Assembly: GCA_002269645.1 (NCBI GenBank)
Contig: NIVC01001674.1
Span: forward strand, 95,520 to 159,519
Direction: 5' to 3'
DNA length: 64,000 nucleotides
DNA from: Macrostomum lignano
Lineage: Eukaryota
Part shown: one piece after another, positions 1 to 64,000 of the stretch
Layout: every line of letters starts with the position of its first letter
How positions within the stretch are numbered: the stretch's first letter is position 1
Notes under the pieces: generated by a model
What the model was told of the DNA's origin: nothing
The model's database searches: none
The model's input: only the letters and a program-made list of their open reading frames with translations
Translations under genes and position numbers: made by a program

Positions 1-850
1 GTCTGTTGTCGATACTTCTTGACCAGGTACTACACGTAAAAATCTAGCATTTTCCAAGCTAACTGAGCCTAGGAGCCAGCAGTTTCATCAGTGGAAGAAT
101 CAAGCTGCTGAAGAGACGGCTTGCCTTTTCATTGTCTATGGCATAGATCTTATATTCCCTAGATAGGCCACTTTGTATGGCGTTAAAAGGGAAAGTGCGA
201 CCGCTGTTTTTCGTTACTTGTGCGTAAAAGCCGACATGGGTTGCTTATAAATTTGAGTTCAGTAGCTTAGAGACATAGACGCTATTTTTTGAGAATACGA
301 AAATAACTTCTCATTATCTCAATGAAAAACGACTCCATCAAACTAAGAATAATGCATGCACTGCAGAAACTACTGACGAAATTGAGTTCAGTAGTTGATT
401 TTCGCGCTGCCGCGAGTTGCAAATTTTTTCACATTAGCTTCTATGGCCCCATAAGTGGTTAATGAATGGCCCATCTTGTGTATATATGATCTTTGGCCTT
501 CATTGTCTTAGCAAGTACAAAGATCATATATAAGATCTATGAGCAAGATACACTGTGTGAAAATTATTTATAAAACATGGATATAAGGATATTCCGAGAC
601 ATTGCTCCACACAAAACACCCTTTTGAGCCATAGACAACGAACAGATTTGATTGGGTTGGAAAATCCGCGGAAATACCCATTTTACAGCTGGGTGTGAAC
701 GGAAGCAATGCAGAGTTCGATCCTTGATCTTCCATTCGTGAGTCCGAAGCTCTAACCATTAGGCTACAATCCCAAGTGATTCTTAGAATACAGTATTTTA
801 TAAAATTATTTTTCCTAGAAATATTGCATAATACACGAACTTTAGTTCAG

Positions 851-2236
<1,386 letters not shown>

Positions 2237-3771
2237 AACGCAAATAAAAATGGAATATGGAGGACTAAATAAGCAACATCGGTTCAATTTCGATTTCAAA
2301 AATAGCAGCAGACTAAGTTGCTGTGTGCCAACTTGGTAGACAAATGACAAAAAATTCATGTAATGGCGTGGGCTCACAGCTTCTTCATAAGTTATTAACA
2401 GCTTATTCCTTTAAATTTTCTTGGACACATTATAAACCAATCGTTTATCATGCATAGCCCACCTGGGTGGTTATAATATGTTTCAATACAGTTTTTATTG
2501 CAAACCCGAAGGACATTCTTTTTTATAATCATTGTTATTGAAAACTATAATTTGCGTCCAGGTGGGAAATTACGAGTAATCAGTTTTAACAAAAATAAAT
2601 ATATACTTTTCTCTGAACTAAACAGCAATTAAAATTTAAACAATCTGGTGTATTAAATACGCTGAATTTATAAAATTAAAAATATCAATGCGATCGAATT
2701 TCCGGCTCTGGCGCAAATTTAAATTAATTAAATATTGTTCTGATCGTTAATGAGTTCTACACGTTTAAACACAGCTAATGTACCGCCTGCAACCGCCAAA
2801 TTTATTTATTTTCGATCAGATTTGATGTCAGATCAAATTTGCATGACGTTAAAGCCAGTTTTTTACTGGTCGACCGAATACTTTGGTAAATTACGCATTC
2901 TCGTTCCTGTCTCAGAGAGCTATCGACATCGGCTGTGGCCTTTTCGCCTAGTTCTTGGATAAGCCGTGTAGGTCAGCTTTTTGGAACGTAGAGAGAGAAT
3001 TTGAATCTGCCATATCAGACCCACAAATATATCTATTTTATTACATTCCATAATCAAATCTAATAAACGACTGAGCACAAGGCATTTCAAAAAAACCCCA
3101 ACATATTTATTACATGTCGATCAAAAAGCGTATGAAGAGCATTCTCGACGTTTGTTTAAACGTTAAGAAATATACTGTCACTTTTGAAACAATTTAAACC
3201 AAAAAACTTGGAACATTTGTTAAATTTCTGAGTTTATCATTGCACTTCATCATATGCTCTTATTTTTTGGCACGTCTGACATTTTTAATCTCTGAAATTT
3301 TGACATGTCAGAACATTTTTGGCATGTTCGACATTTTGGCCACATGCAGAAAAGGCTCTGCTTTATCTGCAGTCTTCTCACTTCCTCGACAATTGCTCCT
3401 CTTCTACCTCAATCCTCAATAACATAAAACCCAATCAAACAGAATTTTATGTTGCAGTTGCTAATCCAGTGGCCGGGTTAGAATTGGTTTTCTTCCACTC
3501 ATCTTTTTTGCGTACAACAAAACGAACGATCGCATTGTGCGCATGTCCCACCCACTGCCAAGCCTCTCTGTGAGTTGCCGTTGCTTAGGAAACGGCAGAT
3601 CCAGTGAGTAGCGGACTGGAGCGGATCTCTGTATTGAAAAAACCACGGCAGTGCATTTGCTGAAATTCGGCAGTGCACTGTTACTGCGGCTGCTCACATG
3701 CGCTCGTGCAATGGCAGCTTTTTTTATTGCATTCGCCATCTGCACATGGGCCATCCAGCCTCCTGCCAGAA

Positions 3772-4017
<246 letters not shown>

Positions 4018-4339
4018 TGTACTCCTGCGTCTATATCGTACATGGAAGTGTTTCTGTGAATCAGTATGCCTTCTGCTGCCGTCCTGTCCTTGTCTATGTT
4101 GCCATTGTTTTGATAGTTCGAAGATCCTCTGATAATCTTCTTAATTGGCAGATTAAACTGCAGATTCAGCCCTTCCATGATTTGGTTGCATGATTGCTGC
4201 ACATTTTTGCAATGCTGTTGGCAATTCTTGGAAGGTGGATTCGTGGACCTTATTGAAGGCCTTTCGTACTCCTCATTCCAGCTAAATGAATTCTTTGAGC
4301 GTAAAGAGGTCTTAGCGTTGAGGTACATTCCGCGATCGA

Positions 4340-4600
4340 GTCTGTGAATGGTCTGTCTGATTCACTAAGCCCATGAATGCGCGTAACTCTGTAATATTAG
4401 ACAGCTCTGGAAATTGAGCAATGTCTGCTGTCATGCCAGGGATTACCAGATAACTGTTTCGTGATAGCAAAAATACGCGAACGTGGCATTTTCTCGACGA
4501 AGACAAGAAATATGAACTTCTTTATATTCAATGCAATTCCTCTCTCGTCACAATGATTAAGTTCACGAACAGCCTGAATGTTGGCTGTAGGGGCGTCGAC
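4340..4600 (-). pseudogene. Degenerate Ty3/Gypsy RT/connection fragment
   Basis: Frameshifted pieces IQAVRELNHCDERGIALNIKKFIF and [19 protein letters not shown] resemble the RT C-terminus (L..KC.F) and the P.NxxELRxFLG motif. Confidence 0.65.
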
Positions 4601-5322
4601 CCCAGGTAGCTTGTCGGGGAATTGGACTGGCGACTCCGGGGAGAAAAAAAATGCCATTAAAAAAGAAAATGATTCACAGAAAGCTGATTGAAACTCTGTC
4701 TATGCTTTTTTACCGCATCACTGCTTATTTCAATGTATAATTTCAAACGCAACACACGTTTGGATGTTTTTCTTCACTATGAGTCTTTCAATCAAGCCAA
4801 TTGCACCTAGAAACCCGTCAGGAAAAAAAGCCTAACTGACTATTGTGTTGGTCTGCGTTGACGGCTTGATGCATTTGACGCAGGCACAGCGCTGGTCCTG
4901 CGTCAGTCACTGACGCATAGCGGGGTGTCATTCAGTCACTAAATGCTCCCTATTAGACAAGGATAAAATGGTGATTTTAAGAAATAAAATCTGCAAGAAA
5001 TAAAAATTCCGATTATAAAAACAGTCTCATTCATGAATTATCCTCCGATCCTCGTCCAAAGCTTAAATCAGAGTTTAAAAAAGCCACTTAAAATCTAAGT
5101 TATCCTCTGTTTTTACTTATTTTTTCTTGATGACAGTCAAGAAGCCGGGGAATGACAGTAAATTTCCCCGGGGTCCCCGATAAGAAAATCCCCCGTGGAA
5201 TCGACATCCCTAGTTGGCTGTGATAGTCACACTTATGCAGTCGTTCACAATGTAGCGAGTATCTTTCAAACCTTGCAGAACAATTTCCAGTCTCCTGTTG
5301 TAATATTAAGAAATAGAGCGCC

Positions 5323-5640
5323 ATGCTAGGAGGCGCCATTCGAAAACTATCGACCATAGAGAGTAATAAACTGCAGCCAGTTGAGCCAGTGAAACACGTC
5401 CAAGTTGCCACCTTCTATATTCGAGATCGGCGAATGGGTGCTCGTGAGGCGGCCCTTTGCTCGTGGCAAACTAAGCAGCCGCCTGTCCGAGCCCCATGTG
5501 ATTTTGAGAATTACGAGCGCCCACCACCGTGATCCTCAGCCACGACTCCTGCTGACATGTCGACAACTGCGTGCCGTTACATGTCCTCTGCCCACGGAAG
5601 CGGCAGAGGACACAGAGCCTTTGCAGCCTTAGCAACGTGG
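5323..5640 (+). pseudogene. Degenerate Gypsy integrase C-terminal (GPY/F-module-like) fragment
   Basis: FEIGEWVLVRRPFARGKLSSRLSEPHVILRI resembles the F.VGD.VLV....KL...W.GPY.V pattern. Confidence 0.5.
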
Positions 5641-6966
5641 GAACACAATAACCGGGCGCTCCTGCACTGGTATGATGGTATAAATGAGCCACAATGAGTC
5701 AACAAACTGAGAATAATGAACGCTTAGAAATTTATCAGTTGCGGACTTAATTGATGCTATAATTATGGTGCTGCCAGTATTGTTTGAGTTTTTTTTATAC
5801 AAGTGGTTGCGTAAATTTTATTTCATTTACTTCTCAAGCAGTAATCGAATTTCGTTTTCGTTTTTTATTTTTTTGTATCGAGTTGGTCAGACAATTGGTA
5901 GTGAATTGTTTTATTGTTTTGATGATACCAGCAAGCCTTTCGAACTGGACCTCCTATCGAAAGTGCGCTGCATGCAATTGTCCACAAGCTGGAGCGCGGC
6001 GTGCTCGTCAGTGGATACGCGCTCTCGCTCTTTCTCAATCGACATTGATGGTAACCTTCGATAATGTGCTTCTTGAAGCCCTGGAATTGCCATCTCGCAC
6101 CTCCTCGGACACTCCGAGGTGGAGTCCTCTCCCAATCCTCTGAAGATTCGTCATGAACGATTCGCTCAGCAGTCCGTATCCGGAGTCGGTGCAGAAGATA
6201 GGCTTATGCGGACGATGTCACGTCACTGTGGCTGGACCATCGATCACCCGCGGTCCTACGAGACCCCCGATCCAAGCCTTCATCCACCGGACCAAACGCT
6301 GTGCACACAGTTGCACTCACGTTCTCTGAGTTTAAAACCATGGCTAAAGAAAATTTATATGGCAGCTTTGTTAAAACTCGTAAATGAATGCGACGTTCCG
6401 AAACTTTATTTTTTCATAAGTTTAACAACCATTTAAAAATTCAAGGCATCTGAGTTTAATTACGTCCAGTAAGAGTCCACATATAAATTGAAGTTTTAAT
6501 GTAAACACGAATTGTGGCCCGAGGAACCGCCCGTCTTAATGGACAACGGGTTCGAAATAGTCTAGACCCTGGTTTTGTTATAGAAAATTGGGCACTCTTT
6601 GAATATAGTTAGTAGCTATTGTGGTAGGACGGGGCTACCAACTGTGAAATTCTGGTACTACCGTACGTTCCTGACATTGTGTGTGTCACTCTCCCCCGCC
6701 TCCTTCCTTCGATGACGAAATCTGTCGTCATCGCCCGCTCCCGTGTTTGACCCTTCCGGTGGCCTCTCTGGTCCTTCCCCTGGCCCAACTCCTGCCCCCA
6801 CCGTTGGTCCCATTTTGGTATTAACTTTGTTTTAATTCTTTTTTTGGCTGTTTTTCGTGCGTTGACCCAACCCGGGAATCCCATCCACCGGTTGCCCCAC
6901 CGGTTTACCCACCATGTGCCCACACCCCAATTAAGCGTTCGATTTTTGCTCACTATATTATGCCAA

Positions 6967-7279
6967 CCCGCATAGCAAAATTACGTAATCCAATAGAAAG
7001 TGCGACGTCTCGGATACGTAACTTTTTGTTTGCAGGAACGTCCTTGATACGGATCCAATTTTTATGATCCTCTAAAGAAGCTGGTTTCTACCAAAATGGT
7101 GGAATAAATAATCAATAAAATTACAAGCATTATCTGTTCACCGTTTTTGTAGAAACGATAGAGCTTCTTTAGAGGATCATAAAAATTGGATACGTATCAA
7201 GGAGTCGTTCCTGCAACCAAAAAAGTTACGTATTGGAGACGTCCCACTTTCTATTGGATACGCAATTTTGCTATGCGGG
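6967..7279. mobile_element. Foldback/MITE-like long inverted repeat, ~150-bp arms with a short loop
   Basis: Left arm CCCGCATAGCAAAATT...GATCCTCTAAAGAAGCT is the near-exact reverse complement of right arm AGCTTCTTTAGAGGATC...AATTTTGCTATGCGGG. Confidence 0.85.
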
Positions 7280-10200
7280 CAATTTTTGCGTGTCCTGTCA
7301 TCTTTAAAAATACCCACCCCTTTCCTTGCTTTTACCTGTTCGTCTCTGTTCCTGTTTGCTTATTTTGACAACCAATTACTAGTTTATTCCTTGAAGACTT
7401 TTAGTTTTCCTCTGTTTCAATCGCTATAATCGCTAATAAATGAATAATAATTTTCCTGCGTTAATTTAGTTAATATCCAGCGTGACCAGTAAACTCTGTA
7501 CCAGTACATGTATTTATTTTCATTAACTAATCGAAGCAGCCCATAGCATTATCTTGAGTCATTTGCCCGTGGGGCGTAAAATCCAATTAATCGCAACTCC
7601 AAACGAGCTCTGAGAAATCAACGTTTACTCTACACTGTTAGTAAGCAACTAAGCAAATCGACGTACATTAAATCGATGGTGTCTAAGGACCCAATTGGTC
7701 CTCGGACCGTGCCTAACGAAGACCGCTCGACTACGACAACGACTATCCTCCCCCCGAATCTGAGGACCGCGGCAAACGGAGTATTCAGGAGAAAACCCGT
7801 TGAGATTCGACTTCGCGATTTTCCGGATTCATTCGTGCGAACTCAACACCGGCGGCATTTCAAATTTACCAATCGGCCCAATTTCTAAAATACCTAAGGG
7901 TAATGAGGTCAGGGGGGGGTTTGAAAGATAGTTCTGGAGCCGTGGGGTTTTGACTCGTTCTTTCCAGCCGTTTGAATCGGTGCGCTTCGACGCTTCAAAC
8001 AAAACTTAAACGAAAACCTCGGCTTGCAAATGACGGGAGCTCCGCTGCTGAGTTCCTCAAGCTCAGGGGGAGGGTAGCTGTGGTCGCGGCTGAGCGGTCT
8101 AGTTTTGCCGACGTTCAGGATGCCGAATGCAGATCTTTGTAGCCGAATTGGGGGCTTCAAAATAAGCTAAATTTATCGAGAGTCTTACTAATAGTAGTAG
8201 GTCGCTGCCACCACCGCGATTGTACGCGGGAAAAGCTTTAAAGCTTCTGACTAGCTTGAGTTTCGCTCTAGCGCTTCTCTGTAGGGTCAATATAAATGCT
8301 TCCGAGGTCACGAAGGCTAAGACACCGTTTCACACACAATTATTAATGGGGCCGAAATAAATTGTGGCCAGGTAGCTGAGTAGCACTTATTATTATTATC
8401 GGCTGTTGCACGCACTATAAGCAATGTACTATGATGATAATTATTAGCTTAGATTAGTTGGTCGGGTGAGGAGCTGGTCGGGTCGGGATGCTGCTGGGCT
8501 TACAATTAGGGGCCGCTCGTAATGGGCTGTAAATAGAGTCAAGGAAGGCGGGCGATTCCACGGAGTTCGGGCACGGGCCACGAGAGTCTGGCTGGGAAAG
8601 GCGGGGCGCAGACTCTTAAAATTAAATTAGGCTCTCAGGAACCACCGGGAGGAAGCGGGTTACCCCGAATGGGAAGAGAGTTGTACACGCAAAGGAAAAG
8701 ATCGGGTACACCGGGTGGTGACGAAAATAGCACCGGGTGGACCCCAGGGAAAAGCACGGAAAAACAAAACTTAGCCAGGGGGTGGGAAGGAAAGTTACAT
8801 TGAGTGTCACAGATTTCCACGCCGGGAATGACGGTTCATTGAGTCATCCAGCCGGTGGATTACGCGTAGTGGGAGGCCGTGCCCGTAATGTATCTTCATA
8901 TCTGTTTTAAAAGTAATCATAACTTTGTACTTATTTCACATTGTGCATTATTTGTATTTGTATTCTATTTATATTTTACTGTACTTTTTACTGTACGTAT
9001 TTATATCAAGGACGACTTAAGTAGTCCTTGATTTATATAAGTTTGCATAACTGGTTTATAACGTACTTTGTTTTGTTGCTCAATATTAACTAGCGTATAA
9101 TTATAATAAATTGCCGCATCGTCATAAGAGTTCGCCGCTCTGATTCAGCACCTCTCGATTTAAAATTCCAATTATGATTTTCGGTTATTCATTTCATTAC
9201 ATACCGTAAAAAAGTCCAGACGCTCTTTCAAATACCATATTTAATACAAATATTCGTAACTTGTATTCATTCATCATTTAAAAGTATCCAACCTTTTGAA
9301 GAAGAATTAAATACATCGACTTATATTGGCCAAAGAGGCTTTTTGCCTGAGCCAAACTTACCAACTACTACTTCTAAATCTTGTTTTTTCTCCGCCCCCA
9401 CCAGGCCCACCTCACTATTTTTTTGACATGCCAGATCCTGATGCATTAAACATATAAGTATAACATCTTGACTTAACAATATGCAAGAGACGAGGTGAGT
9501 ACTAATGCCTGTTGCATTTTTTAGTTTCATTATATGATTATATACAGTGTTTTCTTTTGTAGATAGCACTAATTTATTTAACTAATATTAAAATTATAAT
9601 TAACTGTTAGACTCTTTAGTCTAGACTGATTATTTTGTAAGGCCTATGTTATGTATTTATTAATTTTGGCCCAAGGCCCCAACTTTATCATAGTCAGGAA
9701 TCAGGATCCCATATTGCGGAAGGTTTTCTGTGTACGCTGGACACATTTTTATTAAATTTTCAATTGTACGCCAACAGATTTTAAATGTACGCCAACTTAA
9801 AAATGGTAAAAAAATCAGCGAATGTTTAAATTTAAATTTAAAATACAAAAAATTGATAACGACATGATGATTGTCATGACAACTCCGGTAATTAAAATGA
9901 TTGATATATGAGAAAATAGTAGCAGAAAAAATGGTTTTTGAAATAACTTAACACAGAAAAAGCACAAAAAATTATTTATATTAATTTCTATGCTAGTCAC
10001 ATACACGACACCGTATACCACCAGGGTTTTTTGTGTGCAGAGTGTGTGTATGCACCCTAAATTTTAAAGTCGCACCCTGAAATTAAAAAAGTAGATGCAG
10101 TTTAGGTGTGGTCTTATAACCATTTTTCTTTAAAGGCTTAACCATGCTTAAGCTATTTTTCATGCATTGCCTTAAAATATGAAACAAAATAACTCTTTAA

Positions 10201-10680
10201 ATCCTATTAAGTCATATAGGCGATATAGCCTATGGTAGGGGTTCCAATGAGGTTTGTGAAATATGTCCCAAAACATGAAAAACATGAAAATGTGTCCTAC
10301 GTAGAATGAAGAAAAAGGTACTAAATTACAAATTATAAATTATAATAGAAACTAGACAAATTATACTTTCCAAAATGTGTTGAACCTTCTATGTGTCACA
10401 AAATGTATGACATAAGAAAAAAGTAATACGTGTCGAAAGTTACCACAAAAAGTGTCACAAATACGAAATGAAGCCCATAGTCAGGAAGGTGTCCAGTGTA
10501 TGCCGGAATGAAAATTAAGAAAAAATGTTGTGTACGCCAAAATTGAAAAGCCCTAAAAAAGCGCTTTTTGACGTACGCCAAAATTGAATAGCCCAAAAAA
10601 GCGTACGCCAAAATTGAGGACCCAAAAAATGCTGCAATTTACAGATTTAAAATTTACATATTAATTACCCATTAAAAAGT

Positions 10681-11808
10681 TCATTTGTTTTCAGACAACG
10701 ATTCTGACAGAGACTTATCGGCTCCGACGAATGGACACCGATTACCCTGTTCCCGGCGCCAATCAATCATTTTGATAGATTCATACTTCTTGCGAGCGCA
10801 GGCTTTGGGGTCGAAGAAGAGTGGTCCACGGTGTTGCCGCAAGCTTCTTTGACTGTCGCCAGTGTAATAAAGTTTCGCAGCTTGTCCCAAGAGTCGCTCA
10901 TTGGCACTGGTACCCACTGGCGGCAGCATCCAGCGTAGCTTCGTTCTTACCTCGAGCGTGTCATTGAGCTGACCGCCGATTTTTTGCTGCGAGCGCATTG
11001 TCACGTAGTAGGATTCGACAATCGCTTCTAAAAAAACGAAAGTTTCCATAATTACAAAGTATTAAAATTCTGCATACCTAAAACTTTTCAGACTAGCTCA
11101 TGCTCACCTGTGCCGCCGCGGTGAAGAGCAAAGTCGAGCAACAGACACGTGGCTTGACCAGCGCGGGAATAAACCCGAGGGTCCTTGTAAAAAGCCGCGT
11201 ATACTGCTGACTCGTTAAGCGTGGCGCAGACAGACTCGCCTGGCTCTGTAGTCAGTCGCAGTCGAAGCGCCAGATCGCCTGACTTGCGGGGTTCCGCAGA
11301 GACCTTAATAATGCGACCCTGTACAGCAGGTGTGAGCCAGTTATCTCGGCCGTCGCCTGAGATGAATGCCTCATGAATAGTCGTGATAAAAGCCTCCAAA
11401 TACTTCCGTGATAGGGACGACTTCACGTGCGGTGCGAGATGCTCGTGCTTTTCAGCAAGGCGGACGAGGTGCTTCATCTCAACGGCATGAGTTGCATTCT
11501 CGACTGCCTCTTCGATGTCCTCGGCAGTCAACAGGCTAACGGCAGATGCTGCATCCAGGACAATTGACGGATCCCTGACGCAGCATTTCTCCAATCGCGC
11601 AAGAAAGGAGCGGTGCAGGCTTGAAGCCAACTGGACTAGGTCCTGGAGAGAATTATAAATATATATAAGTGCGTTAATACACTAATCATGACATGACAGA
11701 AGTTTATACTTTTACACAGTAGCGGTGCTAAAACTCAGAGTTAAAAATTACCTGCTCCATATCCTGGGACTCTCGGAGTTGCCAGTCGACCCTGCTGCTT
11801 GGCCTACC
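10681..11808 (-). pseudogene. hAT transposase, 3' exons (11808-11752, 11642-11108, 11027-10681)
   Basis: Splicing yields HRGGT-EAIVESYYVTM...LNDTLEVR, matching the hAT C-terminal SSAxxERxFSxM dimerisation/catalytic-E region; introns of 109 and 80 nt. Confidence 0.82.
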
Positions 11809-11813
11809 GGTGC

Positions 11814-12685
11814 TATAGCGCTTCAAGTTTATGTCTCTTCTTCTTCACTTGTAGTTTTCCTATAGTTTGTCTAGCGGTTTATTGCAGTCTAAAAGTCTTG
11901 AAGGCTATAACTCCTAACGACTATCGAAGCTCAGTATTTTGGCTGGTCGTAGTGATCTCTCTAGATCGTTATCGCTGATCCTACTTGAGAAAGAACACAA
12001 ACACAATGATTTTCTAGTTTATCTAAACGGAACTCGAAGTGAGTCTATAATTAACCGGAGCGGTGAATCTTTTTCCGCGCTCCGCTCCGATATATATAGT
12101 GTTTTTAAAACCCCTCGATCCGAGGGGGAGATAATACCATAGCAACAGTACGCATGGGAATTTGGGGTGAGTGAGGTCGCAGCCTCGAGTCTAGTACAGT
12201 TATTGTCATTAAACTAGTTGGTTGGCAGGCACGCCAACCCCTTTCCTTTCATCGATCCCGCCTTCTTGTGCGGACTCGGCCTCCTCTCGATCTCGTTCCC
12301 GATCGGGTCCGGGCGGCTCCAGTTTCTGCTGGGTTGGGTCGATGCAGGCAGCTGCAGGTCGGGGTAGGCCGGGTTGATTCCGGGAGCTCCATGTCAGCAC
12401 AGCTGCGTTCCGGTCTCGGGCCATTCCACGTCAGCACAGCTGCGGATCCGGTCTCCAGCAGCTCCACGTCAGCGCCTCTGCGGATCCGGTCTCGGCCAGC
12501 TCCACGTTGGCACAGCTGCTGTCATGCCGAACCGGGCCTGCGCTGAAATGAATAGTTGATCTCTGGGGGCAGATTTTGTCTAATCATTCTCCTTTCGGTT
12601 GCTCGCACCTTCTGCTGTTGCTATTTTTAGTTTTAGTTACCAACTAATGCTCACTTAAATTCCATTCAGATTTCTAAGTCTTATA
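11814..12685 (-). repeat. 3' LTR (872 bp, termini TATA...TATA)
   Basis: 8 substitutions versus 23939-24810 by manual alignment. Confidence 0.96.
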
Positions 12686-12699
12686 TCATCCCCCTTTTG
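12686..12699 (-). promoter_or_regulatory. Polypurine tract
   Basis: AAAAGGGGGATGA immediately precedes the 3' LTR on the minus strand. Confidence 0.8.
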
Positions 12700-12869
12700 A
12701 AGAAATCCTTGACTGGTCAAGGGAGGTGTAGCCTATTGTCTTAATCGAGCTGCTAATCGGCTTACTACTAGTAGATCTGTGAACATATAAGACGTTTGAA
12801 ATCTGATACTTGATGAAAACGAAATCAATAAATGTGTTTGACCTGCACCGTAGATAAATATAGTTTTAC

Positions 12870-13211
12870 TTATAAATTATAGACGTGCGGGTGGTAACCA
12901 TCCAGTAGTGGCACCTGGTATTTGTCCCGGTAATGACGCCAGAAACAATCAATGGTGGGCCACTTCCTGGTGGCGGGCTCGGGCCGATACGTGGTCTCTG
13001 GTGGCCACGTGCCTTGTACTTGTCTTGTGGGGTAAAAATCCTCTAGGTAGCATTCTCGCAGGTCGGTTGTCGACGTGGCGACCGTCAGGCCGCCATCAAT
13101 CTCCTCCTCGGCCACCTGAGTGCTCGCGTCGGCCTTCAGGACCGGCCGCCCCCGGATGTCCACGTCAACAAACTTCTGGCCGGGGCGGCGGTCGTAGTCT
13201 CGGTTGGCCAT
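12870..13211 (-). CDS. Small accessory ORF of LTR element, ~113 aa
   Basis: ATG (MANRD) ORF in a GC-rich island just before the PPT. Confidence 0.45.
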   Translation of the reverse strand: MANRDYDRRPGQKFVDVDIRGRPVLKADASTQVAEEEIDGGLTVATSTTDLRECYLEDFYPTRQVQGTWPPETTYRPEPATRKWPTIDCFWRHYRDKYQVPLLDGYHPHVYNL

Positions 13212-13481
13212 CGCGCTGGAAAGGTTGTCCAATATAGGTGGCTTTCCTAGGCGTTTTTCTTTTATTCCTTAGGTTATTCTCCAGGTCTTCCTCGAATTGC
13301 TAAACTGTCTACTGTTAGTGAGTCTGTGAATATATAAAACGGTGAAATCTGAGATTGATCCCGTTATTTAATCCCTACTGGATATGATATATTAGTGTAA
13401 TTAATAAACATGGCCAGTTAGTTTTTTTTTCATTATTTAAGCGTCCTGTATGCTGCGCCAGGCTTCAACTTGATATTGGAG

Positions 13482-13742
13482 TCAGTTGCGCCACCAGGCC
13501 AGTCGCCCCGACGCCCAAGCCTTGGCTTGGCGAGCGGCGCTACGGATGACGCATTTCATCCAATAGCCCCGACGCCTTGTGGCCGATGGTGTGTCGTCGG
13601 GCCAACTTTCCTCCACGAACCTCTCCAGCTCCATTAATATTCCCACCAGCCGGACCCACCTGCGGTTGTTCATCTCCGTCTGGTGGATGACGGACTGTTG
13701 AGTTCGCATGGTCCCGATGAGTGGGATGTTGACTGTGTTCAT
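13482..13742 (-). CDS. Small accessory ORF of LTR element, 86 aa
   Basis: ATG ORF in a GC-rich island between AT-rich spacers; preceded by TTTCTAG. Confidence 0.4.
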   Translation of the reverse strand: MNTVNIPLIGTMRTQQSVIHQTEMNNRRWVRLVGILMELERFVEESWPDDTPSATRRRGYWMKCVIRSAARQAKAWASGRLAWWRN

Positions 13743-14432
13743 TGCTAGAAATTTGGATAATGTTTCGGATTCCAGTTTGAATGTTATATTTTTGTCTTTT
13801 AATCCTACGTTCTCTGTGGCATACTTGTTGCTACTACCTATCTATTGTGATTGATGTTTAAGTTCAATTGAAATGAAGTTAAACAGAGATAAGTTATGAG
13901 ATTTTCCAAAAAACCGAAACCAAAATACGATGTATTGATTGCGAATATACGTTCCTTGAGATCTCAAGTGAGTAATAACATTTCTGGGACTCTCAGGACA
14001 ATAACATGACTTAATTCATAGTGTTGTAATGGTTATAGCAGTGTGTCATGTGGTTGTGATTTGCTGGTGCTAGTACGTGTCGTAGTGAATAAACGTGTCG
14101 GAATGAATAATGAATTTGCATATAATAAATACGTGTGCCTCATCATGGAATTCGGTGAAGCCTTGTCTTTGCCTTTCTTCGCTATTCTAAGCTTGAGTTC
14201 ACATTGATTGATGGGCCTGGCTTTCCCTAGTTCACTGGTCCGATTGTTCGAGATGTGAATCACCTCCCAACTTTCTTTTAGTGAACTGGGTTCTGCTTTA
14301 AGGATTGCACATTGAGTGAGAGTGCCACAAGGATAGGACGTCCAATCGAATCGTCTTTTCTGTCCTATCGTTGCGTCAGTGTCTCAGCTCTCGTGTCTCC
14401 TTATGCCCCTAACACTTCCGGTCCCTAAGTTC

Positions 14433-15197
14433 CTACTGAGAAGCGGTGGCTTGCGAAGCTTCCAGTGCCATTTTTAGTTGTGGCCACTGGAGCAGCGCCG
14501 GTGAATAAGTGTGGATTACTCGCTTCTCTGCTTCCTGGTTGCTGATACGAATTCCATGATAATTCAACGCTTTACACAGATGCTTGGATAACGTGGTGCA
14601 TATCGCATTGGGTGGTGGGCCCCACGGATGGATCAGATTGACAGCTAGATTATGGCAGAGAACCTTGACTATGACACAGGTAAAAGCGTCTTGTTCCCCG
14701 TAGTGAAAGAAAATTGTTGTTCGGTTACGGAGGATGTTATAGTCCGAGAGGAGCCAGAGTGGGTTATTTTCGTCGGCCAGGATGCGCGCTGTTGTTAGGT
14801 GCGTCACTACATTGGCTGGGATTCGTGGCGCATCCAGCATGTCCAGGTGAATGTCAAATAGTTTCATCTCACCATGCCGATTAGGCTTGCTCTGGATGGA
14901 CTGTCTGTCCATAAGGTTGTGTAGCATCATGAAGGACAGATCTTTTTCTTCCCGTCTGTAGCTCTCTCTCATTACTGTTGGGCACAGCGATCGTCCGTGT
15001 CTAGATCTTCTGATCTCCCATTGGGTTTGGAGATGTCGCCGTTGCTGTTCGGTGGCGGCGCTGTTCCTAATGTTCATCTCCTTCCCGACTGCCGTGCTTG
15101 GTTCTGCCGACGCAAACAATGGCTTGACCAATGTGTAGGTCGTAAGCGGCTCATCGATGGCGCAATCATCCACTGTGTCTAGCTCCGTCGAATACAT
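14433..15197 (-). CDS. Accessory ORF of LTR element, 254 aa, unknown function
   Basis: Uninterrupted ATG ORF between pol and the 3' LTR, bounded by AT-rich spacers. Confidence 0.6.
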   Translation of the reverse strand: MYSTELDTVDDCAIDEPLTTYTLVKPLFASAEPSTAVGKEMNIRNSAATEQQRRHLQTQWEIRRSRHGRSLCPTVMRESYRREEKDLSFMMLHNLMDRQSIQSKPNRHGEMKLFDIHLDMLDAPRIPANVVTHLTTARILADENNPLWLLSDYNILRNRTTIFFHYGEQDAFTCVIVKVLCHNLAVNLIHPWGPPPNAICTTLSKHLCKALNYHGIRISNQEAEKRVIHTYSPALLQWPQLKMALEASQATASQ

Positions 15198-15366
15198 CTG
15201 ATTGTTCGAGGGTGGGTTGAATATTTGTGGGTGAATAAATGGTGACTAGTGATGCAGAGTAATATAAAATATATAATTCTAAATATCAGAGCGCACACCA
15301 ACAAGGAAATAAATAGTTAAAATGTAAGATTGTCCGTCTACTTCCTCCCTTCCTTGACCTCAGCTG

Positions 15367-18300
15367 TCAAGGAAGTTTCACTTTGTTCCTCAGATTGTAT
15401 TTCTTCCGAGCCGTGTCCGCCTGCGCGTCCAGCTCCTCTGCCTGCACGCTCACTTCCTTAGTGAATCGCTGCCTTGGCTGTCGCTGGTGGCGCTGTGGGT
15501 CGCTCGGTCTGAGGTCAGGAAGCATCACATGTGGTGTTGACGTGGCCATTGGTTTCAGCCTGTCGGTGTGCTGAAAGGACTCCTGATTTGGGTCGTCAAT
15601 TTTCCGGATTGTGACTGAAGTCTGGCTGCTCCTCTTCACAATCTCATAGGGTCCTGTAAATTTTGCCTGGTGCTTTCCCTGTCTCATGGGGATCTGTAGC
15701 ATAACTCTACTGCCTACTTCCAATGTAGTCAGCTTGCGATTAGCATTAGCTTTTCCGGTATTCTTCTCTTGAGCTATCTGCAGGTGATGTCTCGCTATTT
15801 CCCTGGCTAGTACGACGGCTTCTTTCATCCTGGCTGCGAATGATGGCTCGTCCATGTACTTTACCAAGTTCAACTGAGTCGTGAGTTGAGTGGGCATCAG
15901 AGGTCTCCGGGCAAAGACTAACTCGAATGGAGAGTAGGTCGACGATGCTTGCTTTGCTGTGTTGTAGGCGAACATCGTTGCCTGCAGGTACTTGTGCCAC
16001 TGGTCCGGATTCTCGGCTGTGTAGTGGCGTAACATGTTGTGGAGTGTAGAATGCAGTCGTTCCACATGATTCGCTCGAGGGTTATATGGGGATGTCAAGA
16101 TATGTTTGATCCCCAGGATTTCTAAGGCTTCGGCTAGTAGAGTTGCTGTGAAGTTCTTTCCATTGTCCGTGGACATCTCCATCGGGATCCCAAAAGTACA
16201 GAACACTGTGAATAGTGTCTCGGCCGTCGTTTCAGCTGTGAGATCTGGGATCGGAATAGCGAATGCAAATTTCGAAAAACAACAAAGGATTGTGAGAATG
16301 TGTGTTACTGTTTCATTTCTCACTTTAGTGGGCACCATTGGACCCACTATGTCAACCGACAATTTGTCCATTGGTCGCATTGGGACCTCTGAAAACTGGA
16401 TCAGTCCCTTATGGGTTTTTCCTGATTTATTCTTGGCGCACTCTATGCAGTTGTTACAGAATCCTCGGATGTCGGATACCATGGTGATCCAAAAGTAGTG
16501 TCTACGGATTCTCTCCAAGGTTTTCTCAAATCCTAGATGTGCCGCTAATGGCAATGCGTGTAGTGAGTGGCAAATGGTCTCACGATACTGAAACGGTAGG
16601 ATGATCTGCTGTGTTTGATCCGCTGTTCTGTGTAGAACGCCTCCAATCTCCGCGTAGTCCGCCAGGTGTCTATCGATGTGGCGTCTGTACTTCGGAGCCA
16701 GTGATTCTACTGCGGATTCTCCGTTCCACATTGCTCGGATTTGCTGGCAAAATGGGTCTTCCGCCTGGGCGTCCTTAAGTGCTTGCAGGTGTGGGATTGG
16801 ATGCGATATTGTAACATAATTGATTTGTTCCATTGGTTTCTCGTCGTATAATCTCGAGAGTGCGTCCGGTACTGCATGCGTGACTGATGCTCCAGGTACA
16901 TATTTGATCTGTATCTGAAATTGCTGTAAGTATAGTAACCAACGCAAAATTTGGTTGTTCTGCAGTATTCTGCCTGTGAGTAAGCCTCTGAGTGGGGCGT
17001 GATCTACTCTCAGTAGTGTAGGTATGGGAGCAGCGTATAAGAACTGTTCGAAGTTTCTGAATGCATGGTAGACTGCTAGAAGTTCGAGATGAGTGATTCC
17101 GTACCTCGTTTCTGCATCTCTGAGTTGTCTACTCGTGAATGCTATCGGTCTCTCCCGTCCCATCTCATCTTTCTGCGAAAGCATCGCTCCTATTCCTTTA
17201 GTTGAGGCGTCACTCGAGACTATGAACTGTTTGTTGAAATCCGGATGTGCTAGCCTGAGATCCTCGGCTATCCATTTCTTCATGGCCTCGAAAGTGTAGT
17301 CCGCTTCCTCGGTCCACTTTAGGTTGGTCTTCGTTGCTTGTCCTTTTGAGGTCGGTGCCCCTTTGAGCATATCCGTTAGCGGTTGTACTTTCTTAGCATA
17401 ATGTGGGACATGCTTCCTAAAGAAATTACACAGTCCGAGGAATGCTCTTAACTGAGTCACATTATCAGGTTTGGTTACCTTCTGTACCTTGTCCACTAGA
17501 GTGCGGTCTATCTGGATGCCGTTCTGGTCGATCTTGTGTCCCAGGAAGGTAATGCTGGGTTGCGCGAATCGACATTTCTGGAGTTTCAGCTTTAATCCGT
17601 GCTTTTTCAAGGCTTCCAAGGTACTTTTGAGTGTCTTGAGGTGGTGCTCGAACGTTTCCGTGAATACTAGCAAATCGTCCACGTATGTAGAGACTCTCTC
17701 GATACCTTTGAGGATGATGCTGGCAGCCCTAGACAAAGCGGCCGGGCTCGACTGTAATCCCATCGGCGCCCTTAAGAAGACTAGAGTTTCTCCGTCCGGT
17801 GTAGAAATTCCGCAGTACTTTCTACTGTCCTCGTGCAGGGCCACTTGAAAGAATGCCTGGGCCATGTCTAGAGTCGTGAAGTACTTTGATCCTTTGAGTT
17901 TGGCCAGCAGATCTGGAATTCTGGGCATACACTGTCTCTCGGGGACCAACAACCGGTTTAAGTCCCTGAAGTCCACGCACAGGCGATACACCGGTTTGGC
18001 GTCTGGCAACTCCGATTTTTTCTTAACGAGGAGAATTGGTGAAATGTACGGTGTCGGTGCTTTCATGAGAATCCCCTGCATCTCCATTCTGTCTATCACC
18101 TTCTTCAGTTCTCCTGTAAGCTGGTGTGGAATCGGATATCTCTTATTCAGCTTCACTTCCACATTCGGTTTTATGTGGAGTTCGTGTTTCGCTATTTCTG
18201 TAAAGCCTATCTCATCATCTGAGAGACAAAATGCTTCCTTGTTCTCCCAGAGGATCTCTCTTAGTCGTTCTTTCTGCTCTGCTGTTATCTCGGCTCCCTG

Positions 18301-19554
18301 CAGATTAATCGCTTCTCTAAATTCTGTCTCTTTCATTGCCGGTGCCTGTTCCTGATTCACCGCTATTTCATATGTCTCTATCTCTGTCTCATACGAACCT
18401 ATGGCTGTATCCGGGTACAGGGTGATAGGTCTGGCTGATTCGTTAGATATGAGAACGTGTATCTCTCCCTTCTCGTCCGGATGAACTATCTCCTGAGTCA
18501 GACCTATCGCCTTCTTCTCGACGATACTCCTGTCTGGCTCGAAAAGTACCGTGTCAGGCAATTCCTCCTTTGAGTCGGTTCTAGCTGTAATTTGAGCTGT
18601 TTCCCATGGATTCAGGTTTACCACGGAAACTAGTCTGATCTTATTTGTGGCTTCTTGGGCGGCGACGGTCATGATTTCATACGATCTGCCATTTAACTGC
18701 ATCTGTTGCTGTTGGTAATTGATAGACATTCCCTCCTGCAACTGACTTAGGTAATCAATTCCCAGGAGTGCATGGTATCTCCCAGAGCTCAAGTTAGGAA
18801 TGACATGAAACTTAACGTTGACGATTGCGTTTCCTGCTTCGACTGGTAACGTGATCATTCCGGATTGCGTGAGCTTTCCTCCGTGTACTCCTTGTAGCTC
18901 TGTCGTCGGCTTCTCGAAGCTGTCACTGTATCGGCGCGCCGTCGCTTCGTCTATCAGCGACCTCTCTGCTCCGCTGTCTATCAGCGCTCTACCGACTCGC
19001 GTGCCTATCTTCAGTCGCGTCACCGTGTACTTCTGGCCATTCGTAATTGCTGCCACTATCGGCGGTGGCCATGAGCTGATCGTCGGATAGATTGATGAAG
19101 CCAGTGGAGCAGACGGAATCATCGGTTGATGCTGTTCCGTATTTGTGGCTGGTGCCTCTGGTGCTGGGCGGCGTGGGCCCGTGTGTCTGTAGCTAGTGTC
19201 CGTGCTTGGCTGTACTAACAATTCGTGTTGTTCTCGCGTCGCCTTTATCCGTCTTTGAATGGCCCGAATTCCTGGTCGCTCGTACTTTTTCCGATAGAGC
19301 CTGTGACAAACTATTATGGTTTTGAGTATGATGTAGAAGTATACACAGAGAGCGGCAGCTCCAACGGCTATGTTGAAAATATTGAGTTTTATGCCTATCC
19401 ACGGCATCCAAGATGCGAAGTCATAAGTTTTGAGGGCTATGTTTGCTTCCAATGGTGGGAGGTCGAGCGTCTGTGAAGTCTTCTGCTTTGGTAGTTTAAA
19501 TACCGTTCTCAGAAATTCTCTCTGGTCCTTCATCTGCGTGTACAGATCGTGCAC
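15367..19554 (-). CDS. pol: Env TM/tail fused to Pol (protease, RT, RNase H, integrase with GPY/F)
   Basis: TM IFNIAVGAAALCVYFYIILKTIIVC followed by HRLYRKK; PR LIDSGA; RT TYVDD; RNase H SDAS/ELLAV/VDH; IN HHCC plus VDIVG/TDNG/VER; FTGPY. Confidence 0.95.
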   Translation of the reverse strand: MHDLYTQMKDQREFLRTVFKLPKQKTSQTLDLPPLEANIALKTYDFASWMPWIGIKLNIFNIAVGAAALCVYFYIILKTIIVCHRLYRKKYERPGIRAIQRRIKATREQHELLVQPSTDTSYRHTGPRRPAPEAPATNTEQHQPMIPSAPLASSIYPTISSWPPPIVAAITNGQKYTVTRLKIGTRVGRALIDSGAERSLIDEATARRYSDSFEKPTTELQGVHGGKLTQSGMITLPVEAGNAIVNVKFHVIPNLSSGRYHALLGIDYLSQLQEGMSINYQQQQMQLNGRSYEIMTVAAQEATNKIRLVSVVNLNPWETAQITARTDSKEELPDTVLFEPDRSIVEKKAIGLTQEIVHPDEKGEIHVLISNESARPITLYPDTAIGSYETEIETYEIAVNQEQAPAMKETEFREAINLQGAEITAEQKERLREILWENKEAFCLSDDEIGFTEIAKHELHIKPNVEVKLNKRYPIPHQLTGELKKVIDRMEMQGILMKAPTPYISPILLVKKKSELPDAKPVYRLCVDFRDLNRLLVPERQCMPRIPDLLAKLKGSKYFTTLDMAQAFFQVALHEDSRKYCGISTPDGETLVFLRAPMGLQSSPAALSRAASIILKGIERVSTYVDDLLVFTETFEHHLKTLKSTLEALKKHGLKLKLQKCRFAQPSITFLGHKIDQNGIQIDRTLVDKVQKVTKPDNVTQLRAFLGLCNFFRKHVPHYAKKVQPLTDMLKGAPTSKGQATKTNLKWTEEADYTFEAMKKWIAEDLRLAHPDFNKQFIVSSDASTKGIGAMLSQKDEMGRERPIAFTSRQLRDAETRYGITHLELLAVYHAFRNFEQFLYAAPIPTLLRVDHAPLRGLLTGRILQNNQILRWLLYLQQFQIQIKYVPGASVTHAVPDALSRLYDEKPMEQINYVTISHPIPHLQALKDAQAEDPFCQQIRAMWNGESAVESLAPKYRRHIDRHLADYAEIGGVLHRTADQTQQIILPFQYRETICHSLHALPLAAHLGFEKTLERIRRHYFWITMVSDIRGFCNNCIECAKNKSGKTHKGLIQFSEVPMRPMDKLSVDIVGPMVPTKVRNETVTHILTILCCFSKFAFAIPIPDLTAETTAETLFTVFCTFGIPMEMSTDNGKNFTATLLAEALEILGIKHILTSPYNPRANHVERLHSTLHNMLRHYTAENPDQWHKYLQATMFAYNTAKQASSTYSPFELVFARRPLMPTQLTTQLNLVKYMDEPSFAARMKEAVVLAREIARHHLQIAQEKNTGKANANRKLTTLEVGSRVMLQIPMRQGKHQAKFTGPYEIVKRSSQTSVTIRKIDDPNQESFQHTDRLKPMATSTPHVMLPDLRPSDPQRHQRQPRQRFTKEVSVQAEELDAQADTARKKYNLRNKVKLP

Positions 19555-19566
19555 TGTAATTGGCCT

Positions 19567-21102
19567 TCAGATTTCTTCTATTTTAATATCAGTTTCTGGT
19601 GTAAAGATAATCCGTTTGATATTAGGTAATTTCATAGCCTCTATTCCCCAATCTTCGTTCTTCAATTTCTTTACCTGTATAAGTTCGAAGCTGGTGAAAT
19701 TTGAGTCGACCTTGTACACTTTGTCCTCTTTGGGTAACAGGTATCCAGTTCGATTCGAGCAGTCCTGAAAGGTGGGGTGCTCGGTCTCAATTTCCATAGT
19801 TCTTACGTCCAAAAATCCTGTACGGTTGGTTTCCGCTACTTTGTACTTCAACGGAGGTTTGGAGAAACATCGGCTTTGATTCCAGTGTGGTTGATGGAAT
19901 TCGAAGTCGGTCACTGGGATGCATTTGAAGATTACGACATGCTGAGCTATCGTTCTGGCCTTGAGGTTCTTGTCTTTGAACAGTGTCCTCACCGCTAGTG
20001 TTGGTTGCATCCTTATGAAGTCTTTAATGTATCTAAAAATGGTCTGTTGGAGTCGGCATTGTTGAAGGATTACATGACGAGTCAGATCACCAATTCTGTT
20101 TTCCATTGTAAGTTCAACACTCTGTAATTTCGCTGCTAGAGTTTCCTGTGATACCAAGTCTCTCTTTGTCCTCTTTGCTGTGCTAGAGTTATTAAAATTA
20201 CCTTGTACTATCGATAAGAATTCTGCTTCGGATCCTTCTAGTTTAACCAACTTTCCTTGTTCTGACCTGAATAGTTTAGTTGTCGTTCCTCCGCATTTCA
20301 GCTCCATTGAGTGTGGTGGGTGTTTAAAAGTCAAAGCGTAGGTAGCGTCCTTGGACATGAACCATCCTGTGTGTATGGTTCCTTCAATTCGCCTGTCTTC
20401 CTGGTACGGGCAGTCAATTGCAGCGCTGGGTGTCCAGGCATATCTGTACTGGCGTTCTCCAGCGACCTTGAATGTTGTGTCGTAGTATCTCAGAGCTTCC
20501 CATAATTTATTGGGTACTTGTCTCTCCAACGGCGCATCCTTCTCGGCCTGTAGAGTGGACTCGTGAAGACATTTTCCTATGGTGTAATTGCAATGTCCTA
20601 GTGGGATATATAGTGATGACATTTTCTTATTCTCCACGAAGAACGGAATTTTCGTTATCAGCGTGGACGCTGATTTCGTATATCTAGTTTGGGTACTAGC
20701 CGTTGGGTCGAATTCCTCTGTTGTCCAGATGTGAGTAGTAAAGCGTTCAGCTTTGTTCGGGGCTTTCCCATCTTCTTCGAGGATGCCATCTGGTGTTCGG
20801 TAACCTTCCTCCCAGGACTCACAATCTTCCTCTGAAACTAGATGTTTCTGTACCGTAACAGTCATTTCTGGTCTTACCACTTTGGCAGCAATCGTTTTCA
20901 GTGCTACGCTGGTGAAGACATACGTTTCTCGGTAACAGATCTTGAGTGTTGATCGGTGAGTGACCTGGTTTGGTCTAAAGATTGTCAGGTTGATCGGCTG
21001 TCGGTGCTGCTGTATACTGCTAGGCATCTTGCACTCGATGTCCGGTGGCAGCTTGAAGATCTGTGGCCTGGAGGGCTCCGGGCAGTACATCGGTGTGTCC
21101 AC
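19567..21102 (-). CDS. env: Env ectodomain segment, class III (herpes gB / chuvirus G-like) fusogen
   Basis: Cys-rich with multiple N-x-S/T sequons and furin site RTKR (20172-20161). QPTLAVRTLFKDKNLKARTIAQHVVIFKCIPV and CFSKP...GFL...MEI...QDC parallel HSV-1 gB [31 protein letters not shown] and CYSRP...GQL...NEL...EPC (recalled). Confidence 0.8.
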   Translation of the reverse strand: MDTPMYCPEPSRPQIFKLPPDIECKMPSSIQQHRQPINLTIFRPNQVTHRSTLKICYRETYVFTSVALKTIAAKVVRPEMTVTVQKHLVSEEDCESWEEGYRTPDGILEEDGKAPNKAERFTTHIWTTEEFDPTASTQTRYTKSASTLITKIPFFVENKKMSSLYIPLGHCNYTIGKCLHESTLQAEKDAPLERQVPNKLWEALRYYDTTFKVAGERQYRYAWTPSAAIDCPYQEDRRIEGTIHTGWFMSKDATYALTFKHPPHSMELKCGGTTTKLFRSEQGKLVKLEGSEAEFLSIVQGNFNNSSTAKRTKRDLVSQETLAAKLQSVELTMENRIGDLTRHVILQQCRLQQTIFRYIKDFIRMQPTLAVRTLFKDKNLKARTIAQHVVIFKCIPVTDFEFHQPHWNQSRCFSKPPLKYKVAETNRTGFLDVRTMEIETEHPTFQDCSNRTGYLLPKEDKVYKVDSNFTSFELIQVKKLKNEDWGIEAMKLPNIKRIIFTPETDIKIEEI

Positions 21103-22725
21103 TCAGTTCTGGTGTCTTGGGTTTATCGTCTCCGCCGTGGTACAGAGCAATGCGAAGAGTAGTATTTTCAGCAGGAGTGCGCATGTCGGTCCGGCTGGGG
21201 CCTTCCAGCCTTCGCTAGCCTGTTTAGCCCTCTGCTCTCGCTTTCGTCCTTCGAGCTGTTGAGCGGTCTGAACTAGGGCGATTGTCGCCGTCTTGTTCTT
21301 CCTGTTCTGTCGTCTTGCCTGTATGACGTCGCTCCTCGCCCGTGTCGGCGTTGTCGCTTCCATCGTGCTAATTGCCATGATGTGCGCTGACTGGCTGGGC
21401 TCAATCGCCAATTGAGCTGGCTGCGGACTGGGGTCCTGGGCCGTGACTTCGGCGATCCGCTTTGGCTGCTGCCATTGCTGCGGATACCGTCCTTGATCAC
21501 CCTGGCGTGGTCGGCCGCATTCCGATGTCCAATGGTTCTGCATGTTACAGTTCTTGCAATATCGCTGGCCTCTGCACTCCTTTGCAATGTGGCCTCTCTT
21601 TCCGCATTTGTTGCACTTAACGTTACCTCGATCTTGTCTGCCCTGTGACTGCACTTGGCCCCCGGTACTCTTACCGATGTTCCGGTTACCGATGTTCCGG
21701 TTCCTTTGGTAGCACCTGTTGGCTGTGTGGCCTATCTTGTCACAGAGTTGGCATGTCGGCCTTGGGTTGCCGTCTGGGTACTTGGTTGCGGCTTCCTTCT
21801 GTGGCTGTTGAGCTCGATCTTGGGTGCGCCGGTCCGCTTGCCTGATTGTCGTCTCCATCTGTGCTACCATGGCTGTCAGCTTGCGTACGTCGTTGGAGTC
21901 GTGTTCCAGCTCTCGCAGTGCTTGCCATTGAAGTGCTTCACGCACCATCTCCGGGACCGTCTGGTAACGTCCTCTGGCTAGATATAGTCGCAATGCCGGT
22001 GTGGCATTCTGTTGCGCGTGCAGCATGATGTGGTCTTGGACTATGCGTTTGTTGCGGTTGATTCTTGCGCCTCTGTCGTTCTCATTCTCACCCTCCGGTG
22101 CTGGTTCTTGGAACACTGAGTTCTCGACTAGTTGTGTGATGTCGGCAATGAACTTGTTAACATCCTCTCCTGGATGCATCCTCCTCATGGAGAGTTGGAG
22201 TACTGCCGTGGGTCGATCCATCGCTCTGGTGTCATACAGCTCTCGGAGTTGTGTTCTCACCTGTCCGTAGTCTTCTCGGACAGCTTGTGGGAGTCCCGCG
22301 TATTGATTACGGGCGTTAGGACGCAGCATGAGTGGTAGTAGTCGGCACTTCTCTTCGTCCGTTAGGCCATATGTCGCTGTCTGTAGTTCAAACTCCGTCA
22401 GCCATTTGACAAATGGCTGTCCCATTTCGTAGTCTCCTGCCGACAGTTTTAGAGCCTGGACAATGGCTGGTAGGTCCCTGCCGTGTGCCATGGCGAGACG
22501 CTGCTGTAGTTCTCGGACTTGGTTCTGGAGATCATCCATTGCGTTGTCCTCGTTTTCCGAGTCTGATGAGTGCTCGTTGTTGTCTTCCCACTCGTCGTTG
22601 TGGTCTAGCTGGTCTTCTCGCTGATCTAACTGATCTTGTGGCTGTTGTTGTTGATCAACGTCTCCGGGTTCTGGAGTTCTGTCAGTACCTGTTTGAATGT
22701 CTTGGTTTAGAGCTTCGTTATTCAT
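21103..22725 (-). CDS. gag: Gag segment with three CCHC knuckles, ending in a signal-peptide-like stretch
   Basis: CQLCDKIGHTANRC, CNKCGKRGHIAKEC and CKNCNMQNHWTSEC knuckles; capsid-like KWLTEFELQTATYGL; first ATG at 22725; C-terminal CALLLKILLFALLCTTAET. Confidence 0.92.
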   Translation of the reverse strand: MNNEALNQDIQTGTDRTPEPGDVDQQQQPQDQLDQREDQLDHNDEWEDNNEHSSDSENEDNAMDDLQNQVRELQQRLAMAHGRDLPAIVQALKLSAGDYEMGQPFVKWLTEFELQTATYGLTDEEKCRLLPLMLRPNARNQYAGLPQAVREDYGQVRTQLRELYDTRAMDRPTAVLQLSMRRMHPGEDVNKFIADITQLVENSVFQEPAPEGENENDRGARINRNKRIVQDHIMLHAQQNATPALRLYLARGRYQTVPEMVREALQWQALRELEHDSNDVRKLTAMVAQMETTIRQADRRTQDRAQQPQKEAATKYPDGNPRPTCQLCDKIGHTANRCYQRNRNIGNRNIGKSTGGQVQSQGRQDRGNVKCNKCGKRGHIAKECRGQRYCKNCNMQNHWTSECGRPRQGDQGRYPQQWQQPKRIAEVTAQDPSPQPAQLAIEPSQSAHIMAISTMEATTPTRARSDVIQARRQNRKNKTATIALVQTAQQLEGRKREQRAKQASEGWKAPAGPTCALLLKILLFALLCTTAETINPRHQN

Positions 22726-23923
22726 ATACTGATATTCCGGTCTATTGGTTCTTTGCGGAGTTGGCCGCAAATGATATGAATGTAAGTGATGCGTATTTAA
22801 TCAGCTTGACTTCAACAAAATGTCTTGTCAGTGTGCACTCTGATCTATCTTAAGATCTCACAAAAGTTTAAGTGAAATTCAAATATGAGAAAAGGGGCAG
22901 AGGTATCGGATACGTTTCCGGCCAGGTGGTGCTGTCAATATGTAAATTATCTTGCATTTTGTAAATAAATGAGTGCATTTTTTGTCTCGCTTGTCGTAGA
23001 TATGCGCGAGGCTAAATAATATGGTTGCAGCATTTTATACACATGCACTTTTAGCGACTAAGCATTTTGCTTTCCCTCTTTCTGCCTCATTGGCTAGTTG
23101 GGCTACGCATTTCAATTTTCATTCCGAAATGCCTCGAGGTTGTCTCATGGACTGGCTACCTAGGTTGGGGGCACAAATACTTACCCTAACACGCCTTGTA
23201 GTAGATCAACAGCGCTATGGGCGGGCTGTCGCGTTTGCTGGAGAGCGGAGTCAGATAGACACAGTGTACAGAGCCTAAGTGAGTTCTTCCCCCCTCTGTG
23301 TCCGCGCAGTCCTTAGTGCCAAGAGTATGAACTCCCCTCAGAAGGTCTACTATCCTACTGAGCCTATTGAAGCGCGCTATAATAATGAAAAGCCCTATAC
23401 GGTGTACTTTTTAATGCTGCTATTCGCCTGACAGGTCCTTTACCTGTGATGAGTCGGCCGGCTCCTGCAAACTCCTTTATAGTCTAAAGTTTAATCTGTG
23501 GTAATGTTGGCCAGCGCTGCCTTAATTCTGTTAATGAGTACACCTTTTGTAATAATTCGACTATAGTCCTATTTAAACAACTTCCTGGTAGCCCCTCGCT
23601 ATTGATGTGCGGCCTTGGTGATTTGCTTCACCAGCCGCTAAATATTTCTCTACTAAGGAAAATCATACCGTAACTTTGTACATAACTATTCTACTTTTTT
23701 TTCTTGTTTTTAGAATTCAATCGCATTTTTTTGAGCTTTTTCAATGAGAAACGCACATGTCCTCTTACGACACGATGTATAGTATACTTAGTAAAGAAAC
23801 AATTGTATGACAGCACTCATCCTGGCCTTCCGCGTTCCTTCCTCCACCGTCAGAAATTACTCAGCCATTACTGGTCGATGTCGTCAGGTTGAAAAGTGTA
23901 GACTGCTTAATAGATGACTCGTA

Positions 23924-23936
23924 GGTCTGGGAACCA
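23924..23936 (-). promoter_or_regulatory. Primer-binding site, probably tRNA-Glu
   Basis: TGGTTCCCAGACC lies 2 nt after the 5' LTR; it matches 12/13 the complement of the vertebrate tRNA-Glu 3' end (...GGUCAGGGAACCA, recalled). Confidence 0.7.
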
Positions 23937-23938
23937 CG

Positions 23939-24810
23939 TATAGCGCTTCAAGTTTATGTCTCTTCTTCTTCACTTGTAGTTTTCCTATAGTTTGTCTAGC
24001 GGTTTATTGCAGTCTAAAAGTCTTGAAGGCTATAACTCCTAACGACTATCGAAGCTCAGTATTTCGGCTGGTCGTAGTGATCTCTCTAGATCGTTATCGC
24101 TGATCCTACTTGAGAAAGAACACAAACACAATGATTTTCTAGTTTATCTAAACGGAACTCGAAGTGAGTTTATAACTAACCGGAGCGGTGAATCTTTTTC
24201 CGCGCTCCGCTCCGATATATATAGTGTTTTTAAAACCCCTCGATCCGAGGGGGAGATAATACCATAGCAACAGTACGCATGGGAATTTGGGGTGAGTGAG
24301 GTCGCAGCCTCGAGTCTAGTACAGTTATTGTCATTAAACTAGTTGGTTGGCAGGCACGCCAACCCCTTTCCTTTCATCGATCCCGCCTTCTTGTGCGGAC
24401 TCGGCCTCCTCTCGATCTCGTTCCCGATCGGGTCCGGGCGGCTCCAGTTTCTGCTGGGTTGGGTCGATGCAGGCAGCTGCAGGTCGGGGTAGGCCGGGTT
24501 GATTCCGGGAGCTCCACGTCAGCACAGCTGCGTTCCGGTCTCGGGCCATTCCACGTCAGCACAGCTGCGGATCCGGTCTCCGGCAGCTCCACGTCAGCGC
24601 CTCTGCGGATCCGGTCTCGGCCAGCTCCACGTCGGCACAGCTGCTGTCATGCCGAACCGGGCCTGCGCTGAAATGAATAGTTGATCTCTGGGGGCGGATT
24701 TTGTCTAATCATTCTCCTTTCGGTTGCTCGCACCTTCTGCTGTTGCTATTTTTAGTTTTAGTTACCAACTAACGCTCACTTAAATTCCATTCAGATTTCT
24801 AAGTCTTATA
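23939..24810 (-). repeat. 5' LTR (872 bp)
   Basis: Direct repeat of 11814-12685, followed on the minus strand by the PBS. Confidence 0.96.
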
Positions 24811-27534
24811 GGTGCGTTGGTTGCCTCGAGCGGTCACCGTGGGCTTGTCCGGCAGTACAAGCCATCCGCCCATCAATTCGACCGATTTGAATGAGCCTCC
24901 CGGTTTGATGGACTCATAGAAGGGCTGTAAAAATTGAAGTGAAGTAGGAAAGAAATGAATGCGCAAATTTAAGCCCTTTAAATATAATTTAAGCCCTTAC
25001 ATATAGGCCCAAATCATTTACCTGCAGTCGTGGGTAATCCTCAACTCGGAAAACCTCTGAGCGATCAGCAAAATGCTTCGCTACCCGATCGGCCAGCACG
25101 GAAACCTTCCAGTGAGGCAACTGGAGGTTCTGAGCCACTTCCATCAGGGAGACTAGTGGACCAAAAAGGTCCTGCAGGCACAGCAAGTCAAAAACGAAGT
25201 CGCTTCCGAACATTGCATATTGCGACTCTTCGTCATCAGAGCAGCACGGATTTTCTGCTCGAAATGCGGTGTGCAGAGCGGCGTAACTTGCCTCAATGGC
25301 GGACCACTGTCTAAAAAAAGAAGCGTAGTGGGAGGACATTAAATAAATTTTTATTTACCCTTTTCATCACCATTTTTATTAGACTATTTATTGATAATAG
25401 CTGGTACTTACTTGATTGCAGAGCTCGTGAAACGCTGGGCTGCGAAATGCGACATCGCTCGAGCTGAACCGTCTGACGCCTCTTTCAGTGCTGCCTCACC
25501 ACGACCATGGCTGAAATAGGTAGCAAAAAAATTCGCTCGCTTTATAAACCGGCGCAATGACTCCCCATCAGGTCCATCGCGAACATCAGTGACGGCCAGA
25601 TTCAAGTAGTGTGCCGCATCCCACATCACAGGAATCTTTTCGACGTCATCGACAGGGGCCCCGAGCTCGGTCCGAATAGCGCGGCAGAATGTGCCAGCTT
25701 GGTACTGGCCATCAGCGACGATACCCATGATGCTTGCAGTGGGCGTCTTCAACACCTGATAGATTCAAAATGATGAAATTAAGCACTCGTCTAATTTAAA
25801 GTTTAAAACTGTTAGAATCCCTTCAATCGTCCAAAAAATAATACGTTAGTGACGGTTACCTTAAGTGTCTGCATTAGTCTTTTGGCCAGGGCTTCCCCAT
25901 CTGCTTGCATTGCAGAGTCGTACACAGCAGGTGCACCCGCAGGAATCGCTACGGCTTCGCCATTTTCGCAGCGAGCTAGAAGGAGTGCCGCCTGATTCGT
26001 TGTGCGGCCTGGGGTGCTTTTGTCGCAGGTGATGGTCAGCAGAGGCGGCTGTCCAGTCGAAGGCAGAGGACACCGCAGAAACTCTGCACTTTCGTCGTTT
26101 ACGCAGGCGTCTAATAACTTCCAAAGTTCTTTGCAGAATGCACTGTGTAAGGAGGGAGGGTAGGTGAAATGACAAAGTTATTATTTATTAAGTATATCTG
26201 ATTGCATTTAAATAAAATTATTTATAGTGTATAGATATGTTTGCAGGTAAACTTACAAGCCATGGCCAATCTGACCAACTTCACAATCAGACGCATCGAG
26301 CAGACTCATTAGAGTCTCGTAATGCGAACCCGCAGCAGCCATTTCAATTGTCGCAATAGCACAGCGGAGAAGGGTGCGCACAACCTTGCCTTGTGCCGTC
26401 TGTTGTACGACTTCGGTTCGGTAGTCCTTCACAGCCGAATAGTGGGTCTTGCTTGTCAAACAGTGGTTTACGAGTTCATTGCGAAATTTGGAGAACTCGT
26501 CCACACCACTTAGCAAACCTGCGACTCGTTCGGCTGAAAGTCGTAGCCCTCTGCTGAAGGACTTATTCTTTTCAGTGGTGGTGGGGTTCCTGGAAAAGTG
26601 AAAAGCTCGGTACATTAACACCTTAAGTACTTCTTTAAGACTATCCCGTCTAAACGGACTCTACATACAGTACATATAAAAAACATTCGACTTACAGAAT
26701 GCTGTAGATTTGCTCGGCTGTACAGTTGGTAGGCATCAGTTTCGACTTGCAGAGGAACGTGACACAGGGAACGCAGTTAAAAATCGAGTCACCATTCTCG
26801 CACGACTTGAGCGAACAAAACTCAAACTGCAGTAACTCAGCGAAACTATTTGTGGCCGCCACATCATCGTTGCCGAGGTCGATTTTGGACTTATTTTCTT
26901 GATTGCTGCCCTTACTACATTTAGATGTAGCAACAGCATTGACGGATATATTTTCAAGCAGTTTTTTCATCTGCACAATCTCCTGCGTCTGTGACTCGAA
27001 CGCCTTTTGCAGAGCAGTGATCTTCTTAGCCATGTTTTCTGGAGCTGGTGCTGAATCAACAGCTTCGAGTCGCAACTGTAGACGACACTGCAGGTCTGTC
27101 TGCTGCTGCTGACCGGATGACTGCTGCTGACCGGATGACTGCTGCTGACCGGATGACTGCTGCTGATCGGATGACTGCTGCTGATCGGATGACTGCTGCT
27201 GATCGGATGACTGCTGCTGATCGGATGACTGCTGCTGATCGGATGACTGCTGCTGATCGGATGACTGCTGCTGCTGCTGTTCAGACTGATCAACCTCAGC
27301 ACTCAAGTCGTCCTCTTCGTCTTCCACAGTAGCTACATTTTGCAGGGCACGCTCATTCAACAGCCTTCGAACCTCCTGGTTATCTCTTCGAGCGAAATCA
27401 GGAGGTGCATGTCCAACACCTTTGCGCCCCTGGTGTTGACTCTTACAGTGCCGATTAAGATCATGTGGAAGACCACGGACTGTTCGGCAGTTTCGCAAAT
27501 TTCGACCAGCCCTTTAGCAGGACAAACAGTAGTG
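24811..27534 (-). pseudogene. hAT transposase, 5' exons (~27534-26696, ~26650-26257, 26142-25860, 25755-25412, 25310-25022, 24924-24811)
   Basis: Spliced frame gives LTITCDKST (first D), IVADGQ (second D) and WDAAHYLNLAV (CxxH-equivalent). GT-AG introns are phase-consistent except the first junction, which is uncertain. An N-terminal CLSC...H...H finger carries a premature TAA. Confidence 0.82.
27103..27270 (-). repeat. 18-bp coding tandem repeat x9 (QQQSSD/G) in hAT transposase
   Basis: Direct reading. Confidence 0.95.
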
Positions 27535-30500
27535 CACATCCTGTGCAATTACTCTTTTGGGTTGCTTGGCTTCTAACTGACTTGGGCCAGAATTACTAAC
27601 AGACTTTCGCTTGCGATTGTTAGAATTAGAAATAGGCTGCAGCTGATTTGGGGTTGCAAAAAATCCCCAGCCTTCTTTAAGACCTGTCTTAGGACCAGCT
27701 GCCTTTGATGAAGTAGAAGCAGCCGAAAAACCTGTTTTAGTGAAAGGGTTTTATTGGGGCTACTTAAGGGGTTTAAAATAATGTTGCTATAGAATAGATA
27801 GAAAGGGCGGGGATTAATATAATATGGTAATAATGAAAATGGTCTTGGTCTGATGACTCTGATTTTGAATGCTACATACATTCTACCTACAGGCACAGCC
27901 TACAGCTTTGGATTGCATTGCTACATATATACAAAACTAATTAACTAACTGTATTGTCTAAGAAAAGTAAGTCAAAAATTTATAATAAGTCAACAATAAA
28001 ATAAAGTTAAGTATGAGTATGGCAGTATCAGCTATCACCTATCAATCACTATCAAATCAATGTATGAGTCAGAGTCAGATCTCATGTAAATAATAGAATG
28101 TGAAATTAAACAATATACATACTTTATACTTATTGATGTTTGACTACACTACACTAAAATAGAACATATACATATATTGGATTTGGATTGGATAAAAACT
28201 GGCCTACTTGTCGGAATCTGACAATCAATAACAATAACATGAATCATCATGAATGAATGACTAGACTTAAGACTTAATGACTAGACTTGTCAATGTTAAC
28301 AAAAGTATAGGCAAGGCTGTAGCCTGTAGCCTGTACTGTATGTATCATGTATGCTATGGGCATGGCTGCATTAGCTGATTAGCATAATATATTTAAAAGC
28401 AAAATTTGAGAATCAAGGCTATTCATATTGGTCCCTAGCTCAATGTTTAATATTCTGTCTAAAATTTATTTTCTTCAGAACTTATAATTTATAATAAAAG
28501 ATAAGAAAAGAATATTGAAAACAGGCAATTAGCAAACAGGCCACACTTACTAGAATCAATAGCTGAGCTAAGTGAGCTTGAAGTTGAATCCAAAGCTTTA
28601 TCAATAGCATTGACATTATCAGAAGAAACTTCCATCTCCTCGACCTCGTCCTCAGTGTCAGTGTCAGTGACAGTGACAGTGTCACTAGTTTCCATTGGTG
28701 TTGCAACTTGCAATGGTATGGTTAAAGTTTCTGAGCCGATGAGCCTGGCTATATCAACACGACAACACAGTCGAGTCAACACTGAATATTTATATTTCAC
28801 TTCCTTCCTTGTGGATTCGATTGTGCTTACAAAGTTACACACAAGTTACACAACACAAGACAAGACAACAAGCGAAGCAATCAGTATATTAGTATATACA
28901 AATACAATAATAATAGTTGCAAAAATCCAGGAGAGAGAACAGATCAATTTGAATGGTCTGAAGAACGAACTTGAAGAAGACGAACTCGACGACGAAATTG
29001 CTAACAAATGTAATAAAATAAAACTGCAAATGCGCGAAATTTGCAACTTAAATCTTAACTTACCTGTATGTCATCTGTTGTAACGTGAAGAAATCTAAAA
29101 TACTAAAGTAATTATTGTACAGAATTAGTTAATAAGTTAAAATAAATAACTGACTTACACAAAACTTTAGTAAAGTTTTGTTAACAATAAATCAGATTCA
29201 AAATTTACGTAATTTCAGCGTTTTAAAGATGAAAATAGATTTACCAATTCACTAAAATTGAACGATATACAATACTTTGTCGAAGTAATTGGGTTGTTTG
29301 CAGGTTTTTTAAACGTTTGTTCTTACGCCAATCACATGCAAATATTGTAGGCCGATTTTTGGACAGATTTTTCATGCGAAAACTGTGTTGTGTACGCCAA
29401 GAACTCTGTACGCCATTTTTCGGACCGCGTGTACGCGAAACTGTACGCCATTTTTTTTGGGGGGGGGCTGATGTACGCCGGAAAATTCCGGCGTACGGAC
29501 ACCTTCCTGACTATGGAATGAAGCCAATTGTAAAAATGAGGGTTCATATGGCCAATTGAAATATCACCTTAAAGCGTGCTAGGAATAACAAATTAAATGA
29601 AAGGAATGAATAAAGGATATAGTAAAGCACAAATTTTGCAATAAAAAAATGAAAAAAAATTTCTAAGGCCCCTCTACTGTCAGTTAAAAATTTTCAATAC
29701 GTTTTTCTTTGTGTTGTCATGAAAGGCCGTATTTTAAACAATTCAATTTGATATGCGGGTAACCTTTGCTCCATTTTGCCAAAAAGAGGCATCTCGGATG
29801 ACTTGCCGCAAGGCAGCTGAGCCTCTGATGCGGAGATGAGGAAATTAAACATGTTTAATATGCAGATTTCCATGCTGAATGACATGGTATAAGTCCCATT
29901 GCATGAAAGTTTGCCGCAAGGTTAATATTTAAGTTAACCTGCCAAAAAATGCGCGTCTACTTGTAGTAGATAAATGGTAAATTTGCAGATTTTTTTTGTT
30001 TTTTTTATTTTGCTTTTTTCGATCAATATTATGTCCTTAATGAAACTGAATGCAAAGAGGGCATGTATAGGAACGTTGAAAGGTTTAAATAGTTATATAA
30101 ACTTATAAAGTTTTTTTTGGGGGTCAACAAGGGAGGCTTCCGTTGGAAAGTCGCTGGATATTTAGACCCTAGCACAAGACGATCCCAACAAGCGACCCCT
30201 AGCATTCGCTTGGTCAGCGACGCCAACTCCCTTTAGTTGAAGTCCAATGGAACATATGTGAATTGTTATGTAGACAATGGTGGCATGGAATATTTGAATT
30301 GCTTGTCAGTGTCAAATTTAAAGGGACACATGAATTACGAATTACAAAAAAGTTGTGATGTTCTCGGGGGAGCATGGCGACATTCAAGCAGATCAGTCAA
30401 TGCAGTGTATCATTGTATACTTACAATAAATATGGTTATTGGATATAGAAAGCAAGAATGCTAAAGTGTGCATACAACATATATACATGGAACATATATA

Positions 30501-30615
30501 TGGCTGTAAAACAGTCCCTGTAGTCTCAAATAAAAGCCTAGTGTAGGATAGTCATTACTAATGCTGATACGAAATCCATCAGCCGGGAAGGGGGTTGCCA
30601 ACTCTCTCTCTCTCT

Positions 30616-31740
30616 CTACTCATCATCTGAAAGTATATGCAGGTCCCCAGCAAGATAGTCCTTGTACAAGTTGTACTTGAATTGCTTGGATGGATGGTCA
30701 TCAAAGACAACAACAAACTCCCAATCCAGAATGTCTCTGCTGCGAGCCGCTGCAGGAAGCTGCTTCACGATGACTCCCTCGTCCCACTCCTCTCCATCAG
30801 CATAGGCGAAAAGCATCTCTATGCAGTGCCCCACCAACTCTAGCAAGTTGCTGAGACTCGGCGCAGGGTCGGCGGCCTCGAGGTCATCGCCATCGGTTGA
30901 AGCATCTGGGCTTGCGGCTCTCTTGCTAGGGCGGGCGGTTGCACGGCTGCTTCCCGCGCTTGTGACAGAGGCACCAGCGCGACCGGCACCTCGGCGTCTG
31001 GCACCTTGGTGACTGGCACCACCGCGAGCAACTTGCCCAGCTGGCCGCACTGCAGTTGAGTGTTTCGCGGCGCCACCCAGCTTGCCATCGATGGCCTGTT
31101 GAATGCAGAGGGCTCTGTCCTCAGTGGGTAGCAATCCAGCTTGTGTCGGCTGCTGAATGCTCGAGGCCTGGGATGTGGACTGATGCGATGCTGAATCCTG
31201 CTGCTGCAGTATCCCCAGAAGCTCCTTCAGTTGGGTACGTAACTGGGGGACACTGCGCCGGACACCAGCCGCAATGAAGTTGAGGATGGTGGACTTCTCC
31301 TTCGGCAGGACGATCTCTAAAATACCACAGGTTGTTAAACAAATTAATTATTGATTTTAAGAGACAGACAGTGGTAGTACTAATAGCAAATCCAAATGTC
31401 AAATGCAGTCATTAACTTACTCATCAGTCAGAGTCACCTGAAACTCACCAGCAAGCAACTGCTGGTACTCTGACTGCTTTCCTGCAGCCAGGTCTCTGCA
31501 GTGGCTGCGTTGCAGCTCACGTGCCTGCTGGCGAAGCCTGGCTATCCTCTTCATGATATTCTTTGTTGCCAAGCTGCCAACATGACTCGCAGGCAGACCC
31601 ACATGCTGCATGAGGTGCTGCATCGCCTCTGGGGCCTTGCAGTTTTGGGTTAACTGCAATGCCTTCCCAACTGTCACTCTCAGCACTGGATCTGGCCCTG
31701 GGGTATCTGGAGGCCGGTTTTCATCACTGGCACTGCTCAT
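30616..31740 (-). CDS. Orphan, probably spliced gene with a C-terminal Tudor/Spindlin-like domain
   Basis: ORFs 31740-31417 and 31134-30616; LVGHCIEMLF...WDEGVIVK...FVVVFDD...YNLYKDYLAGDLHIL resembles a Spin/Tudor aromatic-cage pattern; exon junction not resolved. Confidence 0.45.
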
Positions 31741-34257
31741 TGCTGAAATTGGTGTATGAGTAATATGACTGCAGTTATAATGTCAATACATGTAAGCAAG
31801 ATGGACTGAAATATACTAACTAATGACTGTCCCTAGCCTTGGCCTAGGCCTAAAAAGTAAGAAAATTCAGTTAAATTTGATTAGAAGTTGCTCTGTACAT
31901 CTTGGTAAAAATGCTAAATACCTAAAAAATATATATTCAAAAGAACAATACCTATGCATTGTAAAAATGCACATATATACATGTAATACACATTTGCACA
32001 TATGATTTTCAGCATATCTAGCCGACTCCAACTAAGCCTACTAGCCAAGGCCCTCTAGTCTTTAAAAAGACTAATAGGGCCACAAAAATATAAAAAATGC
32101 AAAAAAATGACACCAAACATATTAAAATTGGATAAGGGACAAAAAATTTATAAATAAAAGTATATGAAAAATTGTACTTTTTGCGCAAAAAAGGTCACAG
32201 GCCGTAATGCAAAAATGCCATAAGGAATTACAAAATTTTCTACAACTAAAAATGCTATAACTTTTTTATTCCTTGACAGAAATTAACAAGTGAGGCCATT
32301 TTGGATTTTGGTTGCAGAGATCTACTTAGCTGCCTAAAAATATCCAAGAATAAAAAATGTTTCAAAACCTCACTGGAACCCCTACCTATGGCTATAGCCT
32401 TATGTAAGATATTAAAATATACATTCCCAGTTGTCTTAAAACAAGACTCAAGAGAAATTGCACTCTGAGCCTTAAAATCGCACCTTGAAATTTAGCACAA
32501 GGTGCGATTTTGCACCTTGTCTCTGGCGAAAAAAACCCAGTATGCCACACTGTACACAGCCAAGAAATGGACGCTGGTATATGCCACAGAAATCAAGTGT
32601 ACACCGGAATTTTCTGGCGTACACCCCACCATCCGCAAAATGGTCAGGATCATGATCATGTTATAACTTATAAACCTATAATTTATAGCATCAAAGTAAA
32701 GGTACATCTCCACTAAGATGATTCTTGCTAGTCTTCTACTAAAACTTGTCCACTATATGACTATATTCATTGATTAATTAGCTTCTAGGAAGCTATTTTA
32801 AATACCAGCCAATCCTTTTTACTTATAAAGCTTATACAAGCGCTACTTGTATTGCCCTATGCCCCATAGTAATGCCAAAGTGGAGTAGATTTTTAGCCAA
32901 CTAAGGGATTTTATTGCAAAAATAGCAGAATTTAGGGACTTCTTGAACTTTAGGTACGTAAAATACTTCTGATTTTCCAATTTTTCTAAAACTTTTGCCA
33001 GAGTCTTAGAGGCTGTCCAAAATGATAATAAAGCAAAGAAAACTGCAAAAAAATTACTGTCACAGTTAACAGGAGCTCAATTTGTTAATCCCCCTATGTA
33101 ATTAATGATAATTTGATGTAAGCAGTTTCGGAGAATTGTATGTTTGAAAATTAAACTTTTTTAGAATCATGGCTCTCAAAGGTAAATATTGTCTAAAATT
33201 TTGATGAATTCATTGTAAAAAAACATTTAGGAGGTTAGATTTTTAACTCCAATAAAAGGAGTGTCTATTCTAATTCATCTTTACTCAGTTTATTATAGTG
33301 CACCGAGAGTGCTACATCAAATTAGTGTTTTTAAAAAAATGCTGACTCATGGTTTGCCACTGGCCTCGCCTCCTGCTTTTGATTTGCTATTGTTCTCTCA
33401 TGGTTGTGACTAGCTGTACATTCTTTAAATGTTTACCTATACTTAATTTCTACTAATCTGCATTGTCTTCTCTATTCTGAAAGGTAATTATAGCTGCTGA
33501 TATCAATTATTTTGATAAGATTATAATTTTTCTCAATGGAAGTGTTTGATTACTTGCTGAAAGTTTTTATTTAAGCTTCATTACATTTCCACTCTGGAAC
33601 CCTCAGTCTCTAAATTTATCTATCTAATCTATAATAGACCCCCATGCCTCTATTGAAGTTTAAGTAGATAAAATCAATTCCCATGAAGATTCTCCCTACC
33701 CTAAAACCCCCATTCCCCATGTCCCAGTAGTTGGCTTTAAGCTATAAAAAAATTAAGCTCAAATTTAAAATCAGCACCATTAAAAACCCCTATAGAGACA
33801 AAATTTTGATCCTATCAAAATTGCAACTATTTTATCTACTAAAGTTCAAGAAGTCCGAATTTAGTGCCCTTTTTAGTCAAAGTACTTCTTGTTACTTGTT
33901 TATACTTGAATACTTAAAAGTGGACTGTTGCAATGCAATGTTGCCTTTTATATTAGCACTGCAGAACATGTGTGCCAGTACCATATATGTACAACCTTGG
34001 GAATCATGGCCATTTCTATTGGCAACACACATATGTAAGCTGCTATTTGCTAAGAGCAGTCATATGATTACTATTTAGTCTAATAGCAACTTACATGTGT
34101 ATGTTACTAATAGAAACAGCCAGGTGAATCCCTAGGCCTAGGTTGCAATCTCCTAGTTTACTGCATTAAATTATTTTTGGGTAGAAAATGAAGTTACATA
34201 TTTCAACAGTTGACAGTAGTTAGAGGGCAGTCCAAAGTGTCAATAATAATGCACAAC

Positions 34258-35100
34258 CTAATATAGGAAGTTCCCAAACTCCTTCTTTAGGAAAAAGTGG
34301 CGCCACAAGTACTCATTGAGGTAGGTCTCAAATAGGGTGTTGCTAGTGCCATGCATCGCCCTGAATTTGGTCTTAACATATGCCCATGACCCCTGAATGG
34401 TGTTTGTGTGGACAGTTGGGTTGTGGAAGTCCACAAAATGAAGTTGGTGATTGATGGCCATGTGATTCTGCAAGCCATTGTAAGCCTGCCACCCATCAAT
34501 CAGTATCCTTATGCCAGGAAGTATGTGCTGCTGGATAATGGGCAAAAGTGTTTGAGCAATGCAGTTTGGAACAAGCACTATCATGGCTTTGTTGCTGCCA
34601 TGTTCTACCATGCCAAAAACCCAATGACCTTCACAGTAGACACCTTGCTAGTACTTGCAGTGGAAAAACTTTAACTCAAGTACCTCCACCTCACTACCAG
34701 GGCTACCAAGTTCCATGGGATGGTCAAGCAGGTATTGGCAGCATACATTGCAGCAGAAATTGGCCTAGTCCATGGCAGTCTGGCTGGCAATGCGATACTG
34801 GTGTTCAATCAGATGCATAGGCAGGCTGTATGCCCAAAGGTAGATGAAATCTAGCAGCTGGGTGACAGTGAGATGGTTGCCCTCAAAGAAGCTGCCCTTT
34901 GTAACCGCTTTCTGCATCCTGCAAGTAGGGCATGATCAGGCATAGCCATCAATAAACTGAAGTCCATCTTGCCACTATAGTTGCATGGCCAGAGCATCTG
35001 GGTATCGTTTGCAAGCCTGGGAGTTAAGGAGCAGCTCGTAAGTGGCCAGCCAGCACATGGTTGCCATGCCATCCAATGTGAGCAGCACTAGCTTACGCAG
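34258..35100 (-). pseudogene. Merlin/IS1016 (ISXO2-like DDE) transposase remnant
   Basis: HWVFGMVE, LLPIIQQHILPG, DGWQAY, INH...FVD, HTNTIQGSW, YLNEYLWR; stops and frameshifts upstream. Confidence 0.85.
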
Positions 35101-36194
35101 TATTAAATTGATGTCACAAAGCTTGGCTGTAGGCCTCAAATTGGCCTTAGGTACAATTGTAGTTGGTGCTCTAGGCCTCCTAGGGAAGTCAGCAGGTTAA
35201 CTGAAAAGTTTTGAAAGTGGGCAAATAATTTAACACAGTAAACTAGAAGATTGACCACCCAAGCATAGCTAGTGCACATGCTACTTATTATCAACAACTG
35301 AAAGACAAAGCTACTGCTAAGGAGTGCAAGCATTCAAAAAAGCTATTGGACATTGTTTTCTCAAGTGGCAGCAAAGAAAGAATCAAGCAAATAACTAAGC
35401 ACCTTGCAACTTGAGGCTAGCATAAAGAAAAAGATTTAAGAAAAGATCAAGGAGAAGAGGAGTATAGTAAATAAACTATTTGGGCATACCCCCTAAAGGT
35501 TTTAGAATAAAAAACTTTTCTTTAGACCCCACACACTAGAGCAATTTTCAAGGAAAAAATGAATATCAAAAATTTTATCATTACTATCCTAAAATACCTC
35601 AAGAAAAAGCATTCAAAAAGTTAAATTCCAATCATTACAAAAAACTTATTCAACAGAAATTGCTTTAGTGTGATATTTAAGAAAACAATATTTAAAAAAG
35701 ATTACTTTTCTCTATACCCCCACAAAAGAGTGATTAACAAAAAAGTGATTTTGACTTTTTTCATAAAATTTTAAGTTTTTTCTCTTTCAAAAATTACTAT
35801 AAAGGGGCATTTGAAAAAAATACCTTAATTTAAAAAATAGTGTCGCAGCTACTTTTCCTATTTGTTTCTATTCTACCAATTTGTCACCAAGTTGTTATAG
35901 TTTCTTTTGACCCTGTCTACGAATTATCGCTAAGCTGCCTACTTCCAGTAGTGTTGGCTGTCATAAACTAAAAGTTTTTGCAGTAAAATTTCTAACTTAC
36001 ACGATTTCCTAGAAACCTTGTGATAGCGTGTAGTGCCCGAGCGGTAAGACACTGTCTAACTCCCTAATTCAGTCCGAAAGCTTAGCATTTTCCGAGGATC
36101 AAGGGTGTCCAGCGGTAACTAATTTGTTCTCTTAATGCCTAGTCTTTTTAGCGCCTAGTGTCTATTGTAGCCTGTATGGCTTTTTTTGGGGTCT

Positions 36195-36440
36195 GTACGA
36201 CCTCTAGATTCTCCTTCTGGCCTCTATCCTGGGTCTTCACGACCTCTGGTAGATTTCCTATTCAGATCCTAGTTTGGGTCTCCACGACCTCAAGTTTCCT
36301 TACTCAGATCCCTAGTTCTTGGTCTCCATGGCCTCAAGTTTCCCTATTCAGGTCCCTAGTTTGGGTCTCCACGACCTCAAGTTTCCTTACTCAGATCCCT
36401 AGTTCTTGGTCTCCACGACCTGAAGTTTCCCCTATTCTCA
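36195..36440. repeat. ~44-bp tandem repeat (GGTCTCCACGACCTCAAGTTTCC...)
   Basis: About 5-6 diverged copies visible. Confidence 0.8.
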
Positions 36441-37136
36441 AAGAAATAACGAGATGAGTCTTAGCCAAATTTAATTTGTTCCACTAAGAGCTTCTCGCAA
36501 ACAGCAAGAACTGTTAAGAGCAAAATTCCAAATAAGAAAAGGTTATTTTATTTTAGAGTTAACCCGGATCCCTTTTATACTAAATTTTTGGGGAAGAAGG
36601 AATACATTAAAACAAAATTAGTGAGTTAAAACAAATTTAGGAAAAATTAAAACAAAAAAGGGATAGCATTTAAACAACTAAATAAATTTTTTGATTGGTT
36701 CAGAAATTGGTTGGCGCTTAATTACTGTTAGTAGTGATTATAGGTTAATTAAATCCTGCCTCAACTGGCTTCCCTTAGTTAAATTTTTGAATAAGATTGA
36801 GTGAAAAAATTTAACATAGTACTGTAAGTAGGATTAAAGGGTAGGTATAAGCATGAGCAGATAATTATGAGCAAAACATATATACATCGAGCATGCGCCT
36901 ATAAGAGTCCCGCCTGGACTTTGGTCCGGTTCTTTCGTCCGCTCACTTATCCGATAGTTCGTCCGGTTGATAATGTATTTTTTCCATAAGGGAAAATCGG
37001 ACAAAGCGGACGAAAAGTTACGAAAGCGGACGAAAACTTCACCTCACGTGACGTTCGTCCGCTCGTTAGTCCGGTGTTTGATCCGTTTATCTGCCGATGC
37101 TTCGTCCGTTTCACTTTAGCACTGACTAAACAAATC

Positions 37137-37420
37137 GGACGAGCAGGCGGATGAAAAGCGGGTGAAATGCGGACGAAATCGCTTCAATTGGCGATTCGGA
37201 CGAGCAGGCGGATTAAAAGCGGGTGAAATGCGGACGAAATCGCTTCATTTGGCGATTCGGACGAGCAGGCGGATTAAAAGCGGGTGAAATGCGGACGAAA
37301 TCGCTTCATTTGGCGATTCGGACGAGCAGGCGGATTAAAAGCGGGTGAAATGCGGACGAAATCGCTTCATTTGGCGATTCGGACGAGCAGGCGGATTAAA
37401 AGCGGGTGAAATGCGGACAG
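37137..37420. repeat. 60-bp subterminal tandem repeat (~4.7 copies) of the EnSpm element
   Basis: Direct reading. Confidence 0.93.
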
Positions 37421-38841
37421 AAAAGTAAGTAAAGGCCTCAAATATAATAGCGTAGTCACAATGGTGTCAATTAATTTGTGATAATAGCAAAAATGGACGT
37501 CATCCTTGACGTCATTCTTGGCATCCAGACTGGCACTGTAAATTGTATTTCAGTTTATTCACCGAGTATATAAGAAATGTTGTATTAAATTGAAGCCAAG
37601 CGGCAAAAATGCTTATACTTAGGGACAGAATATGGACGTATAGTCTATATTTTAATGCTAGTGAGTGACAAATGCGGTAAATTGTCAAATTGCGAAATGA
37701 CCAAAAAAGCACAAAAACGTTGCTTTAGGAAGTGTACTAGAGAAGTGTTACAAGTGTAGTTTTGGAAGGCGGCCTCGAAATGGTTGACTTTTAAGTTTGC
37801 AAAACGTTGTTTTAAAATTGAAATTTAAAGTGAACACATCACTTTAAAATATGTATATATAAATTTAGGCAATACTTATATATGGGTTTGATCGACATAA
37901 CAGGGAATCAAGTTGGAAAGATCGAACCCGGAAGAAAAAGGGTACTACACATAGCTTCCCATGATGTTGCTAATATTAGCCTATTGCTAATACAGTCCAT
38001 TACATGTTTAGTGGAACTGTAAAAGTTGCTCATTGTATATCAGAGGCCATACCTCTTCGATCAAAGCAAACTGTATATCACTCCTTCGAGTGTGATCATA
38101 TCATAATTACGTTCGAATTTTGTCTCCGAAATTGCCGTGCGTAGTACCAAAAAAACCTCCGAATCAGAAAACTGCAAATTGCGGTTTTTAACAGAAAAAA
38201 ACGAGAAAAAAAGATAAATGAAAAATTATAGGATAGGTGAGCCAAGCGGTCCCCGGCCCGAAAGGAGAGCCGCTTCAATCCTGACTTTAATCATAAAATT
38301 TTCCTTTTTCCTAAGAACCGATTAAAGAACCAGAAATCCTAGAATCCTACAACCAAAATGTTACGATCCTTGTACCACACTAACTGCAGTTTACGAATCG
38401 AGCAAGACGTTCAGCATGTCCTGTTCAGCACGTTCAGCATGCTCGTCGCCCATGAGGTGACTGACATCTGAAACGATTTGATTGGCAGATGTCGTCATCG
38501 AGGAAATAGGCAAGGCGTGCGACTCCGCCTCATCCGCCTCGCTTTCAGTGATAACACGGAGTACCACTGAAGCTGAGGAGCTTGCTGCCGATGTTGATGT
38601 CGTCTTCGCAGCTACCTTCGCGCCGCGCTTGCGTATCGGCTTTTTATTGCCTACAGCTGCCGCAGCACGCCGTCCACTGCTTGCTACTGTCGTACTGACC
38701 GATTGTCCGGCGCGCTTCCGAGCCGTCTCAGTGCACCTGGAATGGATAGTTAAAACCTAGCTGCACCTTAGCGCTAAGGTAAGGTGCTAAGCGCTGCTTC
38801 TATAGCTTTATACGAGTATTAAAGAGCGGAGCGGAGCGCCT

Positions 38842-40701
38842 TTAATATAAAGCTATAGAAGCAGCATTCATATATTTATCTTCGCACCTGTTAAACGACC
38901 GCTTAAAATCGCGCGGACTGTAGTCAACGCCTTCAGCTGACAGCCACAGTTCCGCGGTGGCAATCTTCGCCGGATTGGCTGCCAGGCAGACACGGCCCCG
39001 TGACTTGCGACCGGAGATGGAGCTGTTAGTAAACTCCGCGTCGCTAAACAGGCATCGAAGAAGGCTGCGTATCACTGTCAGACGTGCAGTGCTGCGCATC
39101 TCCATGTGCCCCTCCGTTTGGACCAACTCGGCACTCGTCTTGGCGACAACATCCTTCCAATTCTGCAAGCTCGTCTGCAGCTCCATTTTTCTTTTTGGTT
39201 TGACAAGGACGTACGGCTGCTTTTCCGACAGCGGCACTTTCAAAGAGGACTCGGAAGACGACGCTTCACCCGCTGCGGAGCTTTTCGCACACACATTGAG
39301 CAATGCACGTGTCTGTGCAGCTGACAAGCACGTGTCGACTTGTACTGCAAAGTCTGCCTCGCTATCCTGACGCTGCTCGGCGTGGACGGCTTCTTCCTCT
39401 GAATGTTCGTCGGACAGGACGACTGTCGCTGCCGACACGTTGCCACAGAGCATGGTCGAGGCTTGCGTAAGTAAGGCGTTGCACTGCGTCGCTCTGTGCT
39501 CCAGTGCGGCAGCGCGCCGCTGCTCTGTTTGGAGTTCGCGGAGAAGTGACGACTCCATCTTCGTCAGTACTTTATTTCGCTCCTTTAGGGCGTCCAGTTG
39601 GCTGTTGAAAGTCTGCTCCAATGACGCCTTCTTGCGGAGTTCAGTACCTGTGCAATATAATTGTGAAAAAGCGCATTCGCATTATTACCGAGGCAATATG
39701 TAACATCTTTGCGATCACGATTTATGCGAGTATACTGGTAGTTATATACGGGAACGATTCTCACGCAGTGTTTCTACTAGGCTCGAGCTCCGCTGAAGCT
39801 CTATGAGAAGGCTGTGGCATGAGGCGCACGCTCTAGGCAGGTCAACTGGTGTGGCATGAACGTTTGTCATGGCCGCCTCGCCGGTAGCCTCGGCCTTCCT
39901 CTGGAATGGCCCCTTGATTAAGGTGCCAAACCAGCGCTTAGCCTTCTGGCGATTTGTTTTTGCGGTTATGATCAGGACTTCTTCGCCAACCGCGATTCGC
40001 CCAATCACTCCACGTCGACGAGACACAATGAGCGGCGCAGTAATACTTGATGTGGAGACAACCTCTGTACGCATGTGAAAGTGTTTGTATTGAAACACAA
40101 AAAAACGCTCTTTGTCCTCCATTTTGTAGCCCTGCATTTCACCAATTTCCTGATCGTTATCAGCGTTTTCAGCCTCGAGCGACACTGCAATTTCAGTCGG
40201 GGCTGCAGCAGTTGAAGGCGCCGAGACAGCAGCAGGAGGCGCCGAGACAGAAGCAGGAGACGCCGAGACAGCAGCAGGAGGCGCCGAGACAGAAGCAGGA
40301 GGCGCCGAGACAGCAGCAGGAGGCGCCGAGACAGAAGCAGGAGGCGCCGAGACAGCAGCAGGAGGCGCCGAGACAGCAGCAGGAGGCGCCGAGACAGCAG
40401 CAGGAGGCGCCGAGACAGCAGCAGGAGGCGCCGAGACAGCAGTTGGAGGCGCCGAGACAGCAGCAGGAGGCGCCGAGACAGCAGTTGGAGGCGCCGAGAC
40501 AGCAGTTGGATTCAACTGTTTCGAACCTCGAGGCGCTGCAACCGAGTCGCAGGAATGCGACTTACTTTTCTTGGATGGCTTCTTGCTGTGTGGTTTAGCA
40601 GGCTGCTGACAATGGTTGGAAGCCTTGCGCTTTCTTTTTTCTGTAGACGATTCCGACGTAGCTGTCTTCACGGATGCCTTGCCAGAAGCTTTGGACGTCA
40701 T
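38842..40701 (-). CDS. EnSpm second gene: spliced (40701-39750 + 39647-38842), Pro/Ala repeat, coiled coil, C-terminal BEN-like domain
   Basis: A 102-nt GT-AG intron joins two ORFs in frame; RSLLRCLFSDAEFTNSSISG...NPAKIATAE...FKRSFNRCED fits a BEN pattern. Confidence 0.7.
40214..40506 (-). repeat. 21-bp coding repeat x14 (AVSAPPA)
   Basis: Direct reading. Confidence 0.95.
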
Positions 40702-41026
40702 TGCGCTGCACGGGCTGCAAATGAAGGTGTTTCGAGGAATCCTATATGTAATTGGCAAAATACTTTCTAAGTAGCTCATACTATTCATCATTTAGCCACT
40801 AAGAAATAAAGCAAATAAAAAGAGGAACGGAAAGTGCAGAAAGTGGAAGCTTGAGGAATTATATTTTATTATTCGCCGATCAATGACATTGTTCATCGCG
40901 GTTATACCGCCAGTACATGGACAAATATATAGAAGCTGTGGAAATGTGTGTTAAATGCTTTAACCGATTTCAATGCTGATTATCACTAATTTTCAGGATT
41001 TGCAGAATCCCATTTTCAGGTACATA

Positions 41027-42022
41027 CCCGCCAAAAAATTCGGTTGATTCTTCGGTTGATTCCAGCTGGAATCAGCAGTAATTTCGGATGATTCCACAGA
41101 ATGGAAACAGCAGAAGTTGAGAATCAACTGAACCAACATATTCCAGATGATTCCAGGTAAAGAATCAGCCAAATTTAATGGAAGGAATCTGCCAATTTAG
41201 GAATCAGCTTAATAGGACGATTCCACTTAAGGAATCAGCTAAATGTAGCTAAAGGAATCAACCTACCTTTAGGAAGGAAACTGTCAATACAGGGAATCAG
41301 CGCAGTTAGATGTTTCTAGGACAAGAATCACTCTGGGAATCAATTCAACCGCTGTTCTACTTTTGTCGTGCATAGTGATGGAATCCTGAGATTTACTCAT
41401 TTCAATCGGGAAGAATTGTTGTTGTTGTCAAATACATTGTTTTTTTATGATGACAATGATGGTGCTTGGTGGTTTACTCATTTCAATCGGGAAGAATTGT
41501 TGTTGTTGTCAAATACATTGTTTTTTTATGATGACAATGATGGTGCTTGGTGGTTTTGTCAACCACGTTTTTGCTTATTGACTGAAATTGTGCTGTCTCG
41601 TGTGCTTCCGCTGAAAAGTGGTCTTATTTTTCTTGATACATGTACAAGAAACTACTTGTAAAAGTAGCTGCACAGTAAATTATTCGGGTCTCAAAGTGGT
41701 TGATCTGCTAGGGTTGGGGATGCATCCGACACTGCTAAAGGACATTAGTCAGTCCTGTGATCAACCCGGAGTACTCTGTAGTACTATGTAGTAAGAATCG
41801 TCCGACTGAGCTGAGGAATCAACCAGGAGTCGCGGAATCAGCTGCAGAAGAAGACAATGTTTGGCTGTTTCTTTGGCTGATTCCGCACAATTAAATGTCA
41901 CATGGGCTGTTTCCTCGGTTGATTCCTATACACACTGCGGATATAGGGCACAAATACGGTTGATTCCGGTTGAAATGTGCAGAGAAGAAACAGCCAAAGA
42001 AACAGCCGAATTTTTTACAGGG
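41027..42022. mobile_element. Non-autonomous CMC-type MITE (~1 kb) nested in the EnSpm element
   Basis: Imperfect TIR CCC(GCC/TGT)AAAAAATTCGG(T/C)TG; TA on both flanks; many GGAATCA/TGATTCC subterminal motifs; internal 81-bp tandem duplication at 41392-41553. Confidence 0.75.
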
Positions 42023-42055
42023 TATATTCCGGATATAATTGTAAGGAGAAACGGG

Positions 42056-42937
42056 CTACATCGAATATATTGTTCCCTCAGTTTCCTCCGCGGCTGCGGC
42101 AAGAAGGTCATTCATTCCATCTTCCGACCAGTGCCGGCCCTCTACGTAAGCGCGGTACGAGCAGACATTTACAGTCTTGTTGAAGACAGGTGATGGCGAG
42201 CGGCTATTGGAGTCAGCGTCGGGGTCGAAGTTAGCAAACAGAGAACTGCCTGTACAGCACACAGAGACTGACTCGCCTTGACTGCGAAGATCGAAAGTCT
42301 CGAGCTCATCCATTGCTTCGCGGTATTCCTACAGATGGTATAAATAAAGACATGCTGAAGTTAACAGTCCCGATTTTCTCTACTAAGTAACCCTCCCACC
42401 AATACGTGCATAAATTCTTACCTGCACGGCAACTTCTGCGCGCTGTAGCGCCCGAACACATTTCTCGTGCAGTCGGGCTCTTTCATCATGAGCCTCATTT
42501 ATGCAAGTGCTCGAACGTAATTCTGCAGTCTCTAGAGTCGAAGCTGGTTCGGAGGCTCCGACGTCGAAGAAATAGTTCTGCTCAGCCGCAATATGGGCCC
42601 TGCTGGCCGGACTCAGGTTGCCGTAGAAGGCGAATAGATTTTCCGACTGCGCTTCCATTTCCGGTTCACCTGCACCAGCGGAATATTCGACATTAGTCCG
42701 AACAGCGTCAGCGGAGACAGCAGCTTGTTTCGCTACTACACTGGCGCGCATTTCGCGCAGCCAGCGCTCCTCAATCGGTTGTTCCTTCCGAAGCCACTTT
42801 GCAGGTTTTGGACGCTTCTCCATGAATGCTTGCTGAAAATCAATGAAGATAGAATTAGTGGAAGTAGTTGTCATGACGTCACGAGGCGTATAAAACCCTT
42901 CCATTATAGCCTGAGACGATATTCGTAAGGAAAACAA
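42056..42937 (-). CDS. Third EnSpm-borne gene, unknown function (exons ~42937-42422, 42328-42056)
   Basis: CAG|GTAAGA donor and TGTAG acceptor (93-nt intron) join two ORFs in frame. Confidence 0.5.
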
Positions 42938-43362
42938 CGAAGCAGCAACGTGTGGTTCTAGGTATTAGCAATTTAAGTGGGGAAAGCGTTTAATCATTCC
43001 ACCTCATCTGTGTACTTATGTCAGCACAAATATATAATTTATAGCAGTCCTTATTGCGCGATTCTCGTGCTCGTGCTAAACAATTCTCGCATTAACAGCA
43101 GCTGGAAGCAGCCGACGCAGTCGCCAGTCACGCACCGGCGTAAAAGTGTGAATTTATGATACGACAAGGTATTACAGTGGATCAATTTATGAGATGCCAG
43201 AGTTATAATAAACGAGTGACATCAGCGAAGAAGAAAAACATAGCACATATTTCTAATGTAAGCATGTAAGTAGCATAAGCATGACTATGTGACAATAGCA
43301 AGTATTTTTGGAAGCATATGCTGCAAGACGTAGGAGCATAAATAATGCATGCAGACAGGTGC

Positions 43363-46152
43363 CTAAGCAAAACAAGTCTGCGGATGCGGCATCAAGGCAA
43401 TATGCGTGTCCGTCAAAACACATGCGCCGAGAATGTCGGTCACAGGGACCTGAAATTCGTCACCTAGGTTTCCAAATGGATCGGCTGCCAGCTGCCGGAT
43501 GTGAGCGAAGGAGCAACCGCGATTCGGCGAAGTCGCGGGAACAGCAGCCAGCGCTTCCAACGGATTCCAGTCCGAATGAAGGACAGGCAAACTAGCAAGT
43601 CCGACGATGACCTCCTGGCCGACGAGTTGCAGATTTTGAACGCGGGCAAACCTGAACACTGTAGGTTGACAGCCCACAACAGCAACAAACGCAGATGGAA
43701 TTCGGCGCTGATCCACGTGCCCTGCCTGATCTGCACCCGTCAGTTTAAAGACTTCAAAAGTCCAACCAGATGGCAAGGTGACACTGCGCCAGCCGTTCAC
43801 CATACTAGCGGGACGCAGGAGCAGAATGCCATTTATGACAGTTGATTCTGTACGGCGCATGGCAACCGGCTGTGGGGCCTCGTTGACCCGAAGTCGCGCT
43901 CCCGATTGAATTGTGGCGAAGCACCGCTCCACTGCACCGACCAGTTCCACATCCGTTCGGCGTGAGCCGTGAAGAAGTCTCCGAAGCTTGGTATGCATGG
44001 ACTCAAAAAGTCCGGCAGACTGCTTGTGCAGTGGACCAGCCAGAGACACATGCGGCAGCATATGCACGCACACCTGGTGCGCATTGTAGGTCAAAGCCCT
44101 TGCGGAGTACAGCCGAACTAGATTGGCGTGAAAATGTCGCAGCGAGACCTCGACGTGCTGCAGCTCGCTCATCGGTGACCCTTCCCTGCTCATCCAGAAG
44201 ACACAAGCAGATAGGATGCACAGGTGCTGATAGTGTGAGTCAGCGAGAATGCCTTGCAAAACGAGCGGGGCGTAAATGATCAGCCACATCTCCAACTCGT
44301 GACCACGCAGGTGCCGCAGTTCCCTCACGGGCCGGACAGTATGGCGCTGCACACACCGCGGTACTCTGATCCTCAGCAGACGCTCGTCTATCTCGGCTGA
44401 CCGAGTATGCAAGTCGGGACAGTTGCTCTGGCCGCGATCGGGTTTCTCATGCTGGACAAGAAGCATCTGGAACAGCATTCTCCTAAACAGGCCCGCCTCA
44501 AGCTGATGCAAGTAGCATGGCGGGGTCCCTCTGATAAAGTCGAATCCAGCTAACCGTCCTAGTGGAGAGTGCCCACGAACACCTAGAGTGTCTGCGTTGG
44601 GCTGGTGAACGTGTCGGTCGTGGTACTCCGCCAGGGTGTGTGTATCATTCATCGAGCGGACAGTCGTTTGCACGCATCCAAGCCGAGCTGCCGCATGCAG
44701 CATAGCTGGAGTAATTTCCACTTTGAATATGCGGCCGAATCCGGAAGGGTGTAGCGCTGATTGAATGTAGCACTTATCACATCCGAATTTGGCAGAAAAG
44801 CGCTTCATACACAACGCATCCGCTCGATCTGGCGCGTCAAAAAGACCTAGTACTGGGTACAGACGAATGTGATGTCGCACGCCATGACCATCAGTAATTG
44901 AGAGTCCACGAGTTCGGAGCAATGTTAGCTCGTCAACGACGATGGGTAGAAAAGCCCTCGGATGCACCTTCTACTTGCCCGCCCAGACACCGCATATGAT
45001 CACGAATCGCGACTTCAGCCTGTCGTGAACTTCGTTTACACACAGATACACTGGGCACATTTCAACACCGCTAGTGGAGAAAAGAGAGAAACCGTCGGCG
45101 CAGAACGTGTATGTCAGGTCACTGCGACTTTGAGGATCAATGGTTTCGAGGAAACACCTATACAGGTCCCCATTCACAAAGTGGACAACGCCAGGATCGA
45201 CGATCTGGTCAGCAGGGAAGACGACATTCTCCATAAGGCCACAGGAGCTAGCTAGCGTTTGGATCTGTCGTCGGATGTTGAATGTCCAAAAGTTATTCAC
45301 CTTATTTGAATTACAGTGTTCGCAAAGCGATTCATTTGGATCGCACCGACCACGGTTGCTACGGTGACAGTTATTGCATACCGTGTGACACGAGGCAGTG
45401 CCCAAAATCGACTGTGACGATCTGGATGCATTCAGAAGCGCTTTCTCAGTCCGTGGGAGAATATTGTTCGGCACAAGACGGCGCAGCATTGCCAAAATTC
45501 TGGTAGTGCCGCCCCGTGGAAGGCGCAGATCCCTGGCACAGAGATGGATTTCGACCATTGCTTCGCCGAACGAGACAGGCAACGCTTCATGCCATCTCTG
45601 CTGCAGTACTTCGTCTTGCAGCTGCGGTTCGTCGTCACCCTCATTATCGTCATCATTGTCGGCGGCGTCCTCACCGGACGACTGCAAACTGGTGGCGCCC
45701 TCGTCAGATGACTGAGCAGCGGCATCCTCGTCAGATGATTGAGCAGCGGCATCCTCGTCAGATGATTGAGCAGCGGCATCCTCGTCAGATGATTGAGCAG
45801 CGGCATCCTCGTCAGATGATTGAGCAGCGGCATCCTCGTCAGATGATTGAGCAGCGGCATCCTCGTCAGCTGATTGATTGGCTGCATCCTCGTCAGCTGA
45901 CTGAGCAGCGGCGTCCTCGTCAGCTGATTGATTGGCTGCATCCTCGTCAGCTGACTGAGCAGCGGCGTCCTCGTCAGCTGATTGATTGGCTGCATCCTCG
46001 TCAGCTGACTGAGCAGCGGCGTCCTCGTCAGCTGACTGATTGGCTGCATCCTCGTCAGCTGACTGAGCAGCGGCGTCCTCGCCAGACTGACTGGATGAAG
46101 CGCTGCCAGTGGGACCTAATATGTGACACAGTTGGGGGCAACAATGCATCAT
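43363..46152 (-). pseudogene. EnSpm/CACTA TnpD-type transposase with one in-frame TAG (44971-44973)
   Basis: CADGFSLF...CPVY, FDAPDRA...FGCDKC, YLHQLEAG, LRGHELEMW, TYNAHQ..H...GPL...LFES; the two track ORFs share a frame. Confidence 0.88.
45700..46085 (-). repeat. 27-bp coding repeat x~14 (QSADEDAAA/N) in the EnSpm transposase N-terminus
   Basis: Direct reading. Confidence 0.95.
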
Positions 46153-47339
46153 AAAGAGTCGTCTTGTGGTAGAAGCAAAATAGACCGGCTAACGCGATAA
46201 TGTTATATAACGAAGATTGCGAAATCTGGCTTGCAAGTCACGACCCGACACGCTTAGCAAATAAAAGAAAACCACAAAACGTTAAAAGTCCCACCTGGAC
46301 ATGACGTTCCGGCAGAACCATGTTTGCCATTGGCAGCCGCATTACTGTTGGCGTCATTGTCCTCAACCGGTGGTACGCAAGCAACAGAAGAACCCGATTG
46401 TTCGCCTGGTGGCCCAACTCGGAGCGGAGAACGTGAGTGGGATCGTCGCCGAGCGCGGTCTTGAATCTTCCGGCGTACGCGATAGCGCTTCATGAACTGT
46501 GCACGACGAAACTTAGCGTAATCTTCGTCATTCTCCATTGTTTATGCTGTAAGATTGAGTGACACACGAAGCTGAATTCACCTAGCTTACTGATACTAAG
46601 CTACACTATACTAATACTATACTATGTTATGCTCAGCTATACTATAATACTATTCTAAGCTATACTATACTATAATTAATACTACCAATAATAACTACCC
46701 ATTAATAATTATTACTACTTACTAATATTAAATGACGGCACCTATGTATGTACTGATTTTAAGATTATTTAAGGCTGTTGAAATAAGGATCGGAAGGTCA
46801 AGGCTGCAACTTGCATAGCAGAATTGGTTCAGTTATTATTTAACAATAGTGTCAAAAGTGAGCACAAAATGGTACAGTTGAAGTAATTGCAATAACGAAG
46901 CGTTTTAAAAAAACGTGGCTTAGGCCAACGCTGAATACAGTACCGAACGCAAACAAGAGCGAAAGAATTTATACAGTTCACAAAGTATCGGCCTGCACGC
47001 ATTTTTCTGAAATTGGAGCGGACAAACAGTCGGATAAAAAACCGGACGACAGATCGGACAAATTTTTCCCTCATCCGAAATTCATCCGCTTTCTCGTCCA
47101 CTTTCTCGTCCGCTTTTGGCCTGGAATGGAAGCGGACGAGAAATCGAATGAAATTCGGACGAAACATCAAAAAGAAGCGGATGATTCGCCCGATATTTGG
47201 TCCGCAGTTTCGTACGACGTCGAAATCGGATGAAAACCGGGTGAATTTCGTCCGCTTCTGAATTTCGTACGGAAATCGGTCAAAAATCGGATGGGAATCG
47301 GACAAATAAGCGGACCAAAGTCCAGGCGGGAGTATTAAG

Positions 47340-47690
47340 CAATATATAAGCAATGGAATATATAAGTATAGTGAGCATGATTATTATAAGTTTAGGCATA
47401 TGAAGAAAATAAGCAAAATACGCATGATAATTATAAATGTGAGCATATAATGAGCAAAATAAGCATGAGTATTATAAGTTTGAGCACGCAAGATAAGCAA
47501 ATTAAGCAATAGGGACATGTAGGCAAAATAAGCAATATTGACACAAGCAATGAGCAACAGGTACATATAGTTGAATAGAAAGCAATAGAGCATATAATCA
47601 AATAAGCAATAGAACGTAGGCAAACAGGCAAATAAGCAATATAGTCGAATAGTCAAATAAGCAATAGAACATATAGTTACTTAGTTATTA
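47340..47690. repeat. Degenerate AAGCAAT/GAGCAT-rich low-complexity tract
   Basis: Direct reading; a similar tract lies left of the EnSpm TIR (~36850-36900). Confidence 0.7.
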
Positions 47691-50600
47691 GTATTCATCC
47701 CGAATTCAACAGGTAGGCTGTGCCGAACCGGCCAGCCAATGAGCTCTGCCGTCCAGCAGACCTCGTGCCTTAGTTGTACGCTCGTAGTTGCTGGTGCGCC
47801 CATCCTGACTGCATGATCGATTGGAGGATGTACATGACAGCTCGCCTCCAGGCGGCTACGGCCTGCTCGTGGCTGAACGTTGCCTGCAGCTCGCGGAGCG
47901 GGGTCTCAGCCTCGCCGGTTTGTAACAGGAAACCTCTCCCGTCCAATCTCAAAAGCGCCACCCGCATGTAATAGGTTTTTAGCCGGCCGATCAGCTGCTT
48001 ATAGGTCTCATGCTGGCTGCCAGGAATCCCTGCCAGGATGCTTGAGTAGTTGGCGCCGTATGCCATCAGGTCTTGTGAGGCCGGCCGCCAATTGACGTGC
48101 ACCGCCGGCGAAATCTCTGGCGCTGCCGGCTGCCGCAATGTGAGCACTTGTTGATTATACATCGGCGGGACATCAGCTGACGAGGGCGGCCTGATTCTGG
48201 CTTGTGTCGGCGGCTTCGGCTGGATGACCCGCTGCTTCTTTGCCGGTACAAACTGTGTGGTTGCCAGAGAGACTTCTCTCTGGCTTCATATGTCCTTTTT
48301 ATATAGATTTACTCCCCCCCTGCTGAGTTATTTCAAACAAACTAACTTGTTTTAATTTGTACAACTTATCTTATTGGCCATTGCGCAATAAAACACTTGT
48401 TTTAAACCGCAACTGAATTCCTATTGGCTGACTAAAAGTTCAGTTTCTCTAGCAACCTCCAAAAGGTAGCTAGCTTTTTTAGATAAACTATTCGAGTAAT
48501 GGAAAATTTCTGGCTGAAAGTCGCCGCATTACAGTCATCGCATTCTTCGAATTGTGGCATCAGAGGCGTCCTCAATATAGAGAAAAAGTCTTTGTCTGAG
48601 TCGGCAGCAGACTCAATGCTGGTTTTATACTGCAAAATTGTGTTGTATGCGTGCGGCGCGAAACAAAAAGCCAAATAGTCGTCACAAAGTTTTGGAAAGT
48701 TTTCATTCGCGAAACATAGTTGTCACCGCACTTAAGAAGACTTTGAATTTCCTGATTGCTCATTCCTTTACTTTGTGAAAGAAAAACGCAATGGCGTCGG
48801 CATTTTTGGCACCAATTACTGCCTTAATCTCGTCGACCTTTTCTTCGATGGAGCATAGCTCCGCGTATAAGTTAGCAGCAATGTCGGATGTGATTTCAGC
48901 CTTTATGAGCTCCTCCGGCTCTCGATAAGACGATTAGTGAATAGTTAATAGAGTCTTGACACTAATTGCCTCAGTGCGATGCTTAGAGAGCCATGCTTTC
49001 AAGTTTTCAATGAATCTCGCGGATTGTTTAGCTTTGCTTGGTTTCTTCTTGTTGCTACTAGCTCCTTCGTCATCCTCAATCGTCTTATCGGCTTGATGAA
49101 CGAGGCTTACTAAAGTATCATTAAAGGAACCTCGTTTTTCTTTAGGAAGGCGATTTAGAAAAAAGCAATTCATGTATTGCTTTTCTTCGTTAGGCTCTTT
49201 TAATTGCTCATAATGCTTTCAATTTCCTTGTCGTTCATTTTTCTAGCTGCTTGGGGTAAAATATTGAGAGAACTAATAGAGAAAAAATAATATAAGCGTG
49301 TTCAAAGAACCTTGCTCAAACGAAATAGAAAAAATGACGAAGATAAAATAGGTGAGCTAATTGTAATTGTAAGTGAGCTAATAATGATCTAATAGGTGGG
49401 TTTGAAGGTAGAGTTGGTATTGCAGATAAAAAAGTCATTCATCTAATTAACCATCTTTTGAGATAATCTTAAAGATAATTGAATTTGCTACCTTACTCTG
49501 TCAAAAATGAACAATTGGAGACTAAGAGAGTAAATATTTTTGTCGAGTGTTAGTTTCTTTGACTCAGTTAGCGCTTTTCGGCTTTCGTGTCTGTTTTGTG
49601 CTTTGTGTTTGTTTTCAGAAATGTGACTATGGTTTGTTCTTATTTGGTAGTAGTAGGTAAAAATACTCACATAGAGATGGAAACCTTTTCACCCAATTAA
49701 AGATAGAACCTGTGAATGAGGTTGAAGAGAAAATGTAGTACACAAGAGAAATGTCGACTCTACGCGTCGAGATACATCGGATTAGGTGTCTTTGAAATTT
49801 TCTGAAGTCCTCTGGCCAAAGTCTCTAGTCAGGGGTCCAGGGAATTGTCTGGCCATTTTCAGGAAGTCACGCCGCAAGATACAACTGTCTAATCACAAGT
49901 AGTATCAACTGCGGACAAAATGACATCGATAGAGCATCTCTAGAGCTTTCCAACGGCACCAAGAACGTCGAGAAATACCCACCAGAAGGCTGGCAAAGTG
50001 CATCTAAAGTTTAAGGGTACTCACTCTCTGATAGCCGCTGAGGAGATTATTACACTTTACGGCAATGCTCGCCAGGGCAGAATGGTAGCAAATCTATCGA
50101 CGCGACAAACGGCATCTGAAGCGGCAATAGTTGCCCTATGCGATGATGCAAGTCTCTCATTTCCAGACCAAGCCGTTTCGAAATGGCGCGCTGGCAAAGT
50201 TGCTAAAAAATGACCTACAGACATGCCCTATTAGAGAAAAGCTATTTTCTGACCAGGTGGCAAAGTGATTTCAGAATGCCCCTTCATCTTGATGGATCTC
50301 GACGGGATTTGATGTCCCAGACTCTGGGATAAACGTAGAAGCCAGCCCCGCCGAGATCTGGGGTCCTCGACCAGTCCTGATGACATCAGTCTGTTGCGCA
50401 ATACTTAGTGCAAAAATATCTATATACCAGCTGAGGGTGATTACTTGACACGCTGCGCTGATGAAACGGATGGGTCAATCGGAGCGGTCAATGTGTCAAA
50501 ATAGACTTCAACTATTGCCTAATCATCTGACGCAAGCGCCGCAGGAATTGCTTGCACCAGGCCGGAGCGGCAGCCTTACAAAGTCGCCCCCCTATGCCCC

Positions 50601-51292
50601 TAGAGAAGTGAGTAAAAAAATACACTTTGGCTTTATGCCTGCCATTCGACAGCCAGTCAACGGAAATCGGCGTGTGAGGTGTCGTCAGAACGGGGACAAC
50701 TTGCACTACACAATGCCGTCGGTCGCCGGCCTCAATATGACACCAATCAAATTCTATGTACTACTCATAGGGCTATATAGGTAATATACAGTCAAAATCG
50801 GTCCTAGCTATTTTATTCTGACTCGGAACTCAATCTAGAAGCACGGTTCTAAGACCATGAAATTTTGGCTCTACGCGTTCTGAGCCAGAACTTCCGCACT
50901 AGTCTAGAACCTCTGGTAGAAGGCCAAGGAGGCAGCAGCAGACTAGTACAACATGAACGTCAGAACAAAACAAAATACAAACGATGATGATTATATTCAT
51001 AAACATTTATTTATTAGGAGTCTAGACCTGATTATTAGGAGTCCGGACCGGAGACAACATGAACAAACATGAACAACAACATGTACAAAAGTGATAATGA
51101 TGATGACGATATTATTATATGGATTATGTATATTACAGAATAATACATAATATTATGTATATTATGTATATTACATGAGTCATGGTGTCTGTCGCCCAGA
51201 GCACATGAAAAAATGAAAAATTGTCTATTTCTTCAACTACGGGTACTCCCGGAGCGCGTCCGGGCGCCTCTCACCGTAATCGTAGAGGACCT

Positions 51293-51480
51293 TAAAAAAA
51301 TGGACTATGATATAGAGCATGTACGTTGAGCAGAGAAGTAAAACGAGTACGAGACGAGTAAAATGAAAAATGGACTATGATATAAGATCATGTACGTTGA
51401 GCAGAGAAGTAAAACGAGTACCAGATGAGTAAAATGAAAAATGTACAATGATAATAGAGCAGAAAGGCAGATAAAACTGG
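51293..51480. repeat. ~69-bp direct tandem repeat (~2.5 copies)
   Basis: AAAAAATGGACTATGATATA...GTACGTTGAGCAGAGAAGTAAAACGAGTAC repeated. Confidence 0.8.
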
Positions 51481-52374
51481 ATAGAATGAAAAGTTCTTGA
51501 GTGTTTAGTCAAAATATGCGATTAGGAAAACGCAGAGAAGTAAGCCAGGGGTACTCCCCGGACAACCATTTGACAGAATGTAAAATTGGCATTCCGTGGG
51601 CTGTGGTTACTTATTACATATTACATATTACATAAAAATAGACAGCTTTAGCTCTCCAGGGACCCATTTCATGAAGAAATTACAAGTGACAAGTGACAAT
51701 TGACAATTATCAATGATTTCGGTTTAACGAGTTTTTCGCAGACTTTGACATCAAATTTGCCTATTTGTCCTCTTGATTCATGAAACGCTTTATTTGTCGG
51801 ATTTGCAATTTGCCACTTGTAATTTGTCAAATTGTCACTTGTAATTTGTTCATGAAATGGGCCCCGAGCAGATTGCTCACCGGAAACGAGTCCATTGTAG
51901 ACGAGTCCGCACATTGCAGAAATCTACTGGGTTGTAGAAATACGATCGATTTGAAACACAGGAAACACATGAAACACAAAGTAACAATGTGTTTTATGTC
52001 ATAATCTGCGTATTTTAAGTTCATTGAGTGAAACGGACGGATTATCACATTGAGTTTCACTTGCTTCCGTGTTTCTTCTCGAATGACTTCCAGATATTGA
52101 TCACTCGTTGGAGCCACAGCTGCCGTTCTCCTCGCTGCTGCTCTAGCAGCGGCGCAACTGAGTCTGCGCCGAAGATGTGCATTGAAACAGTCGCTATCCC
52201 CGGTCGTATCCCTGCGGCATGGGCTCGGTGGATGGCCTTGTTGATCTCGACCCCGAGAGGGGTGGCCAATGCAGCCAGTGTTTCGGCCCTGCGGGCCGCT
52301 TTGTTCACCATTTCATGCGTGAATGGCGCCTCTTTCCACTTTGAAGGCCATCTTGGTCGTGCTGACGGCCCTGA

Positions 52375-54933
52375 TTAACTGCTGCTTGCCGCTGCTGCTT
52401 GCACCAGGAGTGGGCTCTCAGGCATCCATGTGGATAAGATGTCAACCTGTGGTTCCCACGTCTCATCAGAAACGTCGTCGACGCTGTCGATCCTCGCGAC
52501 GTCTTCATCCGAGTCATCATCTATGTCTACTCGATGCGCCGCCTTAAAGCGAGTTTCGGCCTCGGCTGCTGCCAACCGCTTTGTCCTGGCCCGCTCTTGT
52601 GGCGGAGGGCTGGAAGATCCGCGGATTCTTTTTCGGATGTCGTTGTCAGCTGAGGCAGCTCCCGCTGAGGCGGCTGAGGCTGAGGCTGAGGCAGCTCCGG
52701 CAGCAACTCGGGCAGGAGGTGGAGCCGATGCGATTAGCCTACTTGAGGCAGATGCGGAGGAGATGCCAGCAGATGAGGCAGGTGAAATCGGCGCTCCGAT
52801 GGCAGAGGCAGCTTGCGTAGCAGGCGAGGTCGTTGGTCGCGCTTCCAGCGGCGCTGCAAGCGCTGAGGCCGTCCGGGTGTTTTTGAGCAGCGTCTCGGCA
52901 ATAGTGCGCAACCCGGCTTGGGCAACATGGAGGTTGCGCGACTCATAATACTGTCTCGAAGTCTCCTTATCGTGCCGGCGGGCAAGTACAGCTACAGCCT
53001 CCTTCTCTCGTGAGTTCTGTAGAGTGCTGTCTGCAATGGTGGCCTGTGCAGAGCGGAGGTCCTTTAGTCGTATCGGGTGACCTATAATGTTCTTCAGGCA
53101 GCATAGCAGGCCATTCTTGCCGGCCTTGCCAAATGAGTGGCTCTTGCCAGGAGTCCACCCAAGACTGGTAGAATAGTCGGCTGGGAAAACTGGTTGCGAA
53201 TTCACGAACTCTTTCGTCAGCCGCGCAGTGCAACCGATCAGGGTTAGATTATGCGCTAGGACGTCACACCAGTGCTGATACAGCTTCAAAGTTTCTGACT
53301 GAAAGTACATGAGTACTTGTCCGTAAGACTTTGCGGTTTTGTCGGTGACATGTTTTAAATTGGAGACATGGTCGCCCTCCGACAGCTGCATCAGTTGCGG
53401 TGGCAGGAGGTGATAGAAACGCAACTGTCGGTATGCGTCCATCCGGAATTGCTGATAGCGCATATGAACTATTATTAGGACGGTGGAATATAGCCTCAGG
53501 TTGTGCCGTGTCAGACATGGAGAGGTCTCATTGAGGCTCATTATTTCATCGCAGATCGTCTTGATGAAATCGCACTGCCATACTTTTGTCATTATGTCAA
53601 GGCTTACGTCAAATGTCAGAACGCCTCCCGCGTGGCGCTCTTCTCTCTGGTAAGCCTGCACATCCGCTCGGGCTGCGGTGTTGGCGTTTCGCCGAGCATC
53701 AAGAAGTACCTTGAGTCTGGTCTCCATCTGCTCAGGCGATGTGTTAAACCGATGGCTGAGGTAGGAATACTCTTCAGACCGCAGAGCGCCAATCAGCTCT
53801 GTTACGAACCAGTTAATGGCCGTAATAAAATTGGCAACTCGTTTGGGGCCAACACGCCAGAAGCAGGTGGCTGATAACAGCCTCTCGTTGAGGATGTTTT
53901 CAATCGTGGGTTCCTGCCCAAGTCCTGCCGCCACTCTTTGCCATAGGCACCGGAGGTTCTGGTATTTTTCCACGAGGGCCTTGTGCCTCTGGAACTGTGC
54001 GGCACAGTCGCGTTCGGCAGGGTCGGCCGGTCGGGTCATGGGGTCCCGGGCACCCCCAAGCTTTGAGAAAAAGCGGCCCGATCGGGCCCGCTCCTGTACA
54101 ACATCCAGCAGCTGCGACAGCATGTCCGTTTCCTGAATTCGGTCCCCGCGACGCGGATGAATGTGCGCAAATGGGTCGTTCCAATACGGATGACTGATAT
54201 CCGTATCCCAAGGGACCGAAAAGTTCGGAAACTTTTGCTTTAAGTTAAATAATACACTGTAGCTTGCGTCGCTGTGTAAGTGTCGCGATTTCCATACCGG
54301 CAAACTCTCCTCAATTCGGATCATATCTTCTTCAGAGACGTCACTTGGATGAGGCCAACTTTCGAAAAAGGGCTGCTCCGGCTGTTTGGTCTGAGGAGGC
54401 GGCAGAGCCGAACGATGGACCGGCAGCGACAACGCCATTTCAGGTCCATCAGGTGCCTGGGCCGCTACCTTGGTCGACCGAGGGGCCGGCTGTGGGGTCA
54501 CCATGCGAGTCCCACCAGGTGCCTGAGTCGACGGAGGGGCGCCCGGGCCGGCTGCAGGGTCAACATGCGAGATCCGCCAGGTGCCTGGGCCGCTACCTGG
54601 GTCGACTGAAGGGCCTGCTGCGTGGTCATCATTCGGTAACAACCAGGTTCCTGGACTTGTGATCGAAATGCTATTTGAGGCCCACCTTGACGCTCGACCA
54701 GCAGCGTCGTTGGAGGAGCCCCTGACCGTGGCGGCGGCAGGGTGGATCGAGGCGCTGGTACCGGCGGCGGCGCCATCGCAGCAGACACAGAACCTGGAAA
54801 AGGAGACATTGCAAAAGTTAATGAGATTGGTGTGCAAAAAATTATCTAGGGATTTCTCGACAATGGATTGACCAATTTCGACGTGTGAGGTGTCGTTAGA
54901 ATCTAGACTTGTTTCTCTAAACAATCGAGTCAC
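52375..54933 (-). CDS. Tyrosine recombinase (Crypton-like), 852 aa
   Basis: Catalytic spacing R (QQFRMDA), K (DKTAKSY), [H/K]xxR (LKDLRS), H...Y (RHDKETSRQYY). Confidence 0.78.
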   Translation of the reverse strand: MTRLFRETSLDSNDTSHVEIGQSIVEKSLDNFLHTNLINFCNVSFSRFCVCCDGAAAGTSASIHPAAATVRGSSNDAAGRASRWASNSISITSPGTWLLPNDDHAAGPSVDPGSGPGTWRISHVDPAAGPGAPPSTQAPGGTRMVTPQPAPRSTKVAAQAPDGPEMALSLPVHRSALPPPQTKQPEQPFFESWPHPSDVSEEDMIRIEESLPVWKSRHLHSDASYSVLFNLKQKFPNFSVPWDTDISHPYWNDPFAHIHPRRGDRIQETDMLSQLLDVVQERARSGRFFSKLGGARDPMTRPADPAERDCAAQFQRHKALVEKYQNLRCLWQRVAAGLGQEPTIENILNERLLSATCFWRVGPKRVANFITAINWFVTELIGALRSEEYSYLSHRFNTSPEQMETRLKVLLDARRNANTAARADVQAYQREERHAGGVLTFDVSLDIMTKVWQCDFIKTICDEIMSLNETSPCLTRHNLRLYSTVLIIVHMRYQQFRMDAYRQLRFYHLLPPQLMQLSEGDHVSNLKHVTDKTAKSYGQVLMYFQSETLKLYQHWCDVLAHNLTLIGCTARLTKEFVNSQPVFPADYSTSLGWTPGKSHSFGKAGKNGLLCCLKNIIGHPIRLKDLRSAQATIADSTLQNSREKEAVAVLARRHDKETSRQYYESRNLHVAQAGLRTIAETLLKNTRTASALAAPLEARPTTSPATQAASAIGAPISPASSAGISSASASSRLIASAPPPARVAAGAASASASAASAGAASADNDIRKRIRGSSSPPPQERARTKRLAAAEAETRFKAAHRVDIDDDSDEDVARIDSVDDVSDETWEPQVDILSTWMPESPLLVQAAAASSS

Positions 54934-55097
54934 TCTCTCAAGTTACTGCTCACTCACTGTATTTGTAGTTGCAAAGCAGTGGATTTTTAGGCAGTCATGT
55001 GCGTTTAATATCTAATGTCTACCAATATTTCTTATGTCGGCTTGACCGGCACAATTTCTGTTATGCATGGGCTATAATCTATGAATGTCAAAAAATG

Positions 55098-55910
55098 TTA
55101 AAACATACCTGAGCGCGCCCGTGGAATTGACGCTGTAAAACTGGCCGGCCGTGACACTGGCGGTGCCGAGTCACTGCGCTGAATGACTCTGCATTGCGCC
55201 GTGAATTGCTCGCAGTACATGAATTCGCGCTCCAAGGCGGTGCCACCAGCACGGGGACCCGGCCGCGGTCGGCCTGGCGCCGGCTGGTTGCTAGTGTTGG
55301 CATGAATTGCGTATTTCGGCCAATTTTTTGGGTGGCTGACAGGGTCAACGCTGCCAGTGCGGATATAATGCCGTAGGTATTCCATGAAGTCTACGAGCAT
55401 ATTCCGCATACGGGCGTTGGCGTCTCGCCCATGGATGAGGCCTTTGTCTAGCTGGGGATGCTTTTGTTGAAAATGCTGAATCATGCGCTGCCCCACCCTT
55501 GGGCAGGCTGCGCACATGAGGAGGCCCAAGCGGGATCTCTTGGCGTTCTCCTCCACGCGGGCCTCTAGGCTGGCCAGGCCCGTAATGACGGCCCTCCGGA
55601 GGGGGTGCTGTTCATTGTGCACCGTCTTAAGGTGCTCCCGGAGGTTATCTGACTGTTGGACCGCCCCACACAGCGGGCACCTACGGTAGGGCCCGTGGTT
55701 TCTCGGGCTGCCGGTGGGGCCACGCGGCCTCTTCTGTGCAGCAGCAGCTCCTGCAGTGTCTACTGCAGTTGTTGCCGCATTGGATTCCTCCTCGGCAATG
55801 TGGTACTCATCGATGGGCAATTGGAAGAGCTCCACTAGAATATCCCGGGAGTCTTTATCAATATTTTGAAGGTCGTCTTCATGCCCTCCATCTGGACGGG
55901 CGCACGCCAT
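55098..55910 (-). CDS. Two-C2H2-zinc-finger ORF upstream of the recombinase (possibly its first exon)
   Basis: CPLC...HLKTVH and CAAC...HFQQKH; strong donor AG|GTATGT at 55108. Confidence 0.65.
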   Translation of the reverse strand: MACARPDGGHEDDLQNIDKDSRDILVELFQLPIDEYHIAEEESNAATTAVDTAGAAAAQKRPRGPTGSPRNHGPYRRCPLCGAVQQSDNLREHLKTVHNEQHPLRRAVITGLASLEARVEENAKRSRLGLLMCAACPRVGQRMIQHFQQKHPQLDKGLIHGRDANARMRNMLVDFMEYLRHYIRTGSVDPVSHPKNWPKYAIHANTSNQPAPGRPRPGPRAGGTALEREFMYCEQFTAQCRVIQRSDSAPPVSRPASFTASIPRARSGMF

Positions 55911-57040
55911 GTCTGCCCAGCCGAATTAACAAGAAAGCTGAAAGTATTTATTATATAAATGATTTATGCAAAATATGGCACAAAATAGAGTTGAATGGAG
56001 TAAACTTAAGAAAATCTTTTAAACTAAAAAAATTATGGAGATAAATAACGCCATAACTACGCAACAACGCCATAACGCCATAACTACGACCTGCAATTCC
56101 ATAACCCCTCATAAAGTACCCACTATATCCCCTCCTAAATAGGGTGCAGCTGAAAATAATTTTGTAATAACAGTTGCCCCTCAAAAAGACATTTGTCCTC
56201 AAAGTAAAACATACCCTAAAAAGCTATTGCCATAGAAAAAATCCTTGCCCTCCTACTCAAACCATAATCTGATTTATTCCTCCATTATATATATATATAT
56301 AAATATATTAAAATAAAAAGAAGCCCCAGCTCTATATATTTTATGAAACAAACATCCTAAAAGCACTTCTCTTTGCTTCCCTTCCCCAGCTAGAATTTTT
56401 AATTTTATTGTTGAAAATGTCATTTCTATTCTATTTTTACAATGAATTTTTAATAATAACCTAGAAGAAATTGTATAAAATCTCTGTCAAAGAGATCAGC
56501 GAGGATTTGCATGTCTCAAATCACCTAAGCCATCGTCTTCGCCAGCATACGCCATGCCATAGGCAATTCGCTGAGATTGCTTTAATTAGCTTTAATAGGT
56601 TTAAGTAGACGTAGGGAATTATGAAAGTATGAAATGCTATAAAAAGTAGGTTCATCGGTATATATAGTAAGTGTTTAGGAGGTTCATACACTTTTAGGAG
56701 GTTCATACGCTTTTAGGATATTCATACACCACCTAACCCTAGCCCTAACCCTGATTAGGGGGTAGTATGACATTCTAATTATGGTAACAATTTGATACCC
56801 AAAATAGTAACTATCTATATTTAGTAATTTATTAAGATTTCCACTAGTGCCCGTGTTATATAAGTTATAACTTAACTAATTACATTAGTATCTTACACAC
56901 GTACACACACACACGCGCGCACACACACACACAGCACACGCAGCACACACACACGCGCGCGCACACACAACACACACCCCTACGCTAACCATAACGCATA
57001 CAACAGCCTCATTTATTCTGGGGAACCGCTGCGCTCGCAT

Positions 57041-57773
57041 CAGTCTGGGTCACATCACCAGTCAACGTGGTCACATCACCAGTCAGTCTAGGTCACATCA
57101 CCAGTCAGTCTGGGTCACATCACTAGTCAACTGGGTCACATCACCAGTCAGTCTGGGTCACATCACCAGTCAACTGGGTCACATCACCAGTCGGTCTGGG
57201 TCACATCACCAGTCAGTCGGGTCACATCACAAGTCAACGTGGTCACATCACCAGTCAGTCGGGTCACATCACCAGTCAACTGGGTCACATCACCAGTCAG
57301 TCGGGTCACATCACCATTCAACTGGGTCACATCACCAGTCAACGTGGTCACATCACTAGTTAGTCGGGTCACATCACCAGTCAATCGGGTCACATCACAA
57401 GTCAACGAGGTCACATCACCAGTCAGTCGGTCACATCACCAGTCAACTGGGTCACATCACCAGTCAGTCGGGTCACATCACAAGTCAACGTGGTCACATC
57501 ACCAGTCAGTCGGGTCACATCACCAGTCAACTGGGTCACATCACCAGTCAGTCGGGTCACATCACCAGTCAACATGGTCACATCACCAGTCAACGTGGTC
57601 ACATCACCAGTCAGTCTAGGTCACATCACCAGTCAGTCTGGGTCACATCACTAGTCAACTGGGTCACATCATCAGTCACCAAGGTCACATCACCAGTCCC
57701 TAAGGTCAAAACACCAGTAGAGGTCATGACACCAGTAGAGGTCACATCACCAGTCACTAAGGTGATGTGACCA
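57041..57773. repeat. ~21-22-bp minisatellite (GGTCACATCACCAGTCA...), more than 30 copies
   Basis: Direct reading. Confidence 0.96.
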
Positions 57774-58234
57774 TCCAATCCAATTAAACGTAGAAACAAT
57801 CAAACGAAGCGGAGACTGGGTGAAATGCGTGAAATGATCAAAACTCGCAAGCAAGAGAATAGCTAAATTAACTAACCATAGATTGAAGAATTGGCTGGCT
57901 GGCTGACTGACTTGCATTCTGCCTTCGATTGATGCTTGCGCGCGCGCGTTTTTATCAGTTAGCGGGCTACCCCCCACGCTTTCTATTTCGATACCAACGA
58001 GTTAAATATAAACGGGGGATGACCCTAGACTGTATACAAATGACCTTGTCATCGGCCAATACAGAGCAGCGAAAACCAACCCCCATAATAGAAGCCAATA
58101 GATGCGTAAAATTGATGCTAAAATTGGCGAGCATGGTATATCCTAGGGTCTTTGCTTCTTAGGAACAAAATTGGCACCGATCTCACTCAAGTCCTGTTGA
58201 TCTGAGCGTCGTGCCTCCTCTCCTCCAGCGAAGC

Positions 58235-59491
58235 TTACTGTCGCCGGGTGTTCTTGGCTACGGGCTCATGGCTGTTGACGCAGGGGTTGTTGCCGTCGCA
58301 ACCGCCTGCGGCGCCGTTTCCCGAAACTTTCTTCTTGTACTGTCGATCAATACCACGCGCGGGACAGTCTTGGACAGCATGTCCTGACTCTCCGCAGCGT
58401 TCACACGAATAGCGCTTTCCGAGCGCTTGCTGCTCTTTGTAGCGCTGGCATTGTCCGAGAAGATGGCCTTCCTGGCCACAGCCGTAGCATGTTGCACGCT
58501 GACGATATCTCGGAATCTCGACGTTGCTCGACCAGCGGGACTGCTGGTGATGCGCAGCTCTCGGCTGCTGTTGTCCTGGCGGACACGCGCTTTGCGAGCT
58601 TACAAGCTCAAGCAGCTGCTGCGTAGCCTGCTGCTGGCGTTCCAGCGCGGCTGTCTGCCTTGTCATCAACTCTTGGAGGCCTTTGGGGATGGAATGCTCT
58701 GATGATCGCGAGTCATCTTGCATCATCCTGACGGGCGCGTCACGAGTTCGATTGGCGAACTCTCGCGCAGCCTCTATGCGCTTGAGCGCACGCTTTGCCT
58801 CCATAATCGTAGCCGGTTGCATCAGTAGAAGCTTCTCGCGGGTGTCAGGGCTTATGCGTACACCGCGGGTGAAAGCATCTACGAGCTCTATCTCAATTTG
58901 GTCAGCTCTCAGGTTCGGGTATGCTTGTTCTCCGAGTGCCTGAAGCGTTTCAGCATAGTCATCAACTGACTCATTCTTTCGCTGTAATCGAGAGCGAAAC
59001 TCTTCCCTATAGGCGTTTGGTCCGCTAAGCTTCTCGAAGCGCTCAATGAGCTGCTCCCTAAAGCTGTGATAAGGAAGGTCATGGGGTAGCTTCATATGCA
59101 GAACTGCGGCGAGGGCAGTCTCCATATCTAGGCTATCCATGATTAAAGCTTTCCTCTCTCTCATGTCGTAGACTTCTTCTCTCTCGCACTTCATCTCAAA
59201 CATTTCGAGCCAAATTCGAATGTCCATTGATGACTTGTACTTGGCGATTTTAATCTGCTTTTTAGTCTGCAAATTCATCTGCCTGTTCATATTTACGAGC
59301 AGGTTTTGCAGCAGGTTAGCATTTACGCCTGCGCCAAGACCTCTAATGAAGTCTGCGTCTGCTCCAAATATGCCACCATCAGGGCTAGCGCATGAAGAGG
59401 CGGCTGCAGCGGCGGCTGCGCCCCTGTTCGCATTCGGAATTTGCTCTGAACCACTCTCTAACGAACGGGATCGGTTCAATGACATTCTCAC
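58235..59491 (-). CDS. gag: Ty3/Gypsy-type Gag, 418 aa, two CCHC knuckles, no pol downstream
   Basis: CYGCGQEGHLLGQC and CERCGESGHAVQDC; capsid-like DIRIWLEMFE; G GGA AAC slippery heptamer at 58322-58316. Confidence 0.87.
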   Translation of the reverse strand: MRMSLNRSRSLESGSEQIPNANRGAAAAAAASSCASPDGGIFGADADFIRGLGAGVNANLLQNLLVNMNRQMNLQTKKQIKIAKYKSSMDIRIWLEMFEMKCEREEVYDMRERKALIMDSLDMETALAAVLHMKLPHDLPYHSFREQLIERFEKLSGPNAYREEFRSRLQRKNESVDDYAETLQALGEQAYPNLRADQIEIELVDAFTRGVRISPDTREKLLLMQPATIMEAKRALKRIEAAREFANRTRDAPVRMMQDDSRSSEHSIPKGLQELMTRQTAALERQQQATQQLLELVSSQSACPPGQQQPRAAHHQQSRWSSNVEIPRYRQRATCYGCGQEGHLLGQCQRYKEQQALGKRYSCERCGESGHAVQDCPARGIDRQYKKKVSGNGAAGGCDGNNPCVNSHEPVAKNTRRQ

Positions 59492-62050
59492 TTTTATAAG
59501 GCGAGAATTTAACTGATTCTAACTTGCAGCGAGCTTCGCGCGTCTAATACTAATAGCTGATATACTAGGGAATCTATCTACTAACTGATAGGATGCTATT
59601 CCCTCTTGAGCACTTATTGGTATGGTATTCCCAACAGCTGCTTCACTACTAAACTTCCTAACTATTTGGTCTGGAGTTGGAGTCGGTATCGTAATCCCAC
59701 CGCTGCCACCAATAAAGTGCCCTCGCTTCTGGTTGCTTTGGCTCGGGTCTGTAGATCTTGAAATCCCACCGCTATCACCAGTGTTATACTTGGCTCTCTG
59801 GATTCTGGGGTGGGGTGGACTGCTGTCGTCCCGGACAACCTTAGCGAACACTTTTATGGGGGTTGAGACTGGGGAGAAATCTAAGATCAAGGGTAGTGCT
59901 GCCAACAGCGTGGGAACCGTAGGATCCGCAATGAAGGGGTCTGTTTGGGCTCCACGCAAATAAATAACGCTAGAACAACTAGTCTCAGATATTTCAATGT
60001 CCAAGTGACAGGACTCAATGGTAGCAAATGGCCTGAGCGGCGCAGTCCTGGCACTGACAATGTCCGCGCTTGAGCGTGTCTGAGTTTAGCTCTCAGAGGA
60101 CCCCTAACTCCTACTAACCTAATAGCTACGTCTCGCGCGGATGGGCGGCGAGGAAAGGTCTATGCGCCTGCGGCAGCAATAGACTCTAGGCCTATAAACT
60201 AACAGCTATTCTTAGAATCGCGCACGAGTGCTGCGACTGCACACTCACTCTCACTCTTATTCGCGCCTGTGTCGCGAATAGACACTAGCAGAATGGCTTC
60301 ACCAACTGATTTCCTGCCAATAGGGTTAGGCTGGGAAACCAGAGCTATAGCACTAGCAATGCTCTACCAAGACCTGCTCAGGAGCGTGCTTTCTGCTTGA
60401 GCGCTGCAATGCTCTACCAAGACCAAGTTTGCAGCTGCTTAGCGATGCTCAAAGCTCTACCAAGACCTGCTCAGGAGCTTTTGCTTCGCTGTTAACCGGC
60501 GCTAGAGCGCTAGACTTGGAGAAAGCTCTCGACAAGTCTGACCAGCGGTCAAAACGGTTCTGAGGAAAAAATTCAGACAAGCGGGCCTGCATTCGTTAAT
60601 ATAGAACGCGGAGGGTGGAGCATTTGGGCATTCCGTGGCTTGACCATGGAACTGTAGCCCGAAAAGTGCGGATAATGATGCACAACAGATATTGATTAAA
60701 CATGGGGGAGAGTAGCTTGTACGAAGCGCCGACAGTCGCCTCAAGCTACAGTGACAACAGCATGCCAAATTTGGGCTTGTGCGCACAAGGCTGCACGTGA
60801 GGGAGGGTTCAGCTCGGGACACGGGGTCCGCGAAACCCTCAGTCTAAAAATAGAATGACGCAGGGGAGAGGCTCGGACGCAGGAGGAACGAGAGAGCAGA
60901 AGGGGGAAGAGTCCAGAGAGCGCACGGGGAGGAGTGCGGCTAACTAGACTTGCGTACACTGAGCGATTGTACGCGGCAGGCCAGGCAACAACAGTACAGG
61001 CAAGCGCCAAATTTGGCGGCTTCCACTAACTAACCCTAGGCTAGGCAAACTTCCTAATTTCCTATGTTAAAGATTGCGCCATATTGTGCAACTTCTGAGC
61101 GCCAAGGAAGGCTGCTTAGAGTGCATGGAGGCAGCAGAAAATTCCTATTCCAGATACTAGCAGCGGACAGAGTGCCTAAGATGTGACTGCGGCCCTATGC
61201 TTGCAGCAGAAGGCTGCGGCCACATCACAAAGCGCATCAACAAGTACCAAATTGCCTCTGAATTGAGTCTGGTCTGAGTAAGTACTTCAGAGCCAATTAT
61301 GTTGGTGCCTCGGCAGGCCATTTCTGGTGCATAACCGACAGGTCCATAGTTTTCGTCCCCGATTATTTTGACCTTGCTGCGGCTGAGGCTAGCGCACTTT
61401 CTGTGGAACCTTCTATGACAGTCTGTGCAACTTAGAGCTTTCGAGTTTGCACGGAGCTCGGTCTGGCACTGGCTGCACTCCCTTAGCTCAGTGGGTTGAC
61501 ATCTGTTGCACTGCCACTCTAACTCACAGGCTACGCAGCGGTTCGTTTCTCCTCTTGACCGGCCTAAGCAGCCGAGTTGGGCTTCGGCTCCGCATTTGCA
61601 GCACTTGACCCGGTTGGCCCTGAGCCAGGTCGGGTTGACAGCCGACGCCCGAGCCCTCCCCCACAGAAGCGGCCCTCGAGAACCCGTGTGGTACCAGTTG
61701 CAACTATGGGCTGTCGATGGGTAGTTGGCGCTTTTCCAGCAGCCAACTACTTAGCAGCCACCTGCCCTGCAAAAAAGCAGCAGGGGGGATCCTCCACCAG
61801 CAGACCAAGACGAGAAAGCTAACCGCTTCCGCGCCAGGCCAGAGCGAAAAAGGAGGGGAAAAGCCTCATCGAAAAGCGAAAAGCTGGCGGATGTAAGAGT
61901 CCCTCGGTTTAAGTTCCATTTGCCCCCCCCCCTTGTAAAAGAAACTGCTGGCGAACAAATATTATTAGCAGTTTCAAGCGTTTATTTCAAATCAAACAAC
62001 ACAAGTAGTTGTACAAAGTGGTGTGAAAACAGAGTTGGTTAATAAGCAAA

Positions 62051-63424
<1,374 letters not shown>

Positions 63425-63720
63425 TTAATGTTTTCGACTTGAATTGGTGGCTTGGTGCGAAAAAGAAACTCAAGTAGAATAACAATTATGGAAAAGAAAT
63501 GATACAAAACTGGAAAGAACAAGGAACCATGATGCAATGCAATACCATTATGCACTATGCACATTTAACATAACATTGGGATTTGGCCATTGGCCATCAC
63601 TATGGTGTGGCATGCCGCGCCGCGTGGCGCTGGTGTATGAGCAAAGTGGCAATGGCATTGGCAACAGGCAATGGCATGAGGCATGGCCAGCCAGGCCAAC
63701 TTGCCCCCCTTCCCAATTGA

Positions 63721-63740
63721 AATTCCTGGCTACGCCACTG
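63721..63740 (-). mobile_element. Isolated hAT/MITE-type terminus CAGTGGCGTAGCCAGGAATT
   Basis: Resembles the CAGTGGCGTA termini of hAT MITEs; partner end not found. Confidence 0.4.
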
Positions 63741-64000
63741 GCCGTCGAGTGTTTCGACTGGGTAGCGGTGAGGTAGCTTTCTGGTCCAGAGTCCATAGGC
63801 GGCCGATGCGGCGGCTGTTTGATGGGCAATACGCGCGATGATGCCAAGTACCATTGCCACTGCTTCAGTACGGCGTCGACATGATTGCCCTGTGTGAGCA
63901 TCCGCCTGATTTCGGCCACTGTCAATTGGCTTCGTGCCGCCGGCTTTGGCCTTGCCTGGCAAACTCGGTTGACTGGTGATGCCGACTCCGGCCACTGAAT

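Follow-up and report, generated by a model that had tools for sequence, protein, structure and literature searches.

A recent, broken copy of a Gag-Env-Pol Ty3/gypsy-type LTR retrotransposon in Macrostomum lignano and the probable membrane-threaded polyprotein of its family

The nematode endogenous retroviruses (NERVs) of Sacco and co-workers reportedly have one continuous gag-env-pro-pol ORF, an env gene resembling the glycoproteins of Nyamiviridae, and extra ORFs; they are said to be confined to nematodes. In protein searches, proteins of Caenorhabditis tropicalis and Globodera rostochiensis were found to contain CCHC knuckles, fusogen and Pol in one chain. The element described here has the continuous gag-env-pro-pol ORF at the family level, whereas its copy in the window (the whole 64,000-nucleotide stretch of Macrostomum lignano DNA that was analysed) contains two stops, and its relatives are from flatworms, in contrast to the nematode hosts of NERVs.

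The second close group is the GAG-ENV-POL Ty3/gypsy 'errantiviruses' with HSV/gB-type ENV, reported from nematodes, bryozoans and flatworms by Chary and Hayashi (PMC13524379), who cite Sacco et al. 2022 (J Gen Virol 103:1739) for the flipped ENV/POL order. By the available part of that paper, the window element is of this kind. It shares the Ty3/gypsy-type pol, the GAG-ENV-POL order, LTRs, a primer site, multiple copies, flatworm hosts and relatives, and a gB-type env, whose ectodomain lies here between a signal (judged by hydrophobicity) and a transmembrane (TM) segment. Thus the gene order, for which the earlier note knew of no precedent, is already described for Nematoda, Bryozoa and Platyhelminthes, and one-protein forms are present in public protein sets. 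The available text of PMC13524379 speaks of 'ORFs', with no occurrence of 'polyprotein' or 'single ORF'; its available sections give neither a model of processing nor a 3' accessory cassette, and the entry mechanism of gB-bearing elements is called unknown there. One of the 1,512 elements in its list is from Macrostomum and has a different primer site. Judged by the primer site, the window subfamily is probably not this listed element, whose env is absent among the supplement rows listed. Our literature searches found no account of how Gag-Env-Pol polyproteins are cut and sorted (Sacco et al. 2022 may cover this), and no 3' accessory cassette similar to the one considered below.

The element is 13.0 kb long and spans positions 11814-24810 of the window on the minus strand (Table 1). 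The Ty3/gypsy hallmarks are present: two LTRs, a primer site, a polypurine tract and a target duplication. The pol order is PR-RT-RH-IN with Ty3/gypsy-type domains, and the Pfam list contains no BEL/Pao-specific family. Domain order and Pfam matches make Ty3/gypsy the most likely placement. The LTRs of Ty3/gypsy elements (Metaviridae) usually, but not universally, have the termini TG...CA; here the termini are TATA...TATA, with the ends fixed by the target duplication. No canonical heat-shock element was found in the LTR. The tRNA-end motif corresponding to the primer site is common in the genome, and one such locus is called tRNA-Glu by ARAGORN; the primer site has no exact 16-nt match outside copies of the element. 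The two LTRs have 8 differences over 872 sites, all of them transitions. Among six genomic copies of the insertion site, one is full, one has a single LTR, and four are empty. Thus, by the likeness of the LTRs and the mostly empty site copies, the insertion is young. Flanking ORFs have no Pfam match.

Table 1. Features of the element, listed in its 5' to 3' direction (window positions)
Feature	Position	Strand	Evidence or remark
Target-site duplication GGTGC	11809..11813, again 24811-24815	+	blastn self-match; empty sites overlap by 5 nt
5' LTR	23939..24810	-	872 nt; blastn self-match 99.08%, no gaps
Primer-binding site	23924..23936	-	12/13 nt complementary to tRNA-Glu(CTC) 3' end, added CCA counted
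Long 5' leader	22726..23923	-	15 ATGs between LTR and gag ATG
Gag	21196..22725	-	capsid-like region, three CCHC knuckles, linker of ~100 aa
Three CCHC knuckles of Gag	21753-21712, 21615-21574, 21558-21517	-	motif scan and Pfam
Internal signal-peptide-like hydrophobic stretch	21133..21186	-	hydrophobicity
Class III gB-like fusogen ectodomain	19390..21129	-	8 N-glycosylation sequons; PF24664 E 4.6e-10
In-frame TGA, codon 541	21103..21105	-	sense codon in 7/7 related loci covering the position
Furin-type site RTKR	20161..20172	-	low-confidence loop right ahead of long central helix
In-frame TGA, codon 1053	19567..19569	-	sense codon in 8/8 related loci
Transmembrane anchor, then basic stretch	19318..19389	-	hydrophobicity/sequence
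Cytosolic tail and Pro-rich linker to protease	19051..19317	-	sequence; in frame with PR
Aspartyl protease (LIDSGA)	18733..19023	-	RVP E 4e-6
Reverse transcriptase (YVDD) and RNase H	16918..18024	-	RVT_1 E 6e-28, RT_RNaseH E 5e-28
Integrase: H2C2 finger, core, C-terminal part; long frame ends	15367..16593	-	Pfam
Accessory ORF2, 254 aa	14433..15197	-	probable Ulp1/SENP-like (CE-clan) fold, low-confidence model
Possible ORF3, 86 aa	13482..13742	-	no Pfam match
Accessory ORF4, 113 aa	12870..13211	-	conserved in many LTR-element loci
Polypurine tract	12686..12698	-	sequence
3' LTR	11814..12685	-	blastn self-match to 5' LTR

The stop-to-stop frames 22800-21103, 21102-19567 and 19566-15367 of the minus strand share one reading frame, with a single TGA between neighbours. 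Counted from the ATG at 22725, it runs for 2,452 codons. When this DNA was shuffled 200 times, the mean was 117 stops and the minimum 92; the other two sense frames contain 148 and 100. The Pfam families follow each other in the order CCHC, Monjiviricetes_fusion, RVP, RVT_1, RT_RNaseH, Integrase_H2C2, rve, and the layout is Gag(3 CCHC)-signal-fusogen-TM-PR-RT-RH-IN. In amino acid positions, the knuckles are at 325, 371 and 390, the hydrophobic stretch at 514-528, RTKR at 852-855, the TM segment at 1116-1134 and the protease site at 1248. The single Gag-Env-Pol frame with two single-TGA breaks claimed by the earlier note was confirmed by the frame analysis and its shuffle control, and the motif positions by a motif scan; the ORF limits 22770 and 19554 given there fall a few codons inside the stop-to-stop limits, and the claim is unaffected. 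As assembled, the window copy cannot make the polyprotein.

The assignment of the middle segment to class III gB-like fusogens is supported by Pfam, profile, structure model and Foldseek. A profile built from 69 env rows finds herpes gB at E 2.3e-18 (E 0.03 only for the earlier profile of 16 genomic rows). The model of the env monomer has pLDDT 82 and pTM 0.54. With this model Foldseek finds herpes gB at E 2e-19, with TM-scores to gB of only 0.30-0.48; the top viral fold match is a nyavirus glycoprotein, and the fold search also finds resemblance to nyamivirus, chu-like and rhabdo-like glycoproteins. With a 511-aa env piece, the word-indexed search, which covered proteins 281-895 aa long, produced no match at E<=0.001, as the relatives are long polyproteins. 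Herpesvirus gB and the mononegaviral class III glycoproteins (PF24664) have in common with this fusogen the fold, a long central helix that follows the furin loop, and conserved cysteines. On the other hand, it is only 9-13% identical to herpesvirus gB, has an ectodomain of about 580 aa, and is encoded within a retroelement polyprotein.

There are at least 69 genomic matches to env, the window copy included. Among the other 68, 56 are stop-free within the match, and 13 lie in stop-free frames exceeding 2,300 aa. We considered 23 loci with an env frame, chosen partly for long frames: in-frame CCHC knuckles are found upstream in 13, the protease site downstream in 17, and both in 10. One further locus had no env frame of at least 200 aa, and another with an unrelated RT was kept out of the family RT set. 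Related loci provide 17 long frames with env; the R-x-K/R-R furin motif and the TM segment occur in every one of them, and the signal-like stretch in 16. The latter is also seen at the env start in 19/19 Gag-Env proteins, preceded by net positive charge in 18, where the scan took the best hydrophobic window within a range, without a shuffle control. In comparisons with a close copy, dN/dS is 0.05 for Gag amino acids 61-300 and 0.08 for the env ectodomain (29 synonymous and 9 non-synonymous changes); against the 62% subfamily, env has pN 0.24 and pS 0.84. By these values, env is under purifying selection. In the 62% subfamily, three of five copies have differing lesions that interrupt the frame from NC to the signal. 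This fits errors or decay, yet could hide separate Gag expression. The position and frame of env are common to subfamilies only 25-30% alike in env. Thus the in-frame env between gag and pol and its class III fold, both put forward in the earlier note, held up; siblings with an uninterrupted ORF exist, and this env is a trait of the family rather than a recent insertion.

A quick RT tree of 49 of the 50 rows (one was dropped for short coverage), constructed without reference clades or an outgroup, contains a clade of 9 rows from the window genome and Macrostomum (SH-aLRT 98) and a clade of 12 rows (SH-aLRT 99) that includes two named proteins of nematodes. The backbone gives no supported join between the two clades. 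The named proteins that come closest carry the label Macrostomum lignano, with 84% identity over the RT region.

The accessory region 3' of pol comprises 2.7 kb; like the LTRs and the target duplication, it was delimited in addition to what the earlier note describes. ORF2 has 28 matches in the genome, with dN/dS of 0.26 and 0.19. It has no Pfam match, the word-indexed search with the ORF2 alignment was also empty, and there is a weak Peptidase_C48 lead. A Ulp1/SENP-like fold is probable from its structure model, which has pLDDT 39: in the VIA fold search with this model, CE-clan proteases or proteins related to them take ranks 1-24 (best Z 9.1, with an rmsd of 3.6 over 144 aa), and Foldseek finds SENP2 at E 7e-4. 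The catalytic His and Cys seem to be missing, as the sequence has no His at the expected start of the HW motif and no Cys ahead of the last helix; the one invariant Cys (174) is within a strand. Ulp1 domains are carried by the Ginger1 and Mutator DNA transposons (PMC2836005). The candidate ORF2 product would likewise be a Ulp1-type fold borne by a transposon. However, the Ginger1 domain is the C-terminal part of the transposase of a DNA transposon, whereas ORF2 is a free ORF of an LTR element, seemingly without catalytic residues. ORF4 has 36 genomic matches at E<=1; neither Pfam nor the atlas gave a match, and it belongs to no known family.

It is probable that the window element is a broken, recent copy of an env-bearing GAG-ENV-POL LTR retrotransposon of the Ty3/gypsy type, whose family makes one membrane-threaded polyprotein. 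Such processing is well supported by the conserved signal, furin and TM anatomy and might proceed as follows. Firstly, Gag would be made in the cytosol. Secondly, the internal signal, which follows the NC linker, would start translocation into the ER; signal peptidase would free the N-terminus of the fusogen, and the signal anchor would hold Gag until its release by a protease. Thirdly, the ectodomain would be glycosylated, trimerised and cut by furin. Then the TM segment would stop transfer and leave the tail-PR-RT-RH-IN part on the cytosolic side, still attached through the tail of Env, so that Pol would travel to the budding site with Env instead of within a Gag-Pol fusion, and be freed by the element protease. 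Finally, enveloped particles would move from cell to cell, probably from soma to germ line. A membrane-threaded order with a class II fusogen is known in the structural polyproteins of flaviviruses/hepaciviruses and alphaviruses. The proposed likeness consists in the succession of capsid, internal signal, lumenal glycoprotein, TM segment and cytosolic enzymes. In contrast to these viruses, the element is unrelated to them and reverse-transcribing, and has one glycoprotein and a class III fusogen.

Building a capsid takes much more Gag than Pol, and copia and Tf1 are other single-frame LTR elements with a Gag excess. The main alternative, to which we give somewhat less than an even chance, is that the frame is single but Gag, Env and Pol are not produced 1:1:1, the excess of Gag coming from gag RNA that is spliced or ends early, or from the breakdown of surplus Pol. 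Splicing is possible given the 15 ATGs in the long leader. ORF2 and ORF4 are located past the pol stop, and so need their own RNA or initiation. According to the available part of PMC10309623, the genomic RNA of Cer1 yields a spliced product. The contigs of four sequencing runs, which cannot show splicing and whose sole RNA label is a guess, have no joint listed between 15911 and 24512. Against a programmed-frameshift form, the breaks of related copies are at differing places with no common site. The ten slippery-type heptamers in the frame, none of them between NC and the signal, were counted without a control and are given no weight. In any case, unequal production alters the ratio of the products and not the membrane-threaded architecture.

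Both TGA codons are peculiar to the window copy, given the sense codons of the related loci. They are taken to be lesions of this copy or errors in its assembly rather than regulatory signals. That both are assembly errors, the frame being unbroken in the animal, is unlikely: the insertion is young, and closely related copies in the assembly show scattered single frameshifts typical of long reads, but the stops are substitutions and not indels. Moreover, a unique 1.8-kb stretch of the window copy has no differences in three of four sequencing runs, so the assembly is locally accurate, and the LTR differences, being all transitions, indicate that the copy has been mutating. Over env, the run contigs represent collapsed copies, with 10-20 differences and a depth 2-3 times that of the unique stretch; neither stop position falls within the rows listed. 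Programmed read-through establishing Gag > Env > Pol would agree with two in-frame stops that are both TGA, the first just past the end of Gag and the signal. However, it is very unlikely, since the related loci with sense codons at these sites include two 98% copies, and the second TGA is inside the ectodomain, some 60 aa ahead of the TM segment. The 3' context of neither TGA is one known to be leaky. Finally, the likeness to viral glycoproteins might suggest that env was inserted recently from a foreign source, or that a viral fragment is nested there and in frame by chance, but this is extremely improbable, as env is under purifying selection and keeps its position and frame in divergent subfamilies that form one RT clade.

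A broader proposal, which we regard as tentative and on balance doubtful, is that single-frame Gag-Env-Pol elements replicate by a logic so far undemonstrated among reverse-transcribing elements. Gag would be membrane-held by a C-terminal signal anchor, and Pol would reach the site of budding by riding on the cytosolic tail of the fusogen trimer, with a further possible role of the trimer in pairing protease monomers. The layout would have arisen separately in flatworms and nematodes. The flatworm lineage would have added, at the usual place of env, a cassette with a catalytically dead protein of the SUMO/ubiquitin-protease fold, which might act as a decoy to counter SUMO-dependent silencing. 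In sister copies the cassette would also include a small membrane protein that is encoded antisense and has FAST-like features.

The layout itself is known, and thus the headline claim is not new. If confirmed, the accessory ORF with a Ulp1 fold would be a hint of an LTR element counteracting silencing. The host is probably a laboratory flatworm, and its RNA and protein could reveal whether packaging of Pol goes through Env and whether a gB-like fusogen can function with no partner glycoproteins. Since no account of the processing of such polyproteins was found, the family still matters.

On the minus strand, three stop-to-stop frames follow one another in the same frame, separated by single TGA codons (see the table). 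Starting at the ATG at 22725 they comprise 2,452 codons, the breaks, read as X, being codons 541 and 1053. In shuffled DNA the mean number of stops is 117 and the minimum 92 (200 shuffles), and the two other sense frames contain 148 and 100. Thus the claim of the earlier note that this is one frame interrupted by two TGA codons holds. In Pfam, the first piece matches CCHC and the second Monjiviricetes_fusion (PF24664, E 4.6e-10); the third has protease, RT and RNase H matches, followed by the finger and core of integrase. The feature is real and was correctly read, and its architecture is already known.

A DNA search of G000, the genome searched for related copies, with the env part found nine places; besides the window itself, these are two copies at 98% and six more at 66%. 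In the protein search, 69 of 252 candidates were scored. Among the 68 non-window matches, 56 are free of internal stops, and 13 are part of a stop-free frame longer than 2,300 aa. Related loci have a sense codon at the break positions in 7/7 (codon 541) and 8/8 (codon 1053) cases; both TGA breaks belong to the window copy as assembled, and may be mutations or assembly errors. We fetched 24 loci, namely the eight DNA matches and 16 chosen to span subfamilies, several of them for long frames. All except one contain an env frame; of these 23, 13 have an in-frame CCHC upstream, 17 a protease site downstream, and ten have both. The breaks of other loci are at differing positions, and thus there is no shared frameshift or read-through site. 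Some caution is due, as three of five copies of the 62% subfamily, a group of related G000 copies, are broken between the CCHC-bearing end of Gag (NC) and the signal, each by a different lesion.

Between the window element and its closest copies, synonymous distances are 0.18-0.39 in capsid and pol, whereas they reach only 0.00-0.10 across NC, signal, env, TM and tail (19051-21770, minus strand), with 0.24 in the linker. This contrast is a sign of recombination between variants. Locus L034 (4115-6669) is a 5'-truncated relative with RNase H, a deleted integrase and an intact ORF2.

That the middle segment encodes a class III fusogen, as proposed earlier, is supported by PF24664 and by profile and structure comparisons. 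When a profile was built from the 511-aa piece without stops together with 15 relatives from G000, 409 proteins out of 1.84 billion matched it at E<=0.001. A 69-row env alignment, made up of the window piece, nine relatives from G000 and 59 of these matches (150 were listed), matched herpesvirus gB by sequence with best E 2.3e-18, and all 51 PDB sequences among the matches listed are gB or its synonyms. In the env model (mean pLDDT 82, pTM 0.54), RTKR lies in a low-confidence loop followed at once by a 47-residue helix. Foldseek ranked herpes gB first in PDB (E 1.9e-19, TM 0.48), and nyavirus, rhabdo-like, entomopox and herpes glycoproteins at the top of viral models (best E 2.9e-25); modest TM-scores are expected where a monomer is elongated and its domains can move. 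The ectodomain is under purifying selection: compared with a close copy, 29 changes are synonymous and nine non-synonymous (dN/dS 0.08), and compared with the 62% subfamily pN is 0.24 and pS 0.84. In a distant subfamily (L026:4381-6633, L030:5081-7405) the fusogen furin loop is extended by an insertion of about 200 aa that is Thr-rich and mucin-like.

Among the 150 env matches listed, Pol domains follow env in one predicted protein in 34, CCHC precedes it in 52, both hold in 16, and env lies after RT or integrase in none; some of these proteins may be spliced gene models, and a separately encoded env would not appear fused. Protease-like domains flank env on both sides in one listed match. A Caenorhabditis tropicalis protein of 2,450 aa contains Retrotrans_gag, PF24664, RT and integrase; other named one-protein examples are from Globodera rostochiensis and Macrostomum. 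The public Gag-Env-Pol relatives P0144, P0145, P0203 and P0224 seemingly have two or more aspartyl-protease-like domains. Sacco et al. 2022 reportedly described a continuous gag-env-pro-pol ORF with a Nyamiviridae-like env, a layout that agrees with the present env-match data.

The novelty suggested for the Gag-Env-Pol order is not borne out. According to the accessible part of PMC13524379, which credits the flipped ENV/POL order to Sacco et al. 2022, elements of Nematoda, Bryozoa and Platyhelminthes have only HSV/gB-type ENV in the order GAG-ENV-POL and are not monophyletic; its table contains ten bryozoan and nine flatworm elements. The one Macrostomum element tabulated there differs from the window element in its primer site. 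The word 'polyprotein' is absent from the accessible text of this paper and of its preprint 10.1101/2023.10.26.564294, and the accessible main text of a Macrostomum LTR-element survey (PMC12801592) does not contain 'envelope' or 'glycoprotein'. A quick RT-RH tree unites the G000/Macrostomum rows in a single clade (nine rows, SH-aLRT 98), separate from a clade with nematode proteins (12 rows, SH-aLRT 99); the backbone has no resolution, and the tree is compatible with non-monophyly. The window element is a further, broken member of the GAG-ENV-POL gB-type group.

Coordinates of the element, its surroundings and other repeats (window positions unless a locus is named)
Feature	Position	Strand	Remark
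Stop-to-stop frames	22800-21103, 21102-19567, 19566-15367	-	
LTR direct repeats, 872 nt	11814-12685 and 23939-24810		99.08% alike
LTR termini	11814-11817 and 24807-24810		TATA...TATA, not TG...CA
Surrounding stretch	10900-11813 and 24811-25764		six occurrences in G000
ORF2, 254 aa	15197-14433	-	between pol and 3' LTR
ORF4, 113 aa	13211-12870	-	between pol and 3' LTR
Antisense small membrane ORF, 84-86 aa	L035:79-333; L036:2556-2816	-; +	sister copies
Nested inverted repeats	6988-7259		
Tandem array	3707-4070		8-nt unit
Tandem array	27070-27303		18-nt unit
Tandem array	37135-37439		61-nt unit
Tandem array	40143-40583		21-nt unit
Tandem array	45582-46148		27-nt unit
Tandem array	57038-57780		21-nt unit

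The LTRs have eight differences, all transitions. GGTGC flanks the element on both sides and sets the LTR ends. The primer site after the 5' LTR fits the 3' end of host tRNA-Glu at 12/13 nt, and a polypurine tract lies upstream of the 3' LTR. The six occurrences of the insertion site in G000 are one full element, one single LTR and four empty sites; the empty joint is present in 4/4 sequencing runs examined, and a unique 1.8-kb stretch of the window copy is matched without difference in three of the four. Given the LTR likeness, the empty sites and the exact matches in the runs, the insertion is real and young. The surrounding stretch contains broken minus-strand frames, transposase-like by eye, with no Pfam match. 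Among the matches listed for the RT region, the closest named protein (84%) is labelled Macrostomum lignano and the second (38%) is also from Macrostomum; the other 118 are at 29-36%. The host is probably a Macrostomum flatworm.

In related loci, each of the 17 long frames that include env has a furin-type motif as well as a TM segment; a hydrophobic stretch lies ahead of env in 16 of them, the remaining frame beginning later. Such a stretch is found at the env start of 19/19 Gag-Env proteins (five from G000, 14 public; no shuffle control), and is preceded by net positive charge in 18. Following established ER biology, Gag would be synthesised in the cytosol, the internal signal would begin translocation and be cut on the lumenal side, the fusogen would form a glycosylated class III trimer with a predicted furin cut, and the TM segment would act as stop-transfer. 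PR-RT-RH-IN would remain attached to the cytosolic tail until released by protease, and Pol would be packaged through Env, not as Gag-Pol. The proposed Gag:Env:Pol ratio of 1:1:1 is the weakest step. Splicing is quite possible, as the leader contains 15 upstream ATGs and the accessory ORFs require other RNAs.

Between pol and the 3' LTR there are ORF2, ORF4 and a possible ORF3. ORF2 has 28 matches in G000; in two subfamilies its identity is 80% and 41%, with dN/dS 0.26 and 0.19. It probably has an Ulp1/SENP-like fold: with a poor model (pLDDT 39), a wide structure search puts CE-clan proteases or their kin at ranks 1-24 (best Z 9.1) and SENP2 is first in Foldseek (E 7e-4); a language-model search points weakly to Peptidase_C48. 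ORF2 seems to lack the catalytic His and Cys and has no clear catalytic triad, and thus we read it as a pseudo-protease. Ulp1 domains occur in Ginger1 and Mutator DNA transposons (PMC2836005, accessible part); none was found in LTR elements among the literature matches listed.

ORF4 is matched 36 times in G000; several of these matches are on contigs without an env match, and the cassette may therefore be common to other LTR families. Nothing corresponding to the region 12810-14142 is present in the stretches fetched from the closest copy, and the LTRs of close copies are only 86% alike; the accessory region is thus swapped between variants. The antisense ORF of sister copies, missing from the window copy, encodes a coiled-coil-like stretch, a Gly-rich stretch, a TM segment, CC and RRR, and has 22 matches in G000 at E<=1. 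Its likeness to FAST/sORF2 proteins is weak (Orthoreo_P10, E 0.15); the sORF2s described in the accessible part of PMC11952523 lie in sense orientation and had been chosen for having a myristoylation motif. The remaining interest of the element lies in the proposed processing mechanism and in the accessory cassette.

Follow-up and report, generated by a model that had tools for sequence, protein, structure and literature searches.

As judged from its sequence, the element described here is a Ty3/gypsy LTR retrotransposon of the flatworm Macrostomum lignano; a single reading frame covers its Gag, its gB/nyamivirus-like Env and its Pol. The tail predicted behind the Env membrane anchor carries two putative late-domain motifs, PSAP and IYPTI. 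In the explanation that we favour, and hold with modest confidence, the Env tail rather than Gag would bring the ESCRT signal and Pol would be left on Env. The feature is real, in a damaged copy of an element whose kind is already known: the gene order Gag-Env-Pol has been published, so the layout brings nothing new. What appears to be unreported is the presence of late-type motifs in the Env tail, together with the consequences of the predicted topology for Pol.

The element and its genomic setting

The window, by which we mean the whole 64,000-nucleotide stretch of DNA that was analysed, contains the element on its minus strand at 11814-24810 (about 13 kb). It is bounded by a 5′ LTR (23939..24810, minus strand) and its 3′ partner (11814..12685, minus strand), which are 99.1% identical with 8 mismatches across 872 nt. 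The LTR ends (11814-11817 and 24807-24810) read TATA...TATA instead of TG...CA, and each LTR has a 38-nt tandem unit (12409-12519, 24534-24644). A 5-bp target-site duplication was read at the element ends (11809..11813 and 24811-24815, unstranded), and the empty-site joint 11808>24811, with 5 shared letters, is present in three of four sequencing runs. Two nucleotides inside the 5′ LTR lies a putative primer-binding-site-like stretch that starts with TGG (23921..23936, minus strand), and a polypurine tract (12686..12698, minus strand) adjoins the 3′ LTR.

The LTR pair, target-site duplication, primer-binding-site-like stretch and polypurine tract are structural features of Ty3/gypsy elements, and the Pfam domain order, PR-RT-RH-IN, is that of the Metaviridae. 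Named Pol matches are gypsy-type and the integrase has a GPY module. The closest named proteins come from M. lignano itself. The flanks (11088-11681 and 24989-27513, minus strand) hold a run of minus-strand ORF fragments that is split by the element and may itself be a repeat. Tandem arrays elsewhere in the window lie at 3707-4070 (unit 8 nt), 27070-27303 (18 nt), 37135-37439 (61 nt), 40143-40583 (21 nt), 45582-46148 (27 nt) and 57048-57738 (21 nt).

Coding parts of the chain

All coding parts lie on the minus strand. Gag (21200..22725) has its first Met at 22725 and three CCHC knuckles at 21753, 21615 and 21558; a scan of the window copy's Gag for PS/TAP, PPxY and hydrophobic-YPx[LIV] returned none. 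Between Gag and Env, hydropathy indicates an internal signal-peptide-like segment, TM1 (21121..21199). Its pattern of basic residues, hydrophobic core and small residues at the end recurs in 9/9 loci examined; the cleavage site was assessed by eye.

The Env ectodomain (19420..21120) is predicted to be a class III fusogen of the gB/nyamivirus kind, from Pfam (PF24664, E 4.6e-10) and from fold matches, and includes a furin-type RTKR at 20172 and eight N-glycosylation sequons. A model of the Env-to-protease region, built for a copy that is 97% identical, was of low confidence (pLDDT 58, pTM 0.31). Foldseek searches with this low-confidence model gave a Nyavirus glycoprotein as top viral match (E 1.7e-28) and herpesvirus gB (E 7e-19), at TM-scores of only about 0.2.

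The ectodomain is followed by a Trp-containing membrane-proximal stretch, FASWMPWIG (19393..19419), recognised from sequence and related loci, and by the Env membrane anchor TM2 (19306..19380). TM2 is assigned by hydropathy (best 19-residue Kyte-Doolittle mean 2.25) and is a helix in the low-confidence model. Net charge is +1 before TM2 and +7 in the 20 residues after it, where the basic stop-transfer HRLYRKKYER (19305-19276) opens the predicted cytosolic tail (19050..19305). The rest of the tail is Pro-rich and without predicted structure. It includes PSAP (19105..19116), a putative TSG101-type late motif, and IYPTI (19078..19092), a putative ALIX-type YPxL-like motif with Ile in place of the textbook Leu, which a YxxPhi sorting signal also fits. 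A Trp-Pro pair (19066..19071), about 30 residues ahead of the catalytic Asp, is invariant in 9/9 rows and occurs in 18/53 database tails against 6.6 in shuffled tails; it may mark the boundary between tail and protease.

The frame continues into an aspartic protease (18733..19023; DSG at 18978; PF00077), a reverse transcriptase (17530..18024; YVDD at 17685; PF00078), an RNase H (16918..17241; PF17917) and an integrase with HHCC, core and GPY module up to the final stop (15367..16593; PF17921, PF00665). A preliminary description of this DNA had reported the juxtamembrane stretch, TM, basic stop-transfer, PSAP and protease DSG in one frame, each where we find it on the minus strand; the Pfam matches put the pol enzymes downstream in the same ORF. 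It had overlooked IYPTI at 19092.

Downstream of pol, an accessory ORF of about 250 aa (14433..15245) is kept in 6 related loci and is 40% identical in a neighbouring family. It has no Pfam match and its structure model (pLDDT 39) was too poor for a fold search; weak atlas leads point to Ulp1/C48 peptidase-like clusters, with a score of 0.88 that is under the reliable range. More short minus-strand ORFs without a Pfam match (13482-13841, 12870-13268) lie in the roughly 2.7 kb that separate pol from the 3′ LTR (12686-15366). In other Gag-Env-Pol families of the host genome, RING-finger ORFs follow pol (L053:8740-9489, Pfam E 4.8e-7; L054:8756-9553, E 2.3e-6; L061:1110-1898, E 0.009), and it is possible that these encode ubiquitin ligases of the elements' own. 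Loci L058 and L059 have internal deletions that fuse the N-terminal half of Env to the C-terminal part of the integrase; possibly they are non-autonomous elements.

A predicted single Gag-Env-Pol polyprotein

The frame of the window copy is interrupted by two in-frame TGA codons, at 21103..21105 and 19567..19569 (minus strand). Both sites are open in 7/7 nearest copies, two of which are 97% identical in DNA and five about 62% identical in protein. The preliminary description had let Pol begin with the Env anchor, at 19566. That ORF start merely follows the second stop, and the chain starts in Gag; because the stop at 19569 cuts the frame, a Pol that begins with a TM is an artefact. The sequences of the relatives indicate that the native product is almost certainly one Gag-signal-Env-TM-tail-PR-RT-RH-IN polyprotein and that the stops are private to this copy. 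Its two private stops mean that the window copy lacks uninterrupted ORFs, whereas the family layout is intact in relatives: in the host genome, open frames of 2,370-2,866 aa hold 17 of the 84 scored Env matches (84 of 233 candidates were scored).

The same arrangement was found outside the host genome. A profile search was run against a protein database of 1.84 billion representatives and its best 150 matches were scored. Env, TM and protease stood in one chain in 57, the TM was weak in 10, a downstream protease was absent from 71, and 12 were unscorable. A Gag knuckle was also present in 26 of the 57 one-chain matches and 9 ran on to RT; named nematode proteins (Globodera, Caenorhabditis) are among them. 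The profile search was needed, a word-index search with the Env-PR query having given 1 match among 4,372 candidates. The proposal that Pol lies in frame behind the Env tail is thus borne out in related elements.

We also looked for a separate pol start or splice acceptor below the TM. None of the in-frame ATGs at 19533, 19407 and 19122 is common to the families, no Met position is common to all seven families of the host genome, and no pyrimidine-tract splice acceptor was found in 18978-19570 of the window copy. A -1 frameshift was rejected as well: the sole slippery-like heptamer (19500) is in the wrong phase and precedes TM2. Contigs of four sequencing runs, three of them guessed to be RNA, had no joint inside gag-env-pol, a result given no weight, as contigs cannot show absence.

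The two stops themselves might be sites of programmed read-through by which the Gag:Env:Pol ratio is adjusted; both are TGA and in frame, and the LTRs on either side of them are nearly identical. We rejected this reading, which we consider extremely improbable, since the stops are absent from all seven nearest copies. The first, moreover, falls directly after the signal peptide and the second within the Env stalk, and neutral decay alone, scaled to the LTR divergence, predicts 1.6 stops.

Late-domain-type motifs in the Env tail

The 2,477-codon frame of the window copy has no P[ST]AP other than PSAP, and IYPTI, 8 residues behind it, is the only hydrophobic-YPx[LIV]; PPxY was sought across the same frame and is absent. 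Among 40 loci fetched from the host genome, 27 were scorable, that is with TM, tail and protease in one frame, and a motif was found in every one of these (PS/TAP in 21, hydrophobic-YPx[LIV] in 22, PPxY in 11). With one row per family, a motif is present in 7/7 families, against 0.62 in shuffles that keep composition; PS/TAP is present in 6/7 (0.21 shuffled) and YPx in 5/7. The preliminary description had asked for conservation across copies, and it holds in part: the TM and some late-type motif are kept, and PSAP itself is not invariant, one of the seven families having PPAP, yet keeping LYPKI. Family pairs are mostly about 30% identical and motif order varies between families. Such changing order fits short binding motifs better than passive inheritance, at least at the level of sequence. 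The seven families form one clade and hence do not amount to seven independent gains.

The hydrophobic-YPx[LIV] pattern was widened after the host-genome tails had been inspected, and the fresh test is the database set only. This set holds 53 tails from the best 150 matches, after removal of 10 whose TM was weak, 2 of more than 260 aa and 2 that resembled the host-genome families. A motif occurs in 15 of the 53 against 2.2 in shuffled tails, with 0/2000 shuffles as high. By class, PS/TAP is found in 4 (0.49 shuffled), PPxY in 8 and YPx in 6. Matches picked on the Env ectodomain alone gave a motif in 14/45 against 1.7 shuffled, and 14 decoy patterns each matched 0-3 of the 53 tails. In the 130 residues after the last knuckle, used as a control, a motif was found in 0/23. 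Four full-length proteins contain 8 motifs in 462 tail residues as against 4 in 9,842 other residues. The remaining 38 of the 53 database tails are without any motif, so either the polyprotein layout can do without such motifs or it relies on different ones.

A quick tree of 46 rows, midpoint-rooted and built with the tail excluded, placed a motif in 3/23 rows of the clade that contains five named nematode rows, in 10/16 other database rows and in 7/7 rows of the host-genome clade. Tail dN/dS is 0.13 in two pairs, one of them near saturation, and lies above the 0.05 of Env; the value of 0.64 between the window copy and its nearest copy comes from very few changes and is uninformative. The tail shows two traits of a late domain, a PS/TAP, YPXnL or PPxY motif within a predicted cytosolic, unstructured segment and a motif that is kept or re-made above chance among relatives, weakly so in the nematode-containing clade.

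Of 24 database records that stop in the tail and show no protease motif, 8 carry late-type motifs against 1.0 shuffled (P0005, P0026, P0034, P0040, P0065, P0115, P0119 and P0127). These eight may be Gag-Env proteins from which a frameshift leads to Pol, or gene calls that were cut short. Env-less Gag-Pol relatives had a motif before the protease in 0/10 scorable cases out of 116 Pol matches, a difference that is not significant (Fisher p 0.10) in a control that is small, with 106 of the 116 unscorable and 9 taken by stricter scoring, and made of distant relatives (25-35% identity). A search for a close env-less sister found none, the env-less host-genome loci L069-L070 being just 29-30% identical.

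A possible route of assembly and release

The domain order, the single frame in relatives, the two hydrophobic segments that flank a glycosylated fusogen and the tail motifs support a route of the following kind. TM1 would bring the growing chain to the ER, where signal peptidase would cut behind it, as the topology and general knowledge of ER insertion suggest. Gag would thereby be parted from Pol during synthesis, so that no covalent Gag-Pol could exist. TM2 would stop transfer, so that the tail and Pol stay on the cytosolic side, attached to an Env anchored in the membrane. That Gag is cut off and Env-tail-Pol becomes a membrane protein is, to judge from the predicted segments, very probable.

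Where Env clusters, PS/TAP and YPxL/I, and in some families PPxY, would recruit TSG101, ALIX or NEDD4-type ligases. The host encodes both a UEV domain and an ALIX V domain, the targets of such motifs, and binding of the tail motifs to ESCRT partners seems likely. Because Gag is motif-less and the host has both target domains, the Env tail is the simplest reading of where the ESCRT signal comes from. The scission signal would then be supplied by the glycoprotein rather than by Gag, and we think it fairly probable that the tail motifs serve particle release. Clustering of Env could also drive dimerisation of the protease and so free the enzymes. Whether Pol would enter the particle still tied to Env is close to an even question, on which we lean slightly to the negative; alternatively it could be released beforehand and picked up by RNA, as happens in foamy viruses. 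A 1:1:1 supply of Gag, Env and Pol would be ill suited to building a capsid, which speaks against the scheme, and no mechanism that would correct these amounts was found.

The main rival keeps the polyprotein and regards the motifs as real ESCRT or adaptor motifs, and has Env-Pol sorted to endosomes or lysosomes, for turnover of surplus or for routing to an assembly site. One-to-one synthesis would indeed give surplus Pol, and YPx[IL] also matches the YxxPhi endocytosis signal, which is common in the tails of viral glycoproteins. PPxY and YPxL likewise double as degradation signals on host membrane proteins. We nevertheless judge sorting unlikely to be the role of the tail. Enrichment is clearer with Pro at Y+1 (YPxPhi, 9 in the tails against 3.1 shuffled, 2 of 1000) than for other YxxPhi (42 against 33, 52 of 1000), and the Gag of the window copy is itself free of late motifs. 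The mixture of PS/TAP, YPxL and PPxY is, moreover, the viral late-domain set as given in the available text of PMC12789967.

In a different history, the tail would once have been the p6-like end of Gag, displaced when env entered between the nucleocapsid and that segment; the motifs would then act on a spliced Gag-tail-Pol, or on a peptide that the protease releases, rather than on Env. The place just ahead of the protease parallels that of HIV p6 at the end of Gag, and the eight motif-bearing records that end in the tail look as if some relatives stop there and reach Pol otherwise. The missing acceptor and common Met, and the motif-free env-less Gag-Pol relatives, distant though these are, weigh against it, and we rate this account as distinctly improbable; its origin half can be combined with the explanation that we favour. 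That PSAP is a chance match within a Pro-rich flexible linker is very improbable. The linker is variable as well as Pro-rich, and the majority of database relatives lack a motif, but composition-keeping shuffles give PS/TAP far less often than the 6/7 families and 4/53 database tails that carry it, and decoy patterns are rarer.

More tentatively, and with less than even confidence, this lineage may have transferred the tasks of budding and of packaging the enzymes from Gag to the fusogen, with Env organising release and timing protease activation. Under this topology Pol would have to go with Env instead of Gag, and the motifs in the tail point to specific host partners; with partners named, how Gag-Env-Pol elements assemble and leave the cell becomes a testable question. 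If the scheme is true, late domains can shift from Gag to the tail of a fusogen, and there is a third way to package Pol, beside Gag-Pol fusion and foamy-type RNA capture. Such an assembly route for a reverse-transcribing virus was not described in the literature searched, nor were late domains in retrotransposon Env tails or a gag-env single polyprotein; most subscription papers lay outside that search.

Comparison with known systems

The NERV group (nematode endogenous retroviruses), the subject of Sacco et al. 2022, reportedly has one continuous gag-env-pro-pol ORF, a nyamivirus-like Env and a small extra ORF. The element's relatives share the continuous ORF, and the likeness extends to the position of Env before pol, the fold match to the Nyavirus glycoprotein and the one-chain layout of the named nematode proteins. 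The host-genome families nevertheless stand on a branch of their own outside the nematode-containing clade and differ from it in tail motifs (7/7 against 3/23 in the quick tree). Membership of the NERV clade was rejected, given that the closest named proteins are from the flatworm and that the rows fall outside the nematode-containing clade of that midpoint-rooted quick tree.

GAG-ENV-POL elements have been surveyed as HSV/gB-type 'errantiviruses' of Nematoda, Bryozoa and Platyhelminthes (Chary and Hayashi, eLife 2026, PMC13524379). As far as the available text of that survey describes them, they share with our element the Ty3/gypsy order of Pol domains, a gB-type Env, env between gag and pol, and LTRs. 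Our element has env in that position and a gB-like ectodomain (PF24664) between a signal/TM segment and a TM. The supplement of the survey includes one M. lignano element, which may or may not be of the window's family, and the available text credits nematode elements with env before pol to Sacco et al. 2022. The mechanism of transmission is said there to be unknown for most elements in the survey, and in its main text the terms PSAP, PTAP, ESCRT, budding, cytoplasmic tail, polyprotein and late domain do not occur in the part available (PMC13524379).

In retroviral Gag, PS/TAP recruits TSG101 and YPXnL recruits ALIX, according to the available text of PMC12789967. The p6 region of HIV-1, with PTAP and YPXnL (PMC12789967, same text), has the same motif classes as the element's tail, paired in a short unstructured segment directly before the protease. 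In HIV-1 this segment belongs to Gag and Pol is carried on Gag-Pol, whereas here the Env ectodomain and two membrane segments intervene. Late motifs on a viral membrane protein are known from NS3 of bluetongue virus, in which PSAP and PPRY recruit TSG101 and NEDD4 for release (available text of PMC7409164); unlike the element's Env, NS3 is no fusogen and carries no enzymes. Foamy viruses do not make Pol as Gag-Pol and package it through genome RNA, as the available text of PMC7828637 has it. The element would likewise keep Pol off Gag. A difference is that foamy viruses translate Pol from a spliced mRNA of its own, with no fusion to Env.

The polyproteins of flaviviruses and alphaviruses have the order capsid, signal, glycoprotein and TM, and signal peptidase takes part in their processing. 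Flavivirus enzymes come after the glycoproteins in that one chain. Neither group packages its enzymes, and neither uses reverse transcription. The element shares the capsid-signal-glycoprotein-TM order with both groups and differs from them by reverse transcription.

Follow-up and report, generated by a model that had tools for sequence, protein, structure and literature searches.

What is the role of the strongly hydrophobic segment that follows the zinc knuckles of a Gag-like protein on the minus strand of this DNA, and to which protein does it belong? The initial annotation had placed it at the C-terminus of Gag and proposed that it translocates Env into the ER and leaves Gag tethered to the membrane, in the manner of the flavivirus capsid anchor. 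In the window, by which we mean the whole 64-kb stretch of DNA analyzed, the segment lies within a 13-kb LTR retroelement of the Ty3/gypsy type. We concluded that it is probably the internal ER signal of one Gag-Env-Pol polyprotein; no separate Gag gene ends there.

A Ty3/gypsy-type element with a single reading frame

The following features delimit the element.

23939..24810, minus strand: 5' LTR, 872 bp, termini TAT...ATA
11814..12685, minus strand: 3' LTR, 872 bp
11809..11813, with a second copy at 24811-24815: target-site duplication, 5 bp
23925..23936, minus strand: primer-binding-site-like sequence starting TGG, 2 nt from the LTR
12686..12698, minus strand: polypurine tract

The two LTRs are 99.1% identical, with 8 differences, every one of them a transition, and they end in TAT...ATA instead of the usual TG...CA (positions 11814, 12685, 23939, and 24810). 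The primer-binding-site-like sequence may resemble the 3' end of tRNA-Glu; there is no tRNA gene in the window, and a second copy of the element was not found in the 64 kb. Between the 5' LTR and the Gag ATG lies a leader of 1,213 nt (22726-23938), and the 15 upstream ATGs inside it suggest splicing, shunting, or internal initiation.

From the Gag ATG, a single frame of 2,452 residues (22725-15367) encodes, in order, Gag, the signal, a gB-like class III Env, a transmembrane helix, and PR-RT-RH-IN.

21184..22725, minus strand: Gag part, residues 1-514, cytosolic in the model; aligns with the Gag region of P0002, P0059, and P0014
21517..21753, minus strand: three CCHC zinc knuckles, from the sequence and Pfam zf-CCHC (E 3.8e-05)
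21184..21516, minus strand: linker of 111 residues, containing two basic patches; candidate protease-site motifs occur here in variant form only
21315-21292, minus strand: basic patch RRQNRKNK
21246-21223, minus strand: basic patch RKREQRAK
21133..21183, minus strand: predicted internal signal sequence, with h-region 21183-21145, c-region CTTA, and a predicted cut between 21133 and 21132
19381..21132, minus strand: Env ectodomain, gB-like class III fusion fold, with 12 Cys and 8 N-glycosylation sequons
21103..21105, minus strand: first in-frame TGA, the tenth codon past the predicted cut, in the Env ectodomain
20161..20172, minus strand: furin-like site RTKR, from the sequence, in low-confidence loop 302-317 of the model
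19567..19569, minus strand: second in-frame TGA, in the Env ectodomain, 63 codons before the transmembrane helix
19324..19380, minus strand: Env transmembrane (stop-transfer) helix, with a basic tail on its cytosolic side
15367..19323, minus strand: Env tail joined in frame to Pol
19023-18733, minus strand: protease
18024-17530, minus strand: RT
17316-16918, minus strand: RNase H
16593-16078, minus strand: integrase core
14433..15197, minus strand: extra ORF 3' of pol, 254 codons

No frameshift occurs across Gag, Env, and Pol, and the frame is broken solely by the two in-frame TGAs. Because both TGAs sit within the Env ectodomain, the boundaries in the list of ORFs do not match the gene boundaries, and the third listed ORF opens with the end part of Env. 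The earlier statement that Gag ends in the hydrophobic segment is thus true of this copy only through the TGA, since the frame continues via Env, the second TGA, the helix, and all of Pol. The domain order PR-RT-RH-IN is that of the Ty3/gypsy type. A search with Pol returned no close relative, most matches being about 25-35% identical, and an Env match was present in 2 of the 108. The extra 254-codon ORF had no Pfam match and no homologue, and its scores against Atlas were at chance level; downstream of it (12686-14432) lie ~1.7 kb with shorter ORFs.

The stretch between the two TGAs matches Pfam Monjiviricetes_fusion (PF24664; E 4.6e-10). A structural model of Env built from a 49-sequence alignment (pLDDT 83.9, pTM 0.55) matches herpesvirus gB structures, with a best E value of 2.8e-19 and TM-scores of about 0.3-0.5, and an Env profile search recovers gB by sequence as well (E 1.5e-20). 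In the closest relative, P0002, a long Thr/Pro-rich mucin-like insertion (residues about 1015-1200) occupies the position of the furin loop.

The segment has sequence features of a cleavable signal

The initial description of this region (knuckles, a basic linker, a hydrophobic core, and small residues at -3 and -1) was borne out by the minus-strand sequence. The core is CALLLKILLFALL (21183-21145) and is followed by C-T-T-A/E, the slash marking the predicted cut; position -3 is T and position -1 is A, and CALLLKILLFALL-CTTA/ET spans 21183-21127. This segment provides the most hydrophobic 11- and 15-residue windows of the entire 2,452-residue frame, and its 13-residue Kyte-Doolittle mean (KD13) of 2.78 was reached by 1 of 2,000 shuffles of the Gag ORF. 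Of the features of cleavable signals, a positive n-side, a hydrophobic core of 7-15 residues, and small residues at -3 and -1 are all present, the last being weakly discriminating, as at least one such site was found in 25 of 25 proteins tested and the window protein has five candidates.

The TGA had been placed 8 codons past the cut; nine residues (ETINPRHQN) in fact intervene, and the TGA is the tenth codon. Its assignment to the interior of the Env ectodomain, by comparison, was correct (21105-21103 lies in 19381..21132).

The predicted signal is conserved among Gag-Env homologues

A word-index search for long relatives of Env found none; an exhaustive search with Env returned 74 proteins, of which 23 encode a CCHC knuckle ahead of Env within one ORF. 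Each of these 23 carries a window with a KD13 of at least 2.0, 5-25 residues ahead of the first ectodomain Cys and with no stop; the set was chosen for an open knuckle-to-Env frame and is therefore uninformative on how often stops occur there. Among the other 51 matches, 15 have a similar internal segment with at least 40 residues upstream (13 at 2.0 or more and two at 1.82), 5 begin with the segment, 3 begin between the segment and the first Cys, and the remaining 28 start at a more internal position or lack coverage there. The homologue set is diverse (median identity, 24%), some of its long members may be spliced gene models, and P0003 is a chimera.

With the window protein included, 1 of 24 rows had a second-best window in this stretch of 2.0 or more; the Gag part likewise attained this value in 1 of 24, and the net charge on the N-side was positive in 22 of 24. 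As a control, we took 24 ordinary Gag-Pol proteins from the Pol search, and none of their knuckle-to-protease linkers reached a KD13 of 2.0 (0/24). A second helix (KD19 of at least 1.6) lies between Env and protease in 15 of the 16 proteins that reach the protease, again counting the window protein, and sequon density per 100 residues is 1.07 in the ectodomains versus 0.62 on the Gag side. Absence of the segment from homologous copies had been named as grounds for giving up the proposal of an Env-translocating signal; instead, the segment is present in 23 of 23 Gag-Env homologues at a conserved position, ahead of a Cys- and sequon-rich gB-like ectodomain and a second hydrophobic helix, and the proposal is strengthened.

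Six proteins are unbroken from Gag to integrase (P0002, P0031, P0033, P0034, P0052, and P0086). P0002, whose Env is 31% identical, has the same layout, and its alignment runs through both TGA positions. P0086 (C. brenneri CAEBREN_01577) shares this layout and the predicted internal signal. An RT tree (108 sequences; FastTree, rooted at the midpoint) groups the window element with P0002 (0.973), and P0086 falls in a separate clade (1.0) from these two, the deeper nodes being weak. The predicted internal signal is thus a family-wide feature, found in 23 of 23 Gag-Env homologues and in P0086, across at least two RT lineages. P0122, a chromodomain-bearing Gag-Pol-Env single ORF, has a like segment before Env (residues 1780-1792), and here the predicted signal is reused in another gene order. 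P0030, P0033, and P0052 each have a pair of DTG/DSG-type motifs behind Env, and in P0030 and P0052 Pfam finds a protease at either position; a tandem protease is possible.

A candidate protease motif in the linker

The motif [VI]N-x-[ILVM], picked after inspecting the sequences, occurs in 17 of 25 knuckle-to-signal linkers versus 3.1 expected from shuffles. In favor of a specific enrichment, the motif is not overrepresented in the ectodomains (7 versus 12.7 expected). It failed two junction controls, however, being unenriched in ordinary Gag-protease linkers (2/24) and in Env-tail linkers (3/16). The window protein has no strict form of it, only a looser one. As a protease site the motif is a lead, and cutting at this candidate site could release Gag from its anchor.

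The two TGAs are very probably lesions

The divergence of the LTRs predicts 1.15 new stops (0.5-2.3, as the LTRs differ at only 8 sites). Weighting by sequence context gives 1.24, and under this weighted spectrum TGA accounts for about 80% of new stops; the probability of two or more is 0.32-0.35. Gag and Pol are free of stops; under random decay, the probability that both stops fall in the ectodomain is about 0.05, a point against decay. RNA structure 3' of both stops was unremarkable (z from -1.26 to +0.73). The homologue searches, in which the closest relative is 31% identical, did not find a sister copy. Counting the homologues with a residue at the alignment column of the first stop (1 of 24) was uninformative, since the window protein and P0002 have a longer spacer there. 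Because LTR divergence predicts about 1.2 new stops, decay explains the TGAs, and we consider them very probably nonsense lesions acquired after insertion, which leave this copy dead for Env and Pol. The initial annotation was incomplete: it missed that the frame continues into Pol downstream of the Env anchor and that the TGA is probably a lesion.

A model for the topology of the polyprotein

Gag, signal, ectodomain, transmembrane helix, and Pol lie in one frame, and relatives are open throughout; our model is built on these facts, and its translocation and cleavage steps are drawn from standard membrane-protein biogenesis. Very probably, Gag would be made in the cytosol, after which the segment would engage the translocon, its basic flank facing the cytosol; the ectodomain would pass into the lumen, and the second helix would stop transfer and so leave PR, RT, and IN in the cytosol. 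Signal peptidase would then probably cut on the lumenal side to yield Gag-anchor and Env-TM-Pol. There is perhaps an even chance that both halves would stay membrane bound, such that Gag and Pol would be copackaged with Env at 1:1:1 without frameshifting and the protease of the element would later free the nucleocapsid from the anchor.

We read the function of the segment from its sequence, and an uncleaved signal-anchor would fit the same data. Env would then span the membrane twice, carrying Gag at its N-terminus and Pol at its C-terminus until both are trimmed off by the viral protease, and PMC13524379 describes gB-type ectodomains that lie between a signal peptide and a TM or between two TMs. 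We consider such an arrangement unlikely, however, as an apolar core of ~13-15 residues is followed directly in nearly all homologues by small polar residues and often a Pro, as in cleavable signals, five matches start with the same segment as an ordinary N-terminal signal, and gB-type fusogens are established to be type I proteins with a free N-terminus. These last five, which make up 5 of the 74 matches, could also mean that Env or Env-Pol is translated from a subgenomic RNA, for which the segment is chiefly a conventional N-terminal signal, with Gag untethered, and Oikopleura Tor elements are reported to make env RNA via splicing or internal promoters (PMC4402516). This seems quite improbable here: the nearest in-frame upstream Met lies 60 residues before the core, a simple scan of 21101-21500 found no pyrimidine-rich acceptor, and 38 of the 74 matches keep at least 40 in-frame residues upstream of the signal.

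A further possibility, which we regard as very improbable, is programmed leakiness of the first TGA: termination there would give a surplus of anchored Gag, and readthrough would give Env-Pol. The position of the TGA would leave Gag and its anchor whole, an excess of Gag is known to be usually needed by retroelements, 3 of the 74 matches begin just past the signal, and the confinement of both stops to the ectodomain (P about 0.05) would be in keeping with such a role; but there is no 3' structure (z about 0), the base after the TGA is G instead of the C typical of leaky UGA contexts, the second TGA would truncate Env ahead of its anchor, the frame is open in P0002 and in 22 other proteins, and decay alone predicts about 1.2 stops. 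There is accordingly only a slim chance that the main product of this lineage is a membrane-anchored Gag and that Env-Pol arises only when ribosomes read through a codon reached after translocation begins; if that were true, a retroelement would set its Gag:Env:Pol ratio by a single leaky stop downstream of a capsid anchor like that of flaviviruses. We therefore prefer the cleaved internal signal. The further suggestion that the anchor replaces myristoylation was not supported. Gly2 occurs in 0 of 13 N-termini, but Ty3/gypsy Gags are not known to be myristoylated at all, and the argument adds little.

Other features of the window

A broken RNA-dependent RNA polymerase fragment (62191-62900, minus strand; Pfam RdRP_1, E 3e-12, above cutoff) is, as judged from this match, a piece of an endogenous RNA virus; its motifs look partitivirus-like, and it had no match among solved structures. 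No host gene was identified among the Pfam matches of the window. About 2.7 kb from it lies a second, unrelated gag-like ORF of 427 codons (58235-59518, minus strand), with zf-CCHC above cutoff, a weak Retrotrans_gag match, and no pol identified behind it. Long minus-strand ORFs without Pfam matches occupy 43363-46188 and 52375-54942; our impression is that the former, an ORF pair, has the look of a transposase of a DNA transposon interrupted by a single stop and that the latter looks like a tyrosine-recombinase-type protein. Minisatellite arrays with units of 8-27 bp are found at 3707-4070, 27070-27303, 40143-40583, 45582-46148, and 57038-57780.

Comparison with known systems

GAG-ENV-POL elements with a gB-type Env have been reported in nematodes, bryozoans, and flatworms and are not monophyletic (Chary and Hayashi, PMC13524379). 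Like these errantiviruses as the main text of that paper presents them, the window element has a Ty3/gypsy Pol, an HSV/gB-type class III Env, the order gag-env-pol, LTRs and a PBS, and an Env between two hydrophobic segments. The same text treats its elements as three ORFs, whereas ours is one frame broken by two stops; the terms "polyprotein," "fused," "single ORF," "readthrough," and "frameshift" are absent from the main text of PMC13524379, no treatment of topology, Gag tethering, or a signal/anchor reading was found in the text searched, and its element table lacks the PBS 8-mer of the window element. Held against the filter of PMC13524379 (intact, usually multicopy elements), the window element has two stops against a prefilter of five and has RT and IN in one continuous ORF. 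When we searched the literature for previous accounts of such a signal, PMC13524379 was the only directly relevant source, and a description may yet be in print. The gene order is already known, and the element is a further gB-type member of the GAG-ENV-POL group. What is added is a mechanism open to experiment, in which one signal and one stop-transfer helix would sort a single polypeptide into a cytosolic capsid, a lumenal fusogen, and cytosolic enzymes.

Nematode endogenous retroviruses (NERV) with a continuous gag-env-pro-pol ORF, an RNA virus-like glycoprotein, and an extra ORF were reportedly described by Sacco et al. in 2022. On that description, they share their continuous gag-env-pro-pol frame with the window element, apart from its two in-frame stops; in an RT tree with weak deep nodes, the window element pairs with P0002 outside the clade of C. 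brenneri P0086, itself only assumed to be a NERV, and we did not file the window element as NERV. Atlas virus (Belpaoviridae) likewise has a single polyprotein that includes Env, of 2,828 residues, but in the order Gag-Pol-Env and with a phlebovirus-like class II Env, and its Gag, unlike that of the window element, does not adjoin a membrane signal (PMC9094657).

In flaviviruses, according to PMC7601889, the C-terminal hydrophobic segment of the capsid is the signal for the next glycoprotein, signal peptidase cuts it lumenally, and a cytosolic cut may free the capsid. The likeness of the window segment to this anchor C/prM signal is one of functional analogy, not homology. The capsid-anchor comparison made at the outset holds for the topology; it does not extend to a dibasic protease site directly before the anchor, as the flavivirus serine protease cuts a dibasic site beside the anchor (PMC7601889), whereas the nearest dibasic pair in the window protein lies about 19 residues upstream and its protease is aspartic. 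Unlike in flaviviruses, moreover, the enzymes of the window element hang directly on a single Env tail. If Gag and Pol both stay membrane bound, Pol would be packaged via the Env tail and not as Gag-Pol, at a fixed 1:1:1 ratio, and such packaging, if true, would depart from the usual retroviral plan and parallel that of flavivirus polyproteins.
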